Shown here: one piece after another, positions 1 through 64,000 of the stretch
Layout of the letters: the number at the start of each line of letters is the position of its first letter
How positions within the stretch are numbered: the stretch's first letter is position 1
Virus record (IMG/VR): IMGVR_UViG_3300027792_000292
Location: 67,127 to 131,126 of that record
Length of the DNA: 64,000 nt
Origin: a virus
Strand: one strand, 5' to 3'
Notes under the pieces: model-generated
Databases searched by the model: none
The model's input: only the letters and a program-made list of their open reading frames with translations
Told to the model about the DNA's origin: nothing
Position numbers and translations under genes: made by a program

Positions 1-1371
1 TTCGCATTTGATATAAATGCTGAGGTTAAAACTGAAACAGAAAAAATTGAAGTTCTTAAAAAGTTAGGCTTTAATGTTGTACCGACTATAAGTTGCAGTA
101 CAATAGATGATATTTTAAAAATATATAGAGATGTACGGGATAATAAAAGAAAAAATTTATTATTCGGGATAGACGGGCTAGTTTTAAAGGTTGATAATTT
201 AGATTTTCAAAAAGAACTTGGTATAGAGCATAACAGACCAGTAGCCCAAATAGCTTTAAAATTTGACTCCGAAGAAGAAACAACTACTATAGAAGATATA
301 AGATTACAGGTAGGTAGGACGGGGAAGATTGTACCTATCGCTATTCTAACCCCCGTAGAACTTATGGGAAGTACGGTAAAGAAAGCTTCTCTTCATAATT
401 TTAGATATATAGAAGAATGTCAGATTGGAATAGGTGCTGTAGTATCTATAGAAAAATGCGGAGATATAATTCCACAAGTTTCAGATTTAGTTTTAGCAGG
501 TAAAAATTATATAAAACCAGAAGTATGTCCCTCTTGTGGGAAACCTGTTGATGATGATGGAGTGAATCTTTGGTGTAAGAATAAAAGCTGTAAAGAAAAA
601 GAAATTAATCGTATAAATTATTGGATGAGTGTTTTAGATATAAAAGGCTTCTCTAATAAGTTTATAGAGAAATTATGGGATTTAGGGAAAATTAATTGTG
701 CGGGAGACTTATACAAGCTTAAACCAGAAGATTTTGAAGAGGTAGCGGGTATTGGTTCTAAAACCATAAAGAATTTTTTTAAAGTACTTGAAGATACCTC
801 CGAGATGTATCTTGAAACTTTTATAAGAGCCCTAGGAATTTCTTCTTGCTCTGTATCTACTTCCGCTACTCTTGTTCACAATTTTAAAGATTGGGATACT
901 ATAAAAAACATAAAACCTGAAGATTTAGCAAAAATACCTGGATACGGGATTTCATCTGCTACAACTATTTGTGAGGATATGAGAGAGATTTTTGATATGG
1001 CAGATGAACTATTATCTGTGATTAAAATTAAACATAAAAAAATAGGTAGCCTAAATAATAAGTCTTTTTGTGCTACAGGTGCTTTTAATAGCATGTCACG
1101 TAAATCTTTTCAAGACTTAGTTACTGAAAATGGTGGTATAGCTAAAAATGATGTAGGTAAAGGATTAGATTATTTAGTTTCAAATGATAGTAACTCTGGA
1201 TCTTCAAAAAATGAAAAAGCCAAAAAATTCGGAGTAAAAGTTATCAGTGAAAAGGACTTTATGGCTTTAGTAGGTACTACTGTTGAGGCCAAAGCAGAAG
1301 AGAAAAAAGAGAAAGAAAAAAAAGATAGCGGAGTAGCATTGGTGTATAATAATATCTTTGAGGAAGATTGA
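1..1371 (+). CDS. ligA: NAD-dependent DNA ligase, 5'-truncated by the window edge
   Basis: Frame open from base 1 (FAFDI...IDGLVLKVD...IALKF...QVGRTGKIVP), then OB fold, Cys4 zinc finger (CPSC...C...C), HhH repeats and C-terminal BRCT (TGAF..MSR...GG...V.K.LDYLV). Confidence 0.95.
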   Translation, partial: FAFDINAEVKTETEKIEVLKKLGFNVVPTISCSTIDDILKIYRDVRDNKRKNLLFGIDGLVLKVDNLDFQKELGIEHNRPVAQIALKFDSEEETTTIEDIRLQVGRTGKIVPIAILTPVELMGSTVKKASLHNFRYIEECQIGIGAVVSIEKCGDIIPQVSDLVLAGKNYIKPEVCPSCGKPVDDDGVNLWCKNKSCKEKEINRINYWMSVLDIKGFSNKFIEKLWDLGKINCAGDLYKLKPEDFEEVAGIGSKTIKNFFKVLEDTSEMYLETFIRALGISSCSVSTSATLVHNFKDWDTIKNIKPEDLAKIPGYGISSATTICEDMREIFDMADELLSVIKIKHKKIGSLNNKSFCATGAFNSMSRKSFQDLVTENGGIAKNDVGKGLDYLVSNDSNSGSSKNEKAKKFGVKVISEKDFMALVGTTVEAKAEEKKEKEKKDSGVALVYNNIFEED

Positions 1372-1447
1372 TTAGTATACCTTGTTACAAACTTAATTTA
1401 TTTTCTTATAAAAGTAAAAATAATTAAACACGTTCTGGAGGAAAAAG

Positions 1448-2335
1448 ATGATTAAACTAAAAGATATTTCAATATCAGACATAAACATGAGAGATATTGG
1501 TACAGAAGATTTAGATATAAAAGAACTAGAAAATTCTATATGTAACATGGGCCTACTTAGTAGGATCATTCTTAAAAAAAACGGAGAGCACATAGAGCTT
1601 ATTACCGGGGCTCGAAGGTTACGAGCTTTGATAGGTATAAGAGGAGAGATGGGAGAACTTGAAGATTCTGAATATATCTTCTTTGACAAATTATCAGAAA
1701 TGGAATTGTTCTGTGTATCCCTTGATGAAAATACTAAAAGAAAAAATTTATCCCCCTTTGAGTTATGCAAAGCTATTTTATGGTTAAATAATCACGGTAA
1801 AAAAGATAAAGAGATTGCTGAGATCCTTGGAGTTACCCCTCATAGGCTAAAAAGGCTTAGCCAACTAAGTGCCGATAAGAATAAAATGTTACCTGAGATA
1901 ATAGATGAGTTAAAGAAGAGTAATGGAAAAATTAATGACCTTCATTGGGATAAGATGCGGGAAGTAGAAGATCGAGAGGTTGTTAAGGATGTTTATGAGC
2001 AGATAGTAGAGAAAGAGTTGCCTCCTAGAGACGTACCTCAAATAGTTAATGCTGTACAGAAGGCTAGGAAAGCAGAGGAGGAGGCAACAGCACCGCCCCC
2101 TGCTTCTGATGTCGCCAAGTTAGATGGGGCTCCTGAAGACGTTGGAGGCCCTATAGTTTACTCTCATAAGGGAGACCTATTACTTATTGAGGAGAGCGGT
2201 AAGATGAAGTTCCAAGTTATCGGTAAAGGTGAAGATAGTGAAGTTCCAGTAGACCAGTATTTGGAATATTTAAGGCATCCAGACAAATTCAAATGTAAGG
2301 TTAAATTGGAGTTAAAGTTTATTCCCATAGAATAA
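1448..2335 (+). CDS. ParB/Srx-like N-terminal domain protein with HTH
   Basis: LENSI...GLL..I...ELITGARRLRA box, EN..RKNLSPFE, HTH (EIAEILGVT); GGAGG RBS. Confidence 0.8.
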   Translation: MIKLKDISISDINMRDIGTEDLDIKELENSICNMGLLSRIILKKNGEHIELITGARRLRALIGIRGEMGELEDSEYIFFDKLSEMELFCVSLDENTKRKNLSPFELCKAILWLNNHGKKDKEIAEILGVTPHRLKRLSQLSADKNKMLPEIIDELKKSNGKINDLHWDKMREVEDREVVKDVYEQIVEKELPPRDVPQIVNAVQKARKAEEEATAPPPASDVAKLDGAPEDVGGPIVYSHKGDLLLIEESGKMKFQVIGKGEDSEVPVDQYLEYLRHPDKFKCKVKLELKFIPIE

Positions 2336-2340
2336 ATCTC

Positions 2341-2387
2341 TAATAATCTATTAATTAAGAGCATACTTACATAAAGATTAAGTATGC
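2341..2387 (+). promoter_or_regulatory. Recurrent TAATAAYYYWTTAAT motif followed by a hairpin (putative late promoter/leader)
   Basis: TAATAATCTATTAAT at 2341; related copies at 7198, 30105, 57674, 58750; hairpin GCATACTTA/TAAGTATGC. Confidence 0.45.
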
Positions 2388-2416
2388 CTCTCATTTTTTT
2401 ATAATTGGAGATATTT

Positions 2417-3736
2417 ATGGCTGATTATACCTCTCCTTATGCTGATATACCATCTTATGGTAAGGGTCCTAAGTCCCTTTACTCAACAAATAATGAGGAG
2501 ATCTTTGAGGTAATTCTTAATGTCCCTCAAATGGATGACGATGATGAGTGGGGTAAAACGGAGACTATTGCATTACGCCAGATTATTGATAGAGTTACTA
2601 CTATTGTTCAGGAAGTGGAAGATCCTAATGCTACGGGTACTAGTGGATTAGTGAACCAGGTTACTGCCCTTAGAAGAGTTATTCTATTAGATAATAATGT
2701 ATTCACATCTGGTATTACAAATGGTTGTTCATTAAGTATAGGTAGCACCCAAATATCCTCAACCGTAGCGGCTTTTGGAGGGTCAGTCACAGCACTGGGT
2801 ACTGTATCCGCTGTAGGATCTTTAAATAGTGGATCAGGATTAAATATTACTGGTAGTAGCATACTATGGGGTGACCTAACTGCTTGCGGTAATGTTAGTA
2901 CCTATGGTATTAGCGTAAATGGTCCTTTAAATGTGGTAGATGGTGATGGTGGTAGTGCAGCATTAAGCATTGCAGGACCTATAGCTGGAGAGTCTGTAAC
3001 CGCTGGATCAGGAAGATTTAATTATCTTGTAACAGAAGATCCGGGAACTAGTACCTTTTGTGGTAATGTTCGTGTAGAAAGCGTTGCTGGATTACCTGAT
3101 GATACAGGGAGTCTTACAGTTGATAAACAAATTACTACGGGGTCTTTAACTGCTACTTCTGTAATTGCTGGAGTAGCGTCATTTAGTGCTATTTCAGTAG
3201 CCGAGGCCGATCAGGATACTAGTACTTTTTTCGGGGCAGTTAATATAGTTAAAGTTACTGGTGTTCCTGATACTGGGTTTCTTACTGTAGAAGATACATT
3301 GACGACTCTTGCTCTTAATGTACTAGATGTGTCTCATTTCTATGGTGTATCAAACTTTTGTGGGTCTGTATTCATAGGGACTGATGGGATTACTAATACA
3401 GTAACACATAAAGGGAACTACATATTGAGTAATGGATACGCTACCATACCAATTATAGCTGGAAATACAAGTTTTAGTAATAACGTAACTATAACTGGTA
3501 CGTTAAATCTTGATGCTCTAGCTTGGACACAGACTATAGCTCCTTCTGTAAGTGGGGGGTATTCTTTAGGTAGTGCGGACTCAGCTTATTTAGGAGTTTA
3601 CCTGACAGATAGAAATAGTGCGGTACCTAATCCCTATCTTTTCTTTTTCTATCAAGGTGCTACTACACCATATCTTGGAGTGAGGATTGGTGCTACAAAC
3701 TATTATGTTGCGCTGACTAATTTAAGTCCGGCATAA
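2417..3736 (+). CDS. Putative virion structural / fibre-like beta-rich protein
   Basis: G/T/S/V-rich with repeated GSLTV / STFFG-type beta motifs; GGAG RBS before ATG 2417. Confidence 0.5.
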   Translation: MADYTSPYADIPSYGKGPKSLYSTNNEEIFEVILNVPQMDDDDEWGKTETIALRQIIDRVTTIVQEVEDPNATGTSGLVNQVTALRRVILLDNNVFTSGITNGCSLSIGSTQISSTVAAFGGSVTALGTVSAVGSLNSGSGLNITGSSILWGDLTACGNVSTYGISVNGPLNVVDGDGGSAALSIAGPIAGESVTAGSGRFNYLVTEDPGTSTFCGNVRVESVAGLPDDTGSLTVDKQITTGSLTATSVIAGVASFSAISVAEADQDTSTFFGAVNIVKVTGVPDTGFLTVEDTLTTLALNVLDVSHFYGVSNFCGSVFIGTDGITNTVTHKGNYILSNGYATIPIIAGNTSFSNNVTITGTLNLDALAWTQTIAPSVSGGYSLGSADSAYLGVYLTDRNSAVPNPYLFFFYQGATTPYLGVRIGATNYYVALTNLSPA

Positions 3737-3767
3737 AATATAACACATCATATTGAAGGAGATTCAG

Positions 3768-4199
3768 ATGAAGATTAAGAATGGTTTTATTGCAGATCCA
3801 AATTTCAAAGTAGCTTTTCAGTCCCTGTTCTCAAGACCTGTGACAGCTAAACAGTGCTTGGAACTAAATCAGTCTGCCGATGAACTTGATTCCCATTTAA
3901 GAATTATACTAAAATCTAAGTTCCAGATAATGGAAAAATACGGAAAAAAAGACGAATCTGGTAAGCTGATGACGGAAGCTAATGGAGATGTATTATTTCC
4001 TAATGCTGAGGTTAAAGAAAAATGCGCAAAAGAAGTAATGGAGATACTTAATGAAGAATATGATATCCCACTCACATCTAAAATTATTATGTTCGAGGAT
4101 GAGATTATTCTTCCAGTACATTATAGTCTTTTGAGGGATTTGATAGAAATCAAAGAACGTCCAAAATTGCCAGATGCTAAGGTAGAAGTTAAAGTATAA
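3768..4199 (+). CDS. Hypothetical phage protein (helical, possible fibre chaperone)
   Basis: ORF with AAGGAG RBS; EKYGKKDESGK motif resembles small phage proteins found next to fibre genes. Confidence 0.5.
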   Translation: MKIKNGFIADPNFKVAFQSLFSRPVTAKQCLELNQSADELDSHLRIILKSKFQIMEKYGKKDESGKLMTEANGDVLFPNAEVKEKCAKEVMEILNEEYDIPLTSKIIMFEDEIILPVHYSLLRDLIEIKERPKLPDAKVEVKV

Positions 4200-4227
4200 A
4201 GAGAGGGGGAAATCCCCCTCTCTTTTT
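4198..4227 (+). terminator. Rho-independent terminator
   Basis: AAAGAGAGGGGG-AAAT-CCCCCTCTCTTT followed by T run. Confidence 0.85.
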
Positions 4228-4229
4228 AC

Positions 4230-4258
4230 TTGATCCATAATTCTAAAAGTTGTATATT
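4230..4258 (+). promoter_or_regulatory. sigma70-type promoter TTGATC-N17-TATATT
   Basis: Same -35/-10 hexamers and 17-nt spacer as the three promoters in the ncRNA array. Confidence 0.7.
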
Positions 4259-4364
4259 AGTTTTATAACCGAACATGCAGGTTGAAACGCATGTGTGGAA
4301 GAGACCATCACTCCCAGGTTTCAAAATCGGTAACTGTAGAATGTTGCCAAATTTGGAGGTTAGT

Positions 4365-5312
4365 ATGTCTGACGTATCTGTTTTTATGTCCCGCGTTATT
4401 GAAGTTTCTCGCATCCTCAAAGTTACAGAATCGGAAATCCTTGAAGCTCTGCAAGAAGAAGGCATTGAAGACAACGATGAGGGTTTGATGCTATTGGATG
4501 CAGAAACCACATCAGAAGATTATCTGGCAGAATGCATTAAGACCGCATTAGAAAGTCCGAAGTACAACAGAAAAGTCCCATTACTCAAGTTGAGAGCAGC
4601 TGCCGCTATTCTTAAAGGTAAGAATCCATTTGCAAAGCCTGAAATGGCTACTAAAGAGGTACCCGAGGGAACTCTCACGAGTACTATAGTAGAGGCACTC
4701 AAAGCCCAACGCCCAATCGAACAACTGAAAGATAAAGAGCTTATCGAACTCTTTCAGGAAGATCGAGATGATAAAATTGCTCAAGAGTTAAATCGTAGAG
4801 CCAATGGTCTTCCCTTCATCGTACTTGCTCCAGGTAAGACAAATGCTGGGCAGGAGAAGATCAATATAGATGCTACTGCCGATTTGCTTAAGAGAGCACG
4901 TAAAGGTGCGGCTCAGCAAAACATAGTAATAGAAGAGGGCTCGGTCCCAGTCTATAAGATTTCTGAACTTGACCCGGAATCTTTAGTGAATGAAGTGTGT
5001 TCTATTTGCGAAGAGAGAGACTTATACAGAGGTTACTGTGATAAATGTAATATGCTCTTTACAGGACTCAGTGATGATGTAAAGAAGTTCATGATACTTG
5101 TTGCAAGATCCTCAGGGTTTAGTCGCAAAACGGCATCAGACAGAAAAAGCTTGTATGAGACAGCTAAGAAAGGTCTCGAAGCTCTAATGTCAGAATGGCC
5201 TACAGTAACGAAAGAGTTTAAGAGACTCCAAGCTATTGATGAACTTCCGAAGTTTCGAAGAGCGAGAAGTACTCCCAGTATTCTCAAAGATCCATTCTAT
5301 ATTGCAAAATAA
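4365..5312 (+). CDS. Hypothetical protein with a CxxC...CxxC zinc ribbon
   Basis: GGAGG RBS before ATG 4365; CSIC...CDKC. Confidence 0.6.
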   Translation: MSDVSVFMSRVIEVSRILKVTESEILEALQEEGIEDNDEGLMLLDAETTSEDYLAECIKTALESPKYNRKVPLLKLRAAAAILKGKNPFAKPEMATKEVPEGTLTSTIVEALKAQRPIEQLKDKELIELFQEDRDDKIAQELNRRANGLPFIVLAPGKTNAGQEKINIDATADLLKRARKGAAQQNIVIEEGSVPVYKISELDPESLVNEVCSICEERDLYRGYCDKCNMLFTGLSDDVKKFMILVARSSGFSRKTASDRKSLYETAKKGLEALMSEWPTVTKEFKRLQAIDELPKFRRARSTPSILKDPFYIAK

Positions 5313-5372
5313 TTCATAGGGGCCTTTATAGACCCCCTTCAAATTTCAAAAAAAAAATAACGAGGAGATAAT

Positions 5373-6581
5373 ATGAGTATGCTAAATGCGTCTGTTTTTT
5401 CCATAACTCCTCATATGCAAAGAGTTATGGATATCAATGGTTGTTATGCTTCAATAATGAGGGCAGAAAAGAAACAAGAAGAGAGTAGTGATGGGTTACC
5501 CTCAGGTATACCTATACCAGTTCTTCCTGTAGATTACCTGAAAGATCGCCCCAAGGAATGGGTTGGCGGAGAGGGGTCTTACGTAGTACCTGTAGATTCT
5601 GATTGGGGTCTTTGGTTCAATTGGACTATGAATAATCCAATGGATACATCTGTTCTCGTTTCAGTAAAAGGGATGAATCCATTGACCGGACAGAAAATAA
5701 ATGGGTACACTCTTGAAGAGACTGGGAATGAATGCCCTATTCATAAGACTCCTTTTAAGAGGGGCAAGCTTTGTACTGAGTGTGGATTTAAGTGGCCATC
5801 ACAGAATTTTATTTCAGCCCCCAACCCACTTTATCTCGATGGTTTTAGACAAGCAGATGGAAATGTTCGTCAGTTCTTCTTCACTGAAGATATGGCACGT
5901 TCAATACCAGAGTTGGTAATTGGTAAAGAAGATACTGTGCCAGCGTTTGGATTCTGCTTTTATCGAAGAAAGAAGTATGAGATAACGTATGAGGGAGGGA
6001 ATAGATGTAAGAACGAATTTCCAAAAATTCAAGATATAAATGTAAGTTACCTAATAGGAGAAACAGGCGCACTATGTACTTCCTGTGATTCTTTAGAATA
6101 CGAACGTAGAACTTCTGGAGCCAGGCTCAGAGGCGGTGGCGTAGGGTCTACGAAGCGTTTTGGGCATCTATATAGTAAAGGACTCAGTAGTAGCTACGAG
6201 GCTTCCTATAGTACTTTATGTTGTGCTGCTGATGCCTCAGTTTCTTCATCAGAGCCAGAATTAAGGGCTTTCTATGCGGATTCTGATGTAGCACATACTA
6301 TCAATCTTGTAGACTCCTTTAGTGATGCTATAGAAGACCGTAGCGAAGTAAGGCTATATAAAAGTGCTGATGTGGGTATCGGCGCTGGAGCTAGGATAAA
6401 ACAGGACTTCATAAAATCTATAGTTCCTTTAGAGGATTGGAAGGAAAAACCCGAAGGTACACTCAGGTTATATTTTGTCTTCCAGGAACAGTTTGAGGCT
6501 ATGGCTGAAGCAGGCTTTAACGACCTTAGCGGAGCTAAGGAAGGATATTTGGTAAATCTTCCCGTAGGAGGTAGCAAATGA
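5373..6581 (+). CDS. Conserved hypothetical protein resembling a bacterial/fungal family often fused to ubiquitin domains, with zinc-ribbon insert
   Basis: Motifs LPVD...W..G...VP...LWFNW, QNFI.AP...YLDG....G.VRQF, GIGAGARIKQ...W; family match is from memory. Confidence 0.5.
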   Translation: MSMLNASVFSITPHMQRVMDINGCYASIMRAEKKQEESSDGLPSGIPIPVLPVDYLKDRPKEWVGGEGSYVVPVDSDWGLWFNWTMNNPMDTSVLVSVKGMNPLTGQKINGYTLEETGNECPIHKTPFKRGKLCTECGFKWPSQNFISAPNPLYLDGFRQADGNVRQFFFTEDMARSIPELVIGKEDTVPAFGFCFYRRKKYEITYEGGNRCKNEFPKIQDINVSYLIGETGALCTSCDSLEYERRTSGARLRGGGVGSTKRFGHLYSKGLSSSYEASYSTLCCAADASVSSSEPELRAFYADSDVAHTINLVDSFSDAIEDRSEVRLYKSADVGIGAGARIKQDFIKSIVPLEDWKEKPEGTLRLYFVFQEQFEAMAEAGFNDLSGAKEGYLVNLPVGGSK

Positions 6582-7183
6582 ATAAAGTAGATTTGTTATT
6601 TATAGTAGATATAACAGGATCTATGGGGAATCTTATTACAGAAGCAAAAAGAAGGATGAAGGATATTTTAGATAGGATAGTTAAAGAATATAATATCGAT
6701 TTAAAAGTTGGGTTAAGCTTTTATAGAGATCACCCATCGCAGGAAAGCACCTTTGTTACTGTTACATATGACTTAGATGATGTTGGTAAGACTGTAAAAG
6801 TGTTTGATACAGTTACAGCTTCAGGTGGAGGAGATACACCAGAAGCAGGTTTAGATGGAATTATTGATGGTATAAGTGACATGAAGTGGAGAGAGGGTTC
6901 CAGAAGAGTAGCTTTTCTTATTGGGGATGCTCCACTACACGGTATGTATGGTGATGAGGGTTGCTGTATGTGTGGGAAGACTTGGGGAGATGCTATTTCT
7001 ATAGCACAGTCTAAAGAAGTTACTATTTATTCTATCGTGTTAGGCGGAAATAGTGAAGCTCAGGATAATTTCAAAACATTAGCTATTTTTTCTGGTGGCC
7101 TTTATATCAAGACGGAAGATGCTATTGGTGCTATTTTTAATACACTAAAAGTTACTATGGAAGACCTTTCTATAAAAAGATAA
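6578..7183 (+). CDS. vWA domain protein
   Basis: MIDAS DITGSM, YRDH, GGGDTPEA, WR..SRRVAFLIGDAPLHG. Confidence 0.9.
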   Translation: MNKVDLLFIVDITGSMGNLITEAKRRMKDILDRIVKEYNIDLKVGLSFYRDHPSQESTFVTVTYDLDDVGKTVKVFDTVTASGGGDTPEAGLDGIIDGISDMKWREGSRRVAFLIGDAPLHGMYGDEGCCMCGKTWGDAISIAQSKEVTIYSIVLGGNSEAQDNFKTLAIFSGGLYIKTEDAIGAIFNTLKVTMEDLSIKR

Positions 7184-7262
7184 TTACTTTTAGAGTGTAA
7201 TAATTTATTAATACGGGATGCTTCTAAAAGGAAGTGTCCCGTATTTTTTAAGGAGACTTAAT

Positions 7263-8048
7263 ATGGAATTATTAATATCCATGTTAGATAAAGTAGCTAA
7301 TGCTATCCAAGCTGAAGGATTACTCAAAGAGGCAGAGATGATAGATATAGTTTCAAATACTTTAGATATTTTGAATAAGAAATGTAGTTGGTGTGGTGGT
7401 TTTCATGGTCAGTGGCAGGGGCCTGATCCTAAAAAAGGGGATAAGGTAAAAGCTGTCAAAAAAGGTGGTTTGTCAGCTCCCTATGCCGATGGTACTTTTG
7501 AAGTTTCTAAAGTTATCTCTAATTTTAGAGGCACGGATAGACCTGGAGTTGAAGCTGTTGGAAGTTCTGGCTTAGAATATTTTCCTTTAGATTGTTGTAC
7601 TAATGCTATAGCAAAAGAAGCTTCAAAAAAGAAGAAAAAGTGGATTCCTAAAAAGTTAGAAGAAGGTCGTCTTAGTAAGTATAAGAAGCCAGGTGAGAGC
7701 CTGGCTGACGCGGCTCATAGGGCGCTTAAATCAGACGATCATAGTCTTCGTGGCGCTGGGAGTTTATATTTGAATGTATTTCATAAGAAAGAAGCTGTAG
7801 AGCTTTCTGAGGTAGAACGCACAGACTTTGTATTTGCAGCTAACAATCCTAAAGTAAAAGATAAAAGAGGGCATTTTCCTATACCAGATAAAGCTCATGG
7901 TCAGAATGCTTTAGCTAGAGTTAATCAATACGGTTCAGTACCATCTTGGTATGACGGTTCTCTGGAGGACTTAAAGAAGACTGTTGTAGATAAGGTTGAG
8001 GCTAGGTTTCCAACGATGGAAATAGAAGAAGAGAAGTTTGATAAATAA
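7263..8048 (+). CDS. Hypothetical phage protein (possible head-associated)
   Basis: AGGAG RBS; C-terminal HFPIPDKAHGQNALARVNQ motif resembles phage head-associated proteins. Confidence 0.45.
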   Translation: MELLISMLDKVANAIQAEGLLKEAEMIDIVSNTLDILNKKCSWCGGFHGQWQGPDPKKGDKVKAVKKGGLSAPYADGTFEVSKVISNFRGTDRPGVEAVGSSGLEYFPLDCCTNAIAKEASKKKKKWIPKKLEEGRLSKYKKPGESLADAAHRALKSDDHSLRGAGSLYLNVFHKKEAVELSEVERTDFVFAANNPKVKDKRGHFPIPDKAHGQNALARVNQYGSVPSWYDGSLEDLKKTVVDKVEARFPTMEIEEEKFDK

Positions 8049-8179
8049 TCTTGATGACCATACTTCTTAGTGGAAGTTATAGGCAGACTTTAGAATACCC
8101 TATAAATATTTTGAATACGAGGAAACATTCAAAATACAGTGCCCAGATTGCATCGTCGAAGAATCCGGGCAGCTATAGT

Positions 8180-8596
8180 CTATTTTTTTGTAATTTTTTT
8201 CTGCATAGCTTTGGCTTTCGCAGCTTTTATTTTTATTCCAGCTTCTTTAGCTTTAGCATTTTTTACATCATTAGAGATACCTATATTGTGTTTAATCTCC
8301 TCGTAAGCTCCACGTACAGCTCCGCTAACAACATCCATATGAGCATGCTCAAGCACAAACAGCTCTTTTTTATCCGGGAAAAATCTTTGATATGCACAAG
8401 CATTCAAAAACAAAGAGCCTTCCATAAGTTCATGATGTAGATAATCCAAAAAAGTTTCTGTATCGTAATCTTTATTTATGTATATTTTCTTGTTTCCGAT
8501 ATCACACTCTCCACCAAATCCTATCTCTTCTGGTCTCCCCTCTCTAATGCAAGTCCAAGTATTACCGAATAAGGTAAATGAACATTGTGTTTTCAT
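8180..8596 (-). CDS. Small zincin-like protein (HHELME)
   Basis: GEC......IYIN........LHHELME pattern; GGAAGG RBS; the only clear minus-strand gene. Confidence 0.55.
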   Translation of the reverse strand: MKTQCSFTLFGNTWTCIREGRPEEIGFGGECDIGNKKIYINKDYDTETFLDYLHHELMEGSLFLNACAYQRFFPDKKELFVLEHAHMDVVSGAVRGAYEEIKHNIGISNDVKNAKAKEAGIKIKAAKAKAMQKKITKK

Positions 8597-8790
8597 AATA
8601 GTTCCTTCCAGGCAGAGTTTAGTAGCTTAATTAATAAACCGTCACTAATTAGTAGATTATCACCATTTATACGGCCATAATCTATTCATACATAACTACA
8701 ATTAATTGGCCGTAGATAAAATATTTACTTTAAGATACAACTGTAAGTTATTATATTACATTAATATTTTAAAATTTGAGAGGAGATTCT

Positions 8791-9948
8791 ATGAGACCTC
8801 GTACAAAAAGTTCTAATCCTAAACATCAAATTCTGGCCCGTCCTGATGTGGAAACCGAGGAAGAGGCTGACATTGATAGCGGTATCTTAAGGCTTCAAGA
8901 TGAGAATCATAAGCTACGGTCTAAACTGAAAGACTTACAAAGAGAGAGCACTCTTTTCAAATCTCTTGCTGCGATCATTAAAGACCAAGCCCCCTTCTCT
9001 ACTTTTGCCCCTTGTAAATTACCGAAGATAACTAGAAAAGTCACTGAGTCTGCAATGCTCGTTCTCTCCGATAGTCATGGAGACCAGGAGATCCTAGGTA
9101 AGAGAGTTCAGAGTCTGGAAGAATATAATTTTGATGTCGCTTGTCGTAGAGCTGAGAGAATAGTTGATACTACTATAAGTCATCTAATTGACAATCTGAA
9201 AGGATATACTTTCGAGCGGCTATACATAGCCGGGCTTGGAGATTATGTTAATGGTGAGATTCATTCAGCACTTGAGCACTCCAAATGGAAAAATGCAATG
9301 AAGAATGCTATGGGCATGGGCGAATTAATGGCTATGATGATCACGGATTTATCTCGTTATTTTCCTGAGATAGTTTTCTGTTCAGTTTCAGGTAATCATG
9401 GTAGAAAAAGTATAAAGAAGGATTATAGAGGAGCGCAGGATAATTGGGACTATCTTGTAGGTATGCACACAGCTACAAGACTAAAGCCTCTTATAGAAGA
9501 GGGAAGAGTAAAGATACACATACCAGATTCTTGGTCTATGGGGTTGAGTGTTTATAATTGGAATTTCGTATTAAATCACGGAGATGATATAAAGAGCTGG
9601 AATAGTCTCCCATGGTATGGGATTGAAAGAAAAACAAGAAGATTAAATGCTATTGGTTCAATAACTGGTAAAATGCCAAATTACTTTTTATTTGGACACT
9701 TTCATAATATGGCTACTCAACAGCATACCACAGGAGAGACTCTCATCAATGGTAGCTGGAATGCTACCGATGAGTTTGCCTTGGAAGGATTAGGAGCATA
9801 CTCCGAACCTTTTCAGTGGTTATTTGGTATTCACCCAAAATATGGGATAACCTGGAGACTTCCAGTAAAGTTAAGAGTTCCTAATTGGGCAGATGCTGAA
9901 AGTAAATCAGGACGTTATAACATAAGTCTATTTGAAGATTTTGAGTGA
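8791..9948 (+). CDS. Calcineurin-like metallophosphoesterase with N-terminal coiled coil
   Basis: SDSH, GD, GNHG, HGD and GHFH motifs. Confidence 0.85.
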   Translation: MRPRTKSSNPKHQILARPDVETEEEADIDSGILRLQDENHKLRSKLKDLQRESTLFKSLAAIIKDQAPFSTFAPCKLPKITRKVTESAMLVLSDSHGDQEILGKRVQSLEEYNFDVACRRAERIVDTTISHLIDNLKGYTFERLYIAGLGDYVNGEIHSALEHSKWKNAMKNAMGMGELMAMMITDLSRYFPEIVFCSVSGNHGRKSIKKDYRGAQDNWDYLVGMHTATRLKPLIEEGRVKIHIPDSWSMGLSVYNWNFVLNHGDDIKSWNSLPWYGIERKTRRLNAIGSITGKMPNYFLFGHFHNMATQQHTTGETLINGSWNATDEFALEGLGAYSEPFQWLFGIHPKYGITWRLPVKLRVPNWADAESKSGRYNISLFEDFE

Positions 9949-10129
9949 TACTATGTATAAATTTATTAAGAAAATCAAAAATGTCTTTGTTCCTCTCCAG
10001 GCTACTATACTTCTATTCAACCTGGAGACATAGTACTTGTACTAAAGGATGGTAAACCATACGGAGTTTGTGGATCGGTTTATGCTACGTAGGTTGATAT
10101 GTCAAGACAAATAGAATATAAAAAATCAC

Positions 10130-10158
10130 TTGATCTTAAATAAGTGAAATGGTATATT
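10130..10158 (+). promoter_or_regulatory. sigma70-type promoter of the ncRNA array (P1)
   Basis: TTGATC-17 nt-TATATT with TG extended -10; boxA-like GATCTTTGA at 10167. Confidence 0.75.
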
Positions 10159-10181
10159 AGTAGTACGATCTTTGATAAAAT

Positions 10182-10330
10182 GGGTTCTGCACTCTGACAG
10201 ATAATGGATGCGTACATTTGCATTTGCATTTAGCTCAGTCGGTAGAGCTGAGGAATAATAATCCTTTGGTCGGCGGTTCAACTCCGCTAGTGCATTCCTT
10301 TCTATCGCATCTGCGACTTGTGCAGAACCC
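10182..10330 (+). ncRNA. Scaffolded RNA unit 1 carrying a linear tRNA-like cargo (loop ATAATAA, anticodon AAT)
   Basis: Outer stem GGGTTCTGCAC/GTGCAGAACCC; GATGCGTACATT...CGCATC; D arm TAGCTCAGTCGGTAGAGC, T arm GGCGG-TTCAACT-CCGCT. Confidence 0.8.
10224..10296 (+). tRNA. tRNA-like cloverleaf (Ile-AAT-like, non-canonical) embedded in unit 1
   Basis: Acceptor TGCATT/AGTGCA, anticodon stem GAGGA/TCCTT, no encoded CCA. Confidence 0.5.
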
Positions 10331-10344
10331 TTTTAAAATTTTTC

Positions 10345-10410
10345 TTGATCATTGAATACCGAAATGGTATATTAGTGTTACTCAAGTGAAACTTGGAAAG
10401 TTCTTTGAAA
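10345..10410 (+). promoter_or_regulatory. Promoter P2 with boxB-like hairpin and boxA-like element
   Basis: TTGATC-17-TATATT (10345-10373); hairpin CAAG-TGAAA-CTTG; GTTCTTTGAAA at 10400. Confidence 0.7.
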
Positions 10411-10535
10411 GATACGAAGCATACTCAAACCCTTGATGCATACATTATAGCTCATTGGTAGAGCGTTTGCCATTTAAGCAAAAGGTACGGTTCAAATCCG
10501 TTCGTCCCGCATTAGTAACTCGTGTGCTTTGTATC
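10411..10535 (+). ncRNA. Scaffolded RNA unit 2 carrying tRNA D/anticodon/T arms without an acceptor stem (anticodon TTT, Lys-like)
   Basis: Outer stem GATACGAAGCATAC/GTGTGCTTTGTATC; GATGCATACATT...CGCATTAGTAACTCG; TAGCTCATTGGTAGAGC, TTTGC-CATTTAA-GCAAA, ACGG-TTCAAAT-CCGT. Confidence 0.8.
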
Positions 10536-10640
10536 TATATATTTCGAGAGTTCTCGCTACTCAACGACCACGGATTAAAAGACGTATACGAAGAGTAAAG
10601 GGTCTCTCGACTGAAAATAAGTTTTTTGATAATAGATCTT

Positions 10641-10788
10641 TGACATGAGTTACACTCCAACTTTTGATGCGTACATTTGCTTTTTCGTCCAATTGGTAGG
10701 ACATTACTCTGATAAAGTGATTGTTGGGGGTTCAAGTCCCTCAAAAGCAGCCCAAAACTCGCATTATCAACTTGTGTAACTCATGTCA
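10641..10788 (+). ncRNA. Scaffolded RNA unit 3 carrying a complete tRNA-Ile(GAT)-like cloverleaf
   Basis: Perfect 15-bp outer stem TGACATGAGTTACAC/GTGTAACTCATGTCA; GATGCGTACATT...CGCATTATCAACTTG. Confidence 0.85.
10678..10750 (+). tRNA. tRNA-Ile(GAT)-like, embedded in unit 3
   Basis: Acceptor TGCTTTT/AAAAGCA, D GTCC/GGAC, anticodon arm TTACT-CTGATAA-AGTGA, T arm GGGGG-TTCAAGT-CCCTC. Confidence 0.7.
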
Positions 10789-10796
10789 TTTTTTTC

Positions 10797-10860
10797 TTGA
10801 TCTTTAATTACCAAAAAGGTATATTAGAATACAGACCTGAAAAGGTCAAGCTCTTTGAAA
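10797..10860 (+). promoter_or_regulatory. Promoter P3 with boxB-like hairpin and boxA-like element
   Basis: TTGATC-17-TATATT (10797-10825); GACC-TGAAAA-GGTC; GCTCTTTGAAA at 10850. Confidence 0.7.
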
Positions 10861-11032
10861 GATAGAAGCACTCTCTAATTTTGGATGCATACATTGGTTC
10901 AAGCGTTTGCTAACTAAAGCAAAAGATTGTTCGTTCAAGTCGAACTTCCCCCACCAAGTAGATTTTAATGTCTACTTGGTGGGGGAAAAGCTTAATAAAA
11001 AAAGCATTTATAACTTGAGTGTTTCTTCTTTC
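10857..11032 (+). ncRNA. Scaffolded RNA unit 4 carrying a circularly permuted tRNA opened in the D-loop
   Basis: Order after GATGCATACATT: 3' half of D arm (GGTTCAAGC), anticodon arm, T arm GTTCG-TTCAAGT-CGAAC, acceptor 3' strand with ACCA inside a 17-bp perfect hairpin, acceptor 5' strand, then AA-GCTT (5' D stem). Confidence 0.75.
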
Positions 11033-11067
11033 ATTCGTTCCTTGTCCCTATGTAATAGGGGTTGTTC

Positions 11068-11218
11068 TATGAAAAGTATCTTCTAACAGTTAGGGCGTAC
11101 ATTATCCTGTAAAGATAAACGCCTGGGCATTAAGCGCTCAGGCATCTGTATTCCTTCCGCCTTAGCGCGGCTGGGATATAGCACACGCATTGATTACTCG
11201 GATACTTCTCTTGTCATA
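11068..11218 (+). ncRNA. Scaffolded RNA unit 5 carrying a Tyr(GTA)-like anticodon stem-loop plus two GC-rich hairpins
   Basis: AAGTATC/GATACTT outer stem; GGGCGTACATT...CGCATTGATTACTCG; TTATC-CTGTAAA-GATAA. Confidence 0.7.
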
Positions 11219-11231
11219 CTCTTTGAAATTA

Positions 11232-11356
11232 TAGTGTATTTATCCTCTAATGCTGAGGGCTTACATTTTCTACGGTTGAAAAACAAGCCTAAGCGCACTC
11301 CCGTTTGGTGGGAGGAAGCGATGGGTCGAGCACTTAGGACTCGGATAAATACATTA
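11232..11356 (+). ncRNA. Scaffolded RNA unit 6 with a 5-bp/7-nt hairpin and a GC hairpin cargo
   Basis: Outer stem TAGTGTATTTATCC/GGATAAATACATTA; GGGCTTACATT...GCACTTAGGACTCG; TTTTC-TACGGTT-GAAAA; CTCCC/GGGAG. Confidence 0.65.
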
Positions 11357-11375
11357 TTATATAATTACTATGAGT

Positions 11376-11526
11376 ATAAGTCTCATCTTCTAACTTTTGA
11401 TGCGTACATTGTCATGCTGGTTCGAATCCAGTCGCTCTTTTCGGAGAGCGTAGCCGAATGGTAAGGCACCCGTTTAAGGAACAGGAACAAAACAAACTTC
11501 GCATTAGTAACTTGGATGGGATTTAT
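11376..11526 (+). ncRNA. Scaffolded RNA unit 7 carrying a circularly permuted tRNA opened at the variable loop (YrlA-like arm order)
   Basis: ATAAGTCTCATC/GATGGGATTTAT outer stem; GATGCGTACATT; T arm GCTGG-TTCGAAT-CCAGT, acceptor CGCTCTT-TTCG-GAGAGCG closed by a tetraloop, D arm TAGCCGAATGGTAAGGC, anticodon-like CCCGT-TTAAGGA-ACAGG; CGCATTAGTAACTTG. Confidence 0.8.
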
Positions 11527-11527
11527 T

Positions 11528-11563
11528 AAGAGCCGGGATTCGAAAGGATTCCGGCTCTTTTTT
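11528..11563 (+). terminator. Rho-independent terminator ending the ncRNA array
   Basis: AAGAGCCGGGATTC-GAAA-GGATTCCGGCTC followed by T6. Confidence 0.85.
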
Positions 11564-11678
11564 ATTAAATAATTATTTTCAATTATTTATGTCAAATAGT
11601 ATATTACTCTGAACATTGAATATTAGCCTATAAGTGATAATTGGTAAATTAGTACCACAATGTAAGAGGAGGTTCAAG

Positions 11679-11936
11679 ATGGCAAGTGTGCATATTCGTT
11701 ACGATGGTAGTACCAGGGAAGTCGATTTCGAAAATATTTTTCCAGAAGATCGACTTACAGCTATAGGGATTGCCAATACCGCGCAGGTTAACTCACGCAA
11801 CGTGAGCGCCGATAACGTCAAGACTGCCGTAGCGCAGTATCTCGATATCGGATTGGGAGAACTTGATGGGTATAACGTCGAGTTCCATAAGAACGGAAAC
11901 ATCACCGTTCGCCCTGATGCTGTATTTGGGAAGTAA
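11679..11936 (+). CDS. Small ubiquitin-like (beta-grasp) protein ending ...RPDAVFG-K
   Basis: GAGGAGG RBS; beta-beta-alpha-beta pattern (VHIRYDG.TREV / VKTAVAQYL / YNVEFH.NGNITVRP), near-terminal Gly; E1 and JAB genes nearby. Confidence 0.65.
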   Translation: MASVHIRYDGSTREVDFENIFPEDRLTAIGIANTAQVNSRNVSADNVKTAVAQYLDIGLGELDGYNVEFHKNGNITVRPDAVFGK

Positions 11937-12006
11937 GTTGTCCAACTCGGGCCTATAAATTAAGGCCCTCAAACCTGATAATATAATACTTAAAAGGAGA
12001 AACTCC

Positions 12007-13605
12007 ATGAATCGTCAGCGTAACACTCAAACTGTTTCCGCGCCACAAATACCACAGGTTGAACAGGACATCCGTGTTCAAATGCTCAATAGCTTCATGT
12101 CCTGTCCACATCGTGATACTGATGCGATCAGGAAGATACATGAGGATCTGCGACAGCGTGACCCTTCATTCTACTCTCATCTTGCTGCCTGGTATGAGAA
12201 GAATGGCGAACTTCGCGACCACAAGGAAGTATTCATTTCTATGTTGATCGTAGACCCCTATCTCGATAACCGTGAGGTTGGTCTTGCCCTGTGGCAGAAA
12301 GCTGTGCCTTTCATGAAGACCCGTATCCTTGGTTTCATTAAGGGTAAGAAGGTCAAGATTCGTGAGAAGACAAATCAGACACGCCAAGTTGGAAAGAAGA
12401 AAATTCCGGTAGTAAACGTGACCGAGAAAGTTGTGGGCCTTTTTAAGAACGTGCCCTCAGCGTTCAAGACTGAGGTGGTACACTATCTAAAGTGGTTAGA
12501 GACCGACCCTGAGCGTTTTGATGGTGTGGCTATGCGCAACTCTGAGGATTTGAGGACGCTCTACGCTTCCTTGAAAATCCCTCACTCAAAGAGAGTGCAA
12601 CAAATCCTTTGGGAGAAGAAGTACCCAAAGGAGAGTAAGTTGAATGTTTTCAAGGAGATTACGGATGCGAAGTCTCCTGAAGAAGCAGCAACGCTCATTG
12701 TTAAGAATAAGGTTCCGTATACTACGGCAGTAGGTCTCATTGAGAAGATGACCCCCTCCATCTTGGTTGCTCTCATCAATAATATGAGTTCCCAGGAAGT
12801 TATTAACAACATTGCTTCTCTTCAGGAGAGTGGTGCATTAGATAACCCTGATACTAAGGCTATGGTTGAAAAGAAGCTTAAGCAGGCTGAGACCGCAAAG
12901 AATGTTACAGCCTTGAAGTCTAAAGCAGCGATTAATACAGGTCGTATCAAGGATGAGGCTGTCGTGGCGCAACTTGATAAGATTGCAGATGTACAAATAA
13001 AGAGCAAAGGTATCATTATGGCTTCTACAGCGATCTTTGTAGATCGCTCTGGATCGATGAGCATTGCTATTGAGTCAGGGAAGCATTGTGCAGCGATGGT
13101 ATCCGGTGCTACAGAAGCTCCTTTGTATGTGGTTGCCTTTGATACGCTTCCAATGGAAATCTATCCAGTGTCCGCACGTCCAAAGGACAGGACCACTACC
13201 ATGACCGACTGGGAAAGGGCATTTAAGCCTGTGCGCGATGGTGGTTCGACTTCTATGGGATGTGCTTTGGAGTATCTGCGTCAAAAGAAGATGTACGTTG
13301 AGCAGATTGTTGTTATTACTGATGAGGGTGAGAATGCAACCCCCATGTTCACTGATGTCTATACTCGGTACTCCGAGGAGATGAAGGTGAAGCCTCATGT
13401 GGTTATCATCCGTACACCAAATTCAGGTCATACTTTCAGCACAAACCTGAAGAGGGCTGGTATTAGTTATGATGTATACACTCCTAATGGGTCAGACTAC
13501 TATGGTTTACCAGGATTGATTCCACTTCTTGCCCGAACATCGAAGCTGGACCTTCTTATGGAGATCATGGATACTCCGCTTCCTACACGTAGGCAGTGGA
13601 AGTAA
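12007..13605 (+). CDS. Ro60/TROVE-like helical protein with C-terminal vWA domain
   Basis: Long helical N-terminal region (DPSFYSHLAAW, ELINNIASL-type helices) followed by MIDAS DRSGSM, GGSTSMG, VVITDEGEN; 532 aa, similar in size to Ro60; adjacent to tRNA-mimic RNAs. Confidence 0.75.
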   Translation: MNRQRNTQTVSAPQIPQVEQDIRVQMLNSFMSCPHRDTDAIRKIHEDLRQRDPSFYSHLAAWYEKNGELRDHKEVFISMLIVDPYLDNREVGLALWQKAVPFMKTRILGFIKGKKVKIREKTNQTRQVGKKKIPVVNVTEKVVGLFKNVPSAFKTEVVHYLKWLETDPERFDGVAMRNSEDLRTLYASLKIPHSKRVQQILWEKKYPKESKLNVFKEITDAKSPEEAATLIVKNKVPYTTAVGLIEKMTPSILVALINNMSSQEVINNIASLQESGALDNPDTKAMVEKKLKQAETAKNVTALKSKAAINTGRIKDEAVVAQLDKIADVQIKSKGIIMASTAIFVDRSGSMSIAIESGKHCAAMVSGATEAPLYVVAFDTLPMEIYPVSARPKDRTTTMTDWERAFKPVRDGGSTSMGCALEYLRQKKMYVEQIVVITDEGENATPMFTDVYTRYSEEMKVKPHVVIIRTPNSGHTFSTNLKRAGISYDVYTPNGSDYYGLPGLIPLLARTSKLDLLMEIMDTPLPTRRQWK

Positions 13606-13611
13606 CGAGAT

Positions 13612-13643
13612 AGGGGTGGGCTTCATCAGAAGCCCCTCTTTTC
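13612..13643 (+). terminator. Putative terminator
   Basis: GGGCTTC/GAAGCCC stem followed by TCTTTT. Confidence 0.5.
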
Positions 13644-13659
13644 TATTTAAGAGGATAAT

Positions 13660-14523
13660 ATGAACGACGTACTAGCACTTATCAAAAAGATGGGGGAGAA
13701 AGAAGATACTATTACTAAGAGTATCTTTATATCTCCTATATATGGGAATGAGTATGTCGTTACTCGTATCAATGGGTTAGTTCATAAGTTGGGGGTACCC
13801 GACTCTACTAAGCCAGGTTGGTACAAGTTGAAGGCTTGTAATTTTAAAAGAGCCAAAGTAGTTGGTAACGCAGACTTCATTGAAGTTGAAGAGTATCTCA
13901 AGATGCTCACGAAGATACGAGTGATATTAGTCTACAAAAAAGACGAATTGTACTTTGGTGTTCCTTTGAAAAACAATTCAGCTGGCTTTGGCGTGTCAGA
14001 TCTTATCCCGATATATTTAACATCTGATGATCTTGTAGGACCATTTGAGAAGGTCGTTTGCGGTTTTGACGGGGCTAACCTCTGGTACTATCAGAATGAT
14101 ATCTCTGCTGATCCTGCCAGGACGGAGTATTTAAGGGAGAGCTTTGATAAGTTTGTTCGACCAGATAAGGTACAGTATACAGGATTAACTCTTGAGGAGA
14201 AGATAGCTTACACTCTCAGATTCAATTTGGATAAGAAAGCCAGAGAGTCTTTGAAGGAAGTACTTATACAGAAAGATGTAGAGTTTGCTGGTGGTGAGTT
14301 TGTGAAGTTCGTAGAAAGAAATGATCACTACAGCGTCACCTATAAGATAGGTGGAAATCAATATACGAGTTATGTAACTAAAGATGAGAGTCATCATGTA
14401 CTTACTGCAGGGGTATGTTTAAATGGTCACGATAGAGACTATGATTTGACTTCTCTAATAACGGTTCTAAGAGAAGGACAGAGAAGGGGTCTTATTCATA
14501 GATATAACAATACTACAGAATAG
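13660..14523 (+). CDS. Hypothetical protein, candidate E2-like conjugating enzyme
   Basis: C-terminal beta meander then AGVCL.G.D..YDL.SLITV, recalling the E2 G-x-ICL catalytic Cys; context next to Ubl/E1/JAB. Confidence 0.4.
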   Translation: MNDVLALIKKMGEKEDTITKSIFISPIYGNEYVVTRINGLVHKLGVPDSTKPGWYKLKACNFKRAKVVGNADFIEVEEYLKMLTKIRVILVYKKDELYFGVPLKNNSAGFGVSDLIPIYLTSDDLVGPFEKVVCGFDGANLWYYQNDISADPARTEYLRESFDKFVRPDKVQYTGLTLEEKIAYTLRFNLDKKARESLKEVLIQKDVEFAGGEFVKFVERNDHYSVTYKIGGNQYTSYVTKDESHHVLTAGVCLNGHDRDYDLTSLITVLREGQRRGLIHRYNNTTE

Positions 14524-14531
14524 GAGTAGCT

Positions 14532-14711
14532 ATGGATATTCTTACAGAAGAAGAGCGTGCCAAGTTAGAAGAGCAGGGTTGGATTATAACAAGTGAAAGC
14601 CCTCTTGAAATACGGCATGAAGAGAGTGATTCTTTCGCATCTAATGTGGCAGCAGAGATGCTTATACAGGTATTATTGGAAGAGGATGAAGAAGAGGACT
14701 CTGAGGAATGA
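14532..14711 (+). CDS. Small acidic hypothetical protein (59 aa)
   Basis: AGGAG RBS; MDILTEEERAKLEEQGW...; stop overlaps the next start. Confidence 0.55.
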   Translation: MDILTEEERAKLEEQGWIITSESPLEIRHEESDSFASNVAAEMLIQVLLEEDEEEDSEE

Positions 14712-15319
14712 CGGTATATGTTATAGGACCTAAAGATAGAAAACGGATGATAGAGTTTAAAGCTAAGAACATTCCTATAGTGAATACAACATCCTCCGCA
14801 AAGGGATGTTGGTCTATGTTATTGAGTCCTTTTTATCTTGGGCCTGTATATTTGTATGGAGGGTATTCTGCCTGTAAGATGGAAAGCGCATGGCAGTATA
14901 GTAAGGTATACTCCAGTTATATGGATGCTGAAGGAAATCCTACCCCAGCATATTTTGAATGGGCGATGGAAGGGTGGAAGAGTAAAATAGCAGTCAGGTA
15001 CCCTATGGGTAAAGAGGCTAAGCCAGAGTACATATGGTGGGATGGTGAGAAGTTAGATTATGTAGCTGCGAGAAAGAAAGTCTATGCTCCTTTATACATA
15101 AAGTGCGTAGTGCCTAAAATATCTTTCACTAAGCTAAAGGAAATGAGGGACAGTAATACCGACATAGTACTTTGGGATTTTGATGGCTATGATTATATTT
15201 CATTAGGTATGACTTTGAGAGATGTACTAAACGATCCGAATCGTAAGATGGGGCATGCTTTTATTTTGGCAATACTTTTAACAATGAAAAAAGAAGAAAT
15301 TTTAGATATACTGAGTTAA
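14708..15319 (+). CDS. Conserved viral protein (DUF6939/NADAR-like)
   Basis: LSPF, ESAWQYSKVY, YVAARKKVYAPLY, DFDG, GHAFILA motifs. Confidence 0.45.
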   Translation: MTVYVIGPKDRKRMIEFKAKNIPIVNTTSSAKGCWSMLLSPFYLGPVYLYGGYSACKMESAWQYSKVYSSYMDAEGNPTPAYFEWAMEGWKSKIAVRYPMGKEAKPEYIWWDGEKLDYVAARKKVYAPLYIKCVVPKISFTKLKEMRDSNTDIVLWDFDGYDYISLGMTLRDVLNDPNRKMGHAFILAILLTMKKEEILDILS

Positions 15320-15320
15320 T

Positions 15321-15494
15321 ATGGGAAAAATAATAAAGAATATATGGAGACTGTGGGCTAAGGCGTTAGGTCAGAAAGCATCGGATGATGATAAAGAAGC
15401 AGATATAGTAGCCATTATAAGAACAGTCATAGCTTTAGTTTACATCATAACAAACATAGTCATAGTAGCCGGAGTTATTAAGCACTGGTATTAA
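15321..15494 (+). CDS. Small membrane protein common in large phages
   Basis: WRLWAKALGQKASDDDKEADIVAIIRT...VAGVIKHWY; not in the ORF track (57 aa). Confidence 0.6.
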   Translation: MGKIIKNIWRLWAKALGQKASDDDKEADIVAIIRTVIALVYIITNIVIVAGVIKHWY

Positions 15495-15662
15495 TAGGGG
15501 GTGACCGTGAATTTAAGTAAATCAGACTTTGAAGTATTGGACTGCCCAGATGGTATAGTATACCAAGACGGAACTAAATATGAGTTTACGTCAGAAGAAA
15601 AGTTAAAAGAAACAGAAAAGATAAAAGAAGCTACTAAGCACACAAGAATGAAAGACTGAAAC

Positions 15663-16019
15663 ATGAATGAAAAGTGTTGGTTTATCTTCGGTAAGAAGGT
15701 AAAGAATACATACATCGGATGGTTGAAGTATAGCTCTGAGGGAAATCCAGTAAGTGTAAGTTTTAATTGGTCAGATGCAGCAAAGAAGAATCTTCTTGGA
15801 TTTCATCACACACATCCTGATGGCTGTTTATGGTTTTCTTCAAGAGATGATAAGACAATGAAAGCTTGGGCCAGGGCAGAGGGAAAACCCCTTATCTGCT
15901 CAGTAAGAAGTAGTGGGAAAGATGCAGCAGCGATATGGAAGAGAATGGAAGATAAAAGTGTAGGGCATCTACCGCTACATGTAATGATAAAAGGTAACCT
16001 ATTTATGGCATGGGAATAA
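15663..16019 (+). CDS. JAB/MPN+ metallopeptidase (Ubl protease-like)
   Basis: GFHHTHP-x6-SSRD JAMM motif. Confidence 0.8.
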   Translation: MNEKCWFIFGKKVKNTYIGWLKYSSEGNPVSVSFNWSDAAKKNLLGFHHTHPDGCLWFSSRDDKTMKAWARAEGKPLICSVRSSGKDAAAIWKRMEDKSVGHLPLHVMIKGNLFMAWE

Positions 16020-16252
16020 GTTATTACTATGCCATACTTGGTGTAAATAGTGTAATACCCTTATTGAAAGGTATAGAAGTGAAAATTGAGTCAACTGGTT
16101 ACTTAATAAAAACAGTTAAATACAAAGGTAAAATCTATCCACCATTGTCTATATTTCGTTGGATCGATTATTTACCTGGTAATCAAGTTAAGATACAAAT
16201 TGATGCGGACATCATAATTGTACATAGCACATCCATTCATATAGGAGGATAA
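16010..16252 (+). CDS. Hypothetical protein
   Basis: ORF fills the gap between flanking genes. Confidence 0.35.
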   Translation: MGISYYYAILGVNSVIPLLKGIEVKIESTGYLIKTVKYKGKIYPPLSIFRWIDYLPGNQVKIQIDADIIIVHSTSIHIGG

Positions 16253-16254
16253 TT

Positions 16255-17163
16255 ATGGAAAGATCAACTATTCGGAGACAGCTACATAAAACTGTACGAG
16301 AATGGATTAACAGTATCACAGATGTCAAAGTAAAAGAAGCTTGCGAGGCAGATGTGTTAGTTGCAGGTGGATGTATCTCTTCAATATTGTTAAAGGAAAA
16401 AGTTAACGACTATGATGTATATTTTCGAACAAAAGAAACCGCGAGCCTCGTAGTAGCTTATTATGTTAACTTATTTAAAAGCACCTTTCCTACTGCTACA
16501 CATATAACAGGAAAACCAATCGAAATTTTTACGGATGGTCCAAATATCATAATAAAATCTGCAGGGGTTGCCTCAGCTACAAGTTCAGATACGCCTTATC
16601 AGTACTTTGAAACTGCACCAGAAGATAACGCAGCGGAGTACTTGGATGTAGCGGTAAATGCTAAAATTCCAAAAGATTTACCTCCATATACTCCTATTTT
16701 CTTGTCTGGTAATGCTGTTACCTTGACCAATAGTATTCAATTGGTTACTCGATTTTATGGTGACATTGATTATGTCAAAACCACCTTTGATTTTGAGCAT
16801 ACAAAATGCATTTATGACTTTGCTGCCAATCGACTGCATTTACCTGAAAATTCGTTATATGCTATTTTAACTCGATCATTAATCTATACAGGATCAGCAT
16901 ATCCCATTTGTTCAATGATCAGAACAAATAAGTTTATCCAACGAGGCTGGTCGATTAATGCAGGTAACTATTTAAAGATTGCTTTCGATATTAACAGTTT
17001 AAATCTTAACTCTTTAAATACACTTAGAGATCAACTCATAGGTGTAGATGTAGCATATTTTCAAGAATTGTTGGAAGTTTTAAAGAAGGATATTACACAA
17101 ACACCTGGTAAAGTTATATCAGCTACGTATATTGCGGAGCTGTTGGATCGTCTATTCGCATAG
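16255..17163 (+). CDS. Pol-beta superfamily nucleotidyltransferase (CCA/poly(A) polymerase head-like)
   Basis: AGGCIS...NDYDVYF and FDFEHTK motifs; R..KF.QRGW. Confidence 0.7.
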   Translation: MERSTIRRQLHKTVREWINSITDVKVKEACEADVLVAGGCISSILLKEKVNDYDVYFRTKETASLVVAYYVNLFKSTFPTATHITGKPIEIFTDGPNIIIKSAGVASATSSDTPYQYFETAPEDNAAEYLDVAVNAKIPKDLPPYTPIFLSGNAVTLTNSIQLVTRFYGDIDYVKTTFDFEHTKCIYDFAANRLHLPENSLYAILTRSLIYTGSAYPICSMIRTNKFIQRGWSINAGNYLKIAFDINSLNLNSLNTLRDQLIGVDVAYFQELLEVLKKDITQTPGKVISATYIAELLDRLFA

Positions 17164-17171
17164 GAGTACAT

Positions 17172-17810
17172 ATGAAGACCTTTGTACATGAGGAAGTTTA
17201 CCGGGGTAAGGAAACCCTGGATAAGATTGCAAAAGCTAAGTTCACTATTTGCGGGCTCGGAGCTATCGGCTCAAACCTTGTGATGAACATGGCTCGTCAG
17301 AGTTTCACGAATTTCACGGTTATTGATTTTGACCGTATAGAGGATCACAATCGTCATACACAAATTTGGGGTGCAAAAGAAGTCGGTCAGATGAAGGCTG
17401 CTATGATGCAGCGCCGAATGTACGATGAGATGGGTTTGAAGATTCAGATAGAGCCAAAGAAGTTAGATGAGGCCAACATTAAGAAGCTTGTACAGAAGGA
17501 CACTATTGTGATAGATGGTTTTGACAATACTGAAGCTCGTGGTCTTGTGACTACGTTCTGTACTGAGAACAAGATTCAATGCTTGCACATAGGGATGCGT
17601 CAGGACTACGCAGAGGTTATCTGGAATGAAAACTACATAGTCCCTAAGAAGCACGGAAAAGATATCTGTGAGTATCCCCTTGCCAGGAATATTATTCTGT
17701 TGGCAGTGGCTGTGGGTACAGAAACTATTCTTCGCTATGTGGATACTGGGGTAAAAGAGAACTATGCAATCACCCTAAAAGACTGCAATATCTCTAAGCT
17801 GGAGTATTAA
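17172..17810 (+). CDS. ThiF/MoeB/E1-family adenylyltransferase
   Basis: GLGAIGS Rossmann loop, DFDRIEDHNRHTQ, K, DGFDN..AR, DICEYPLARN (candidate catalytic Cys). Confidence 0.9.
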   Translation: MKTFVHEEVYRGKETLDKIAKAKFTICGLGAIGSNLVMNMARQSFTNFTVIDFDRIEDHNRHTQIWGAKEVGQMKAAMMQRRMYDEMGLKIQIEPKKLDEANIKKLVQKDTIVIDGFDNTEARGLVTTFCTENKIQCLHIGMRQDYAEVIWNENYIVPKKHGKDICEYPLARNIILLAVAVGTETILRYVDTGVKENYAITLKDCNISKLEY

Positions 17811-17872
17811 GAGTTTGATATTTTTTTATAACTAAAAGAAAATCAATGAGTTACACAAGGTAATGTCGTATA

Positions 17873-18130
17873 ATGGACGTTGGTTGCAATAAATTTTTCA
17901 CTGGAGGTTATATGCAGCAGATTTTATCACACATTCAGAACGCTAGATTAGCCTTAAGTGTTGGGGATATAGGTAGTGCAGAAACGGCACTTAGTTGTGC
18001 TGCTAAACTGGTGGAAGAAAAATTTACAACAACCAACAACGAAAGTGCGCCATGCTGTCAAGTTACAAGGGTTGCAAATATAAGTGGCTTGGGTTGGAAA
18101 ACGTGTCCTCGTTGCAGTAAGTCGCTGTAG
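17873..18130 (+). CDS. Small hypothetical cassette-like ORF with C-terminal CxxC
   Basis: GGAGG RBS before the internal ATG; 3' end runs into an attC-like inverted repeat. Confidence 0.5.
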   Translation: MDVGCNKFFTGGYMQQILSHIQNARLALSVGDIGSAETALSCAAKLVEEKFTTTNNESAPCCQVTRVANISGLGWKTCPRCSKSL

Positions 18131-18160
18131 CACAGCGCACATTTCGCACACGTTGTAGTC
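18029..18160 (+). repeat. attC-like imperfect inverted repeat
   Basis: ACAACCAACAACGAAAGTGCGC...GCGCACATTTCGCACACGTTGTAGTC; left end complementary to the upstream GTTGGTTG at 17879. Confidence 0.55.
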
Positions 18161-18163
18161 AAT

Positions 18164-18472
18164 TTGGCGCGCTTTGAAATTATAAGCCGCCGCAAAGAAA
18201 GGAAAATCATGAGCAAGCAGTCTGATGCAAAGCTGGTCCAGTCGTGGCGAAAGAAATTTGAGTGGCCAGTGTGTGGCAACTGTACAAATTTCAAGTTTGA
18301 TCGCGTTGACAACGGTTATGGGTATATGCAGGAAAAGGAGCTTCGTTGCTCTATTGGTGGTTTCAAGGTTGGGCGTATGGACACATGCAAAAGGCATGCG
18401 GCGGCGGGAAATCAAGGAGGCGCGCCAAACAGCCTACAACAAATGCATGGCAAAATAATCGCAGCAATGTAG
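18164..18472 (+). CDS. Small Cys-rich hypothetical cassette-like ORF
   Basis: CGNCTNF...C...C..H; ends inside an attC-like repeat. Confidence 0.5.
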   Translation: MARFEIISRRKERKIMSKQSDAKLVQSWRKKFEWPVCGNCTNFKFDRVDNGYGYMQEKELRCSIGGFKVGRMDTCKRHAAAGNQGGAPNSLQQMHGKIIAAM

Positions 18473-18520
18473 GAAGTGGTTTGTAGGCGATTACTTCGCC
18501 ATGCATCGGACGTTGGTTGC
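18431..18520 (+). repeat. attC-like imperfect inverted repeat
   Basis: AGCCTACAACAAATGCATGGCAAAATAATCGC...GCGATTACTTCGCCATGCATCGGACGTTGGTTGC; left end complementary to GTTGTAG at 18152. Confidence 0.6.
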
Positions 18521-18550
18521 AATTCACTCTTTTAAGAATAGATAGGCGGT

Positions 18551-18880
18551 TTGCTAATGCGTTTAATAAAAGTTTTGTGTTGTAGACGATGCCCTTATTT
18601 TGTAGAAAATAGCCACAACACTCAGTACCCTCACAGTTCTGCTTGTGGGTATCTAATTGCAGGTCGGAGAACTTTGATACTAAGTAATACAGATAAAATT
18701 CAGGATTGGTGTCCTCTCGATACTCCGCAAACCGCAGGATTTGTGGAAGCGAGCAAACAGAAACGTCAGCCCCGTGCTGTTCGGTTGAAGACTCCCACAT
18801 TTCTGAAACAGAAACGTCAGCATAGGGCAAACGTTATGCGCAAGTTTAAAAATTCTTGTATCATAGGCGGTGAAAAATGA
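18551..18880 (+). CDS. Small Cys-rich hypothetical protein
   Basis: C..CPYF...C...WCPL motif typical of small phage proteins. Confidence 0.45.
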   Translation: MLMRLIKVLCCRRCPYFVENSHNTQYPHSSACGYLIAGRRTLILSNTDKIQDWCPLDTPQTAGFVEASKQKRQPRAVRLKTPTFLKQKRQHRANVMRKFKNSCIIGGEK

Positions 18881-18914
18881 ACATTTATCCCATGTTGCGT
18901 AGACGTTATAAGAA

Positions 18915-19148
18915 ATGCTTACTATCTTGAACTTTATAGGTAGGAGCAAGAATGGAGTAAATATGGCGAAATGTGAATCTGAGTGCTGGTATCTATATCC
19001 CCACCGTTTAACTAACCGTGAAGGTTATAGGTGTCACTGTCCTCCACGGTGTCCAGCACACTGTGGTAATTGTAAAACAGACTGTAAAGTTTCTAAGACC
19101 TACGGATGGTGTATAAAATTTGAAATGAAAGATGCGCCCACAGAATAA
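18915..19148 (+). CDS. Small Cys-rich hypothetical protein
   Basis: Multiple Cys; GGAG RBS before the internal ATG. Confidence 0.4.
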   Translation: MLTILNFIGRSKNGVNMAKCESECWYLYPHRLTNREGYRCHCPPRCPAHCGNCKTDCKVSKTYGWCIKFEMKDAPTE

Positions 19149-19250
19149 TAAGGAAATGGTGGCGCAAAGCCTAAATCGTGAGTACACTATTTCACTAATT
19201 ATCAAGCTATAGTGTAAATAAGTTATATTTTTTATATAAGGAGGTACGGC

Positions 19251-19664
19251 ATGTCAGATAACTGTGAGTGTGAATATTGTATTAACCAAGATAAGAGGGA
19301 CAAATGCTGGGTGTCTGAGAGGGTTGATACACTTAAATCTAAGGTGACAGAACTTACAGCTACCAACAGCGCTATAAGCCACAGCCTACAACAGATAAAG
19401 GCTGAAATTGCCGCTATAGCTAATAGGCTTGAGTATTGCCACAATCCGGGCAGTAATGATCAGCTTTCAGACATTATCGAAGAGATGCGGCAACTATCAG
19501 CCGACAACAGTAGTATGGATGTCCTTAAGCCAAGAGCAAGATCATGTACTACCTGCCGTTACCACCTTAAGGATAGAAATAAATGCTCAGATTGTTGTCA
19601 ATCTTGCTATTCTAATTGGGAGCCCTGTCAACAGCCAAAGAATAATGAGAACAGTGGACAATGA
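19251..19664 (+). CDS. Cys-rich/coiled-coil hypothetical protein containing an attC-like remnant
   Basis: GGAGG RBS; internal inverted repeat GGCTGAAATTGCCGC/GCGGCAACTATCAGCC. Confidence 0.5.
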   Translation: MSDNCECEYCINQDKRDKCWVSERVDTLKSKVTELTATNSAISHSLQQIKAEIAAIANRLEYCHNPGSNDQLSDIIEEMRQLSADNSSMDVLKPRARSCTTCRYHLKDRNKCSDCCQSCYSNWEPCQQPKNNENSGQ

Positions 19665-19885
19665 GCAGCTTGCCCTGATAGTTGTTATAGGTTGGCCTGT
19701 TATGGCGGTAATCACAAGTATTGTAAGTAACTTTTTTATTTAGGTAAGATTCCTCTTTTCTTTTTAAACTATACCTGCCAATTAGTATATTATTGAGTAT
19801 TTAATATAACTACAGGAATGTTTAAAAATGCCTAAACTAAATATAGTAGGAAAGACTTTTGGGAGACTAACTAAGGAATATAGTT

Positions 19886-20761
19886 ATGTCTAAAATATTT
19901 TTGGCATATCCAATCGCAAAGGATTGCAACTTAAGATGCTATTACTGTTATCATACAGAGCACTTCGAATCCAACTTTGAAGAGAAACAAAGATTCACCT
20001 TCAAAGATTATGTACGTTTCCGAGATACCCATTTGAGCGATGCCTCTGAAATCATTGTGCATTTTCACGGTGGAGAACCCTTTATCCCAGGCAACTCAAA
20101 CACTATCTGTTCCTTCCTGAGAAGTACACGATTGGAGAAGGCAGACCTGCTTACGAACGGGCTACAGGATAGAGCGAACTATGAAAAGCTTCTACCTTTG
20201 AAAGATCGGATACATAGAGTAGGATTCACTTTTCATAGGCAGATCATAGGCGGGGTCAAATCTTATATACAGAAATATGAAGACAACGTAAAGTGGCTAC
20301 ATAGTCAGGGTATTCCAGTTTATGTGAAAGAGCTAATGTTCCCAAAGCTGAGAGATGATATTTTGAGTTATAAACGTTATTGGAAATCTCTTGGGATACC
20401 ATACAAGATACAAGACTTCCGTGGATCGGATAGAGGATTCAGTAGAGAGGCTTATGGGGATTATACTCCCTTAGATATCCTTCTTGTGGATTCTGAGTAC
20501 AAGCACGGAGGAGAATTCTGTTCTTGTATGAAGGGGTATAAGAATGTTCTAATACGCGGGGGATGGATGAGCGGCCAAATAATAGCGTGTTTTGAAGACC
20601 CTAAGTGTATCGGATCGCTATTAGATAATACATATAATCCAAACTATAAAATATGTAGAGATACTAATTTAGGTAGAATAAATGTCACAGGAGTACCGGA
20701 AGTATATCTTGGGGCATATGAAAGAGATTTACCAAAGCCTAAGTATTGTGGGCAGGACTAA
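19886..20761 (+). CDS. Radical SAM protein
   Basis: CNLRCYYC, FHGGEP, LLTNG. Confidence 0.9.
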   Translation: MSKIFLAYPIAKDCNLRCYYCYHTEHFESNFEEKQRFTFKDYVRFRDTHLSDASEIIVHFHGGEPFIPGNSNTICSFLRSTRLEKADLLTNGLQDRANYEKLLPLKDRIHRVGFTFHRQIIGGVKSYIQKYEDNVKWLHSQGIPVYVKELMFPKLRDDILSYKRYWKSLGIPYKIQDFRGSDRGFSREAYGDYTPLDILLVDSEYKHGGEFCSCMKGYKNVLIRGGWMSGQIIACFEDPKCIGSLLDNTYNPNYKICRDTNLGRINVTGVPEVYLGAYERDLPKPKYCGQD

Positions 20762-20762
20762 T

Positions 20763-21185
20763 ATGATATTAAATAATGAAGACACAGAATATTTGAAAGA
20801 GCTGTCTGTAAGATGGGGTTTGAAATATCGTGAGCCGATTACGATAGGGACGTACCGATGGTATCTATTTATGTACACAAACTTATACGATTGTTTACCT
20901 GAGTATAAGATAGATGATAGGGATAGAAGAATTTTAACGAGTATATTTATAAAGCTTAAGCCAGAACATAAGCTTACTTGGATAAGGCATAAGCTTTATG
21001 AAGCCTCTGAGGATATAGAAAATATTAAAGAGGAAGAAATGAACTCTACTGTTATAGGTCAATTAACCAATATTAGGGAATTTAGAGTAGCTTTATTTCT
21101 AATGTACTGTTTGGAAACTAAAGATTACATTTTAGATGATTATGTTTTAGATACTTTCAAATATTTAGAAAAGTATAGGAGCTAA
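20763..21185 (+). CDS. Hypothetical protein
   Basis: ORF in operon-like spacing. Confidence 0.5.
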   Translation: MILNNEDTEYLKELSVRWGLKYREPITIGTYRWYLFMYTNLYDCLPEYKIDDRDRRILTSIFIKLKPEHKLTWIRHKLYEASEDIENIKEEEMNSTVIGQLTNIREFRVALFLMYCLETKDYILDDYVLDTFKYLEKYRS

Positions 21186-21186
21186 C

Positions 21187-21834
21187 ATGGAGTACCAATT
21201 TGATTTCTCAACTAAGTTTGAGTTCTGGAATCATGACCATTGGGAAAATTTTGAAGAGATAGTTACACGATTCTCTGGGAGAGAGAATCTTAATTTCCTT
21301 GAGATAGGTGTTTGTGAAGGGTGGACAACGACTAAACTATTAGATAGTGTATTAACAGAAGATGGTTGTACCATACATTGTATTGATCCTGATCCTTCCC
21401 CCCTATTTGAGCAGAATATGAAGGAGCATTCTGGGAGATATGTTCTGTATAAAGATTACTCAATTAACGTACTACCGAGGCTTTTACAGATAGGGTCAAA
21501 ATTTGATTTAGTTTATGTAGATGGAGATCACACAGCCTTCGCTGTATTGGAGGATATGGTTTTGTCCTGGAAGCTTCTAAAGAAGGGTGGACTTCTTCTT
21601 GTGGATGACTATGAGATGAAGATAAAGGACCAGTGGTTCTATAAATGCCATAAAGAATTCAAGGATACGCCACGTCTTTTGTTCATTCATCCTATGGTAG
21701 CTATAAGTGCGTTTATGACCATATACAGAGGCTGTTACGAACTATGTATAAATAATTACCAGATAGGTTTGATAAAAACGGTAGACCTATGTGAGCAGAA
21801 CATAAATAGCGGTGACGGGCTAACAACATATTGA
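21187..21834 (+). CDS. Class I SAM-dependent methyltransferase (Methyltransf_24-like)
   Basis: FLEIGVCEG, FDLVYVDGDH, LKKGGLLLVDDY. Confidence 0.85.
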   Translation: MEYQFDFSTKFEFWNHDHWENFEEIVTRFSGRENLNFLEIGVCEGWTTTKLLDSVLTEDGCTIHCIDPDPSPLFEQNMKEHSGRYVLYKDYSINVLPRLLQIGSKFDLVYVDGDHTAFAVLEDMVLSWKLLKKGGLLLVDDYEMKIKDQWFYKCHKEFKDTPRLLFIHPMVAISAFMTIYRGCYELCINNYQIGLIKTVDLCEQNINSGDGLTTY

Positions 21835-21841
21835 GGGTGAT

Positions 21842-22177
21842 ATGTTTTCTAAAGGTTTGATGAAAAGTAATGGTATTGATATCACTATAAAAAGTAATCC
21901 TGGGCATGTATTATCCCCCGATGACTGGACTATGGTATTGGATGTTAAATTTGGAAAAATCAGCCCAGAAGCTTATAAGATGTATTATTTAGAGTTACTC
22001 AAAAAAAGATGGGTAACACGTAAAGACGAATTTGTGACGCTAGCTCGACAAGGGGCTGAGCAGGATATACTTTTAAAGTGTTATTGTCCAAAGACGGATA
22101 CTTTCTGCCATGCTTTCTTAGCGGCTAAGTTCATGAACAACTTGATAGATAAAATAAGGCAAACTGGGAATTCTTAA
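21842..22177 (+). CDS. DUF488-like protein
   Basis: LSP....V...K.G.I....Y...Y..LL...LKCYC....FCH. Confidence 0.55.
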   Translation: MFSKGLMKSNGIDITIKSNPGHVLSPDDWTMVLDVKFGKISPEAYKMYYLELLKKRWVTRKDEFVTLARQGAEQDILLKCYCPKTDTFCHAFLAAKFMNNLIDKIRQTGNS

Positions 22178-22264
22178 GATGCCTGATAGCCCTCTGCTTT
22201 TGAAAATTTGAATTAGATTTTTCATTTCTTATTACAAAAAGTATATTAGAGAGATTCTTATTTT

Positions 22265-22543
22265 ATGAATAACGAGTTAAGTTGTCAGATATGTAGAAGG
22301 AGTACTCCAAAGCCTTATCAAGAAAAGCATCATCTAAAGCCGTGCCGAGATAGCTTAACTATAGATGTATGTTGCGATTGTGGGGACCAGATACATAATA
22401 TGTTTGAGAACTACATCATCAGGAAAGAGCTTGATACGTTAGAAAAGCTCCTTGCTAATGATGGCATAAAGAAGTGGATAAAGTTTATTAGGAAGAAGAC
22501 AGAGTTTAGTACAATTTGTATGAAACAAAAAAAGAAGCGTTAG
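22265..22543 (+). CDS. Small HNH-like zinc-binding protein
   Basis: CQIC...EKHHLKP...C.DC..QIH. Confidence 0.6.
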   Translation: MNNELSCQICRRSTPKPYQEKHHLKPCRDSLTIDVCCDCGDQIHNMFENYIIRKELDTLEKLLANDGIKKWIKFIRKKTEFSTICMKQKKKR

Positions 22544-22544
22544 A

Positions 22545-22754
22545 ATGAATAGAGGTGGTGGGCTAATAAGCGGGTATGGGCAACGGCAAATGGAGAGAGA
22601 TGTTGTAGAACATATTCATCCAAGAGAACTTGGCAAATGGGTAAATCACAAGTGGCAGTTTGAGGATAATGAAGCTTTATACAGGGAAAGATGTGGAGAG
22701 GCTTACTACGAATTGGAGAAAGAAAAAAATGATAGTGGAGTCAGCAATACGTAA
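22545..22754 (+). CDS. Hypothetical protein
   Basis: ORF track; tight spacing. Confidence 0.4.
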   Translation: MNRGGGLISGYGQRQMERDVVEHIHPRELGKWVNHKWQFEDNEALYRERCGEAYYELEKEKNDSGVSNT

Positions 22755-22959
22755 GGATGGTATTGTATATAAGGGACGTAGGCATAATAATATTCTATGT
22801 GATACCTCTCGTCCCTTTGGTTTTTTGAAAAATGGAGAACAAGGTTTTGTAACGGATATGGGAAACTTTCTTTCTCGTAGGGCAGCGGCTGAACATGCTT
22901 TCGAGTGTGGTCAGTTGAAGGAGAAAAAGAGAATCTTATGCAGTGAAGATCTTTGGTAA
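22729..22959 (+). CDS. Conserved small phage protein
   Basis: GRRH...QGFVT..GNFLSR..A...AF.CGQ...SEDLW motif. Confidence 0.6.
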   Translation: MIVESAIRKDGIVYKGRRHNNILCDTSRPFGFLKNGEQGFVTDMGNFLSRRAAAEHAFECGQLKEKKRILCSEDLW

Positions 22960-22966
22960 AGACCTA

Positions 22967-23455
22967 ATGGAAGAAATAAAATATAGGAAACCAAGTTATT
23001 TTCACTATTTGGCGAACAAACTAATCTTTGGTGATAATAACGCAGTAACAGGAGATACATTCAAGATATATACTTATGAGCCTCATAGAGAAGGATTAGA
23101 AGTTACAGAGATTATTTATAGTTATTTAGGTAGATTTAGAATTTTGGAGATAGGGAGTATCGGATACTTAAGGTCCTTACATATAGAGGGTAATGGGATA
23201 GCTAATATAATAGGTTTATTTTTAAAAATTAAAGAAACGGAATATAGAGTATATGATACTCTATTTTCTAATGTGAATTTTGAAAGATATGATGAAAATT
23301 TTAAAAGGGTAGCACAGCGTGCCATAGTTTCAGTATCTATGCTTATTGAGGCTATGGAAACAAAGTCATTTTATAACATACCAATGATAGTAAATGACTT
23401 ACCAGAAATAGCACAGCTACTAATACTTTATCGTGAGAACTGGACAAAGGAATAG
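22967..23455 (+). CDS. Hypothetical protein
   Basis: ORF track. Confidence 0.5.
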   Translation: MEEIKYRKPSYFHYLANKLIFGDNNAVTGDTFKIYTYEPHREGLEVTEIIYSYLGRFRILEIGSIGYLRSLHIEGNGIANIIGLFLKIKETEYRVYDTLFSNVNFERYDENFKRVAQRAIVSVSMLIEAMETKSFYNIPMIVNDLPEIAQLLILYRENWTKE

Positions 23456-23465
23456 GAGTTAAATA

Positions 23466-24584
23466 ATGCTTGAGATACTTAAATTTTTAAATGAGCATCC
23501 TTATGATTGGAAGCAGGTTCTGGAAGCAGAACCATATTGTATGACCATACGGGAGAAGGGTAACTTTGTACTTTTTATGTACAATCAAATCGAATCCGAT
23601 TTCAATATTCCTTTAGTACAGGAATGCCGTGGAATCGTATTAGAGAAGGATACCTGGAAAGTTCTATGTTTTCCTTTTACCAAATTCTGGAATGCCGGGG
23701 AATCCAAGGCAGCGGTACTTGATTGGGGCTCTGCGCGAGTACAGGAGAAAATAGATGGTTCCATGATAAAGCTTTGGTGGTACGAACCAGAGTGGAGAGT
23801 ATCTACCATGTCCATGATAGATGCAAAAGATTGTACCTTACAGAACGATTTAGATGTCAGATACAATACTTTCTATGATTTGTTTATGGAAGGCGCAAAT
23901 AAAAGAGCTTTAGACTTTGAAGCTTTAAATAAAGATTATACGCATATGTTTGAGTTAGTAGGACCTTACAATCGAGTGGTTGTGCCATATAAAGACATTG
24001 CTATAACCCACACGGGAACTAGAGATAACAGAACTCTCGAAGAGTTAGATATCGACCTTGGGGTTCCTAAGCCTAAGTCTTATGGGTTCAAGGCCCCAGA
24101 AGATGTTCTGGCTATGGCAGCTGCCTTGCCTTTCTCTGAAGAGGGCTATGTGGTTGTAGATGCTAATTGGAATCGAATAAAAATCAAAGGCCCGGCCTAT
24201 GTAGCTGTGCATCACCTCAAAAATAATGGTGACATAAATAAGAAAAGGGCTTTAGCGCTTGTCATGCTTAATGAGCAGGAAGAGTTCCTGTCCTATTTCC
24301 CGGAGTACAAAACATACTTCGATGTTATCACTGATGCTTTCAATACCTATTTAGGTAAGGTAAAAGCTGATATAGATTCTATTGAGGGAAAGGTATTTGA
24401 AACCAGGAAGGAATATGCTCTAACTGTTAAGGGTATGACTAACTCCGCCCTTATGTTCTTTATTATGGACGGTAGAGTTAAGAAGGAAGATTGGGAAAAG
24501 CATATACGTTCTTTGCCCTCAGATAAAGTAGTAGAGTATCTACATTTAAAAAATATAAAAGAGTCATTGGAGGTAAAAGAGTAA
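23466..24584 (+). CDS. T4 Rnl1-like RNA ligase
   Basis: ECRG, PF.KFWN, motif I EKIDGS, FEL..P.NR.VV, EGYVV, RIKIK...Y...H. Confidence 0.9.
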   Translation: MLEILKFLNEHPYDWKQVLEAEPYCMTIREKGNFVLFMYNQIESDFNIPLVQECRGIVLEKDTWKVLCFPFTKFWNAGESKAAVLDWGSARVQEKIDGSMIKLWWYEPEWRVSTMSMIDAKDCTLQNDLDVRYNTFYDLFMEGANKRALDFEALNKDYTHMFELVGPYNRVVVPYKDIAITHTGTRDNRTLEELDIDLGVPKPKSYGFKAPEDVLAMAAALPFSEEGYVVVDANWNRIKIKGPAYVAVHHLKNNGDINKKRALALVMLNEQEEFLSYFPEYKTYFDVITDAFNTYLGKVKADIDSIEGKVFETRKEYALTVKGMTNSALMFFIMDGRVKKEDWEKHIRSLPSDKVVEYLHLKNIKESLEVKE

Positions 24585-24734
24585 TGGCTAAGTGTCCTTA
24601 TGAAGATTGTATGCGTCATAGAGATTGTACTATACTGGATATAACAGGGAAAATTCCAAAGTCAAAAGACAAATGTTCCTATTATACTAAAGAGTCACAT
24701 AAAAAGGCGGATAACTTAAAGAAGGAGGAATAAT

Positions 24735-25109
24735 ATGGGATACTCAGTTTATGATTGGTTCGATGATCTCTTAGCTCCGAAACTCAAAGAAGTCTTAGAA
24801 ACTTTTGAAAAAAATGAGGATGAAAAGGATAACTCTTGCGACCTAAACAAAGTGAGCGTGTACTCTTATGATGTTTTTATAAAAGCACTAAAAGACGCGC
24901 TTAGAGGGCACCATGACGAAAGATTTACCTCTCAAATGCTTCATTTGATTTTAAATCCTGAAGAGGAAGAGATGGATTTGATAGAGGGTGTGAAGAAGGC
25001 TTTTTATATGCTTACTTCTTGTGGTGAGACTCTTCATAAGATAGAATACAGAAAAGACGCAGCTACAACAGTTGTTGCTAATTATCAAGACTTTGAAAGT
25101 GAGGAGTAA
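24735..25109 (+). CDS. Hypothetical protein
   Basis: GGAGG RBS. Confidence 0.55.
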   Translation: MGYSVYDWFDDLLAPKLKEVLETFEKNEDEKDNSCDLNKVSVYSYDVFIKALKDALRGHHDERFTSQMLHLILNPEEEEMDLIEGVKKAFYMLTSCGETLHKIEYRKDAATTVVANYQDFESEE

Positions 25110-25111
25110 GA

Positions 25112-25267
25112 ATGGGTAAAGGAAGCGATAGGAGACCAATGGATGAAGAACGTTGTAGCCATGAAGAGTTCAGAAAAAGATGGGACCGTATCTTTAGTTC
25201 CAGTATATCAGAAAAAACTGAAAAAGATAATCTGCTGGAAGGTAATGAAGATAAGAAGAAATCATAA
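25112..25267 (+). CDS. Small phage protein (MGKGSDRRP...)
   Basis: AGGAG RBS; N-terminal motif resembles common small phage ORFs. Confidence 0.45.
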   Translation: MGKGSDRRPMDEERCSHEEFRKRWDRIFSSSISEKTEKDNLLEGNEDKKKS

Positions 25268-25279
25268 ATAGGAGGAAGT

Positions 25280-25651
25280 ATGTCCTGGGAGATACTCGGA
25301 CTTATTATTGTATTAATCATAGGTATTATGTTATTTGTTTTTCGTAAGAATCCTTTTGTAGAGAAATATTGGAAATATGCTATCATATTGGTTCCTGCAA
25401 CTGTTGTCTTGATTCTTATATTGGTAAATAAAAGAAAAGGCGATCAAGGCAGGCAGCATGGCCAAGCGGACGCTCTTACTGGGGCTATTAGTAAAATTAG
25501 AGATGACCTTACAGAAACTAATCACATAGCGGCAATTAAAACAGCAGCCGCTAAGACTGAGCAAGCTCAGGTAGTTAAGAAGCTGGAAGATATTAAGCAA
25601 ATAGAGGATCAAAAAGAAAGGCTCAAACAATTAGCGGATATGTTGGGGTAA
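25280..25651 (+). CDS. Membrane protein with two TM helices and a coiled coil (possible lysis/spanin-like)
   Basis: Two hydrophobic segments then a heptad-rich tail. Confidence 0.55.
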   Translation: MSWEILGLIIVLIIGIMLFVFRKNPFVEKYWKYAIILVPATVVLILILVNKRKGDQGRQHGQADALTGAISKIRDDLTETNHIAAIKTAAAKTEQAQVVKKLEDIKQIEDQKERLKQLADMLG

Positions 25652-25653
25652 CC

Positions 25654-25908
25654 ATGAAACTAAATAAGAAAGAAAAGTATTATTCTATTGTATGTACTGA
25701 TGGGCCAGAAGATGATGGATATTGGATGGCGCATGAGGGGTCACTAAGGAAAGCAAGAGTAGAGTACAAGAAAGCTTCAAAACACTTTTTGAAGGATAAA
25801 GGAGGATTTATTGGTAGTAAACCAGAAATTCTCCTTGTTAAAGTAGAAAAAATAGAGAAAATAACTATATTGAACTCTATACCACTTAAAAAGATGGGTG
25901 AGGTATAA
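25654..25908 (+). CDS. Hypothetical protein
   Basis: ORF track. Confidence 0.45.
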   Translation: MKLNKKEKYYSIVCTDGPEDDGYWMAHEGSLRKARVEYKKASKHFLKDKGGFIGSKPEILLVKVEKIEKITILNSIPLKKMGEV

Positions 25909-25956
25909 ATAATATTCGGCAAATATTGTAAGAAATAAAAAGTTTAAGGAGATAAA

Positions 25957-26163
25957 ATGTACATATCAGAAGTAATCGCTAAGTTATCGGATATTCAAAA
26001 ACAACATGGGGACCTTATTTGTGTAGTGAGGGCAGATCATGAATATTGGGGATGTGTTGATTCAGTATTTGATGAGTCTTCTTTATATGTTAAAGAAAAT
26101 TGCCAACCTGATGGCCCTAAAAGCGGAAAATCCGAAAAAGGTGTTGTTTTTTATGCAGATTAA
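25957..26163 (+). CDS. Hypothetical protein
   Basis: AAGGAG RBS. Confidence 0.5.
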   Translation: MYISEVIAKLSDIQKQHGDLICVVRADHEYWGCVDSVFDESSLYVKENCQPDGPKSGKSEKGVVFYAD

Positions 26164-26187
26164 ACTTCGAACAGCAGCGTGAGGCAT

Positions 26188-26700
26188 ATGTTAAAATATA
26201 TATTGATATCATTAATCATGCTCTATTTCATAGGGTGCTCTCCCAAACAAACTATCAATGAACCGTACAGCTTCATGCCTAAGTACATGAATCTAGATAG
26301 TATAGGATTATCGCTACCCGCACTCCCGGATAGTTTAGCTAACAAAAACGCTTTGGGGTACAAAGCAAAGCCTCTCTTTGGTGGTAAATACATAGAAGGA
26401 AAAGATACTTCTATGTTGCCTCCTGGAGTCCTTATCAGTGAAAAGAATGCAGTACAATATATCTTCTATGAAGCAGCTTATAAAAGAGTCAGCCTTGAAT
26501 TAGACTATTCTAAGTTTCTATGTAAGGACTATTATGATAAGTCTTTAGCAGCTGAGAAGCTGTACCAGGGTGAAATCAAGAGGCTCAGAAAAGAAGTAAA
26601 GCGCTCTTGGGCAGAACAGAATATCCCCTACATAGCTTTCATTTGTGGTATTACTTCAGCTATTCTTACGGAATGGGCAGTTTTACATGTTTCTAAATAG
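26188..26700 (+). CDS. Lipoprotein with C-terminal TM helix
   Basis: Signal peptide ending FIG-C lipobox; C-terminal hydrophobic segment. Confidence 0.6.
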   Translation: MLKYILISLIMLYFIGCSPKQTINEPYSFMPKYMNLDSIGLSLPALPDSLANKNALGYKAKPLFGGKYIEGKDTSMLPPGVLISEKNAVQYIFYEAAYKRVSLELDYSKFLCKDYYDKSLAAEKLYQGEIKRLRKEVKRSWAEQNIPYIAFICGITSAILTEWAVLHVSK

Positions 26701-26776
26701 TGAAATTATTTCAATTTAAAAAGTTATAACCAAATAGTACATTACATAGCTATTCTTTATACAAAGAAAGGGATTT

Positions 26777-28534
26777 ATGGATACTGTAAAGAACTCCTCC
26801 TTGAATAGAACCTCTGTAGCAGATACGTTTTTTTCTCAAATAAAACAAACTTTGGATAAAAAAAGAAAGGCTGCAAAAAGGGGGAAGACCTTGGCATCCT
26901 TATTTGGCGAGCTTAGAAAAAGAGAGGATAGTGATGATGAGAAAGTAGCAGAAAACCATATTTCCCCTACTTCTAAATCAAATAAAATTTTAGCCCTTGC
27001 TAACTTTCTTCTTGAAGAATACGGCGGACCTCGATTCCTAATAGAATTAGCGGATACTGTCTTAGACTTTGCTGGTGAGCTACTTCCAGAGAAGAAAAAG
27101 TACCAATCCATTGTTGACGCTTTGAAATATACACTTCCTGGTACTATTGCTACGTATGACCTATATAAGAGGGTTAATAAGTTTCTAAATAGGCAAGATA
27201 AAAATACTACATATGATGACCAGCTATTTAAGATTCTAACGTTACTTGGTCTTTCTTTAGAGAACTATGATTACATAGCTAGTTATGATGTAGATAAAAT
27301 TGGAAGAGAGGTAGTCGCTTGGATATTGAATAAGCCTAAAACAGAAGGGTTTAAGATACTGGGGTATTTTGGGACTACACTTGAACCTATAGATCCAAAG
27401 TCTTTGGGGGAGAAGACCACTGAGGTATTCATATTAATAGAGATTGGTAATACAAAACTTGTATGGTATCTTGAGGTAAAGAACAATGACTTCGGTATTA
27501 TTTTATACCAGTCTTCTATATACGGAATAGCTGATAAGACTATATCTAAAAAGAAGACTATAGAATTTAGGATTTCTATTATAAAGGAATTTATTAAGAG
27601 TTTTGATATCAAGAACAATGTTCTGATATACAAGACCGGGTTGATACCTAGAGAAAGGATAGTTATCGAAGAGGGCATTAATCAATTTGATGTTCACGGG
27701 TTAGCTACTGAGATAAGGAAGGTTCTTGCTATAGGGAAGAAGAGAGGCTATGCTTTAGTTGGTCTCCCTGGGACAGGTAAGACTTCTATAGTGCTGAAGC
27801 TGGAGGATATGATTAGAGAATACCCCTTTATTTATTTATCTCCTTCTGAATTTGAGTATAAAGAAGAAATTAAAGAAGTTTTTTCTATTATACGTTGTAT
27901 ACAGCCTTGTATTGTAGTTCTTGAGGATTTAGATTCCTACAATTTTAAATCAAAGACAGAGAGACTAGGTATTTTCCTTAACGAAATAGACGCTGTACGT
28001 GGGGACCTGAATGTCGCTTTTATAGCATCAGTAAACGATACTAGTAATGTTCATTATTCTTTGATAAATCGTCCAGGGCGTTTTGACCAAGTTATGATGA
28101 TACATCCTCCTTTGGAACAAACTGAGGTCTATCAAATCATGAGAACAAAGTTTCATAAAGAACTAAGGCAGTTTCACAAAGAGGCATCGGAATGTTTTTT
28201 AGTATCTTGGGAGGATATTAATAAAGACCTATTACAGAAGGCACTAACTAATAGATTGACTCAAGTAGATGTATGTGATATTATTGAGAGATGCTTGCTT
28301 GAATCTACATCTATAGATAATAACCTGATAGAAAAAAGTTTGAATGCTTTGCTTTCTACTAAGAAAGCTATAAAAGAGTGCAACTTCAAGGACCAAGACC
28401 CAAATAGTGTTATTATTATTGAGGCTGAAGATAATGGTATAACTGAGGCTCCTTGTCAGGCTATAAATACAAGGGAATATGCCGAAGAACAAGCATCAGA
28501 AGAAGCAGAGATCCAATCAATTTTTAGTAAATAG
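26777..28534 (+). CDS. AAA+ ATPase
   Basis: Walker A GLPGTGKT, Walker B VVLEDLD, SRH NRPGRFD. Confidence 0.9.
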   Translation: MDTVKNSSLNRTSVADTFFSQIKQTLDKKRKAAKRGKTLASLFGELRKREDSDDEKVAENHISPTSKSNKILALANFLLEEYGGPRFLIELADTVLDFAGELLPEKKKYQSIVDALKYTLPGTIATYDLYKRVNKFLNRQDKNTTYDDQLFKILTLLGLSLENYDYIASYDVDKIGREVVAWILNKPKTEGFKILGYFGTTLEPIDPKSLGEKTTEVFILIEIGNTKLVWYLEVKNNDFGIILYQSSIYGIADKTISKKKTIEFRISIIKEFIKSFDIKNNVLIYKTGLIPRERIVIEEGINQFDVHGLATEIRKVLAIGKKRGYALVGLPGTGKTSIVLKLEDMIREYPFIYLSPSEFEYKEEIKEVFSIIRCIQPCIVVLEDLDSYNFKSKTERLGIFLNEIDAVRGDLNVAFIASVNDTSNVHYSLINRPGRFDQVMMIHPPLEQTEVYQIMRTKFHKELRQFHKEASECFLVSWEDINKDLLQKALTNRLTQVDVCDIIERCLLESTSIDNNLIEKSLNALLSTKKAIKECNFKDQDPNSVIIIEAEDNGITEAPCQAINTREYAEEQASEEAEIQSIFSK

Positions 28535-28581
28535 TCTACTGCTATTTGGAGAACTTTTGATTAACGTATATAAGAGTAAGG

Positions 28582-29451
28582 ATGGTAAAAATGAATGACA
28601 GGTTAAAACGCTATGAGTTAGTTACCGATGTGTGCCTACCTAGGCGAATACCGATAATTGCAAGATTAGATGGGAAGGCATTCCATACTTATACACAAGG
28701 AATGAAGCGTCCTTTTGATGAAGATTTTAGGAGCATAATGGAGTATACAGCATATAGATGCTGTAAGCTTGTCGAAGGCTGTAGATTTGGTTATACACAA
28801 TCAGATGAGATATCTTTGTTACTTGTAGATTATGCCACTCACGATACAGAAGCTTGGTTCGATTATAGACTATCTAAAATGATTAGCGTGCTTAGTTCCA
28901 TATGCACGGGGGCTTTCATTCAGGCTAGCTTATTAAAGATGCCCGAAGTATTTCTTAATAAAGGTCCGGCAGCATTTGATTGTCGGGTATTTTCCCTCCC
29001 TCGGGAAGAAGTTTTAGACTATTTTCTGGACAGGCAGAGGGATAGTGAGCGTAATGCTATCAATTCTTTAGCTCAGTCTCATTTCTCTCATAATGAGTTA
29101 CAGGGAAAGAACTGCAGTGAGATGCAGGATATGTTGATGCTCCAAAAGGGTGTAAACTATAATGACCTTGAAGCAAAGTACAAAAGAGGAGTAGCTTTTT
29201 ATAAGAGTAAGTTTTATGTACACAAGGTTAATGCACTTAGGACTTTGTGGGTAAAAGATTCCACTATGCCTATACTGACGCAGAATAGATACTATGTAGA
29301 ACGATGGGTAGAACCTAATCCGATAGATTATACTCCAGATATAAAAGACGTATCTATTTGTGAAGACTTGGATATGAAGAGTTTACTTAAAATAGATATG
29401 ATAGGGTCTTTAGAAGAATCAAGCACTATTGTATCAGCACAGGATAAATAA
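28582..29451 (+). CDS. tRNA(His) guanylyltransferase Thg1-like (3'-5' polymerase)
   Basis: RLDGKAFH, YTQSDEISL, FDCR, RQ.D..RN. Confidence 0.95.
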   Translation: MVKMNDRLKRYELVTDVCLPRRIPIIARLDGKAFHTYTQGMKRPFDEDFRSIMEYTAYRCCKLVEGCRFGYTQSDEISLLLVDYATHDTEAWFDYRLSKMISVLSSICTGAFIQASLLKMPEVFLNKGPAAFDCRVFSLPREEVLDYFLDRQRDSERNAINSLAQSHFSHNELQGKNCSEMQDMLMLQKGVNYNDLEAKYKRGVAFYKSKFYVHKVNALRTLWVKDSTMPILTQNRYYVERWVEPNPIDYTPDIKDVSICEDLDMKSLLKIDMIGSLEESSTIVSAQDK

Positions 29452-30107
29452 TGATAGGTTTTATTGGTGATATACACGGCAATTTTGATTTGTTGTTCGA
29501 TAGAATGGAACAGCATAAAGAAATTGATACATGGGTCCAGGTAGGAGACTTTGGAGGAGAGACTAAAATATATAAGGCTTCTCCTAAACCTATTTATTTT
29601 ATTTCAGGTAATCATGAGAACTGGGATGAGATAGAAAAGATGGATAATGGTAATTATCTTAATAATTTATATCATATTAAAAATGGTGGGTATGTAGATG
29701 TAGGCCCCTGCGGTATTAGAGTACTTGGGTTAGGAGGAAACTATTCACCTTCCTACTACGACAAAAAGCGAAAAGACTTATGTGGCGAACGAAGAAGGCA
29801 TTTTGTAAAAGAAGACTTTGATAAAGTGAAAGATTTGATTGTCAACTTAGATAGAGGTATAGATATATTGATTACTCATGAAGCTCCATCTCCTTATATA
29901 AAGGGGGAGGGAAAGAGAAACATGGGACAACCACTTATAAATGAACTAATTAATATAGTTAAACCTAAAATGTACTTCTTTGGGCATCACCACTATGATT
30001 CTATTACAGAATACGAAGGAGTACCCAGTATCGGGCTGGGATTTGGTTTTAAAACATTTATAAAGTTTGATCCTGTAGAGTTTTCGATTAAAAGAATATC
30101 AATATAA
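29451..30107 (+). CDS. Calcineurin-like metallophosphoesterase
   Basis: GDIHG, VGDFG, GNHE, ITHEAP, FGHHH. Confidence 0.9.
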   Translation: MIGFIGDIHGNFDLLFDRMEQHKEIDTWVQVGDFGGETKIYKASPKPIYFISGNHENWDEIEKMDNGNYLNNLYHIKNGGYVDVGPCGIRVLGLGGNYSPSYYDKKRKDLCGERRRHFVKEDFDKVKDLIVNLDRGIDILITHEAPSPYIKGEGKRNMGQPLINELINIVKPKMYFFGHHHYDSITEYEGVPSIGLGFGFKTFIKFDPVEFSIKRISI

Positions 30108-30140
30108 TAATTCATTAATATCAAAAACTAAGGAGATAAG

Positions 30141-31055
30141 ATGCTATATAGAAAATTTAGAGTTGCCGTAATAAACTCCACGTTGCCTGACCCGTATCTT
30201 TCATATGGTGATCATTGGCGTGACGGATTTATAGATTTAGGTTGTGATGTAGAAGTCATACCGTATGATAAGATAGACCATATACCTCCGAAGTTCGACC
30301 TCTACTTTTTTGTAGAGATTAGATATAATGCAAAAACGATACCTTGGTATTTATATCCTAGGGTATTATATTCATGGGATTCTCATATAGTAGGCCCAGA
30401 CATTTATGAATCGATAGCTAATTGCTTTGATCGTATTTTTCTGGCAAGTAAAGTTGATGTGCAAACACTAAGGGAGAAAGTTAAAGGCGATGCCTTCAGA
30501 TTTGAATGGCTACCAGAGGCGGGTAATCCTCGTGTCCATAGAGACATAGTTAATGTTTTTGATAGACCCTATGATTTGGGTTTTGTGGGAAACTATAATA
30601 GGACACTGAAAAGAAAGAATTTCAGCCGGGATGAGTTTAACGACTTTCTAACAATCAACTATAAGTTTCTTCGAGCCTGTACTATTTATGGAGATAAGTA
30701 TAATGAAGCACAGAATAGGATCAAAATAATGTTTGATAGACCAGTTACGCATAATTTGGGTACTCGTATTTTTGAATCCGCTTGTGCTGGGTGCGTGCCT
30801 CTATATCCAAGAACAGAAATAGACAATGGGTTGGACTCCTTGTTTACTGAGAACGTGCATTATGCTTCTTATGACGATACCGTTGAGGGTATGCACAGAA
30901 TTATTCAGGACTTATTAAAGGACCCTATGAGTATAAAGATGATTGCTGACTCAGCTAAGAAGCATGTACTAGAGAACCATACGTATTCTCATAGGGCCAT
31001 GCAAGTAATAAGAAACCTGGGTATTAGTGACGTTGCTATATTGGATAAAGTGTAA
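30141..31055 (+). CDS. Glycosyltransferase (GT-B, CgeB/Glyco_trans_1_2-like)
   Basis: FVGN, RIFESACAG, HTYSHRA. Confidence 0.8.
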   Translation: MLYRKFRVAVINSTLPDPYLSYGDHWRDGFIDLGCDVEVIPYDKIDHIPPKFDLYFFVEIRYNAKTIPWYLYPRVLYSWDSHIVGPDIYESIANCFDRIFLASKVDVQTLREKVKGDAFRFEWLPEAGNPRVHRDIVNVFDRPYDLGFVGNYNRTLKRKNFSRDEFNDFLTINYKFLRACTIYGDKYNEAQNRIKIMFDRPVTHNLGTRIFESACAGCVPLYPRTEIDNGLDSLFTENVHYASYDDTVEGMHRIIQDLLKDPMSIKMIADSAKKHVLENHTYSHRAMQVIRNLGISDVAILDKV

Positions 31056-31074
31056 AAATGGAGTATGCATATAT

Positions 31075-31821
31075 ATGACTATAACTAAAAAAGTTCAGAT
31101 ATTTATGACTAGCTGGAATCGTATAGAATTTACCTTAAAATCTATAAATTTAATACATGAACGAACAGAGCCTGGGACTTTTGAGATTGTAGTATATGAT
31201 AATGGTAGCTCTATAAATGTTCAGGACCGACTTTATGCTTTATTGGGTATGGGTAAAATCTCTACATTAATATTAGATTCTCGTAATACTGGATGTCTTT
31301 ATAATAAACTAGTCTTTAATTCTATGGTTGAGTCAGATAATGATTATTTTTGCATTACAGATAATGACATCTTTCCTCCAAAGCTATCTCCCTCGTGGCT
31401 TAGTAGAATGCTTACTATAATGGATATGCACCCTGAGGTGGCTATGCTATCTCCTCAGCTCCCTCCTCAAGCCCTTCAAACACCTTATCAGATATTAGAT
31501 GATATCGTGTATTGCAAAGCGATAGGCAATACCCTAAAAGTCTGTAGAAGAGAGGCTATGGTTAAAATTATAAATAAGATAGAACAAAAATTGGGGGCCT
31601 ACGGTGATGACGGGTTAGTTAGTGAGCTATTAGAGAAAGAAGGGTATAAAATTGCTTTCTGTAAAGATATCTATTGTTGGCATGCTGGGCAATGCTTAAA
31701 CTGGGGGTATAAACCTGAAGAAGTGAACCAAGACCCCCGTAAGTCAGGGTATGGACAGCCTTTTTCTTATAGTCTTGCTAATGAGGGTACTTTTGAGCCC
31801 GAAGCTAAATGGAAAATATAA
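31075..31821 (+). CDS. Glycosyltransferase family 2
   Basis: YDNGS, TDND, GDD. Confidence 0.8.
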   Translation: MTITKKVQIFMTSWNRIEFTLKSINLIHERTEPGTFEIVVYDNGSSINVQDRLYALLGMGKISTLILDSRNTGCLYNKLVFNSMVESDNDYFCITDNDIFPPKLSPSWLSRMLTIMDMHPEVAMLSPQLPPQALQTPYQILDDIVYCKAIGNTLKVCRREAMVKIINKIEQKLGAYGDDGLVSELLEKEGYKIAFCKDIYCWHAGQCLNWGYKPEEVNQDPRKSGYGQPFSYSLANEGTFEPEAKWKI

Positions 31822-31887
31822 CAATAACATGAAGTACGAGAAGAGCTAATTTTGGCTCTTCCTTTTTAAATAGATAGGATAGTTTGT

Positions 31888-32166
31888 ATGATTCAGGTCT
31901 CTCTTAGTTTGGGTATAAACCCTAAACTTCCTAATGGACGGTATATTTTAGGCCCAAAGACTATTTGGATAGTTAATGGGATGCTACACAGAGAACAAGG
32001 TCCCGCTGAAATCCATAGAGATGGCTATAAAGCATGGTTCAAAAATGGAAAGCTTCATCGGGTTGGTGGTCCTGCGGTTCAGTACCCAAATGGGGACATA
32101 GAGTATTGGGCGGAAGGGAAGCTATTAAGTGTCCAAAAAGGAGCTAAGAGAGACGACATGCCTTAG
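31888..32166 (+). CDS. LHRxxGPA-repeat protein
   Basis: NGMLHREQGPA / NGKLHRVGGPA repeats. Confidence 0.7.
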   Translation: MIQVSLSLGINPKLPNGRYILGPKTIWIVNGMLHREQGPAEIHRDGYKAWFKNGKLHRVGGPAVQYPNGDIEYWAEGKLLSVQKGAKRDDMP

Positions 32167-32180
32167 TGAGAGGAGCTATT

Positions 32181-32966
32181 ATGGTTAAATTGAATTCTAA
32201 GGTCACCAGTGTGACCTCATATGTGAAGAAGATTAGTTTAGTAAAGTGGTCGGTACTAATAACATGTACGGTGATCACAATATCAGTATCGATGTTGACG
32301 GTTCAGTTTTATAAGCATCTACAGAACCAAATACATCAGATATCAAGAACTCAGGAAGAGCAAAGACAAAAGCAAACAGAAACTAATCAATTTCTTTTAT
32401 CTACAGTTGATTGGGCATCTAAGAGACAAAAGTTAATTTTGTTTATGACAAAACAAATAACCTACGAATGGGAAAAAGCAAGGATAAAACCAGAGGTTGG
32501 GCTAGCATATAATATGGCGGAAGCAATTGAGTATGAAGCAGAGAAGTACCCCACGATAGATCCTTTATTTATGTTCGCTTTAAGTGGCGTAGAATCAACA
32601 TTTAATAGGGGGGCTTTAAGTAAAGCAGGGGCAATAGGGTTATTCCAGATTATGCCTGCAACAGGGAGACTTTTGTGCGAAAGCTTTAACATGACTTATC
32701 GTGATACCTTATTATATAACTTTCGTATAAATGCTAAGCTTGCAGCTAAATTATTAGACGTTTTATATGCTCAGTATTCATCCAGTAGTATGGTACTAGC
32801 AGCGTATAATGGGGGGCCTTATCAGGCATATTACTACCAGAGCTACAAAGACAAGTTATCAGAGGAAACAAAAGCCTTTGTACCATCGGTAGAAAAAAAG
32901 TATGAGGTATATAAAAAGCTATTTAGTGCCTATAAGGTAGATTCTACTTTGATATCCTCAAAATAA
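32181..32966 (+). CDS. Lytic transglycosylase (SLT) with N-terminal TM anchor
   Basis: VES.FN..A.S.AGAIGLFQIMP.T, LAAYNGG, ET..FV. Confidence 0.9.
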   Translation: MVKLNSKVTSVTSYVKKISLVKWSVLITCTVITISVSMLTVQFYKHLQNQIHQISRTQEEQRQKQTETNQFLLSTVDWASKRQKLILFMTKQITYEWEKARIKPEVGLAYNMAEAIEYEAEKYPTIDPLFMFALSGVESTFNRGALSKAGAIGLFQIMPATGRLLCESFNMTYRDTLLYNFRINAKLAAKLLDVLYAQYSSSSMVLAAYNGGPYQAYYYQSYKDKLSEETKAFVPSVEKKYEVYKKLFSAYKVDSTLISSK

Positions 32967-33024
32967 GATAAGTATGAGGGGCATAAGCCCCTCTTTATAG
33001 ATTATAAAATAAAGGAGAGATAAT

Positions 33025-33630
33025 ATGTTTATAGTGTTTGAAGGAATTGATGGCAGCGGTAAAAGCACACTATCAGTTAAATTCGCGGAGTATCTCAATA
33101 ACAAATACCGGGATGAGTTTGGACTCCTTAAAATAGATCCCCATCTTGGTGATTTTGTTTGGACGAAAGAACCTCTTTTCACAACAGAGGAGGCTGATCG
33201 TCTGAATTCCCCGGAGTACAAAAATCAGTATAAACGAGAAGCTTTATTTTTCGAGTCCAGGTTGAACCATCAGGAGACAATAGCAGGTAAAAATGTTATA
33301 TGTGACCGTTATATATGGACTGGATTAGCATACTCAACTTTGTTTTCGCCAGCCTGCCTTGGTTTTGCTACAGAACTATACCTTGACACTTCAATCTTTA
33401 TCCAGCCTGACTTGTATATCTTTGTAGATACTCCAGTAGAAGTATGCTATACTCGTAGAGATTCTGAAGTCCCGAAAGATAGATTGGATGGTATACGGAA
33501 TGCCTATCTTGCAACTAAAGGGCTGCTTAAATCTCCAGTTCTAACTGTGAGTAATGAGTATGAGGAGAACGTATCTTTTCAGAAGCTTGTAGAAAGCTTC
33601 GACCTCTTTATTAAAAATCGTATTGAGTGA
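33025..33630 (+). CDS. tmk: Thymidylate kinase
   Basis: FEGIDGSGKST, KEP, ICDRY, PDL. Confidence 0.9.
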   Translation: MFIVFEGIDGSGKSTLSVKFAEYLNNKYRDEFGLLKIDPHLGDFVWTKEPLFTTEEADRLNSPEYKNQYKREALFFESRLNHQETIAGKNVICDRYIWTGLAYSTLFSPACLGFATELYLDTSIFIQPDLYIFVDTPVEVCYTRRDSEVPKDRLDGIRNAYLATKGLLKSPVLTVSNEYEENVSFQKLVESFDLFIKNRIE

Positions 33631-33636
33631 GGTACT

Positions 33637-35643
33637 ATGAAAAAGTACATAGTAGATAAAGTAAAAATTATTTATAATAATATTAATAGTAATACTATTC
33701 CTCTTAGTTTGAGAGATGAGCTGGCTTTAAATATTGAAGTAGATGATAAGGCTACGTTAGAATACATAGACTTATTATTTGCAACATATAAAAGACAGCA
33801 TGAAGGGACTCTTTTAATAAAGGTAGCAATAGAAGAGAGATTTATTGAGTTTGCTATAGACCTCCTTCAAATAAAAGATAATGCTCCTATACGTTTATCA
33901 TTTGATGAAAAAGTTACTATACATAAAACACTGACGATATATTTTGATATAAAGTATGCACAGGGATACGGGCCTATTGCTCTTTGGATGAATACTGCAG
34001 GACCCTGTATTAAATTAGCAGCTAAAGTTAAAGAAGAAATTTCAATAGAGAATCGTCCTCTGATAAGTGTTCTTGTTCCAGTATATAAGCCAGATTTGAA
34101 GCACTTGAGAGAAACTGTAAAATCGGTAATGTCTCAAGTGTATGATAACTGGGAATTATGCCTTGTTGATGATGGCTCAAATGATATGTCAATAGGGTCT
34201 TATCTTGAAAAGATTAACAATGACTCCAGAATCAAAGTAAAAATAAACTCTGAGAACCGAGGGATATCAAGTACCTCCGCAGAAGCTCTTAAAATGGCAA
34301 CTGGGGAATTTGTCTCTTTTTTAGACCATGATGATTTATTGGAACCAGATGCACTTTTAGAAGTCGTCAAATCTATAAATGAAAATCCTACAGCAAAGCT
34401 AATATATACAGATGAGGATAAAGTTCAAGGTAAAGATACTTTTGTACAGCCCTTCTATAAGCCTGACTGGTCTCTTGATATGCTCCTCTCTCAGAATTAT
34501 ATATGTCACTTAGCTACATATAAAAAGAGCGCTATAGAAAATATTGGTGGTTTTACGGGCCTTTATGAGGGATCTCAGGATTACGGGCTGGCTTTGAGAG
34601 TAACGGACACAATAGATGAGAAAGATATAGTACATATACCGAAGATTCTTTATCATTGGAGGATCGTAGATGGATCAGCGGCAGGTAACATCAATAGCAA
34701 GCCCTATGCACATATTAGTGCTTTGAAAGCAATAAGTCGTAGGATAAATGCAAAGAATAAAGGATGTGTATATAGTGGTATCTTTCCAGGGACATATAGA
34801 GTAAACTACCTAAATACAGGTAACAGAAAAATTCAGATTATTATACCTACTAAGAACAATTATAGTTATTTAGAATCTTGTTTATTTTCTGTTAGACAAT
34901 CACAGTATCCAAACTACCATATTACTGTGATAGATAATGATAATAATGAAGAAATTAGAGAATATCTTAAATCTTTGGAGGCATCCTCATACCCTTTAAT
35001 TGATATCGTTAGATATGATAAGCCATTCAATTTTTCAGATATGAATAACTGTGCTGTGGATGACTCCTATGACTTACTTCTTTTTCTTAATGACGATACG
35101 GAGGTGATAACATCAGATTGGTTGGAGCAACTCTCACAGCATATTGGTAAGAATGGGGTTGTAGCAAGCGGTGCTAAGCTATTATACCGGAACGGGACGA
35201 TACAGCACGCAGGAGTTGTAATTGGAATAGGTGGAATAAATGGGGTTGCAGGGCATTCACATAAATACTTAGATAATGGACATCCAGGGTATTTTTCAAG
35301 ACCGCACATAACTCATAATGTAAGCGCAGTAACCGGGGCTTGTATGATGGTAGATAGAAAAGTATTTAGAGAAGTGGGGGGTTTTGACACAAATCTTCCA
35401 AAAGCATTTAATGATGTGGATTTATGTCTTAAGCTTAGAAAAAAAGGTCATAAGATAGTCTACAACCCACATGCTATTTTATACCATTATGAATCTGTAT
35501 CAAGAGGGTTAGATAATTATAAAGACCCAGATTTTGCTAAATCTGTCCAATACATGCAAAATAAATGGGATTGCCAGAATTATAAAGACCCCTATTATAA
35601 TCCAAACCTAACATTACAGCATGAAGACTTTTCAATAAGGTGA
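33637..35643 (+). CDS. Two-domain GT2 glycosyltransferase
   Basis: ISVLVPVY...DDGS...LDHDD...YTDED; second domain FNFS..NN...LNDD...SAVTGAC...NDVD. Confidence 0.9.
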   Translation: MKKYIVDKVKIIYNNINSNTIPLSLRDELALNIEVDDKATLEYIDLLFATYKRQHEGTLLIKVAIEERFIEFAIDLLQIKDNAPIRLSFDEKVTIHKTLTIYFDIKYAQGYGPIALWMNTAGPCIKLAAKVKEEISIENRPLISVLVPVYKPDLKHLRETVKSVMSQVYDNWELCLVDDGSNDMSIGSYLEKINNDSRIKVKINSENRGISSTSAEALKMATGEFVSFLDHDDLLEPDALLEVVKSINENPTAKLIYTDEDKVQGKDTFVQPFYKPDWSLDMLLSQNYICHLATYKKSAIENIGGFTGLYEGSQDYGLALRVTDTIDEKDIVHIPKILYHWRIVDGSAAGNINSKPYAHISALKAISRRINAKNKGCVYSGIFPGTYRVNYLNTGNRKIQIIIPTKNNYSYLESCLFSVRQSQYPNYHITVIDNDNNEEIREYLKSLEASSYPLIDIVRYDKPFNFSDMNNCAVDDSYDLLLFLNDDTEVITSDWLEQLSQHIGKNGVVASGAKLLYRNGTIQHAGVVIGIGGINGVAGHSHKYLDNGHPGYFSRPHITHNVSAVTGACMMVDRKVFREVGGFDTNLPKAFNDVDLCLKLRKKGHKIVYNPHAILYHYESVSRGLDNYKDPDFAKSVQYMQNKWDCQNYKDPYYNPNLTLQHEDFSIR

Positions 35644-35646
35644 GGT

Positions 35647-36393
35647 ATGATTAAGAAAAAAGTTGGCATATTTATCCCAGTATATCATAGAGCTAATAAA
35701 GTAAAAGATAGTTTAAATAGTTTGTTACTAACTAATATTAAAAATATTGAGTTATTTATTTATGTTGGAGTAAACGGCGCTTCCCCTGACCTAATGGAGT
35801 ATATAGATAGTATTAAACAGGATTTTGTTAATAAAGATATACAGTATGAGGTATTTAAGAGCAAAACCAATATCGGTAAACCAAAGATAATTAATATTAT
35901 GGTTGAGTGTATAGCTGTAGAGATAGATTATGTAATTAGTTTTGATTCTGATATGATAGTGACCGACCCAGATTGGGTACTTAAGTTCATAGAGGTATTT
36001 GAAACCTATATAGGAGATAAGAAAATAGGGGCATTATGTTCTCAACAAACTGGTAACTGTTGCCACGTTTTGGACAAAGATCCTTTTGAAATTAAAGTAG
36101 GAGAGTTTACCCTTCGATATCGGCACGGAAATGAGGGCAGCGCTGGAGGTGTGTTAATAACACAATTTACTACATGGGATATGCTTAACGGATATAGAGC
36201 TTTTTCTAAATATGGATCTGACGACGGGCATATGGCATTAGATCTTTCTAATAATGATTTAATAATGCCTGTCGTATTAGAAATTGAATTATTTCACCCT
36301 TTTGAGGAGAACTCTGGATATGCTGATTGGAAAGTGCGGGCCTGTAGAGGTCAGTTAAAGCCCGAAGAATTGGATGGCTATTTTTTTACTTAG
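35647..36393 (+). CDS. GT2-like glycosyltransferase
   Basis: IFIPVY, NIGK, FDSD, YGSDD. Confidence 0.75.
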   Translation: MIKKKVGIFIPVYHRANKVKDSLNSLLLTNIKNIELFIYVGVNGASPDLMEYIDSIKQDFVNKDIQYEVFKSKTNIGKPKIINIMVECIAVEIDYVISFDSDMIVTDPDWVLKFIEVFETYIGDKKIGALCSQQTGNCCHVLDKDPFEIKVGEFTLRYRHGNEGSAGGVLITQFTTWDMLNGYRAFSKYGSDDGHMALDLSNNDLIMPVVLEIELFHPFEENSGYADWKVRACRGQLKPEELDGYFFT

Positions 36394-36457
36394 TCCTTTA
36401 AAAAAGTATTTCCATTTATTACATTATCACACACTTAAATATAATAGGAGATCTTAT

Positions 36458-37174
36458 ATGGGTTTTTATAATCGAATTAATCTTCTCATTCCAACCTACC
36501 GCAGAATCAAGTGTGGTCGTTTCTTGAAATTTATTCGGTCTGCTATAGCTCAGGCAGACGATATAAAAAATATCTGCGTAACTATCCTTATTAATGAGGA
36601 TGATGAAGAATCTCAAGAATACTTCAAAAATCCTGTAGACATTACCTGCGATTATCATGTCCTAACTACAAATACATTCCCACCCAGTCTTGCTAAGTTT
36701 TTCAATCAACTATATGACCAAACAAAATTTAACAGTCCTCAAATCCTGGTATCTATGGTAGGTGATGATATGGTATTCACTACCAAAGGGTACGATACAG
36801 CAATTCTGAACAAGATTAATGAGATAGATGGAGTTGGTATGGTGTACTGCGATGATGACTACTGCCAACATGACAATCTCTGTGTGAATCTATTTACCAC
36901 AAGAAAACTTATAGCAGCAACGGGAAAGCCCTTCATGTGCGAACTCTTCCCCGTGGATTTCATAGATACTGTTTGGATGAACCTGGTAAGAAGAATGGGA
37001 TTATGTCATTATTTGGGTGATGTTAAAATAAAACACGAGCACTCACCTAACACTGATACTTGGCAACGCCTAAGAAACTTTTATTTTGAGGCAGCACAGA
37101 ACGTTCATCTATTAAATGGGTATGTAGATGAGATGTGTAATAATGTAATTAGAAGTGGAATAATGGTAAGGTAG
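36458..37174 (+). CDS. GT-A fold glycosyltransferase
   Basis: LLIPT, GDD, H.H. Confidence 0.7.
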   Translation: MGFYNRINLLIPTYRRIKCGRFLKFIRSAIAQADDIKNICVTILINEDDEESQEYFKNPVDITCDYHVLTTNTFPPSLAKFFNQLYDQTKFNSPQILVSMVGDDMVFTTKGYDTAILNKINEIDGVGMVYCDDDYCQHDNLCVNLFTTRKLIAATGKPFMCELFPVDFIDTVWMNLVRRMGLCHYLGDVKIKHEHSPNTDTWQRLRNFYFEAAQNVHLLNGYVDEMCNNVIRSGIMVR

Positions 37175-37177
37175 TAT

Positions 37178-38083
37178 ATGAAAATCTATATATGCGTTCC
37201 TAATATATTGAATAATGGCGGTATAAAGGTAGCAGCTCAGTGGACTAAGTTTCTTTGTGACCATGGGTATGATGCTATCCTTGCTAATGGTCCAGGGAAT
37301 CCCTGCATGGGATATTGGAACTTTACAGTTCCTACTTGCAGCTTTGCTCAGATAGAAGACCATCCCGAGAATAAGATAGTGCATAACTGGGGACCAGATA
37401 TTCTTCAGACACAGCGTCTACATCTATCACAGATTTATTACTATGCTCAGGATTGTGCTCAACCTTATTATCCTCTCAATGAGCAGTATATGCCATTGAT
37501 GTTGAAAATGCGATTTATCACAATCGGGCATCATAGTCATTTCTACTACCTATATAATTACAAAGTCCAATCTAAGATGGTGAACAACTTTGTAGACCAG
37601 GAAGTATTTTATCCAAGAGAGAAGATAAAGAATAGGGTATGTTTTCTTAAGCATAGAGAGCACTATATTGAAGGAATCGAAAAGTCTTTTGAATCTCTTG
37701 GTTTTAGTACTGTTGTGGCATGTGGCACCCAACAAGAGGTGGCTGAGATATTGGGGACTGCAGAATACTTTGTGTCTTTTGCACCTGGAATATACGATGG
37801 CTATGAAAAATCTGAGGGATTTCCTCTCCCTCCTGCTGAGGCCATGTCTAGTGGATGTGTTGTTTTTTGTATGGATAGTAATGGCATAAATGAATATGTA
37901 CTTAACAGGGTTAATGCTATTTATCATGGTGGTGGCTTTAATGATGCTGCAACAAAGCTCCTTGAAATAAAGGATAATGAACCCTATAAGAGATGGCTAT
38001 CTGATAATGCCTTTAATACATTCAAATATAGATTCAATAAGGAGAATACGTGGAATCAAATCAAGGCCGCATTGGACTTATGA
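37178..38083 (+). CDS. GT4-like glycosyltransferase
   Basis: GG.KV, EGFPLPPAEAMSSGC. Confidence 0.85.
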   Translation: MKIYICVPNILNNGGIKVAAQWTKFLCDHGYDAILANGPGNPCMGYWNFTVPTCSFAQIEDHPENKIVHNWGPDILQTQRLHLSQIYYYAQDCAQPYYPLNEQYMPLMLKMRFITIGHHSHFYYLYNYKVQSKMVNNFVDQEVFYPREKIKNRVCFLKHREHYIEGIEKSFESLGFSTVVACGTQQEVAEILGTAEYFVSFAPGIYDGYEKSEGFPLPPAEAMSSGCVVFCMDSNGINEYVLNRVNAIYHGGGFNDAATKLLEIKDNEPYKRWLSDNAFNTFKYRFNKENTWNQIKAALDL

Positions 38084-38271
38084 AGTGTGGAGACTGCAAA
38101 CTTTGTGTTTTTAGTGGCGAGGGAGCGCCTGATTTTTGTAGTATTACGGCACATGCCTGTTATGAAGGGACTCCTGATAGCTGCCCTGTAAATAATGGGG
38201 AAATAGACTATGACAAAGAACCCTCTTGGGTAGAGGCGTATGAAGCGGGACTAAAAGAAGATGTCAGATAA
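38080..38271 (+). CDS. Small Cys-rich hypothetical protein
   Basis: CGDC..C...C...C...CP. Confidence 0.4.
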   Translation: MKCGDCKLCVFSGEGAPDFCSITAHACYEGTPDSCPVNNGEIDYDKEPSWVEAYEAGLKEDVR

Positions 38272-38388
38272 AGATATAAGTATAATTCCTAAGGGAGATT
38301 GGGAAGAATCCTGGACTATGCCTCTTTTTGACCAAGTAAAGGAATGCGGGATTAATAATGATGCCAACAATGACGACAAGGAAATGAT

Positions 38389-39444
38389 ATGAGTAAGATA
38401 AAGATAATATACTATACTCATCACTGGGATTATGCCGGAACTGCTCGTGCTCATGAAAATATTGTGTATTCTTTAAATAGGAATATATTTGAACCTTTTA
38501 TAATGTACTGGGATGAGGGTGATAATAGTAGATTACCTGAGATAGGGAAGTTTATGGATAGAGATCACCTAATACCTTTTAAACGTAGCAAAGAGAAAAC
38601 AGGACCTGAATGCGGGTACACTCCTTTATGGACAGATTTTCATGAAGTAGCAAAAAGAGTACGACCTGATATAATTCATTTCTGTCGGTCAGGCTATTAT
38701 GAGTGGCCTTTTAATATGAGGCTTGCTCCTCTTCAGATAGAAACTAATATTTTTGCTGCTACTGACATTTCAGGATACATGGACAAAAGTATTAGTCTTT
38801 GTGATTATAATGCAAAGATTCGTAAAGCTTCAGATGCGATTATCGCCAATCCAGTCCCGGAAGCAAAGCTAAAAGGACCAAACTTTCGAAAAGAATTTAA
38901 TATACCTGAAGATGCTATAGTTTGTGGTCGTATAGGTCGCCCTAGAGGATTCGATCCTATAGCCATAGCAGCATTTAAAAGATTGGTTTATTCTAATCCG
39001 AAAGTCTACTATATTGTTATTGCTCCGTGTGATGAGTTCAAAGCTGAGGCGCGAGGAATACCTAACGTCATCCTTATGCCTCAAACATCTGATGATGTAA
39101 CCATTGAAGCTTTTCATAGGACATTGGATATTTACCTTCATTACAGAATAGATGGTGAGATCCAAAGCACTGCAATAGCACAGGCTATGATGTACGGTAT
39201 CCCAATCATAAGTCATATATCAAAGTTTAATAATGGTCAGATAGAGACTATTTCAGATGGAGGCTTTGTAGCAAGCGATGAAGAGCAGTATTATCAATTT
39301 CTATGCTATCTTGTATCAAATAAAGAAATGAGACAGGAGATAGGTAGAAAGGCAAGATCACATGCTTTAGAAAATTTCGAACAAGAAAAAGTAGTGCGAA
39401 AAATAGAAGACTGTTATATTAGGTGTTTACATCCTTTGATTTGA
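38389..39444 (+). CDS. GT4-like glycosyltransferase
   Basis: GRIGR, GE..S.AI.QAM..GIPII. Confidence 0.85.
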   Translation: MSKIKIIYYTHHWDYAGTARAHENIVYSLNRNIFEPFIMYWDEGDNSRLPEIGKFMDRDHLIPFKRSKEKTGPECGYTPLWTDFHEVAKRVRPDIIHFCRSGYYEWPFNMRLAPLQIETNIFAATDISGYMDKSISLCDYNAKIRKASDAIIANPVPEAKLKGPNFRKEFNIPEDAIVCGRIGRPRGFDPIAIAAFKRLVYSNPKVYYIVIAPCDEFKAEARGIPNVILMPQTSDDVTIEAFHRTLDIYLHYRIDGEIQSTAIAQAMMYGIPIISHISKFNNGQIETISDGGFVASDEEQYYQFLCYLVSNKEMRQEIGRKARSHALENFEQEKVVRKIEDCYIRCLHPLI

Positions 39445-39454
39445 GGTAAAGTAT

Positions 39455-40084
39455 ATGAAATATCATTTAGGTTGTGGTGGGACATATTTAAACGGGTATG
39501 TGAATGTAGATTTTCCTCCAACAGAGCATACTATACAGCAATCGTTAAGAGCAGATATATATGCGGATATTCTAACTATGAATTATCAACCTTGCGAGGA
39601 AATTCGTTCTCGTCATTTCTTTGAGCATTTCAACTATATAGATAGTATGGTATTACTCTATAGATGGACTAAAGCTTTAGATATTGGTGGAAGACTATTT
39701 ATAGACCTCCCAGATATTGATGCTCTATGTAGGGCTATGTTGAACGGGAGTATAGAAAAAAAATTCAGGACTATAAGATATATGTATGGCTCTCATGAAG
39801 CTAAGTGGGCATATCACATAAATGGGTGGTCGTCTGAAACTCTTGAATATACTCTGAGCAGGTTAGGGTATACAATCAAAGAGGTTAGAAAATATGGAGA
39901 CCCAAATAGTGACTTTCCTAATTGTGGGGTAGAAGTTTTTGCAACAGTACAACAAAAAAAGTCAGATGACGAACTTAAACATATTGTAAGGGATATTTTG
40001 TCTTTATATCGTAATGGGGATAATGAGACAGAGAACAATCTTTGGAATATTTTTAACACTCAGTTTTTAGCAAAGGCAAAATAA
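39455..40084 (+). CDS. SAM-dependent methyltransferase
   Basis: HLGCGG..L.GY.NVD, HFFEH, LPD. Confidence 0.8.
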   Translation: MKYHLGCGGTYLNGYVNVDFPPTEHTIQQSLRADIYADILTMNYQPCEEIRSRHFFEHFNYIDSMVLLYRWTKALDIGGRLFIDLPDIDALCRAMLNGSIEKKFRTIRYMYGSHEAKWAYHINGWSSETLEYTLSRLGYTIKEVRKYGDPNSDFPNCGVEVFATVQQKKSDDELKHIVRDILSLYRNGDNETENNLWNIFNTQFLAKAK

Positions 40085-40085
40085 T

Positions 40086-40811
40086 ATGAAAGTATCAATG
40101 GTAATTCCTTGTGCCCCTAAAGATTTTTACAAGCTTTGTAATGTTCTTAATTTTACTGCGAGCTGTTCTAAGAAACCAGATGAAGTTATTCTAGGTATTT
40201 CTCAGATTCATATGTTTCAACAAGATGAACTAGAGAAGGTACAGAAGTTAGGTCCTACCTTATTTAATGAGTTCAAGATAACAGGGGTAGTAGATAAACA
40301 CTGGCCTGGGCCTAATAGACAGCGTGCTTCTGAGGTGGCTACTGGAGATATCATTATTTATCAGGATGCGGATGACCTTCCTCATTTTCAAAGAGTAGAA
40401 CATATAAGTAGATTTTTTGAAGAAATGGATATTGTTCATCTAAATAGTGCCTATTTTCATAGTGCCTTTACTTACGAGCATAGAGTTAACTATGAGGACG
40501 TTAAAACAGTAGAGTCAAATACAATATATAAACGATACTTTCCAAGTGGTGACCTAAAAGAATGTACAAAGGTAACTTGGTCCTATGGGGATAATTTAGG
40601 ATTCAAGTTTCCACTTATACATGTAGGAGCAACTTCCATAAGAAGGTCGGTACTTGAGAAGATTCAGTGGAAAGACGTAAAAGACCTGACTTTATGTGAT
40701 GACCAAGGATTCAAGCACAGAACAGAAGATTACGAGTTCTGTATGAGTTTACTACATACTTTCAACAAGTCTCTTTTAATTGATGCACCCTTATACTATT
40801 ACTATACATGA
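40086..40811 (+). CDS. GT2-like glycosyltransferase
   Basis: VSMVIP, NR...A, QDADD, ED. Confidence 0.8.
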   Translation: MKVSMVIPCAPKDFYKLCNVLNFTASCSKKPDEVILGISQIHMFQQDELEKVQKLGPTLFNEFKITGVVDKHWPGPNRQRASEVATGDIIIYQDADDLPHFQRVEHISRFFEEMDIVHLNSAYFHSAFTYEHRVNYEDVKTVESNTIYKRYFPSGDLKECTKVTWSYGDNLGFKFPLIHVGATSIRRSVLEKIQWKDVKDLTLCDDQGFKHRTEDYEFCMSLLHTFNKSLLIDAPLYYYYT

Positions 40812-40817
40812 GGTAAT

Positions 40818-41606
40818 ATGATTAACATTATTATATTTAGTCGAGATAGAGCATGCCAATTGGATGCTTTATTAAGAAGTTTAAAAGACAATATGAGGAT
40901 ACCTCACAAAATATCTATATTGTATAAAGCTAGTACTGATTCCTATATGGATGGATATAGTAAACTAGTGGCATACAACATTCTTGATTTTTGTACATAT
41001 TACAGTGAAAGTGACTTCAAGAATAATCTCAACTATCTTTATACCCCTACTCCTGAGTATCCTCTTTCAATGTTCTTTGTGGATGACAATATACTAAAAG
41101 AACCTTTAGTGGAGATAGATCTTATAAATGAGTTTTATGGAGATTCAAATGTCTTTGCTCTATCTACCAGATTAGGAAGAAATACTGAATACTGTTATCC
41201 GGTAAGTAGACATACTGGAGTACCAAACATAGTAAACAATCGGTATAATAGGTATGTTAGTGATGGGGATTTTTCTTATGTATGGTCTGTAGATGGTAAC
41301 ATATATAGAACAAGAGACATGCTTAACTGCGTAGAAAAGGGTCAGTATAAAAACCCTAATGAGTTCGAGGGGCATATGGGGGAATATATGGATACTCCTT
41401 CTTTTATGATGTGCTTTGAAAAGTCAAAGACTATCAATATACCATGTAATAGAGTTCAAGATACTTTCCCTAATAGGCACGGTAGTTTATATACTCCAGG
41501 TGACCTTAATGCCTTGTATCTATCTGGTAAGAGGATTAAGCTGCAGCCTATATACGAAATAAATAATAATTCATGTCATTTTGAATACAGGTATGAGTTC
41601 GAATAA
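40818..41606 (+). CDS. GT-A fold glycosyltransferase
   Basis: IIIFSRDRACQL, FVDD, PN.FE, N.VQ. Confidence 0.75.
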   Translation: MINIIIFSRDRACQLDALLRSLKDNMRIPHKISILYKASTDSYMDGYSKLVAYNILDFCTYYSESDFKNNLNYLYTPTPEYPLSMFFVDDNILKEPLVEIDLINEFYGDSNVFALSTRLGRNTEYCYPVSRHTGVPNIVNNRYNRYVSDGDFSYVWSVDGNIYRTRDMLNCVEKGQYKNPNEFEGHMGEYMDTPSFMMCFEKSKTINIPCNRVQDTFPNRHGSLYTPGDLNALYLSGKRIKLQPIYEINNNSCHFEYRYEFE

Positions 41607-41628
41607 GTTAAAATATAAAGGATATATA

Positions 41629-42519
41629 ATGAAAATTATAATTATACAAGAAAAGGGTCGGCACCCTGCAAACTGGATATTCAGAGAAGCTCTTAATCTA
41701 CAAAGAGCTTTTGAGCGCCAAGGACATACCTGTATCGTATGGGGATTAGGATACGCTAATTTCTCTATCCCTTTTGACCAAATATCTCAGGATTGCGATG
41801 CCATTTTACTCATGGAGAACTATGATGGTACTGGTTGGCTTCCAGACCTCTCTAAATGTAACAAGATAAAGCTATTCTGGAGTATAGACTCTCATTGCAT
41901 TTTAGATCATCATATAAACTATTGTAGGCGTTTTGGTATTAATATCCTTTTGAATGCTACTGAGGGATATCTTCCTCAATTCAACGGCTTAGTAGATAAG
42001 GCTTTTTGGTTTCCAAACTGTTATCCCAGTGACCTTATCTATCCTATTCCAAATGCCCAAAGGATATATAACTTAGGTTTTGTAGGTAACTATTGTAATC
42101 GCAAACCTTGGATAGATGAATTGACTCGTAGGTTTGGTATGAAGGCTGTCATATTCCAGACAGATAGTGGGTTGGATTATGGGGCTATAGGAATAGGGAT
42201 GGTTCAATGGTTGAACTCTTTTAAGGTAGGTTTCAATAGAAATATATCAAGTGATATAAATTATCGCACATTTGAGACCCTTGGTTGCAAAACATTATTA
42301 TTTACTAATTATACTTCAGGATTAGAAAAACTCTTCGAAATCGATAAACACTTAATAGTATATAATGACCTATCTGATTTTGAATTAAAATTTAATTATT
42401 ATATAAATAACTGGGAAGTATCTCAAGGTATCATAGATGCAGGATATGAGCATGTAATGAAGAATCATACTTTTGATATAAGAGCAAAGCAAATGGCTGA
42501 GATAATAGAGAGGTTTTAA
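41629..42519 (+). CDS. Glycosyltransferase (Glyco_trans_1_2-like)
   Basis: GFVGN, NYRTFET, HTFDIRA. Confidence 0.8.
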   Translation: MKIIIIQEKGRHPANWIFREALNLQRAFERQGHTCIVWGLGYANFSIPFDQISQDCDAILLMENYDGTGWLPDLSKCNKIKLFWSIDSHCILDHHINYCRRFGINILLNATEGYLPQFNGLVDKAFWFPNCYPSDLIYPIPNAQRIYNLGFVGNYCNRKPWIDELTRRFGMKAVIFQTDSGLDYGAIGIGMVQWLNSFKVGFNRNISSDINYRTFETLGCKTLLFTNYTSGLEKLFEIDKHLIVYNDLSDFELKFNYYINNWEVSQGIIDAGYEHVMKNHTFDIRAKQMAEIIERF

Positions 42520-43337
42520 TGAAAATAGGTCTATTTGTAGGTAATGATAAAGAAGTAAGAGGTCCTTATAAGGTTGCCGCTAACTTATTAGCAGGATTAT
42601 CCAAAATAGGAGTAGAAGTATCTATAGGTAAAACCGAAGAACTTACAGGATGCCTAAGGTCTGGTATTAAGGGATACTATGATCTTCCAAGAGATACTCT
42701 CATGGGACCGAATCTTATTGTTCTTCCTACAGATGATTCTATAATCTGGACTTTATACAAGAACTTTGTAGTACCCTCTGAATGGGTTAAGAATTTGTAC
42801 AAATCATGCTATCTATGCGATGAATCTAATATCTCAGTGTGGTCAGTAGGGATAGATACCGAGAAGTTCAATGACCTAAACAGAAAAAAAGATATAGATT
42901 GCCTAATATATGCAAAAGGAAGAGAAGTAGGAGAACTTGGGAGTCTGCTAGATAAAAACGGGCTATCTAGTGTAGTTCTCACATACGGATTATATAAAGA
43001 AGAACAGCTTATAGAATATACAAAAAGGTGTAAATTCTGTATCCTTCTGACAGGGACTGAAAGTCAGGGGATTGCTTACATGGAGATCCTTTCTTCTGGG
43101 CTTCCTTGTTTTGTTCTTGATACTAAGACATGGCGTGGTGCTCCAGCCACCTCTGTACCGTATTTCTCAGACAGGTGCGGTATGACATGTGGTTCTGATC
43201 CCTGCAAGGATTTTGATGAGTTCTTGATAAACCTTGATAACTATAATCCTCGTCAGTATATAACCGATTACCACACTTTAGAGAAGTCAGCTATGAGATA
43301 TATAGATTTATTGATAGAAGGAAAAGAGCATGTCTAA
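42519..43337 (+). CDS. GT4-like glycosyltransferase
   Basis: GPN, ESQGIAYMEILSSGLP. Confidence 0.75.
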   Translation: MKIGLFVGNDKEVRGPYKVAANLLAGLSKIGVEVSIGKTEELTGCLRSGIKGYYDLPRDTLMGPNLIVLPTDDSIIWTLYKNFVVPSEWVKNLYKSCYLCDESNISVWSVGIDTEKFNDLNRKKDIDCLIYAKGREVGELGSLLDKNGLSSVVLTYGLYKEEQLIEYTKRCKFCILLTGTESQGIAYMEILSSGLPCFVLDTKTWRGAPATSVPYFSDRCGMTCGSDPCKDFDEFLINLDNYNPRQYITDYHTLEKSAMRYIDLLIEGKEHV

Positions 43338-44007
43338 ATATTTAATTACATACATAGATCCTATAGAAAAATATAAAGATACAAGACAGAGGTTATTGGA
43401 TAGCTGTGATGGGGCAGGATTTGATTATATTATTAACTATGATCGTTCACATCTTATGACAACTGAATTCTATTCAGAGCATAAACATATTCTTGACCAA
43501 CCCAGAGGCGCTGGGTATTGGTTATGGAAACCTTTTTATGTGTGGTATACACTTAATCAAGTAAAAGAAAATGACATGGTAATGATTATTGACTCAGATC
43601 ATTTTATTAAGAGCACAGGGATGCTGAATATGATTGATGACCTGATGGACCCTAGAGGAATATTTATTACTCATCTGGATTATCTTACAAATAGAAGATG
43701 GATAAAACGGGACTGTTTTGTTTATACGGGCTGCAATGAAGAAAGCTACTGGGATGGGCATCATGTTGAGGCAGGTAAATGTGCTTATGTAAAAAATGAT
43801 TTTGTTATGGGATTTGTTAAAGAATGGCTAGAAAATTGTAGTAATGAGCACATTATCACAGACCTTCCTAATGTATGCGGAATACCAAATGATCCTGAGT
43901 TTAGTGACCATAGACATGACCAAGCAGTCCTATCTCTTATGGCAATCAAGTATGGTATTAAAACAGTAGATTCTTTAGAACTTTGGAAATATCTCATATA
44001 CACCTAA
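43330..44007 (+). CDS. Glycosyltransferase-like protein
   Basis: RGAGYWLWKP, DSD, HRHDQ. Confidence 0.7.
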   Translation: MSKYLITYIDPIEKYKDTRQRLLDSCDGAGFDYIINYDRSHLMTTEFYSEHKHILDQPRGAGYWLWKPFYVWYTLNQVKENDMVMIIDSDHFIKSTGMLNMIDDLMDPRGIFITHLDYLTNRRWIKRDCFVYTGCNEESYWDGHHVEAGKCAYVKNDFVMGFVKEWLENCSNEHIITDLPNVCGIPNDPEFSDHRHDQAVLSLMAIKYGIKTVDSLELWKYLIYT

Positions 44008-44016
44008 GGAGTTATA

Positions 44017-44640
44017 ATGTACCCAGTATTTGGAGACGTAAAAGATAAGTTAGTGTTTGATTGTGGAGCCAATGTAGGAGAGTTTACTCATTATTTTACA
44101 AGTAGAGGGGCTAGGGTAATTGCTATAGAGCCGCAAGCGGAACTCACAGTGAATAATCCTAAATTTGATGGGGCTATTATTGAGAACGTCTGTATTTCAG
44201 ATACAGAGGGATACTTAAATTTATATGAGTGTGATGCTAATACTATAGCTACATGTAGTACCGATTGGAAAGATAAAGGTAGATTCAAGGGATCACCCTG
44301 GACAAAATCTCGAACAGTTCAATCTACTACATTAGATGCTTTGATACTAAAGTATGGAAAACCAGATATTATTAAGATGGATGTAGAAGGCTTCGAAAAT
44401 GTAGCATTGAGAGGCTTAAGTGAAAGAGTGGGTATCATCTCATTTGAGTTTACTCAAGAGTTTACGGATAAAGCAATAGAATGTCTTACTCGATTAGAGT
44501 TACTTGGTTTTAAACAAATCTATGCATACCCGTGGAATAAGATAGAAAGTCAATTATTTTTTGGTCCATTTTTTGATTCAGCCAAGGCGTACCTCAAACA
44601 ATTACCATCAGGAGATATGGGAGATTTTGTATTGTTATGA
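44017..44640 (+). CDS. FkbM-family methyltransferase
   Basis: DCGANVG, IEP, TLD, KMDVEGFE. Confidence 0.9.
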   Translation: MYPVFGDVKDKLVFDCGANVGEFTHYFTSRGARVIAIEPQAELTVNNPKFDGAIIENVCISDTEGYLNLYECDANTIATCSTDWKDKGRFKGSPWTKSRTVQSTTLDALILKYGKPDIIKMDVEGFENVALRGLSERVGIISFEFTQEFTDKAIECLTRLELLGFKQIYAYPWNKIESQLFFGPFFDSAKAYLKQLPSGDMGDFVLL

Positions 44641-45215
44641 AAATACTATATACGGCTGCTTATAGTCCTGACTGTCAGGATATCAGAAAGTGTGAATATA
44701 GCTGTAGTCTTAAATGGTTTAAAAGTCATGGATATGATCCATATATTGTAGAGTGTTACCAAACGCAAGGACCTTTGGTTTATGAGGAGTACACAAATAA
44801 AGTATTTTATGCCTGCGTAAATAATACTTCTTTAAAAAATAAAGGAGTGAATGAAGCACAGGCTATACTTAAGGCTTTAGATCACTACAAATTTAGTGAT
44901 GATGAGATGATTGTAAAAGTTACTGGTAGGTATCAACCTAGAGAGACTGTCTTTCTTGATATAGCCTCAAACGCCAAAGAAGATGTAGTATGTATGTATA
45001 TAGAGGATCAAATATTTACAGGAGTTGTAGCTCTCAGATGTGGTCTCTTTAGACAGATGCTTAATAGCTTTGATTATAAAGAGATGGAAGAAAAGACAAT
45101 AAATATAGAAAGAAAAGTTGCCAGATATATAGAAAATAATAAGGTATCTGTGCAATGCGTAGGTAAGGTACATTTTTTGTGTAATATAGCTTTTCAAGGA
45201 GATGCCTATTTATGA
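44637..45215 (+). CDS. Glycan-modifying hypothetical protein (KVTGRY family)
   Basis: NKG.NE...KVTGRY motif typical of polysaccharide loci. Confidence 0.55.
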   Translation: MKILYTAAYSPDCQDIRKCEYSCSLKWFKSHGYDPYIVECYQTQGPLVYEEYTNKVFYACVNNTSLKNKGVNEAQAILKALDHYKFSDDEMIVKVTGRYQPRETVFLDIASNAKEDVVCMYIEDQIFTGVVALRCGLFRQMLNSFDYKEMEEKTINIERKVARYIENNKVSVQCVGKVHFLCNIAFQGDAYL

Positions 45216-45865
45216 ATTTAGATAATTTAGCCCTAAAGTATCAAACTGATAAATCAAGCAAAGTACATTATTACACAAGGTGGTATGAAAAGTACTTTGA
45301 TAACATTAGAGATAAAGAGTTGAAGATATTAGAAATCGGAGTGCTACATGGCAGCTCTACAAAAATGTGGGAAGAATATTTTCCTAATTCTGACATCTTT
45401 GGATTAGACATTTTAGATTTAAAGCATTTAGATACTAAAAGACTAACTACTATACAAGGGAGTCAGTCAGATAAATATTTCTTGAGAAAAGTAATAGACC
45501 AATATGGTCCATTTGATATCATTATAGATGATGGTAGCCATAAAGGTTCGGATATGAGAACCTCTTTCGAAGAGCTATTTCCGTTACTTAAAAATGATGG
45601 ATATTACGTTATAGAAGATCTTTGTACAAACTATTTTCAATTTGATGAGCATAGTAGTGCACATAGATTTACAACGGATTTAAAGAACCTGGTTGATAGC
45701 GTGAATGGTAATGGTAAAACATGCTATGGGTGCAAATCAAATGCAATTAAAAACGGAGATGACTATTATCCCAGTAAAGGAGAATTTACCTATATAGAGG
45801 ATGCAATAGAATTCATCCATTTTTATAGAGGTATCTGCTTCATAAAAAAATGGGAAGTAGTATGA
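45212..45865 (+). CDS. Class I SAM methyltransferase (sugar O-methyltransferase-like)
   Basis: TDK...H.Y, LEIGV..G.S, DIIIDDGSH, YVIED. Confidence 0.85.
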   Translation: MNLDNLALKYQTDKSSKVHYYTRWYEKYFDNIRDKELKILEIGVLHGSSTKMWEEYFPNSDIFGLDILDLKHLDTKRLTTIQGSQSDKYFLRKVIDQYGPFDIIIDDGSHKGSDMRTSFEELFPLLKNDGYYVIEDLCTNYFQFDEHSSAHRFTTDLKNLVDSVNGNGKTCYGCKSNAIKNGDDYYPSKGEFTYIEDAIEFIHFYRGICFIKKWEVV

Positions 45866-46632
45866 TAGAGTTTCACCAATCCAAAGAGACTCTGAATAAG
45901 ATCCGTGAAATCATTTCCAAAAAAGAAAAGGGAGCATACTTTCGTTTTGGGGACGGAGATATTAGATTGGCTAACAATATTACGGATCTTATGCAGGACC
46001 CTATACCAGAGCTTGCCGAAGAGATGAGGGAAGCCCTGGCTATTAATCATCCTACTGTTTTAAAGACGCTCCCGCTATATTGTAAAAAGTATGGGGGTTT
46101 AGAAGCCGGGATGTTTCCAGGGAACCACGAATGTCCCGAGGATTGGTGTGAAGATATTATAGCGAAAGCTAAACCATTTTGGGGAGGTGAGATAGAGGAT
46201 GTCTATAGTCATGTAGCTTTGTCACATCTGGCTTGTATAGAGTCGGATTTTGCAGTTTCTTTTTTGAGAGATATAGCGCAGCATGAGACCTTCTTTATAG
46301 GGAACGAAAAGATATCAAATGTTCTGATTGAGAAAATATTCCCTGAAGCCACTTCTTTTGTTCCTACGTACCCGAGAGACTCATACGAAAGAGCTTGTGA
46401 AGACTACCCTGAATGGGTAGATCGCTTAAAAAATAGTTACAAGGAGTACACTCTCATAGTAACCTGTATGGGGTGCTCAGGGAGGGCTATCCAGAAACGA
46501 TTATACAAAGATTTAGACAATGTATTTCTTTTTGATTTTGGTAGTCTTATGGATGCTTTGTGCGGGTGGAATACAAGAGCTTGGATAGAGCTTACAAAAT
46601 TTGATAAAGAGGAATTTTTAAAGAAGCTATGA
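45862..46632 (+). CDS. GT-D fold (DUF1792-like) glycosyltransferase
   Basis: RFGDGD, DFGSLMD motifs. Confidence 0.65.
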   Translation: MIEFHQSKETLNKIREIISKKEKGAYFRFGDGDIRLANNITDLMQDPIPELAEEMREALAINHPTVLKTLPLYCKKYGGLEAGMFPGNHECPEDWCEDIIAKAKPFWGGEIEDVYSHVALSHLACIESDFAVSFLRDIAQHETFFIGNEKISNVLIEKIFPEATSFVPTYPRDSYERACEDYPEWVDRLKNSYKEYTLIVTCMGCSGRAIQKRLYKDLDNVFLFDFGSLMDALCGWNTRAWIELTKFDKEEFLKKL

Positions 46633-47435
46633 TAGTTACTAATATAATAGGTGGGTTAGGTAACCAGCTATTCCAGTATGCCATAGGAAAAGCTTTAGCC
46701 TTAAAAAATAATACTGAACTAAAAATAGATATAAGGGGTTTCAACGGCTATTTCAGAACCTTTCTTTTGGATAAGTTCAATATTAGATTAGACATCGCTT
46801 CTGAAAAAGAGATACAAGCCTGTAGAGTAATACAGGAGAAACAAAGTTTTATACATGATCCTGAAGTACTCTCTTCTGGGGATAACGTATATCTCCAGGG
46901 ATATTGGCAATCAGATAAGTATTTCAAAGACGTAGAAGATATTATAAGAAGAGAACTTAAGCCTATACTAATAGAAGACCCTGGGATGTCATATGTTGAA
47001 GCGCCTAAAAGTACGGACTCCTCTAAATTTGGTAAATGCACCTATGTGGCCATACACTATAGAAGAACGGACTATCTTAACATCGCTGATGTAGCAGGAG
47101 TCTGTAGTGAAGAGTACTATCAGAGGGCTAAGGCATACATATATAGATATACAAAGATGCCTCCAATCTTTTTATATTTTTCTGATGACTCTAATTGGCT
47201 ATTAGAAAATAAAAAAGAATTTGATAAAGACGGTTACATTGTAAATACAGGGGACCCTTTAAAAGATCTAAAACAAATGATAGAATGCGACCACCACATC
47301 ATAGCAAATAGTACGTTTAGTTGGTGGGGAGCGTGGTTAAATAATAAAGATGATAAGATAGTCATAGCGCCAAGGAAGTGGCATAGAAGATTACCGACAC
47401 CTAATATTTACCCAGAGAAATGGAAGGTAATGTGA
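46629..47435 (+). CDS. GT11 alpha-1,2-fucosyltransferase-like
   Basis: GGLGNQLFQYA, GYWQS.KYF, H.RR.DY, FSDD, NSTFSWWGAWL. Confidence 0.9.
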   Translation: MIVTNIIGGLGNQLFQYAIGKALALKNNTELKIDIRGFNGYFRTFLLDKFNIRLDIASEKEIQACRVIQEKQSFIHDPEVLSSGDNVYLQGYWQSDKYFKDVEDIIRRELKPILIEDPGMSYVEAPKSTDSSKFGKCTYVAIHYRRTDYLNIADVAGVCSEEYYQRAKAYIYRYTKMPPIFLYFSDDSNWLLENKKEFDKDGYIVNTGDPLKDLKQMIECDHHIIANSTFSWWGAWLNNKDDKIVIAPRKWHRRLPTPNIYPEKWKVM

Positions 47436-48103
47436 ATTTTACGTTTGGGATAATAACCGATGGTAATAAAGATCTTAGCTTTTTGTTATCCTCTATACAA
47501 AGCCAAATAATCCCTGAATACCAAATAATAATTGTTGGGGGAGATTCCTCATATGAAGGGACAGTTCATATACCATTTGATGAGACTATAAAAAGAGCAT
47601 GGATAACAAGGAAGAAAAACATAATAACAGAGACAGCTAAGTACGACAATATAGTATATCTACATGATTATATAAGTCTAAGAGAGGGTTGGTATCAAGG
47701 ATACCTTAAATTTGGGGATCAATTTGATATCTGTATGAATCCTATAATAAATTATGATGGGACTCGTTTTAGGGATTGGACTCTCTTCCCTACTTTCTTA
47801 CCCCCTGAGTTTCATTCACGTAGGGATTTGCTCCTCCCTTATAACATAACAGGTCTTACTAAATTTCAGTATATCTCAGGAGCTTATTGGGTAGCAAAGA
47901 AGAAGGTGATGCAAGAGTGCCCTCTTAAAGAAGAACTTTGTTGGGGACAAGAGGAAGATTTGGAGTGGAGTAAAAGAGTATTAGGTAGATACCTATATTC
48001 TATTAATATTCACTCTCTTGTTCAGATAACCAAGACAGGTAAAGATCGAGCTTTTTCAGAAGCTCAAGAAGATATTATATCAAATCTTATATCAAGGAAA
48101 TAA
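47420..48103 (+). CDS. GT2-like glycosyltransferase
   Basis: FTFGIIT, WITRKKN, HDY, ED.EWS.R. Confidence 0.7.
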   Translation: MEGNVNFTFGIITDGNKDLSFLLSSIQSQIIPEYQIIIVGGDSSYEGTVHIPFDETIKRAWITRKKNIITETAKYDNIVYLHDYISLREGWYQGYLKFGDQFDICMNPIINYDGTRFRDWTLFPTFLPPEFHSRRDLLLPYNITGLTKFQYISGAYWVAKKKVMQECPLKEELCWGQEEDLEWSKRVLGRYLYSINIHSLVQITKTGKDRAFSEAQEDIISNLISRK

Positions 48104-48104
48104 T

Positions 48105-49055
48105 ATGAATGTTCTAATAACTGGAGGATTAGGTTTTATAGGTAGTAATCTTTCAGAGTTCTATTATAGGAATGGAGATAATGTTACTATCCTAAGTAGA
48201 ACAAGTACGAAGCAGTACAACATTAGACCATTTAAAGATAATGTTACATTCATACAAAAAGATATAAGAGATATATCTGAAGATGATGTAAAAGATAAAG
48301 ATGTCATATTTCACTGTGCCTCTACGGTAGATAACTACAATATTCTTACAGATCCTTACCTCGACGTTAATGTAAACTGTATAGGAACTATTGCCCTCTT
48401 AGAAGCTTGTAGGAAAGTTAATAAAGAAGTTCCTATAGTGTACACCAGCACCTTTTTTGTTAATGGTAATCCTCCTTCACTTCCTGTTACCGCAAGTATG
48501 AAACCAGAACCACTAGGAGTTTATGGAGCTACTAAATTGGCAGCAGAGCACATACTAAAGACATATCAAAAGGTATACGGATTAAAGCCTATCATTGCCC
48601 GTCTTTCTAATGTTTTTGGGCTAAAAGAGCAGGAGAATAACAATAAGAAGGCAGCATTCAATCGTATGATATATACAGCAATAAATAATGGTACTATAAA
48701 ATTGTACGATAATGGAAAGATAACCAGGGATTATATATACATAGATGATGTTGTTTCTGCTTTGGATGTACTATCCAAAAAGGGAGAATCAGGGAAAATC
48801 TATTATGTAGGAACGGGGAAAGGACACACTTTTAGAGAGATGGTAGATATCATCCTCGAAGAAGCTGCCTCGGGAAATGTGGAAGTTATCCCCCCTCCAG
48901 TATTTCATTCCAATGTAGGAATAGATGATTTCGTCTGTGACGTACAAGATTTGAAGGCTTTAGGATGGGAACAAAAGGTATCCCTCCGAGAAGGAATAAA
49001 AAAGATTGTAGAACAATATAAGTTAGAATACCTATATACAGGTTATGGTGAATAA
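48105..49055 (+). CDS. NAD-dependent epimerase/dehydratase
   Basis: TGGLGFIG, YGATK, RDYIYIDD. Confidence 0.9.
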   Translation: MNVLITGGLGFIGSNLSEFYYRNGDNVTILSRTSTKQYNIRPFKDNVTFIQKDIRDISEDDVKDKDVIFHCASTVDNYNILTDPYLDVNVNCIGTIALLEACRKVNKEVPIVYTSTFFVNGNPPSLPVTASMKPEPLGVYGATKLAAEHILKTYQKVYGLKPIIARLSNVFGLKEQENNNKKAAFNRMIYTAINNGTIKLYDNGKITRDYIYIDDVVSALDVLSKKGESGKIYYVGTGKGHTFREMVDIILEEAASGNVEVIPPPVFHSNVGIDDFVCDVQDLKALGWEQKVSLREGIKKIVEQYKLEYLYTGYGE

Positions 49056-50107
49056 TGATTAATAAATATGTAGAGTTCTCAAAGGATAATCCTTTTAGTT
49101 CTCAAGCTAAAATGCTTATCCATATAGATAGACTGTATGAGTACATGACTATGAATGATACTCATCCTATTTTTATGGAATTAAATCTTACTGACTTCTG
49201 CAACCTTAAATGTGAATGGTGTATAAGTGGTAATCGTGTAGGTACCGCCTCTCTGGATATAGAGGACTTAAAAAAGTTCCTTAAAGACTTCCATAGTATG
49301 GGAGGAAAAGCAGTAACCTTCAGCGGTGGTGGTGAGCCAACTACTTATAAACATTTTATAGAAGCCTCCGAATATGCAAAAAGTATTGGATTGGATTTAG
49401 GGCTAATGACTAATGGGGTATTCAACCCTAAACTGATAGAATGTATAGGCACTATGTTCGATTGGGTACGAATATCTTTAGATACAGTAAACAGAGAAAC
49501 ATATAAGAACTTAAAAAAAGTTGATGGGGTGGATATAGTATTGAGGAATTTAAAAGACCTAGTAGCCTATCCTGTTAAAGTAGGAGTAAATAGTAATATA
49601 ATAAAAGAGTATACTGTTGATGACATCAAGACCTTAATAGACGAGGTTCTACCATATGCCTCATATCTTCAATTTAGACCTGTTCTTCCTTGCTACTTCA
49701 GGTCGGAGAGGCCGGACCTGAATCAACCTGTATGGGATTACTTAATAAATAACCATAGCGATAATGAAAAAATTAACTTAAGTAATGACAAATTAAATGA
49801 CATACGCTATCAAAGAGATTTTCCATTTAGGCACTGTGAAGGTCATTTCTTTTCTCCCATACTCAATGCTAACGGGGATATAGCTATTTGTATGTATCAC
49901 CCCGGTGATCAGAGATTTGTATTCGGTAACATTTATCTATCATCTTTTAAGGAGATTTGGGAGTCTGATAGAAGGAAAAAAGCTATAGAATTTGTAAGAA
50001 GCCTGGATTATAAAGAGAATTGTCAGATGTGCTGCAAGTTAACCGAGATTAATAAGCTTGTAGATTTCATGAAGTATTCCAAAATAGAGGATGCTAATTT
50101 TCTATGA
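49055..50107 (+). CDS. Radical SAM protein with SPASM domain
   Basis: CNLKCEWC, SGGGEP, TNG; C-terminal C...G.I.IC...GNI...IW...C..CC. Confidence 0.9.
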   Translation: MINKYVEFSKDNPFSSQAKMLIHIDRLYEYMTMNDTHPIFMELNLTDFCNLKCEWCISGNRVGTASLDIEDLKKFLKDFHSMGGKAVTFSGGGEPTTYKHFIEASEYAKSIGLDLGLMTNGVFNPKLIECIGTMFDWVRISLDTVNRETYKNLKKVDGVDIVLRNLKDLVAYPVKVGVNSNIIKEYTVDDIKTLIDEVLPYASYLQFRPVLPCYFRSERPDLNQPVWDYLINNHSDNEKINLSNDKLNDIRYQRDFPFRHCEGHFFSPILNANGDIAICMYHPGDQRFVFGNIYLSSFKEIWESDRRKKAIEFVRSLDYKENCQMCCKLTEINKLVDFMKYSKIEDANFL

Positions 50108-51486
50108 GTATAAAATTAATTATTTTTGATTTGGATGGTGTTTTAATAGATAGCCCTGATGTCCATTACGAGTCTTTGAACAAAGCCCTTTTGTATTATA
50201 AAGAAGACCCGATCTCTTATAAGGACCATATATCTAAATATGATGGTAAACCTACTAGAGAAAAGTTAATTCTTAAAGGTATTAAGAAAGAAAAACATGA
50301 TTTAATAAATAAGAAAAAGCAAGAATATACCTTTAATCTATTAGAAACTAAAATTGTCAAAAGTGAAAAGTTTATTGATATCTTTAAACGATTGAAATCA
50401 GAGGGATACATAATAAATATTGCCTCAAATTCTATTAGGTATACTATACAGTTGGTTCTATTTAAAATGGGAGTTATGCAGTATATAGACTACATTGTTT
50501 CTAATGAGGATGTAGAAAATGGGAAGCCTCACCCAGAGATATATTTAAAGTGTATGATACACTCTAAAGTAGGCCCTAGAGATACAATAATCATCGAAGA
50601 TTCTTATGTAGGCAGGAAAGGTGCTTTTAACTCAGGGGCTTATTTATGCGCCGTTAAAAACCCAGAAGAAGTAACTTACGAGCTTATTAAGGCTACAGTA
50701 GCTAAATATAATGGAGATAAACCTAAATGGAAAGGTAATAGTATGAATATTGTAGTTCCAATGGCAGGAGCAGGTTCCCGTTTTGTAGAAGCAGGTTACA
50801 CTTTTCCTAAGCCATTGATAGACGTGAATGGAAAGCCTATGATTCAGGTCGTAGTTGATAATCTGAATATAGAAGGACACTATATTTTTTTAGTGAGGAA
50901 AGAGCATTACGAAAAATATGACTTAAAGCATATGCTACAAATAATAGCTCCTGGGTGTGATATAATAACGGTTGATAAAGTTACGGAAGGGGCAGCCTGT
51001 ACAGTATTACTTGCTAAAGAATTTATTAATAATAATGACCAACTTTTAATAGCTAATTCTGATCAATATATAGAGTGGGATAGTTCACATTTTATGTATA
51101 TGATGCAGAATGATTATATTGATGGAGGAGTGCCTACATTTCATAATACTCATGTTAAATGGTCATATGCTAAAGTAGATTCTGAAGGATTTATAGAAGA
51201 GATTAGAGAAAAGACTGTAATATCAAATCATGCTACCTGTGGGATATATCACTTTAAAAAAGGTAGCGACTTTGTGAAGTACGCTGAACAAATGATTAAA
51301 AAAGATATAAGAGTTAATAGTGAGTTTTACTGTGCTCCAGTATATAATGAAGCTATACAAGATGGAAAGAAATTTAAAATATATGATATTAACATTATGA
51401 AAGGACTAGGAGATCCTAATGATTTGATGTACTTTTTAGAATATATTAAAGGAAGAGAGCAGTATGATAAGTTGCCTGCTATGTGA
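50104..51486 (+). CDS. HAD phosphatase / sugar-nucleotidyltransferase fusion
   Basis: FDLDGVL, KPHP, IEDS; then PMAGAGSRF, PKPLI, TEGAA, NSDQ. Confidence 0.85.
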   Translation: MSIKLIIFDLDGVLIDSPDVHYESLNKALLYYKEDPISYKDHISKYDGKPTREKLILKGIKKEKHDLINKKKQEYTFNLLETKIVKSEKFIDIFKRLKSEGYIINIASNSIRYTIQLVLFKMGVMQYIDYIVSNEDVENGKPHPEIYLKCMIHSKVGPRDTIIIEDSYVGRKGAFNSGAYLCAVKNPEEVTYELIKATVAKYNGDKPKWKGNSMNIVVPMAGAGSRFVEAGYTFPKPLIDVNGKPMIQVVVDNLNIEGHYIFLVRKEHYEKYDLKHMLQIIAPGCDIITVDKVTEGAACTVLLAKEFINNNDQLLIANSDQYIEWDSSHFMYMMQNDYIDGGVPTFHNTHVKWSYAKVDSEGFIEEIREKTVISNHATCGIYHFKKGSDFVKYAEQMIKKDIRVNSEFYCAPVYNEAIQDGKKFKIYDINIMKGLGDPNDLMYFLEYIKGREQYDKLPAM

Positions 51487-52339
51487 GGTCAGTGTCAAAA
51501 ACTATAGGTATTTAAGCCATCATATAAGAAAAGCCCATAATATAAGTGCTAAACAATATGTAGATACCATAAGTGGTATTGGCTTATGCAAAGAATGCGG
51601 TAATCATACTAAATTTAAAAATATACAGATAGGATATAGGAACTTTTGCTCCGTTGCTTGTTTAAATAGGTATAAATTAAAAGATAAAGATTACATTAAT
51701 GCACTGTCTATGTCTCAGAAAGGTATACCAAGAAAAAAACACTCGGAAGCCACTAAAAGACTCATCTCTAAAAATTCAAAAAATAGCTGGTCTAAAAATA
51801 GAGACAAATATTTGTCTATTTTCAGATCTGTAGAGTATAGAGCTAAAGCTTCTAAAAAAACCAGTGAGTTGGGACATAGGAAAATAACAGGACAAATAAA
51901 TGGCATATATTATGAATCAGAGGCTGAAAAATCTTTTATTGAGTTAGCTTTTAATAACAATTTTTTAGTAAGGAGATTTGGCTCTTCTTTATACGGAGAG
52001 AAACCTTATATAGATTTAGGTAATAGGTGTGTAATTCCAGATTTTGTTTCTTCTGAACTAATGGTAGAGGTAAAAGACTTTCATCATTGGTTTAGAAAAG
52101 AACTTTTTTCAGGATTAGAAAAATATAAAAAAATATCAGAGTGGGGAAGAGATCATGATTATTTTTTTATATTTTGGTTCAAAAAATATGGTTTTATACA
52201 TCTTGAGGAATTATTATACATAAAAGATGATAATGATTTAAAAAAATTTAAAAATGAAAAATTAATTGAGATAGAAAATATACGTGAGTACATTGAAAAC
52301 GAGAAATCAAAAAGCAATCAAAAGAGGAACGCTCTATGA
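51464..52339 (+). CDS. Putative free-standing homing endonuclease (zinc fingers, NUMOD-like motif, PD-(D/E)xK)
   Basis: CLLC...HH...H, CKEC...FCS..C, HSEATKRLIS, YES..E, PDF......VEVK; overlaps both neighbours. Confidence 0.65.
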   Translation: MISCLLCEVSVKNYRYLSHHIRKAHNISAKQYVDTISGIGLCKECGNHTKFKNIQIGYRNFCSVACLNRYKLKDKDYINALSMSQKGIPRKKHSEATKRLISKNSKNSWSKNRDKYLSIFRSVEYRAKASKKTSELGHRKITGQINGIYYESEAEKSFIELAFNNNFLVRRFGSSLYGEKPYIDLGNRCVIPDFVSSELMVEVKDFHHWFRKELFSGLEKYKKISEWGRDHDYFFIFWFKKYGFIHLEELLYIKDDNDLKKFKNEKLIEIENIREYIENEKSKSNQKRNAL

Positions 52340-53049
52340 ATATAATAGAACAAATAAAACAAGAATTTGGTAATGTCTATGTAGATAATGCTCCTGATAT
52401 AGAGGGAGCAGTTCAAAATTCCAAACCAATTTATGATGGTCGTAGGACGCACTGTAGATCAGGTCTCTATGCCTTTACTAAAATTAGAAAAGCCAGATAT
52501 GTCCTTGAAATAGGTTCTTGGCTATATCAAGGTGCCTCTGCTATAGCTAGAGCAATGGATGATCTTTATGGTGAGGATGGAGAAGGAGTTGTAGACTCAA
52601 TAGATATTATAGACAATCTAAAATCAAATAATATAGCAGTTACTTTGAATAAAAGAATACGTAGACACTACTGGCTCCCCCACCATACATCTTACGATAT
52701 TTGGAAATATGAAAAACAGATAGAGAAGCCAGAATTTAGAGAAATGACTAATGACCAGATATTTGAGAAAAATCTATCCTACTTAAAGAGTATAGCTCCT
52801 AAAGGAGGGTATGATATGATAATGATAGATAGTGATCACTCCTATGAGGGAGCTATGTTTGATTGGCTATACTCTATGGAAATTTCAAATAATGAAACTC
52901 TTATAATAGTAGATGACATATATGATGATAGACACGTAAGAGTGAAGACGTTTTTCGATGAGCTAAAGACTATAAAGTGGGATTTTAAAGAGTGGAACGA
53001 TGATATTATAAAACCACTACAAAGTACAGGCGTAACTTTAAAATATTGA
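52336..53049 (+). CDS. Class I SAM methyltransferase-like
   Basis: VLEIGS, YDMIMIDSDHSY, IVDD. Confidence 0.75.
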   Translation: MNIIEQIKQEFGNVYVDNAPDIEGAVQNSKPIYDGRRTHCRSGLYAFTKIRKARYVLEIGSWLYQGASAIARAMDDLYGEDGEGVVDSIDIIDNLKSNNIAVTLNKRIRRHYWLPHHTSYDIWKYEKQIEKPEFREMTNDQIFEKNLSYLKSIAPKGGYDMIMIDSDHSYEGAMFDWLYSMEISNNETLIIVDDIYDDRHVRVKTFFDELKTIKWDFKEWNDDIIKPLQSTGVTLKY

Positions 53050-53060
53050 GAAAGGCTATT

Positions 53061-54014
53061 ATGAGATTAATAACAATCAATTATTTACCTTGGTATAGAC
53101 ATCATTATTTTAAGTTAGTTTTTCATTTTCTTTCTAAGGTGAAAGAATCTAACAGAAATCTGATGCATTTTAAGATACATACGGAACAGAGCCATTTAGG
53201 TGTAGTACAACAATTTGTATGGGATTTGAATTCTATTGGTATCACTACTGATGTTCTAACATACCAGGAAGGTAATAACTACATAGATAAAGTACAGAAC
53301 TTCTGTAACCATGACTCCCCTTACAGTGGGAAATTAGATGAAGATTGTTTCATGAATAATTTCCTGTGGGATTTTATAGTAGATAATCTACAAATTTTAG
53401 AGGATACTAAGAATTTTTTGATTACGCCTCAGACCTCAATAGGCATCCCCACAATAGAGGGTTTTTTGGAGGATAACATACCTGAAGCTGTACGTATGTT
53501 GGTCTATAATATGTTTAAAGGCACAAGGTTAAGCACTCATTGGGGAGTCGATTATAGCTCTCTTAATTCTGCTACAGTAGATTATCATGAAAAGGAATGG
53601 AATGCAAATCTTTTTTATAAAGCTGCAAGAGACCTTAATCATTATTTTAGAGGGATTCATCCAATTAGGATTAATAAAGAACCTAACCTTTTAATACACA
53701 AGGCTATACTTAGTAGTCTCTCTTTATTCTGTGCTAATAGAGATTTTAGTTTTTATGAATTGGATAGACCCTACCTATGTAATAGCATTTTCTTCATTAA
53801 AACAGACGTTTGGAAAACTCTGTTAGGTAGGCAAGATTTGTTTAGAGATCCTTATGATGAGGTACCTTTAAACTTGTATAAGGATGAAACTGGAGCAAAG
53901 ATGCTTTCTGTAAAAAATAGTTATTGTATAAATACCATCTATAATACAATAGACAGTCATAGGGATATAGCCAATGATTTTGTAAATAGAATTTCACAGG
54001 GGATAGGGATATGA
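53061..54014 (+). CDS. GT-A-like hypothetical protein
   Basis: KLDED (DxD-like), DE; located in the glycosylation cluster. Confidence 0.5.
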   Translation: MRLITINYLPWYRHHYFKLVFHFLSKVKESNRNLMHFKIHTEQSHLGVVQQFVWDLNSIGITTDVLTYQEGNNYIDKVQNFCNHDSPYSGKLDEDCFMNNFLWDFIVDNLQILEDTKNFLITPQTSIGIPTIEGFLEDNIPEAVRMLVYNMFKGTRLSTHWGVDYSSLNSATVDYHEKEWNANLFYKAARDLNHYFRGIHPIRINKEPNLLIHKAILSSLSLFCANRDFSFYELDRPYLCNSIFFIKTDVWKTLLGRQDLFRDPYDEVPLNLYKDETGAKMLSVKNSYCINTIYNTIDSHRDIANDFVNRISQGIGI

Positions 54015-54670
54015 AGATAGCTTATTTTATGCATATTGGTGCATTAAATAATTTCAGACCTATTTTGGAAGAGCTTTTGAAGACTTCTAAGCCTCTTCTT
54101 GAAAAGTGTAATGATATATTTTTGTGCGCTAATTGTGTAGATGCAGATATAACTGAAGTTAAGATAGTAGTTGATAGTTGTGGTATTGAGAATTATAACA
54201 TAATAGATAATAAGTCGAATGACTGGGAATATCTTACTCTTGAAAGAATGTACGACTATGCCAAAGCTTGTACAGAAAATACTAAGATAATATATACAAT
54301 GACTAAGGGAGTTAATCGTATAGGTACTGAAGTATGCATTGAGGAATGGCGACAGTACATGACTTACTTTTTGGTAGAGAGGTATGACTTAAGCCTAAAG
54401 GCTTTAGATGACTATGAGACCATTGGGGTAGATTTAGTTACAGAGCCAGAGAAACACTATTCTGGTAACTTTTGGGGAGCCACAAGTGACTACATCAAAA
54501 GGTTGGAACATCCCAGAGAAGTTCGTTTCTCTAACCTGGATTCATATAGACATAGAAATGAATTCTGGATTTGTTCTACTGAGGGCAAACATGGATGTTT
54601 ACATAACTCAGGGATAGGTGTATATGAAAGGCATCTAAAGAGATATCCAAGGGAGATGTATGCGCTTTAG
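54011..54670 (+). CDS. Glycosyltransferase-like protein
   Basis: E..TL, Y..TKG, W, HYSGNFW, E.WI motif family. Confidence 0.6.
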   Translation: MKIAYFMHIGALNNFRPILEELLKTSKPLLEKCNDIFLCANCVDADITEVKIVVDSCGIENYNIIDNKSNDWEYLTLERMYDYAKACTENTKIIYTMTKGVNRIGTEVCIEEWRQYMTYFLVERYDLSLKALDDYETIGVDLVTEPEKHYSGNFWGATSDYIKRLEHPREVRFSNLDSYRHRNEFWICSTEGKHGCLHNSGIGVYERHLKRYPREMYAL

Positions 54671-55739
54671 TATTATAATATCAACATATCCTCCACATTT
54701 TCATAGAGTAAGTAAATTTCTTGCTTCCTGTTATGAGCATATTAAAGATTTGGATAAATTGGATGTAATTCTGGTGGTATCATCTGGAGAAGAATATCTG
54801 ATAAGAGGTGCTATAGAAGGATTTGTTCGAAGTGATATAGAAGAAAATAATAGAATAAACTTTAAGATAGTTACATTTAGTAAGCTATTAAAAGACTTTT
54901 ACGGTATCAATATAACAGAACAAGAAATGCTCACTAATATGTGTGATCCTTTCTCTGGAGGTAAATGGAGTTATCAATCTTTAAAGAAACTTATAGGGGT
55001 ACTATATTCTGATAATCCTTATTCTTTGGTTATTGATTCAGAGACATTAGTTATTCGAGATTGTTATATAGAAGATGTATTCCTTAACTTCTTCAATAAG
55101 AGTAGGACATATTTCTATACTGATAACTCTTTGGAGAAAAGTCCAAGGTTCAAAAATTTTGGTAATGGGGCTTTATATACTTTATCAGGCAATTGTAACA
55201 AAATACTTAAAAAAGAGACCCTACCTTTCTATTTTTGGGAAGCAGGAAATTGGTTTTTTGAGAAGGAAAAAGTAGAAGGGCTGGTAAAATACATAGAAGG
55301 ACTTCATGGGACAAATATAGTTAATGTAATGCTTTCTATTAAACCTATTTTTGAGTTCTCTTTATATCAATTCTATCTATATCACATGCACAGAGACCAA
55401 TATACTTTTGTATGCGTAAATGATGAGATTAGGTCTTATGTAAATAATGAAGTATATTTTTTACAGCAGAGGGATAGGCTTACTGATACTCGTTTAGGTT
55501 TTGAAGAGACGCTAACAATACTGGACAATGATAAAATGGCAGACTGCTATCATGCCCTTTTTACAAGGTATGACCTGAACTTTTTAATGTTTGGGATATC
55601 CTGGGATCGTTGTACTTCTCAGCATGTTCGTTTTATAGAGGAGACCGAAAACATTAAGTTTTTATGTACGCTAGATAGCGAGAATGGGCCCATTACCAGA
55701 GGATTATCTCTACCAAAACTTAACAAGGTTATAACATGA
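54660..55739 (+). CDS. Glycosyltransferase-like hypothetical protein
   Basis: YQSLKKL, IDSE, FE...Y. Confidence 0.5.
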   Translation: MRFSIIISTYPPHFHRVSKFLASCYEHIKDLDKLDVILVVSSGEEYLIRGAIEGFVRSDIEENNRINFKIVTFSKLLKDFYGINITEQEMLTNMCDPFSGGKWSYQSLKKLIGVLYSDNPYSLVIDSETLVIRDCYIEDVFLNFFNKSRTYFYTDNSLEKSPRFKNFGNGALYTLSGNCNKILKKETLPFYFWEAGNWFFEKEKVEGLVKYIEGLHGTNIVNVMLSIKPIFEFSLYQFYLYHMHRDQYTFVCVNDEIRSYVNNEVYFLQQRDRLTDTRLGFEETLTILDNDKMADCYHALFTRYDLNFLMFGISWDRCTSQHVRFIEETENIKFLCTLDSENGPITRGLSLPKLNKVIT

Positions 55740-56056
55740 AGCTATTCAAATTAGAAGAGATGAAGTTAGGATGGATGGTGGGAGATTTTACACCAACGGC
55801 ATATCAAACGGGTAACTGTGAAGTTGCTGTAAAACATTATCTTAAAGGTGACTACGATAGAAAGCACTACCACAAGATAGCTACGGAGATTACTACTATT
55901 GTAACTGGTAGTGTAAAAATGAATGGTGAGATATATGCTAATGGAGATGTACTTGTTATTGAGCCTAATGAAGCTACAGACTTTCTTGCTTTAGAGCCAA
56001 CTACAACTGTTGTTGTTAAAGTACCAGGAGCTAAAAATGATAAATACGAAGTTTAA
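55736..56056 (+). CDS. Cupin-fold protein
   Basis: GW.VGDF.P, HYHKIATE, GD...IEP, KVP....DKY. Confidence 0.75.
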   Translation: MKLFKLEEMKLGWMVGDFTPTAYQTGNCEVAVKHYLKGDYDRKHYHKIATEITTIVTGSVKMNGEIYANGDVLVIEPNEATDFLALEPTTTVVVKVPGAKNDKYEV

Positions 56057-56507
56057 GTATCTTATAAGTCATAGAGGTAATATTTCAGGCCCTAATTTAA
56101 ACACAGAAAATACTAGGGAAGCGATAGAGTTTGCCATTTGTATGGGATACTCTTGTGAGATAGATGTATGGAAAAAAGATAGTAATTTTTATCTGGGTCA
56201 TGATTGTCCTATGTCTAAGATAGATGTGCAGTTCTTTTTGGATCATTATAATAGTTTGTGGATACACTGCAAAAATGTAGAGGCATTGTATTATCTTAGT
56301 GATATTAAGCTTCTTAATTGCTTTTTCCATAGCCAGGATGATTGTACTCTTACATCAAAAGGATATCTATGGACATATCCTGGTAAATTCTTAACTTCTA
56401 AATCAATATGTGTCCTTCCTGAGTGGGAAAATGGCACGGGAGACATTTCCATAGCATGTGGGATATGTAGCGACTACATAGAAAGGTATGCAAATGAACT
56501 TAGATAA
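56037..56507 (+). CDS. Glycerophosphodiester phosphodiesterase-like protein
   Basis: ISHRGN, EN, EIDVW, LGHD, HCKN, GICSD. Confidence 0.7.
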   Translation: MINTKFKYLISHRGNISGPNLNTENTREAIEFAICMGYSCEIDVWKKDSNFYLGHDCPMSKIDVQFFLDHYNSLWIHCKNVEALYYLSDIKLLNCFFHSQDDCTLTSKGYLWTYPGKFLTSKSICVLPEWENGTGDISIACGICSDYIERYANELR

Positions 56508-57138
56508 GAGTTTAGCATTTGATGTTGGAGCCTATACGGGAGATACCGTTACTGCAATAAAGGCGTTAGGATTTAAAAAGATTATATGTTTTGAACCACA
56601 TCCCGGAAACTTTTCGGCTCTTATGAGTAACTATGGAAATGATCCTGGAATAGTTATGATTCCAAAAGCTGTATCTAATAGTTCAGGGGAAACAGTCGAA
56701 CTTATGATAAACAATGATCTTCCCTGGTTAAATACTTTGGAATCCTTTTGGATATACGGTTGTAGGCATGAGTCCCTATTTTCAAACATGAGTAGGGTAC
56801 AAGTAAAAACGATATCTCTTGATGAATACATTAAAGAGATAGGTGTAATACCATCATATATAAAAATAGATGTTGAGGGACATACTACAAATGTTCTTAA
56901 AGGCTTATCCTATAAGACAGATATGTTAAGTTTTGAATGGGTTTCAGAATTTGCTGAGATGAATGCTGCTAGTTTAACCCTTGTGCATAAATTAGGATAC
57001 GACAAATTTATAATTACTGAACATGAGGGAAGTCCTACTGGAGATACCATGAATTTTGAATCATGCTTAAAGACTCTTAGAGATATTAGAATGCATGATA
57101 ATAAGAATGAAAAATGGGGAAGTATATGGTGCTATTAG
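56488..57138 (+). CDS. FkbM-family methyltransferase
   Basis: FDVGAYTG, FEP, KIDVEG. Confidence 0.9.
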   Translation: MQMNLDKSLAFDVGAYTGDTVTAIKALGFKKIICFEPHPGNFSALMSNYGNDPGIVMIPKAVSNSSGETVELMINNDLPWLNTLESFWIYGCRHESLFSNMSRVQVKTISLDEYIKEIGVIPSYIKIDVEGHTTNVLKGLSYKTDMLSFEWVSEFAEMNAASLTLVHKLGYDKFIITEHEGSPTGDTMNFESCLKTLRDIRMHDNKNEKWGSIWCY

Positions 57139-57596
57139 AAAGTAATAATACACAATATATCGAGCAAAAGTTATACAATGATATACTTAATAATATTCCT
57201 ATAGCATGTGTAGATATTGCAGTTATAGTTGATGGTAGTATTCTTCTTGTGAGAAGGAAAGATGCTCCAGCCAAAGGAGAATGGTGGCTTCCTGGGGGGA
57301 GAATCTTTAAAGGGGAGACTATGAAGGATGCTGCAAAAAGGAAAGCCCTTGAAGAAGTAGGTTTGATTTGCCATGTAGGACCTATCGTACATACTGCTGA
57401 AACAATTTTTCCTGATGGTCCTTATGGTATATCAGTTCACTCTATAAATAGCTGCTTTTTTTTGTATCCACATGATAATTCACATAATATATGTTTAGAC
57501 TCACATCATGAGGAATATAAATGGATTACTAATATTCCAGATAATATTCATCCTTATGTTAGAAATTGTCTTCTTGGGGCTGGATTAGAGTACTAA
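57114..57596 (+). CDS. GDP-mannose mannosyl hydrolase-like NUDIX protein
   Basis: PIACVD, PAKG.WWLPGGRI.KGET...A.R...EE.G, H, HPY. Confidence 0.8.
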   Translation: MGKYMVLLESNNTQYIEQKLYNDILNNIPIACVDIAVIVDGSILLVRRKDAPAKGEWWLPGGRIFKGETMKDAAKRKALEEVGLICHVGPIVHTAETIFPDGPYGISVHSINSCFFLYPHDNSHNICLDSHHEEYKWITNIPDNIHPYVRNCLLGAGLEY

Positions 57597-57728
57597 TAGT
57601 ATTAATATTACTGTAATTATAGATAATATTAGTGCTATTTTTATAAACATATCTTAACTATCATAGAATTCTATAATAACTTATTAATATTTTTGAATTT
57701 ATATATCTATATCATATAGGAGTATCTT

Positions 57729-58658
57729 ATGAATAAAAATTCGTGGGTATATGTAGCAGGACATCAAGGACTGGTAGGATCGGCACTGGTTAAATCTCTT
57801 AAAAATCAGGGATTTACTAATATCGTATGTCGCACACATGCAGAACTTGATCTAACTCGCCAAGAGCAGGTAGAGCGATTTTTTAACGATGAAAAGCCTG
57901 AGTATGTTTTTTTAGCTGCCGCCAAGGTAGGTGGGATATATGCAAATAATACCTATCCTGCGGAGTTTGCCTACTCAAATTTTCAAATACAGTGTAATGT
58001 TATTCATTCGGCATATCTTTCGGGAGTAAAAAAGCTTTGCTTTCTTGGTTCCTCATGTATTTATCCTAAATACGCACTGCAACCCATGCGTGAAGATTTT
58101 TTGCTCACCGGAGAGCTTGAACCTACCAATAAAGCCTATGCAATTGCGAAGATTGGGGGGATTGTTCTTTGTGAAAGCTATAATAAACAATACAAAACTG
58201 ATTTTATTAGTGTAATGCCCACAAACCTTTATGGGCCTAATGATAACTATCATCCCGAAAACTCACACGTCTTACCTGCGATAATTCGGCGTTTTCATGA
58301 AGCAAAAGTAAGTAACGCACCTGAAGTAGTTATTTGGGGGACAGGAAATCCAAAACGAGAGTTTATGTTTTCGGAAGATTTGGCTGATGCATGTATATTT
58401 TTAATGAATAATTACAGTGGTAATGATATTGTGAATATTGGAACTGGTATCGAGGTATCTATTAAGGAATTAGCTCTTACAGTGCAAGAAGTAGTAGGCT
58501 ACAAAGGAAAGCTTCACTTTGATATGACCAAGCCCGATGGAACTGCCCGTAAGTTACTTGATTGCACAAAGTTGCATAGTTTAGGGTGGTTCCATAAAAC
58601 TGAGTTGAAAGAGGGTATTGCAATCGCCTACGAAGATTTTATCAGCAAACTGAAATAA
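57729..58658 (+). CDS. fcl: GDP-L-fucose synthase
   Basis: [58 protein letters not shown]. Confidence 0.95.
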
Positions 58659-58749
58659 GATACTTTCTTATCGCTTATTTATAAGCTTACCATAATTTTA
58701 TATAACGATTTATTAATTCCTTAATTACTTAATAAATAAATTCTTATTC

Positions 58750-58807
58750 TAATAATCTTTTAATTATCTCCTCTCTTAAAGTAGACAGACTATCTACTTT
58801 AAGAGAG
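58750..58807 (+). promoter_or_regulatory. TAATAATCTTTTAAT motif plus a perfect 15-bp hairpin upstream of structural genes
   Basis: Motif 58750-58764; CTCTCTTAAAGTAGA/TCTACTTTAAGAGAG at 58771-58807. Confidence 0.5.
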
Positions 58808-58840
58808 AATTTAATAGATAAATAATTTTAGGATAACATT

Positions 58841-59245
58841 ATGCCATTGTCTTTAAAAAATATTCAGGTATCACTTACAGTACAAGATGTAAATACTACC
58901 AATATTATAGAATTTTCTCCATCAAGAGCTAATGGCTCCCTTACAACTTATAAATTAGAGGACAATTATTTAAGGTGGCGTATACCAAATACTAATAGTG
59001 AGTTCCTTAACCCTGACGTATGGAAAAAGATTGTTCTTGTTTATACTTCCCCTTCTGCTGCACAATTTAAAACTATTACCTTTCGTAGAAGAGGTAGCAT
59101 TTTTACTGCGGTTACTTCGTGGGACTCATACTCTCAAATAGGATCTTGGGGTATTAAAGAAGTAGTCATAGTGAATAAGATGGGAAAAGATTTGGTGCTT
59201 GATGGATCACTATTCACGTCCTCGAACAATATCATAGTAGAATAA
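58841..59245 (+). CDS. Hypothetical beta-rich protein (possible virion)
   Basis: ORF with AGGA RBS after the putative late motif. Confidence 0.55.
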   Translation: MPLSLKNIQVSLTVQDVNTTNIIEFSPSRANGSLTTYKLEDNYLRWRIPNTNSEFLNPDVWKKIVLVYTSPSAAQFKTITFRRRGSIFTAVTSWDSYSQIGSWGIKEVVIVNKMGKDLVLDGSLFTSSNNIIVE

Positions 59246-59256
59246 AAGAGGTAAAG

Positions 59257-64000
<4,744 letters not shown>

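What the first reader, a model, noticed from the sequence alone, without database searches (positions are those of the whole stretch)
10224..11485. Diversified anticodon loops suggest a decoy/sensor repertoire rather than translation tRNAs
The loops are ATAATAA (AAT), CATTTAA (TTT, Lys-like, A at position 33), CTGATAA (GAT Ile), TAACTAAA (irregular), CTGTAAA (GTA Tyr), TACGGTT and TTAAGGA (AAG Leu). In units 5 and 6 the cargo is reduced to a 5-bp stem with a 7-nt loop starting exactly at the TT of TACATT. Most units lack a free acceptor end or CCA, so they could not be charged without processing. Lys and Tyr anticodons are known targets of anticodon nucleases (PrrC, PARIS AriB, colicin E5). 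Inference: baits for host tRNA-targeting defences.
Basis: inference. Interest (0 to 1): 0.7.

Follow-up and report, generated by a model that had tools for sequence, protein, structure and literature searches.

The report
Ro60-linked tRNA mimics with fast-changing anticodon arms
A huge phage carries seven small RNA genes, next to a gene for a Ro60-type RNA-binding ring protein, that share one conserved handle but each display a different tRNA-like anticodon loop, and in related phages these loops change while the rest of the RNA stays the same, so they look like specificity modules rather than ordinary tRNAs.

Summary
All seven loops sit where stated.

They are the exposed anticodon(-like) arms of the variable "cargo" of seven scaffolded RNAs. 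Each RNA has a long closing stem, an internal loop, a short inner stem and the junction UACAU. The array lies 520-1,900 nt upstream of, and on the same strand as, a 532-aa protein. That protein has no Pfam TROVE hit but folds like Ro60/Rsr.

The same handle lies upstream of this protein in 54 of 94 related loci and never downstream.

Compared with 129 regular tRNAs of four related huge phages, the scaffolded tRNA-type cargos are unorthodox:
- A34 in 10 of 35
- no U33 in 10 of 35
- irregular loops in 5 of 40
- all 7 Leu/Ser anticodons on short class-I bodies

Anticodons switch on conserved bodies. Two loci identical over 5,382 nt differ at 7 positions, all in one anticodon arm.

"Not ordinary translation tRNAs" is therefore supported. 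"Anticodon-nuclease decoys" remains an untested though plausible inference; the phage also encodes Rnl1-like and Thg1-like tRNA-repair enzymes.

The scan has found this Ro60-plus-handle-RNA system before on other DNA. I found no paper describing it.

The parts
10130..10158 (+). promoter-like site before U1 (TTGATC-17-TATATT)
   Evidence: repeated before U2 (10345-10373) and U4 (10797-10825), family D1/D3
10176..10335 (+). U1: scaffold plus a complete unpermuted tRNA (10224-10296, anticodon AAT); anticodon arm 10250-10266, loop ATAATAA 10255-10261
   Evidence: (53.8 bits)
10345..10373 (+). promoter-like site before U2
10410..10536 (+). U2: scaffold plus a tRNA-like cargo without acceptor stem (10447-10502); anticodon arm 10466-10482, loop CATTTAA
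   Evidence: (41.3 bits, model 7-64)
10641..10788 (+). U3: scaffold plus a complete tRNA (10678-10750, anticodon GAT); anticodon arm 10704-10720, loop CTGATAA; closing stem 10641-10655 / 10774-10788
   Evidence: 60.9 bits; I4
10797..10825 (+). promoter-like site before U4
10856..11033 (+). U4: scaffold plus a rearranged tRNA-like cargo (anticodon-like arm 10906-10923 with 8-nt loop, T arm, 17-bp hairpin 10946-10987)
   Evidence: (I1); same layout in L033 and L075 cargos
11071..11210 (+). U5: scaffold plus non-tRNA cargo that begins with a 5-bp stem and 7-nt loop (11102-11118, loop CTGTAAA)
11216..11377 (+). U6: scaffold plus non-tRNA cargo that begins with a 5-bp stem and 7-nt loop (11266-11282, loop TACGGTT)
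   Evidence: (I5)
11376..11526 (+). U7: scaffold plus a circularly permuted tRNA (T arm, closed acceptor, D arm, then anticodon-like arm 11469-11485, loop TTAAGGA)
   Evidence: (partial Rfam YrlA match 11415-11467, 24.7 bits, E 0.018)
11528..11559 (+). terminator-like hairpin with T run closing the array
11679..11936 (+). 85-aa ORF between the array and the Ro60-like gene; no family hit
   Evidence: a similar small ORF in L054/L056
12007..13605 (+). Ro60/Rsr-like protein (HEAT-repeat ring plus vWA with DxSGS motif), presumed partner of the seven RNAs
13660..14523 (+). conserved neighbour of the Ro60-like gene (75 of 94 loci); model of tandem beta-barrels with weak OB/S1/CSD-like matches

Best explanation
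The seven loops are the exposed anticodon(-like) arms of the variable cargo modules of seven Y-RNA-like small RNAs.

Each RNA has a constant handle. The handle consists of the 5' and 3' ends paired in a long stem, an internal loop (5' side CUCYAAY, 3' side ACUYG), a short inner stem, and the junction UACAU. I infer that this handle is bound by the Ro60-type ring protein encoded just downstream.

The cargo varies. It can be a whole tRNA, a tRNA without acceptor, a permuted tRNA, or a bare stem-loop. It presents an anticodon arm as the business end.

These RNAs are not part of the phage's ordinary decoding set. The anticodon arm is a fast-evolving specificity element that directs the particle to, or soaks up, proteins that read anticodon arms.

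The leading sub-hypothesis is inferred, not shown: the readers are host tRNA-cleaving defence nucleases, and the RNAs act as uncleavable or sacrificial mimics or as sensors. They would work alongside the phage's tRNA-repair enzymes.
For: SHOWN

The neighbouring protein:
- The gene at 12007-13605 gives an AlphaFold model (pLDDT 82.4).
- Its 12 best PDB matches are all Ro60/Rsr/TROVE entries over 524-586 columns (E 1.8e-10 to 2.6e-8, TMq 0.51-0.62).
- D346, S348, G349 and S350 are invariant in 25 homologues.

The handle:
- All seven units fold into the same handle.
- The handle recurs in 54 of 94 loci fetched around homologues of this protein. That is 41 of the 56 loci that hold 2.5 kb or more upstream.
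- All 99 units lie upstream of the gene (78 same strand, 21 opposite) and none downstream.
- In five whole relatives of 173-470 kb, 10 of 13 pattern hits lie at the Ro60 locus. The reversed-pattern control gave 0.
- The closing stem covaries: true partners score a median of 13 and 75 of 80 reach 9 or more, while 20% of 395 mismatched partners do.
- The N of GCNUACAU pairs with the base before GCA as UA 17, GC 5, AU 4 and UU 2 of 28.
- U7 partly matches Rfam YrlA.

Scaffolded tRNA calls (n=40 of 77 distinct cargos) against 129 regular tRNAs of four relatives:

| Feature | Scaffolded | Regular | p |
|---|---|---|---|
| Irregular loops | 5 | 0 | 6e-4 |
| A34 | 10/35 | 6/129 (all Arg-ACG or Leu-AAG) | 2e-4 |
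| U33 | 25/35 | 117/129 | 0.009 |
| Leu/Ser(/Tyr) anticodons on bodies under 80 nt | 7/7 | 0/25 | 3e-7 |

Anticodon switching:
- 14 of 17 pairs with body identity of 0.9 or more carry different anticodons.
- L026 and L027 are identical over 5,382 nt except for 7 positions, all in one anticodon arm.
- 10 of 37 non-tRNA cargos start with a 5-7 bp stem and a 7-nt loop, against 1.84 +/- 1.33 in shuffles.

Context: an Rnl1-like RNA ligase, a Thg1-like enzyme and a phosphoesterase lie 12-18 kb downstream.

INFERRED
- Ro60 binding. This rests on the Chen 2014 rule of 'within 4 kb, same strand'.
- The nature of the anticodon-arm reader.
Against: - No binding, expression or processing data exist. The only RNA-library evidence is three contigs of a roughly 90% relative, and DNA carry-over is not excluded.
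- The handle lacks the GNCGAAN0-1G motif in all 7 units. Only U7 touches the Rfam YrlA model, far below its threshold (24.7 against 69 bits).
- tRNA-type cargos keep features expected of real tRNAs: a purine at position 37 in 35 of 35, an acceptor of 6 bp or more in 34 of 37, and an encoded CCA in 22 of 37.
- Five of nine close pairs kept their anticodon.
- Of 17 near-identical but non-identical locus pairs, only one shows differences confined to the anticodon arm. Clustered differences also occur in protein genes.
- The counts are not phylogenetically independent.
- The regular-tRNA control for switching had no pairs at equal body identity (0 pairs at 0.9 or more).
Confidence: 0.55

Rival explanations
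1. The tRNA-type units are genuine, nuclease-resistant replacement tRNAs. The handle is a conserved leader-trailer helix of the precursor, perhaps chaperoned by Ro60. RNase P and 3' trimming release a chargeable tRNA. Its odd anticodon loop (A34, A33) lets it escape host anticodon nucleases, as proposed for other phage tRNAs.
For: - U1 and U3 are full cloverleaves (53.8 and 60.9 bits).
- In relatives, 34 of 37 have an acceptor of 6 bp or more and 22 of 37 have an encoded CCA directly after the discriminator.
- Position 37 is a purine in 35 of 35.
- M. smegmatis YrlA is cut by RNase P and receives CCA (Chen 2014, section read).
- Phage tRNAs with anticodon-loop mutations are proposed to evade such nucleases (van den Berg 2023, section read).
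Against: - All 7 Leu/Ser anticodons sit on short class-I bodies, while all 25 regular Leu/Ser/Tyr tRNAs of the relatives are 83 nt or longer.
- One body carries TAA, ATT, TCC or TCT in different phages.
- 5 of 40 have 6- or 8-nt loops.
- Permuted, acceptor-less and stem-loop-only cargos share the same handle.
- The relatives already hold 14-47 regular tRNAs, including the same anticodons.
- The window's own U1 and U3 have CCT and CCC, not CCA.
Confidence: 0.25
2. These are classical Y-RNA-type tethers or gates. The handle binds Ro60, and the tRNA-like fold only stabilises the RNA or recruits an exoribonuclease such as PNPase. The variation in the anticodon loops is neutral drift.
For: - Chen 2014 proposes nuclease protection as one role of the tRNA-like module.
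- Thermus phage phiLo Ro60 with its two upstream Y-like RNAs binds host PNPase (passages seen).
- Five of nine close pairs kept their anticodon.
Against: - Loops keep 7 nt and a purine at position 37, and stems change by compensatory pairs, which argues for constraint.
- In close pairs, differences are about three times denser in the anticodon arm (16 of 152 positions) than elsewhere (33 of 996). These sums come from the rows.
- In L026/L027 all 7 differences fall in the arm.
- The same loops recur on different bodies, for example CTATTAA and CATTTAA.
Confidence: 0.12
3. The units are decaying tRNA genes or chance repeats with no function.
For: - U2 and U4-U7 are incomplete or rearranged as tRNAs.
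Against: - The handle is conserved with covariation across 54 of 94 related loci, always upstream of the same gene.
- Each unit has paired boxes.
- Promoter-like and terminator-like sites flank the units.
Confidence: 0.03

Closest known systems
Bacterial and phage Y RNAs of the YrlA type with Ro60/Rsr (Rfam RF02553; Chen et al. 2014, PMC4201824, Results read)
   Same: - The small RNAs are encoded within 4 kb and mostly on the same strand as a Ro60-type gene.
- The ends pair into a stem with an internal loop.
- There is a tRNA-like module, and several RNAs per locus.
- U7 has the YrlA order of T arm, closed acceptor, D arm.
   Different: - The handle sequence differs: there is no GNCGAAN0-1G, and instead CUCYAAY / ACUYG and an invariant UACAU junction.
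- Only U7 touches the Rfam model (24.7 bits against a threshold of 69).
- The cargo is modular, with at least four layouts. These include whole unpermuted tRNAs joined through the acceptor end with the anticodon arm intact.
- The array has seven units.
- Anticodon arms vary between close relatives.
- The protein has no Pfam TROVE hit.
Thermus phage phiLo Ro60 with Yrl1/Yrl2 (PMC12135203; passages seen; PDB 9kop and 9l5y among the fold hits)
   Same: - A phage Ro60 homologue with Y-like RNAs directly upstream.
- A stem-bulge-stem architecture.
   Different: - phiLo has two RNAs with a CGAA bulge, and no tRNA cargo was reported in the passages I saw.
- Here there are seven RNAs with tRNA-derived cargos and a different bulge.
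Phage tRNAs that evade or neutralise tRNA-targeting defences (van den Berg 2023, PMC10264068, Results read; Azam 2024, PMC11555353, and Burman 2024, PMC11464382, abstracts in the listing)
   Same: - Phage-encoded tRNA-shaped RNAs with unusual anticodon loops, in a phage that also carries an Rnl1-like ligase.
   Different: - Those are free, chargeable tRNAs that replace cleaved host tRNAs.
- Here the RNAs carry a protein-binding handle, many cannot be charged as encoded, and the anticodon does not fit the body.

Membership tests
YrlA-type Y RNA (Rfam RF02553) | Reaches the Rfam gathering score (69 bits) | tested here: not met
   Only U7 matches, 24.7 bits, E 0.018, model positions 30-81 of 114. 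There was no hit at the gathering threshold.
YrlA-type Y RNA (Rfam RF02553) | Encoded within about 4 kb of, and on the same strand as, a Ro60 orthologue (criterion of Chen 2014) | tested here: met
   The array at 10176-11526 is followed by the Ro60-like gene at 12007 on the + strand. In relatives the median distance is 1,252 nt, with 78 of 99 units on the same strand.
YrlA-type Y RNA (Rfam RF02553) | GNCGAAN0-1G motif near the 5' end | tested here: not met
   None of the 7 handles has it. The single match, at 11453, lies in the D arm of U7.
YrlA-type Y RNA (Rfam RF02553) | 5' and 3' ends pair into a stem interrupted by a bulge or internal loop | tested here: met
   Folds of all 7 units. The closing stem covaries against mismatched partners.
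YrlA-type Y RNA (Rfam RF02553) | Bound by Ro60/Rsr | not testable with these tools
   No RNA-protein assay or RNA-protein complex prediction was available.
Ro60/Rsr (TROVE + vWA) protein | HEAT-repeat ring followed by a vWA domain with a MIDAS motif | tested here: met
   The 12 best Foldseek matches are all Ro60/Rsr/TROVE entries over 524-586 columns. D346, S348, G349 and S350 are invariant. That DxSxS is the MIDAS signature is recalled knowledge.
Ro60/Rsr (TROVE + vWA) protein | Recognised by the Pfam TROVE model or by sequence similarity to solved Ro60 | tested here: not met
   There was no Pfam family at E <= 0.01 and no Ro60 chain by phmmer against the PDB. The only hit was PHROG 850 'RNA-binding protein', 2e-6.
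Canonical decoding tRNA | Full cloverleaf above the Rfam tRNA threshold | tested here: inconclusive
   Met by U1 (53.8 bits) and U3 (60.9 bits). U2 is partial (41.3 bits, no acceptor). U4-U7 do not meet it.
Canonical decoding tRNA | 7-nt anticodon loop with U33 and purine 37 | tested here: inconclusive
   In the window, U1 and U3 comply, U2 has A33, and U4 has 8 nt. In relatives, 5 of 40 loops are irregular, 25 of 35 have U33, and 35 of 35 have a purine at 37. Regular tRNAs show 0 of 129 irregular and 117 of 129 with U33.
Canonical decoding tRNA | Body class fits the anticodon (Leu/Ser/Tyr on long-variable-arm bodies in bacteria; A34 confined to Arg-ACG and a few Leu) | tested here: not met
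   All 7 scaffolded Leu/Ser calls are shorter than 80 nt, against 0 of 25 regular ones. 9 of the 10 A34 anticodons are Asn, Asp, Ile or Val.
Canonical decoding tRNA | Aminoacylated and used on ribosomes | not testable with these tools
   This needs acid-gel northern blots and ribosome-associated RNA sequencing.
   Only the context could be examined: an Rnl1-like ligase and a Thg1-like enzyme lie nearby.

The most novel reading that the evidence does not exclude
Huge phages carry a programmable panel of Ro60-anchored anticodon-arm baits. The constant handle loads each RNA onto the Ro60-like ring, which sits in a conserved gene set with an OB-fold-like partner, a JAB-like peptidase and a ThiF-type enzyme. 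The hypervariable anticodon arm captures or senses one particular host anticodon-reading defence protein. Arms are exchanged between strains as short cassettes in an arms race.
Probability: 0.25. Interest if true: 0.85.

Novelty: new variant of a known kind. Interest (0 to 1): 0.72.

Why it matters
Ro60 and its Y RNAs are conserved from bacteria to humans, yet the purpose of the tRNA-like module of bacterial Y RNAs is an open question.

Here the module appears as a swappable cargo whose anticodon arm changes between near-identical phages. This points to the anticodon arm as the working part and gives a direct experimental handle: swap the arms and look for partners.

If the partners are host tRNA-cleaving defences, this would be a third phage strategy, beside tRNA repair and nuclease-resistant tRNAs. 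It would also tie an RNA-surveillance particle to the phage-host conflict over tRNAs.

There is a practical consequence too. tRNA finders will annotate such units as tRNA-Ile, tRNA-Asn and so on, which inflates the apparent decoding capacity of huge phages.

Tried and rejected
**Known RNA families.** cmscan of 9900-11700 at E <= 10 gave tRNA, one weak YrlA hit and chance matches only. It found no ribozyme, no other named family, and no match to the amoebal Class I RNAs that earlier notes of the scan mention.

**Sequence-level identification of the protein.** This failed against Pfam, NCBIfam and PDB sequences. Only the fold search identified it.

**blastn against deposited phages.** This found only 57-nt tRNA-like matches.

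**Close relatives of the protein.** I used the search for related loci instead.

**Covariance model.** I did not build one, because the handle is split by cargos of 24-152 nt. I used a regular expression plus a stem score. This misses variants: for example, three permuted units in L026 whose 3' box reads GCTC. Unit counts are therefore lower bounds.

**Control for anticodon switching among regular tRNAs.** This was not informative. No pair of regular tRNAs from different relatives reaches 0.9 body identity.

**Read laying.**
- DNA contigs of three runs are identical to the window where they cover it, so they show no microdiversity in this strain.
- Parts without cover say nothing.
- Contigs from one RNA library belong to a roughly 90% relative and cover 10260-10624, 10789-10910 and 11279-11463. 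DNA carry-over is not excluded, so I do not count this as proof of transcription.
- In that relative the U2 cargo is unchanged. The contig's match to the window stops at 10910, at the start of the U4 loop, and its unmatched end suggests a 7-nt loop CTGAAAA there. The unmatched end at U6 suggests TACCATT.

**Reading of ORF 13660-14523 as an E2 enzyme.** No E2 or UBC structure appears among the listed Foldseek hits. The weak hits are OB/S1/CSD-type.

**Upstream 'exonuclease' (8776-9948, PHROG 284).** It has no PDB sequence match and lies in only 12 of 94 loci, so I built nothing on it.

**Enrichment of known nuclease-target anticodons (Arg, Asn, Asp, Gln, Lys, Tyr) among the cargos.** I considered this and set it aside as post hoc.

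**Supplementary files of papers.** These were closed, so the lists of Y RNAs in Chen 2014 that might include similar phage RNAs could not be checked.
Full report
**What is there.** Between 10130 and 11560 on the + strand lie seven units. Each has a 5' box ending in GCNTACATT and one matching 3' box of the form GCAYY-(3-6 nt)-NACTYG.

GCNTACATT occurs 10 times in the 64-kb window against 2.11 +/- 1.48 expected. Seven of those lie in this 1.2-kb stretch.

ViennaRNA folds every unit the same way:
- a long closing stem formed by the two ends;
- an asymmetric internal loop (5' side CUCYAAY, 3' side ACUYG);
- an inner stem of about 7 bp;
- the single-stranded junction UACAU(U);
- a variable cargo.

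Promoter-like sites (TTGATC-17-TATATT) precede U1, U2 and U4, and a terminator-like hairpin follows U7.

The cargos are:
- two complete tRNAs: U1 with anticodon AAT at 53.8 bits, and U3 with GAT at 60.9 bits;
- a tRNA without acceptor stem (U2, 41.3 bits, model positions 7-64);
- a rearranged tRNA with a 17-bp hairpin (U4);
- two non-tRNA cargos that begin with a 5-bp stem and a 7-nt loop (U5, U6);
- a circularly permuted tRNA (U7), which gives the only match, a weak one, to Rfam YrlA (24.7 bits, E 0.018).

**The neighbour.** The next large gene on the same strand is 12007-13605 (532 aa).
- It has no Pfam, NCBIfam or PDB sequence match. Its only family hit is PHROG 850 'RNA-binding protein'.
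- It has at least 480 homologues, many on contigs of 100-470 kb.
- An AlphaFold model built from 25 of them (pLDDT 82.4) matches Ro60/Rsr/TROVE structures in its 12 best PDB hits. These include Deinococcus Rsr, Xenopus and human Ro60, and Thermus phage phiLo Ro60. The matches run over 524-586 columns (E 1.8e-10 to 2.6e-8, TMq 0.51-0.62).
- A DxSGS motif is invariant.

Chen et al. 2014 found bacterial and phage Y RNAs by the rule 'within 4 kb and on the same strand as Ro60', and showed that one Y RNA per species carries a tRNA-like domain (Results read). The array fits that rule.

The window's own record is a 131-kb virus contig rated 24% complete, so this is a fragment of a huge phage. It holds no other handle unit and no other ARAGORN tRNA.

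**Is the handle tied to the protein?** I fetched 94 loci around homologues of the protein. I searched them with the two box patterns plus a score for the closing stem.
- 54 of 94 loci hold at least one unit. Among the 56 loci with at least 2.5 kb upstream, 41 do.
- All 99 units lie upstream of the gene (78 same strand, 21 opposite). None lies downstream.
- The median distance is 1,252 nt.
- True box partners have a median stem score of 13, and 75 of 80 reach 9 or more. Only 20% of 395 mismatched partners reach 9.
- The variable base of GCNUACAU covaries with the base before GCA: UA 17, GC 5, AU 4, UU 2 of 28.
- In five whole relatives (173-470 kb), 10 of 13 hits of a gapped pattern lie at the Ro60 locus. 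The three others do not look like tRNA. The reversed pattern gave none.

The search is strict and misses variants, for example three permuted units in L026.

**Are the tRNA-type cargos ordinary tRNAs?** The 106 units give 77 distinct cargos, and ARAGORN calls a tRNA in 40 of them.

Four near-complete relatives carry large regular tRNA sets elsewhere in their genomes, with 36, 47, 31 and 14 Rfam hits. I fetched those regions and used their 129 ARAGORN tRNAs as an internal control.

| Feature | Regular tRNAs | Scaffolded cargos | p |
|---|---|---|---|
| Irregular loops | 0 of 129 | 5 of 40 | 6e-4 |
| U33 | 117 of 129 | 25 of 35 | 0.009 |
| A34 | 6 of 129, all Arg-ACG or Leu-AAG | 10 of 35; 9 are Asn, Asp, Ile or Val | 2e-4 |
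| Leu/Ser(/Tyr) body length | all 25 are 83 nt or longer | all 7 Leu/Ser are shorter than 80 nt | 3e-7 |

These counts include related sequences and are not independent events.

In favour of real tRNAs, position 37 is a purine in 35 of 35. In an alignment of 37 distinct canonical units, 34 keep an acceptor of 6 bp or more, and 22 have CCA encoded right after the discriminator, followed by an A-rich linker. One row of that alignment is mis-registered.

The window's own U1 and U3 have CCT and CCC at that place.

**Do the loops diversify?**
- Among nine pairs of units that differ by 12% or less outside the anticodon arm, four have switched anticodon: AAT/AAC, ATC/TCT, GCA/CTT and ATT/TCC. Five have not.
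- Summed over those rows, 16 of 152 arm positions differ, against 33 of 996 elsewhere.
- With the arm removed, 17 pairs from different records have body identity of 0.9 or more, and 14 of them differ in anticodon.
- By my reading of that list they form 8 groups, 5 of which hold two or more anticodons. One body carries TAA, ATT, TCC and TCT.
- Between relatives G001 and G004 that body is 95% identical, while no regular tRNA pair from different relatives reaches 90%.
- The sharpest case is L026 and L027, from two metagenome records. They are identical over 5,382 aligned bases except for 7 positions, all within 19 nt. Those 19 nt are the anticodon arm of one scaffolded tRNA. The change turns ATC into TCT and keeps the stem paired.
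- Of 17 near-identical but non-identical locus pairs this is the only such case. Clustered differences also occur inside protein genes. Short recombination patches are therefore a possible cause.
- The stem ATTGA/TCAAT recurs with several different loops in different units. The loop of the window's U2 (CATTTAA) recurs in a permuted unit of L026.
- Contigs of a roughly 90% relative in one RNA library leave U2's cargo unchanged. They break off at U4's loop, and an unmatched contig end suggests a different loop in U6.
- 10 of 37 cargos without a tRNA call start with a 5-7 bp stem and a 7-nt loop, against 1.84 +/- 1.33 in shuffles. One of these is a perfect anticodon-arm look-alike that makes up the whole cargo (L068).

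**Context.**
- The ORF after the Ro60-like gene (13660-14523) accompanies it in 75 of 94 loci, a JAB-like ORF in 44, and a ThiF-type ORF in 32.
- The model of the first (pLDDT 87.6) is a string of beta-barrels. It has weak matches to the CSD/S1 parts of RNase II/R, exosome cap proteins and ribosomal protein S1 (E from 6e-5, TM below 0.27), and no E2.
- Further downstream lie a T4 Rnl1-like RNA ligase, a Thg1-like enzyme and a metallophosphoesterase. This is the kind of set that jumbo phages use to mend cleaved RNA (Iyer 2021, passage seen).

**Reading.** The loops are real. They belong to Y-RNA-like partner RNAs of a very divergent phage Ro60, not to a plain tRNA cluster.

What reads that arm is not shown.
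- Host tRNA-cleaving defences are the most economical guess, given the repair genes and published work on phage tRNAs and anticodon nucleases (abstracts).
- Release of nuclease-resistant replacement tRNAs remains a serious rival, because of the encoded CCA and the intact acceptors.
- A purely structural role for the tRNA fold fits the data worst.

**Novelty.** Ro60 with tRNA-like Y RNAs is known, also in phages. New here are:
- the handle;
- the modular cargos, which include whole tRNAs with free anticodon arms;
- the size of the array;
- the switching of anticodons.

Four literature searches found no description. Supplements were closed.

The scan itself has met the same protein-plus-handle-RNA system in other phages, including huge ones. 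It has also met the Ro60-ubiquitin-like gene set. Those notes are leads, not evidence.

Noticed in passing
window 23466-24584, 26777-28534, 28582-29451, 29451-30107: An RNA/tRNA-repair-type gene set lies here. It comprises a T4 Rnl1-like RNA ligase (PF09511, 3.4e-12), an AAA ATPase, a Thg1-like 3'-5' nucleotidyltransferase (PF04446, 3.1e-28) and a calcineurin-like phosphoesterase.
   Followed up: partly
window 11679-17810: A conserved gene set surrounds the Ro60-like gene.
- A small 85-aa ORF.
- The Ro60-like gene.
- A 287-aa protein with an invariant AGxCL motif, present in 75 of 94 loci. It models as tandem beta-barrels with OB/S1-like matches and shows no E2 match.
- A Prok-JAB-like ORF (9.5e-5, below the Pfam cut-off).
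- A ThiF-family ORF (1.6e-23).

Sources.
   Followed up: partly
L095-L104 (regular tRNA arrays of relatives G001-G004): Twelve of the 129 regular tRNAs have C instead of U at position 33. All four relatives carry a tRNA with anticodon CTA, labelled Pyl by ARAGORN, which would read the amber stop codon.
   Followed up: no
L026 2340-2830 (minus strand): Three further handle units hold permuted tRNA cargos and share the anticodon stem ATTGA/TCAAT. Their loops are TGGTAAA, TAGCAAA and CATTTAA. Their 3' box reads GCTC rather than GCAY, so my pattern missed them.
   Followed up: partly
L010, L014, L017 (about 3236-3312 and 2435-2520): These scaffolded tRNA cargos have anticodon TCA, which would read the opal stop codon. 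ARAGORN labels them SeC.
   Followed up: no
window 10172-10178, 10401-10407, 10637-10643, 10851-10857, 11219-11225: A CTTTGA(A/T/C)A motif recurs at or just before the 5' foot of the closing stem, in the window and in many related units. Its role is unknown.
   Followed up: no
window 1-1371, 6578-7183, 19886-21834: Other genes in the window:
- the 3' part of an NAD-dependent DNA ligase;
- a separate small vWA protein;
- a radical-SAM protein followed by a methyltransferase.

Sources.
   Followed up: no
window 10100-11700: Contigs identical to the window, over the parts they cover, occur in three DNA runs of two further studies labelled freshwater sediment and soil metagenome (X2, X3, X4). A roughly 90% relative occurs in one metatranscriptome library (X14).
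   Followed up: partly

What the first reader, a model, noticed from the sequence alone, without database searches (positions are those of the whole stretch)
10857..11032. Circularly permuted tRNA opened in the D-loop, with its CCA buried in a 17-bp hairpin
After TACATT the order is GGTTC-AAGC (3' D half), anticodon arm TTTGC..GCAAA, T arm, acceptor 3' strand TTCCCCC-A-CCA, linker, TGGT-GGGGGAA (complement of ACCA plus the acceptor 5' strand), then AA-GCTT (5' D half). The scaffold therefore replaces the D-loop, and the acceptor end is sealed by a perfect 17-bp stem (10946-10987). This differs from YrlA, where the anticodon arm is replaced. The unit shares its leader and TTTGC/GCAAA anticodon stem with unit 2, suggesting cargo shuffling among paralogues.
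Basis: seen in the sequence. Interest (0 to 1): 0.75.

Follow-up and report, generated by a model that had tools for sequence, protein, structure and literature searches.

The report
D-loop-permuted tRNA mimic beside phage Ro60
A huge phage carries, next to its Ro60-like gene, a small RNA that is a transfer RNA turned inside out: it is opened in the D-loop, its acceptor end is closed by a long hairpin, and the same design recurs in related phages, giving a new way of mounting a tRNA look-alike on a Y-RNA-type scaffold.

Summary
A long outer stem and a closing stem enclose a four-way junction: a 4-bp AAGC/GCTT stem, an anticodon-like hairpin, a T arm and a perfect 17-bp hairpin containing ACCA.

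It is one of seven scaffold-plus-cargo units (about 10160-11560) upstream of a 532-aa protein with a Ro60 fold.

Eleven distinct homologues were found beside related Ro60-like genes. Eight keep a covarying D stem (GAGC/GCTC, GAGT/GCTC, GAAC/GTTC, AAGC/GCTT), flanked by D-loop halves (AGT; GG-ATA in the canonical copies).

Joined back in tRNA order by script, 6 of 11 are called tRNA by ARAGORN at default and 9 of 11 at 95%, against 0 of 2700 shuffles. The window's copy is a degenerate member: score 97.9 and an 8-nt anticodon loop.

CCA is kept in 5 of 11, so it is probably a relic.

Best reading: a Y-RNA-like tRNA mimic entered through the D-loop, a new variant of YrlA-type RNAs. Function and processing are inferred, not shown.

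The scan noted the same unit from an overlapping window of this genome (e1-6144989).

The parts
10797..10825 (+). Promoter-like site TTGATC-N17-TATATT ahead of the unit. No further promoter-like site follows before the terminator-like hairpin at 11528-11559.
   Evidence: consensus scan only: 6 sites found against 5.9 expected in shuffles, so weak on its own. The same architecture recurs at 10130 and 10345.
10857..10873 (+). Outer stem, 5' strand. It pairs with 11017-11032.
   Evidence: MFE structures. Outer-stem pairs covary among homologues (helix 1: 7 of 9 pairs change on both sides).
10874..10881 (+). Conserved 5' internal-loop motif of the scaffold (TCTAAT here; YTYTAAC in most units).
   Evidence: (D2)
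10882..10888 (+). Closing stem, 5' strand (TGGATGC). It pairs with 11004-11010.
   Evidence: helix 2
10889..10900 (+). 5' joiner: the scaffold motif TACATT runs straight into GG-TTC, the 3' half of a D-loop (G18 G19 equivalents).
   Evidence: TACAT[T/G/A] is found in 57 of 71 distinct scaffold units.
10901..10904 (+). D stem, 3' strand (AAGC).
10906..10923 (+). Anticodon-like arm: TTTGC / GCAAA with the 8-nt loop TAACTAAA.
   Evidence: Helix 4 has 3 of 5 pairs changed on both sides.
10924..10928 (+). 5-nt variable region AGATT. T48 can pair with A15 at 10995 (Levitt pair; G:C in the canonical homologues).
   Evidence: my reading of alignment A4
10929..10945 (+). T arm: GTTCG - TTCAAGT - CGAAC.
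   Evidence: Helix 5 has 5 of 5 pairs changed on both sides.
10946..10987 (+). Sealed acceptor. The 7-bp acceptor stem TTCCCCC/GGGGGAA is continued through A73-T and CCA-TGG into a perfect 17-bp hairpin (18 bp with a closing U-G).
   Evidence: (I1). Helix 6 has 13 of 15 pairs changed on both sides.
10988..10996 (+). AA (positions 8-9), the D stem 5' strand GCTT (10990-10993), and AAT, the 5' half of the D-loop (positions 14-16).
10997..11003 (+). A-rich 3' joiner of the scaffold (AAAAAAA).
   Evidence: Seen in the other D-permuted units and in the other units of the array (my reading).
11004..11032 (+). Closing stem 3' strand (GCATTTA), the 3' internal-loop motif TAACTT, and the outer stem 3' strand.
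   Evidence: (D18)
12007..13605 (+). 532-aa Ro60-fold protein (HEAT-repeat ring plus vWA domain), the presumed protein partner of the array.
   Evidence: AF2 model pLDDT 81.8. Foldseek: the best-ranked listed PDB rows (ranks 1-12, 11 rows) are all Ro60/TROVE chains, E 2e-11 to 2e-9, TMq 0.50-0.64. phrog_850 'RNA-binding protein' E 2e-6.

Best explanation
Window 10857-11032 encodes one unit of an array of Y-RNA-like small RNAs.

Shown:
- A scaffold (outer stem, a conserved internal loop, a 7-bp closing stem, then TACATT on the 5' side and an A-run on the 3' side) carries a complete tRNA-like body.
- The two strands of that body enter through the D-loop. The order is D-loop 3' half, D stem 3' strand, anticodon arm, variable region, T arm, acceptor 3' strand, N73-CCA, capping hairpin, acceptor 5' strand, positions 8-9, D stem 5' strand, D-loop 5' half.
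- The design is conserved and covaries in related huge-phage contigs. It always lies beside a gene whose product has the Ro60 fold.

Inferred:
- The scaffold is the binding site of the phage Ro60-like protein.
- The tRNA-shaped module stays closed. It has no free CCA end and cannot be charged. It acts as a tRNA mimic that recruits or traps a tRNA-binding factor.
- The scaffold leaves the module at the elbow side, so the anticodon arm and the capped acceptor arm point outward.
- The unit probably arose from two tandem copies of one CCA-encoding tRNA gene: the 3' part of the first plus the 5' part of the second. This would explain the buried CCA as a relic.
- The window's copy is a somewhat decayed member of the family.
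For: Structure: MFE and centroid both give the four-way junction, z = -10.05.

Family:
- CM searches of the window plus 91 loci around Ro60-like genes gave 11 distinct members. With R2 the training rows score 119.5 bits or more and L030, which was not a training row, scores 75.4. The next best hits, other unit types, score 61.1 or less.
- On a MAFFT alignment not fitted to the structure, 93.8% of cells pair against 40-47% when partners are slid. 32 of 42 pairs change on both sides, and 0 of 500 shuffles reach this.
- The D stem pairs in all 28 cells of the 7 rows that have it. Its forms are GAGC/GCTC, GAGT/GCTC, GAAC/GTTC and AAGC/GCTT.

tRNA identity:
- Script-re-permuted units are called tRNA by ARAGORN in 6 of 11 at default and 9 of 11 at 95%. 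The window scores 97.9. The array's ordinary tRNAs score 113.1 and 116.7. Shuffles give 0 of 2700.
- Canonical members keep U8, A14, G15:C48, G18G19, A21 and a TTCRA T-loop (my reading).
- The window keeps the 15:48 pair as A:T.

Ro60 link:
- The best-ranked listed PDB rows (ranks 1-12, 11 rows) for the neighbouring protein are all Ro60/TROVE chains.
- Scaffold units are found in 51 of 92 sources.
- In the window's own 131-kb record they occur only inside this array.
- The last unit of the array partly matches Rfam YrlA: 24.7 bits, E 0.031, below the gathering score.

Mimic rather than decoder:
- Re-permuted homologues with near-identical acceptor stems read as Arg, Leu, Met and Phe, or have 6- or 8-nt loops.
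- Three of 11 lost the 5' D strand yet keep the rest.

Closed end: pairing of the 5' leader with RCCA inhibits bacterial RNase P (PMC9433436, abstract and passages read). In the window positions -1 to -4 pair fully with ACCA.
Against: - No binding, expression or processing data exist for this RNA.
- The Ro60-binding motif of known bacterial Y RNAs (GNCGAAN0-1G / CGAA) is absent: CGAA lies in the first 25 nt of 2 of 71 distinct units. Binding to the Ro60-like protein therefore rests on neighbourhood alone.
- Rfam YrlA does not hit this unit at E<=10.
- Retention of CCA in 5 of 11, and of an A(-2)Y(-1) leader with an unpaired C74 in four of those five (my reading), hints that some members are opened by RNase P. 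That would make the closed-mimic picture incomplete.
- The near-constant hairpin length (17-19 bp in 9 of 10 folded members) is not explained by the mimic idea.
- The only RNA-library evidence is contigs of a roughly 90% relative. Contigs can come from DNA and show no ends.
Confidence: 0.6

Rival explanations
1. Two-piece, CCA-ended Y RNA. The capping hairpin is removed: RNase P cuts 5' of G1, possibly after RNase III cuts the long helix, and the 3' side is trimmed back to the encoded CCA or has CCA added. The result is a split tRNA-like RNA held together by its stems, still on the scaffold, with a free 3' end. This is what happens to Mycobacterium smegmatis YrlA.
For: - M. smegmatis YrlA, which has a 7-bp acceptor stem, is cut by RNase P and gains CCA while both halves stay with Rsr (PMC4201824, section 8, read).
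- Here the acceptor stem is 7 bp in all 11 distinct members, followed by N73.
- CCA is encoded in 5 of 11.
- Four of those five have A at -2 opposite C74 (unpaired) and U or C at -1 (my reading). The RNase P paper calls A(-2)U(-1) the optimal leader (PMC9433436, passage read).
- The acceptor hairpin stacked on the T stem would give about 22-24 continuous bp, which is RNase III-sized (the RNase III size is recalled, not from a call).
Against: - In the window all four positions -1 to -4 pair with ACCA inside a perfect 17-bp helix. PMC9433436 reports this kind of pairing as inhibitory.
- Six of 11 members have no CCA.
- No CCA-adding enzyme (PF01743) or RtcB (PF01139) was found in the 131-kb record. 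The record is only about 24% complete, so this is weak.
- No RNA-end data.
Confidence: 0.2
2. A true circularly permuted tRNA gene. Leader and trailer are excised at the D-loop, the ends are ligated into a circle, and the acceptor is then opened. This would yield a working tRNA, as for the type I (junction 20/21) permuted tRNA of Cyanidioschyzon merolae.
For: - The gene order is the same (3' half, intervening sequence, 5' half), with a junction in the D-loop (PMC3978253, passages read).
- Canonical homologues re-permute to tRNAs that score as well as the array's ordinary tRNAs: 112.7-123.3 against 113.1 and 116.7.
- Two of them have textbook anticodon loops, CAT and GAA.
Against: - There is no bulge-helix-bulge motif. 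The junction is a 7-bp helix between large two-sided internal loops.
- No RtcB was found in the partial record.
- The scaffold is the same conserved one that carries non-tRNA cargos (units at 11068-11218 and 11232-11356).
- Anticodons are not conserved among clear orthologues.
- The window has an 8-nt loop, and 3 of 11 members lack a D stem strand.
Confidence: 0.05
3. The scaffolds are processing or stability cassettes for phage tRNA genes and have nothing to do with Ro60. This unit is a by-product of recombination between neighbouring tRNA units and has no function of its own.
For: - Two units of the array hold complete tRNAs.
- The 5' half of this unit is the unit at 10395-10535 minus 9 nt, as expected from unequal recombination.
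- The window's copy has decayed tRNA identity positions.
Against: - The permuted design is kept in 11 distinct sequences from contigs whose Ro60-like proteins are only 55-62% identical to the window's.
- Compensatory changes occur in every helix, and one locus holds two such units (L031).
- The 17-bp hairpin is still perfect in the window.
- Arrays lie beside the Ro60-like gene in 51 of 92 sources.
- In the own record the scaffold occurs nowhere else.
Confidence: 0.1
4. Chance resemblance: an ordinary hairpin-rich spacer that happens to look like tRNA parts.
For: Native-order tRNA finders see nothing here.
Against: - z = -10 for folding.
- 0 of 2700 shuffles reach the ARAGORN score.
- Homologues covary.
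Confidence: 0.01

Closest known systems
YrlA-type bacterial and phage Y RNAs (Rfam RF02553; Chen et al. 2014, PMC4201824; Wang et al. 2018, bioRxiv 10.1101/312249)
   Same: - A small RNA encoded just upstream of, and on the same strand as, a Ro60 orthologue.
- A basal stem plus a tRNA-like module with a T arm and a loop-closed acceptor stem.
- Wang et al. already describe most YrlAs as resembling circularly permuted tRNAs with closed acceptor stems.
   Different: - YrlA is opened at the anticodon end: its 5' and 3' ends form the anticodon stem, and the order is V-T-AS-D. This unit is opened in the D-loop and keeps a whole anticodon arm.
- The acceptor cap is 17-19 bp and often includes CCA.
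- The GNCGAAN0-1G / CGAA motif is missing, and another conserved scaffold takes its place (YTYTAAC ... TACAT ... A-run ... RACTYG).
- The partner Ro60 has no Pfam TROVE hit and is recognisable only by fold.
Mycobacterium smegmatis YrlA
   Same: A 7-bp acceptor stem closed by a loop, which is a potential RNase P site.
   Different: There cleavage and CCA addition were shown. Here nothing is shown, CCA is encoded in 5 of 11 members, and in the window it is fully base-paired.
Circularly permuted tRNA genes of algae and archaea, type I (junction 20/21 in the D-loop; Soma 2014 review, PMC3978253)
   Same: The 3' half lies upstream of the 5' half, an intervening sequence joins the acceptor ends, and the junction is in the D-loop.
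   Different: - Those have a BHB motif cut by the splicing endonuclease and mature into working tRNAs through a circle.
- Here there is no BHB, the setting is bacterial-type (a sigma-70-like promoter and an intrinsic terminator), the scaffold is shared with non-tRNA cargos, and anticodons are not conserved.
- That review lists 34 permuted tRNA genes, all from algae and archaea.
Thermus phage phiLo Ro60 with Yrl1/Yrl2 (PMC12135203; PDB 9KOP, 9L5Y)
   Same: A phage Ro60 with Y-RNA-like genes directly upstream. Its structures are among the best fold matches of the window's protein.
   Different: The phiLo Yrls were picked by a CGAA motif in a large bulge and are not described as tRNA-like in the passages I read. 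There are two RNAs, not an array of seven.
Two-piece (permuted) tmRNA
   Same: A circularly permuted gene for a tRNA-like RNA in bacteria (mentioned in PMC3978253).
   Different: tmRNA ends up as two pieces with a free, chargeable CCA end and an mRNA part. Nothing of that kind is seen here.

Membership tests
YrlA / bacterial Y RNA | Encoded within a few kb of, and on the same strand as, a Ro60 (TROVE) orthologue | tested here: met
   The unit ends 975 nt upstream of ORF 12007-13605 (+). The model of that ORF matches Ro60/TROVE chains in all 11 best-ranked listed PDB rows (ranks 1-12). There is no Pfam TROVE hit.
YrlA / bacterial Y RNA | Score at or above Rfam's gathering score for RF02553 (69 bits) | tested here: not met
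   No RF02553 match on 10857-11032 at E<=10. Only the last unit (11415-11467) matches, at 24.7 bits.
YrlA / bacterial Y RNA | GNCGAAN0-1G (CGAA) motif near the 5' end | tested here: not met
   There is no CGAA in the unit's leader. CGAA lies in the first 25 nt of 2 of 71 distinct scaffold units. A different conserved loop motif occupies the analogous place.
YrlA / bacterial Y RNA | Module order V - T arm - closed acceptor - D arm, with the basal stem in place of the anticodon arm | tested here: not met
   The order here is D 3' strand - anticodon arm - variable region - T arm - closed acceptor - D 5' strand.
YrlA / bacterial Y RNA | Bound by Ro60/Rsr; carries tRNA modifications (TruB, DusA) | not testable with these tools
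   Needs pull-down or EMSA and modification mapping.
tRNA (cloverleaf; ARAGORN / Rfam RF00005) | A contiguous cloverleaf is detected in native order | tested here: not met
   ARAGORN finds only 10224-10298 and 10677-10754. There is no RF00005 match on the unit at E<=10.
tRNA (cloverleaf; ARAGORN / Rfam RF00005) | Detected as tRNA after in-silico re-permutation at the D-loop | tested here: inconclusive
   The window scores 97.9. It is not reported at default and is reported at the 95% threshold, flagged with a 4-base anticodon. Homologues: 6 of 11 at default and 9 of 11 at 95%. Shuffles: 0 of 2700 at both settings. Infernal RF00005 could not be run on the joined sequence.
tRNA (cloverleaf; ARAGORN / Rfam RF00005) | 7-nt anticodon loop with U33; U8, A14, G18G19, A21, T54-Psi55-C56 | tested here: not met
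   The window has an 8-nt loop, A8 and C at the place of A21. It keeps A14, GG and TTC. The canonical homologues L073, L070, L031a and L027 keep all of these except that L070's T-loop reads TTT; L068 has a 6-nt loop.
Circularly permuted tRNA genes (Soma types I-IV) | 3' half upstream of 5' half, joined by an intervening sequence between the acceptor ends | tested here: met
   24 nt (10957-10980) lie between A76 and G1.
Circularly permuted tRNA genes (Soma types I-IV) | Bulge-helix-bulge motif at the junction of leader and trailer | tested here: not met
   The junction is a 7-bp helix flanked by two-sided internal loops of 8/7 nt and 8/6 nt in the MFE structure. It is not a 3-4-3 BHB (my inspection).
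Circularly permuted tRNA genes (Soma types I-IV) | Circular intermediate and a mature contiguous tRNA | not testable with these tools
   Only contigs were available from the one RNA library.

The most novel reading that the evidence does not exclude
The capped acceptor is opened in the cell (RNase P, perhaps after RNase III, then trimming to the encoded CCA). The phage Ro60 particle would then carry a two-piece tRNA with a free, possibly chargeable CCA end. Alternatively, in the canonical members, the D-loop junction is cut and re-ligated to give a working tRNA. That would be the first permuted tRNA gene outside algae and archaea, and a direct link between Y RNAs and tRNA biogenesis.
Probability: 0.12. 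Interest if true: 0.9.

Novelty: new variant of a known kind. Interest (0 to 1): 0.7.

Why it matters
Known Y-RNA tRNA mimics mount the tRNA shape on the Ro60-binding stem through the anticodon end. This unit shows that the same kind of scaffold can hold a tRNA body through the D-loop at the elbow side, and that the arrangement is kept by selection in many huge phages.

Together with its neighbours (whole tRNAs held by the acceptor end, an acceptor-less tRNA, and a YrlA-like unit) it suggests a phage toolkit that presents tRNA shapes in several orientations on one protein platform. That gives a concrete handle on an open question: what the tRNA-like domain of Y RNAs is for.

It is also a natural bacterial-world example of a D-loop-permuted tRNA fold. 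Its probable tandem-tRNA origin bears on how permuted tRNA genes and Y RNAs arise.

Tried and rejected
- A strict motif search for TACA..GGTT.A found only the L003/L008/L017 homologues. A scan for a T arm followed by a perfect hairpin of 11 bp or more added L005/L024 and one YrlA-like unit. Both were too strict, and the CM searches found the rest.
- From L003 and L005 alone I first thought the D stem was not conserved. The wider set showed these two lineages had lost the 5' strand.
- The search for related loci with the single protein found no relative. With the alignment it found 11.
- Pfam and PDB sequence searches did not identify the 532-aa protein.
- A phage-collection blastn of the array matched only the tRNA-like part of the first unit.
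- RNA evidence: one metatranscriptome run holds contigs of a roughly 90% relative over 10260-10624, 10789-10910 and 11279-11463. Contigs show no ends or strand and may be DNA, so I draw no conclusion on expression or processing. Parts without cover mean nothing.
- RtcB and PolyA_pol were not found in the own record. The record is about 24% complete, so this is not evidence of absence.
- Not in print, as far as my searches reach: searches gave no paper describing a D-loop-permuted Y RNA or tRNA mimic in a phage or bacterium. Subscription journals are not covered.
- Supplements were closed. Supplemental Fig. S1 and Tables S1/S2 of PMC4201824 may show further YrlA variants that I could not see.
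Full report
**The observation**

Reading the window confirms every element at the coordinates given. These are TACATT (10890-10895), GG-TTC, AAGC (10901-10904), G, TTTGC/GCAAA (10906-10910 / 10919-10923), AGATT and the T arm GTTCG-TTCAAGT-CGAAC (10929-10945). They are followed by TTCCCCC-A-CCA (10946-10956), a cap, TGGT-GGGGGAA (10977-10987), AA, GCTT (10990-10993), AAT and an A-run.

The arms 10946-10962 and 10971-10987 are 17 nt long, 100% complementary, and 8 nt apart. RNAfold puts the AAGC/GCTT stem in both the MFE and the centroid structure. MFE is -73.9 kcal/mol against -36.1 +/- 3.8 for 200 shuffles, z -10.05 (coordinates re-derived).

The spacers round the junction are those of a tRNA: 2 nt, 1 nt, 5 nt and 0 nt. 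One correction: the anticodon-like loop is TAACTAAA, which is 8 nt (or 6 nt with a sixth pair), not 7.

**Context**

No ORF of 80 aa or more lies between 9948 and 11634. That space holds seven units on the + strand. They share a leader ending in GATGCRTACATT and a trailer beginning CGCATTAGTAACT (families D2, D5, D9).

- Two units hold whole tRNAs.
- One holds a tRNA without an acceptor stem (10447-10502, model positions 7-64).
- Two hold cargos that do not look like tRNA.
- The last (11380-11526) has the order T arm, closed acceptor, D arm, and matches Rfam YrlA weakly (24.7 bits, gathering score 69, E 0.031).

Promoter-like sites TTGATC-N17-TATATT lie at 10130, 10345 and 10797, and a strong terminator-like hairpin lies at 11528-11559. 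The finding's unit may therefore be co-transcribed with the three units after it.

Downstream come a small ORF (11634-11936) and a 532-aa ORF (12007-13605). Pfam gives nothing for the 532-aa ORF at 1e-3. PHROGs gives phrog_850 'RNA-binding protein' (E 2e-6).

An AlphaFold model built on 28 homologues (pLDDT 81.8, pTM 0.74) matches Ro60/TROVE chains in all 11 best-ranked listed PDB rows, ranks 1-12 (E 2e-11 to 2e-9, TMq 0.50-0.64). They include Deinococcus Rsr and the Thermus phage phiLo Ro60.

The window is part of a 131-kb virus record estimated to be 24% complete. Relatives sit on viral contigs of 26-467 kb. This is a huge-phage clade.

**Homologues**

The Ro60-like protein has many relatives: 480 with E<=1e-3 among 8000 scored candidates. 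I fetched 11 loci from viral contigs and 80 from metagenome contigs (141 relatives, best 80 kept).

A first model built from four sequences and a second from nine were searched on the window plus 91 loci. Together they separate a clear family.

- With the second model the training rows score 119.5 bits or more.
- One new, 5'-truncated member (L030) scores 75.4.
- Everything else, meaning other unit types that share the scaffold, scores 61.1 or less.

After removing identical copies (L073=L082, L031=L032, L005=L024, L003=L008) there are 11 distinct permuted units. Two of them lie in a single array (L031).

**What the homologues show**

In the canonical members (L073, L070, L031a, L068, L027) the sequence reads as follows. 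Closing stem, TACAT, GG-ATA or GG-TTA or GG-TA, GAGC or GAGT, N, a 5-bp stem whose loop is 7 nt in four of the five (6 nt in L068), NNGTC, T arm, a 7-nt acceptor strand, N73, cap, the acceptor 5' strand, TA, GCTC, AGT or AGC, an A-rich joiner, closing stem.

That is a textbook D arm cut between position 16 and G18. The scaffold leaves through the cut.

On this MAFFT alignment, which was not fitted to any structure:

- 93.8% of 368 cells pair, against 40-47% when the 3' partners are slid by 1-3 columns.
- 32 of 42 pairs change on both sides.
- 0 of 500 shuffles reach the observed values.
- The D stem pairs in all 28 cells of the 7 rows that have it. One pair is invariant, one varies on one side, and two change on both sides.
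- The window's AAGC/GCTT is one of the compensated forms. GAAC/GTTC (L031b, and L030) is another.

Three of 11 (L003, L017, L005) have lost the 5' D strand by deletion but keep everything else.

By my reading of the alignment, the Levitt pair is G15:C48 in the canonical members and A:T in the window. The two members without GG (L031b, L030) also have non-canonical T-loops.

A script joined, for each unit, the stretch from G1 to three bases past the D stem onto the stretch from just before GG to position 76, and gave the result to ARAGORN.

- Of the nine aligned units, 5 are called tRNA over their full length at default (112.7-123.3) and 7 at the 95% threshold.
- Of all 11 distinct units, 6 are called at default and 9 at 95%.
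- The window's unit scores 97.9. It is missed at default and found at 95%, with a 4-base 'anticodon' because of the 8-nt loop.
- The array's two ordinary tRNAs score 113.1 and 116.7.
- Of 2700 dinucleotide shuffles, none is called at default or 95%, and 2 are called at 85% (maximum 92.5).

The permuted-tRNA reading is therefore right for the family. The window holds a somewhat decayed copy: A8, C in place of A21, and an 8-nt loop.

A contig from an RNA library belonging to a roughly 90% relative reads CTGAAAA in place of the window's loop (loose end after 10910). That is the canonical 7-nt loop also seen in L027.

**The buried CCA**

Positions 74-76 read CCA in 5 of 11 distinct units: the window, L031a, L031b, L068 and L030. 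The others read CTC, CTG, CTG, CTA, TTA and TTA. That is far more than chance but not a conserved feature.

In four of the five CCA-bearing units, all but the window, the base at -2 is an A opposite C74 and is unpaired, and -1 is U or C (my reading). In the window, -1 to -4 pair perfectly with ACCA.

Pairing of the leader with RCCA inhibits bacterial RNase P, and A(-2)U(-1) is the optimal leader (PMC9433436, abstract and two passages read). The cap length is nearly constant: 17-19 pairs in 9 of the 10 members folded, with L027 longer.

I read the CCA as a relic of origin from two tandem copies of a CCA-encoding tRNA gene, made of the 3' part of the first copy and the 5' part of the second. This is the route proposed for permuted tRNA genes in PMC3978253, in a passage I read. 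The CCA may still be used in some members.

**Relation to the neighbouring unit**

The unit at 10395-10535 and this one share 41 of 52 leader columns. After TACATT they differ by a 9-nt stretch (the 8-9 linker, the D 5' strand and the start of the D-loop) that is present there and absent here. They then run on alike through the D 3' strand and the TTTGC/GCAAA arm.

Exchange between units is plausible but untested.

**How it most likely works**

Shown: the fold, its conservation, its tRNA nature, and its place beside a Ro60-fold gene. The scaffold is found in 51 of 92 sources and nowhere else in the window's own record.

Inferred:

- The scaffold binds the Ro60-like protein.
- The closed tRNA body acts as a mimic, as proposed for YrlA (PMC4201824; bioRxiv 10.1101/312249).
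- Because the scaffold leaves through the D-loop, the anticodon arm and the capped acceptor arm are both exposed. The array as a whole presents tRNA shapes held by the acceptor end, by the D-loop and by the anticodon side.

That the module is a mimic rather than a decoder is suggested by unconserved anticodons on near-identical bodies (Arg, Leu, Met, Phe, and odd loops) and by D-stem loss in three lineages.

Against the Y-RNA filing: the CGAA motif is absent (2 of 71 distinct units), Rfam YrlA does not match this unit, and no binding or RNA-end data exist.

**Comparison with what is known**

[quoted passage not shown] The following are new here:

- the break-point in the D-loop, with a complete anticodon arm;
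- the long cap that often holds CCA;
- the different conserved scaffold;
- the array context beside a very divergent Ro60 in huge phages.

Permuted tRNA genes with a D-loop junction (type I, 20/21) are known from one red alga. The 2014 review lists 34 permuted genes, all from algae and archaea, all with a BHB motif (PMC3978253, passages read). No BHB is present here.

My five literature searches found no description of this topology in bacteria or phages.

**Verdict**

It is a new variant of a known kind. Interest 0.7.

Noticed in passing
window 10160-11560: Seven scaffold-plus-cargo units with different cargo topologies: whole tRNAs at 10224-10298 and 10677-10754, an acceptor-less tRNA at 10447-10502, two cargos that are not tRNA-like at about 11068-11218 and 11232-11356, and a YrlA-like unit at 11380-11526 that matches RF02553 at 24.7 bits. 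Other first-reader notes cover this array.
   Followed up: partly
window 5373-7183: Upstream of the array, a 402-aa ORF with no family hit is directly followed, overlapping by 4 nt, by a 201-aa ORF with a vWA domain (PF25106, E 5e-11). Together they have the size and domain order of a Ro60 split in two. The fold of the first ORF was not tested.
   Followed up: no
window 11634-11936; L001 3687-3942; L003 3731-3986; L004 3677-3935: A small ORF always sits between the RNA array and the Ro60-like gene. In the loci I read, its product ends in Gly or Gly-Lys (read by eye). Another note calls it ubiquitin-like. Not tested here.
   Followed up: no
L031 1292-1461 and 1501-1669: One array holds two D-loop-permuted units of different subtypes (D stem GAAC/GTTC and GAGC/GCTC). 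Both have CCA after the acceptor strand.
   Followed up: partly
L072 2051-2216; L060 1630-1787(-); L057 1661-1845(-); L071 2152-2315(-); L052 1797-1949(-); L027 1564-1730: YrlA-like units (T arm, closed acceptor, D arm, anticodon arm) whose acceptor is also extended to a long capped helix, about 15-22 bp in the MFE folds. L057 has ACCA after the acceptor strand. The long cap is therefore not peculiar to the D-loop-permuted type.
   Followed up: partly
L031b and L030 (alignment A4 / A5): The two permuted units that lack GG at positions 18-19 also have non-canonical T-loops (TGCAAAT, TGAGATT). This looks like joint loss of the elbow contact.
   Followed up: no
window 10260-10624, 10789-10910, 11279-11463: Contigs from a freshwater-sediment metatranscriptome library belong to a roughly 90% identical relative and cover parts of the array. 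One crosses the promoter-like region between two units. This cannot show transcription.
   Followed up: partly
several loci, e.g. L043, L023, L058, L060, L071: In 16 of 95 matches the scaffold units lie on the strand opposite to the Ro60-like gene, so the array is not always co-oriented with it.
   Followed up: no
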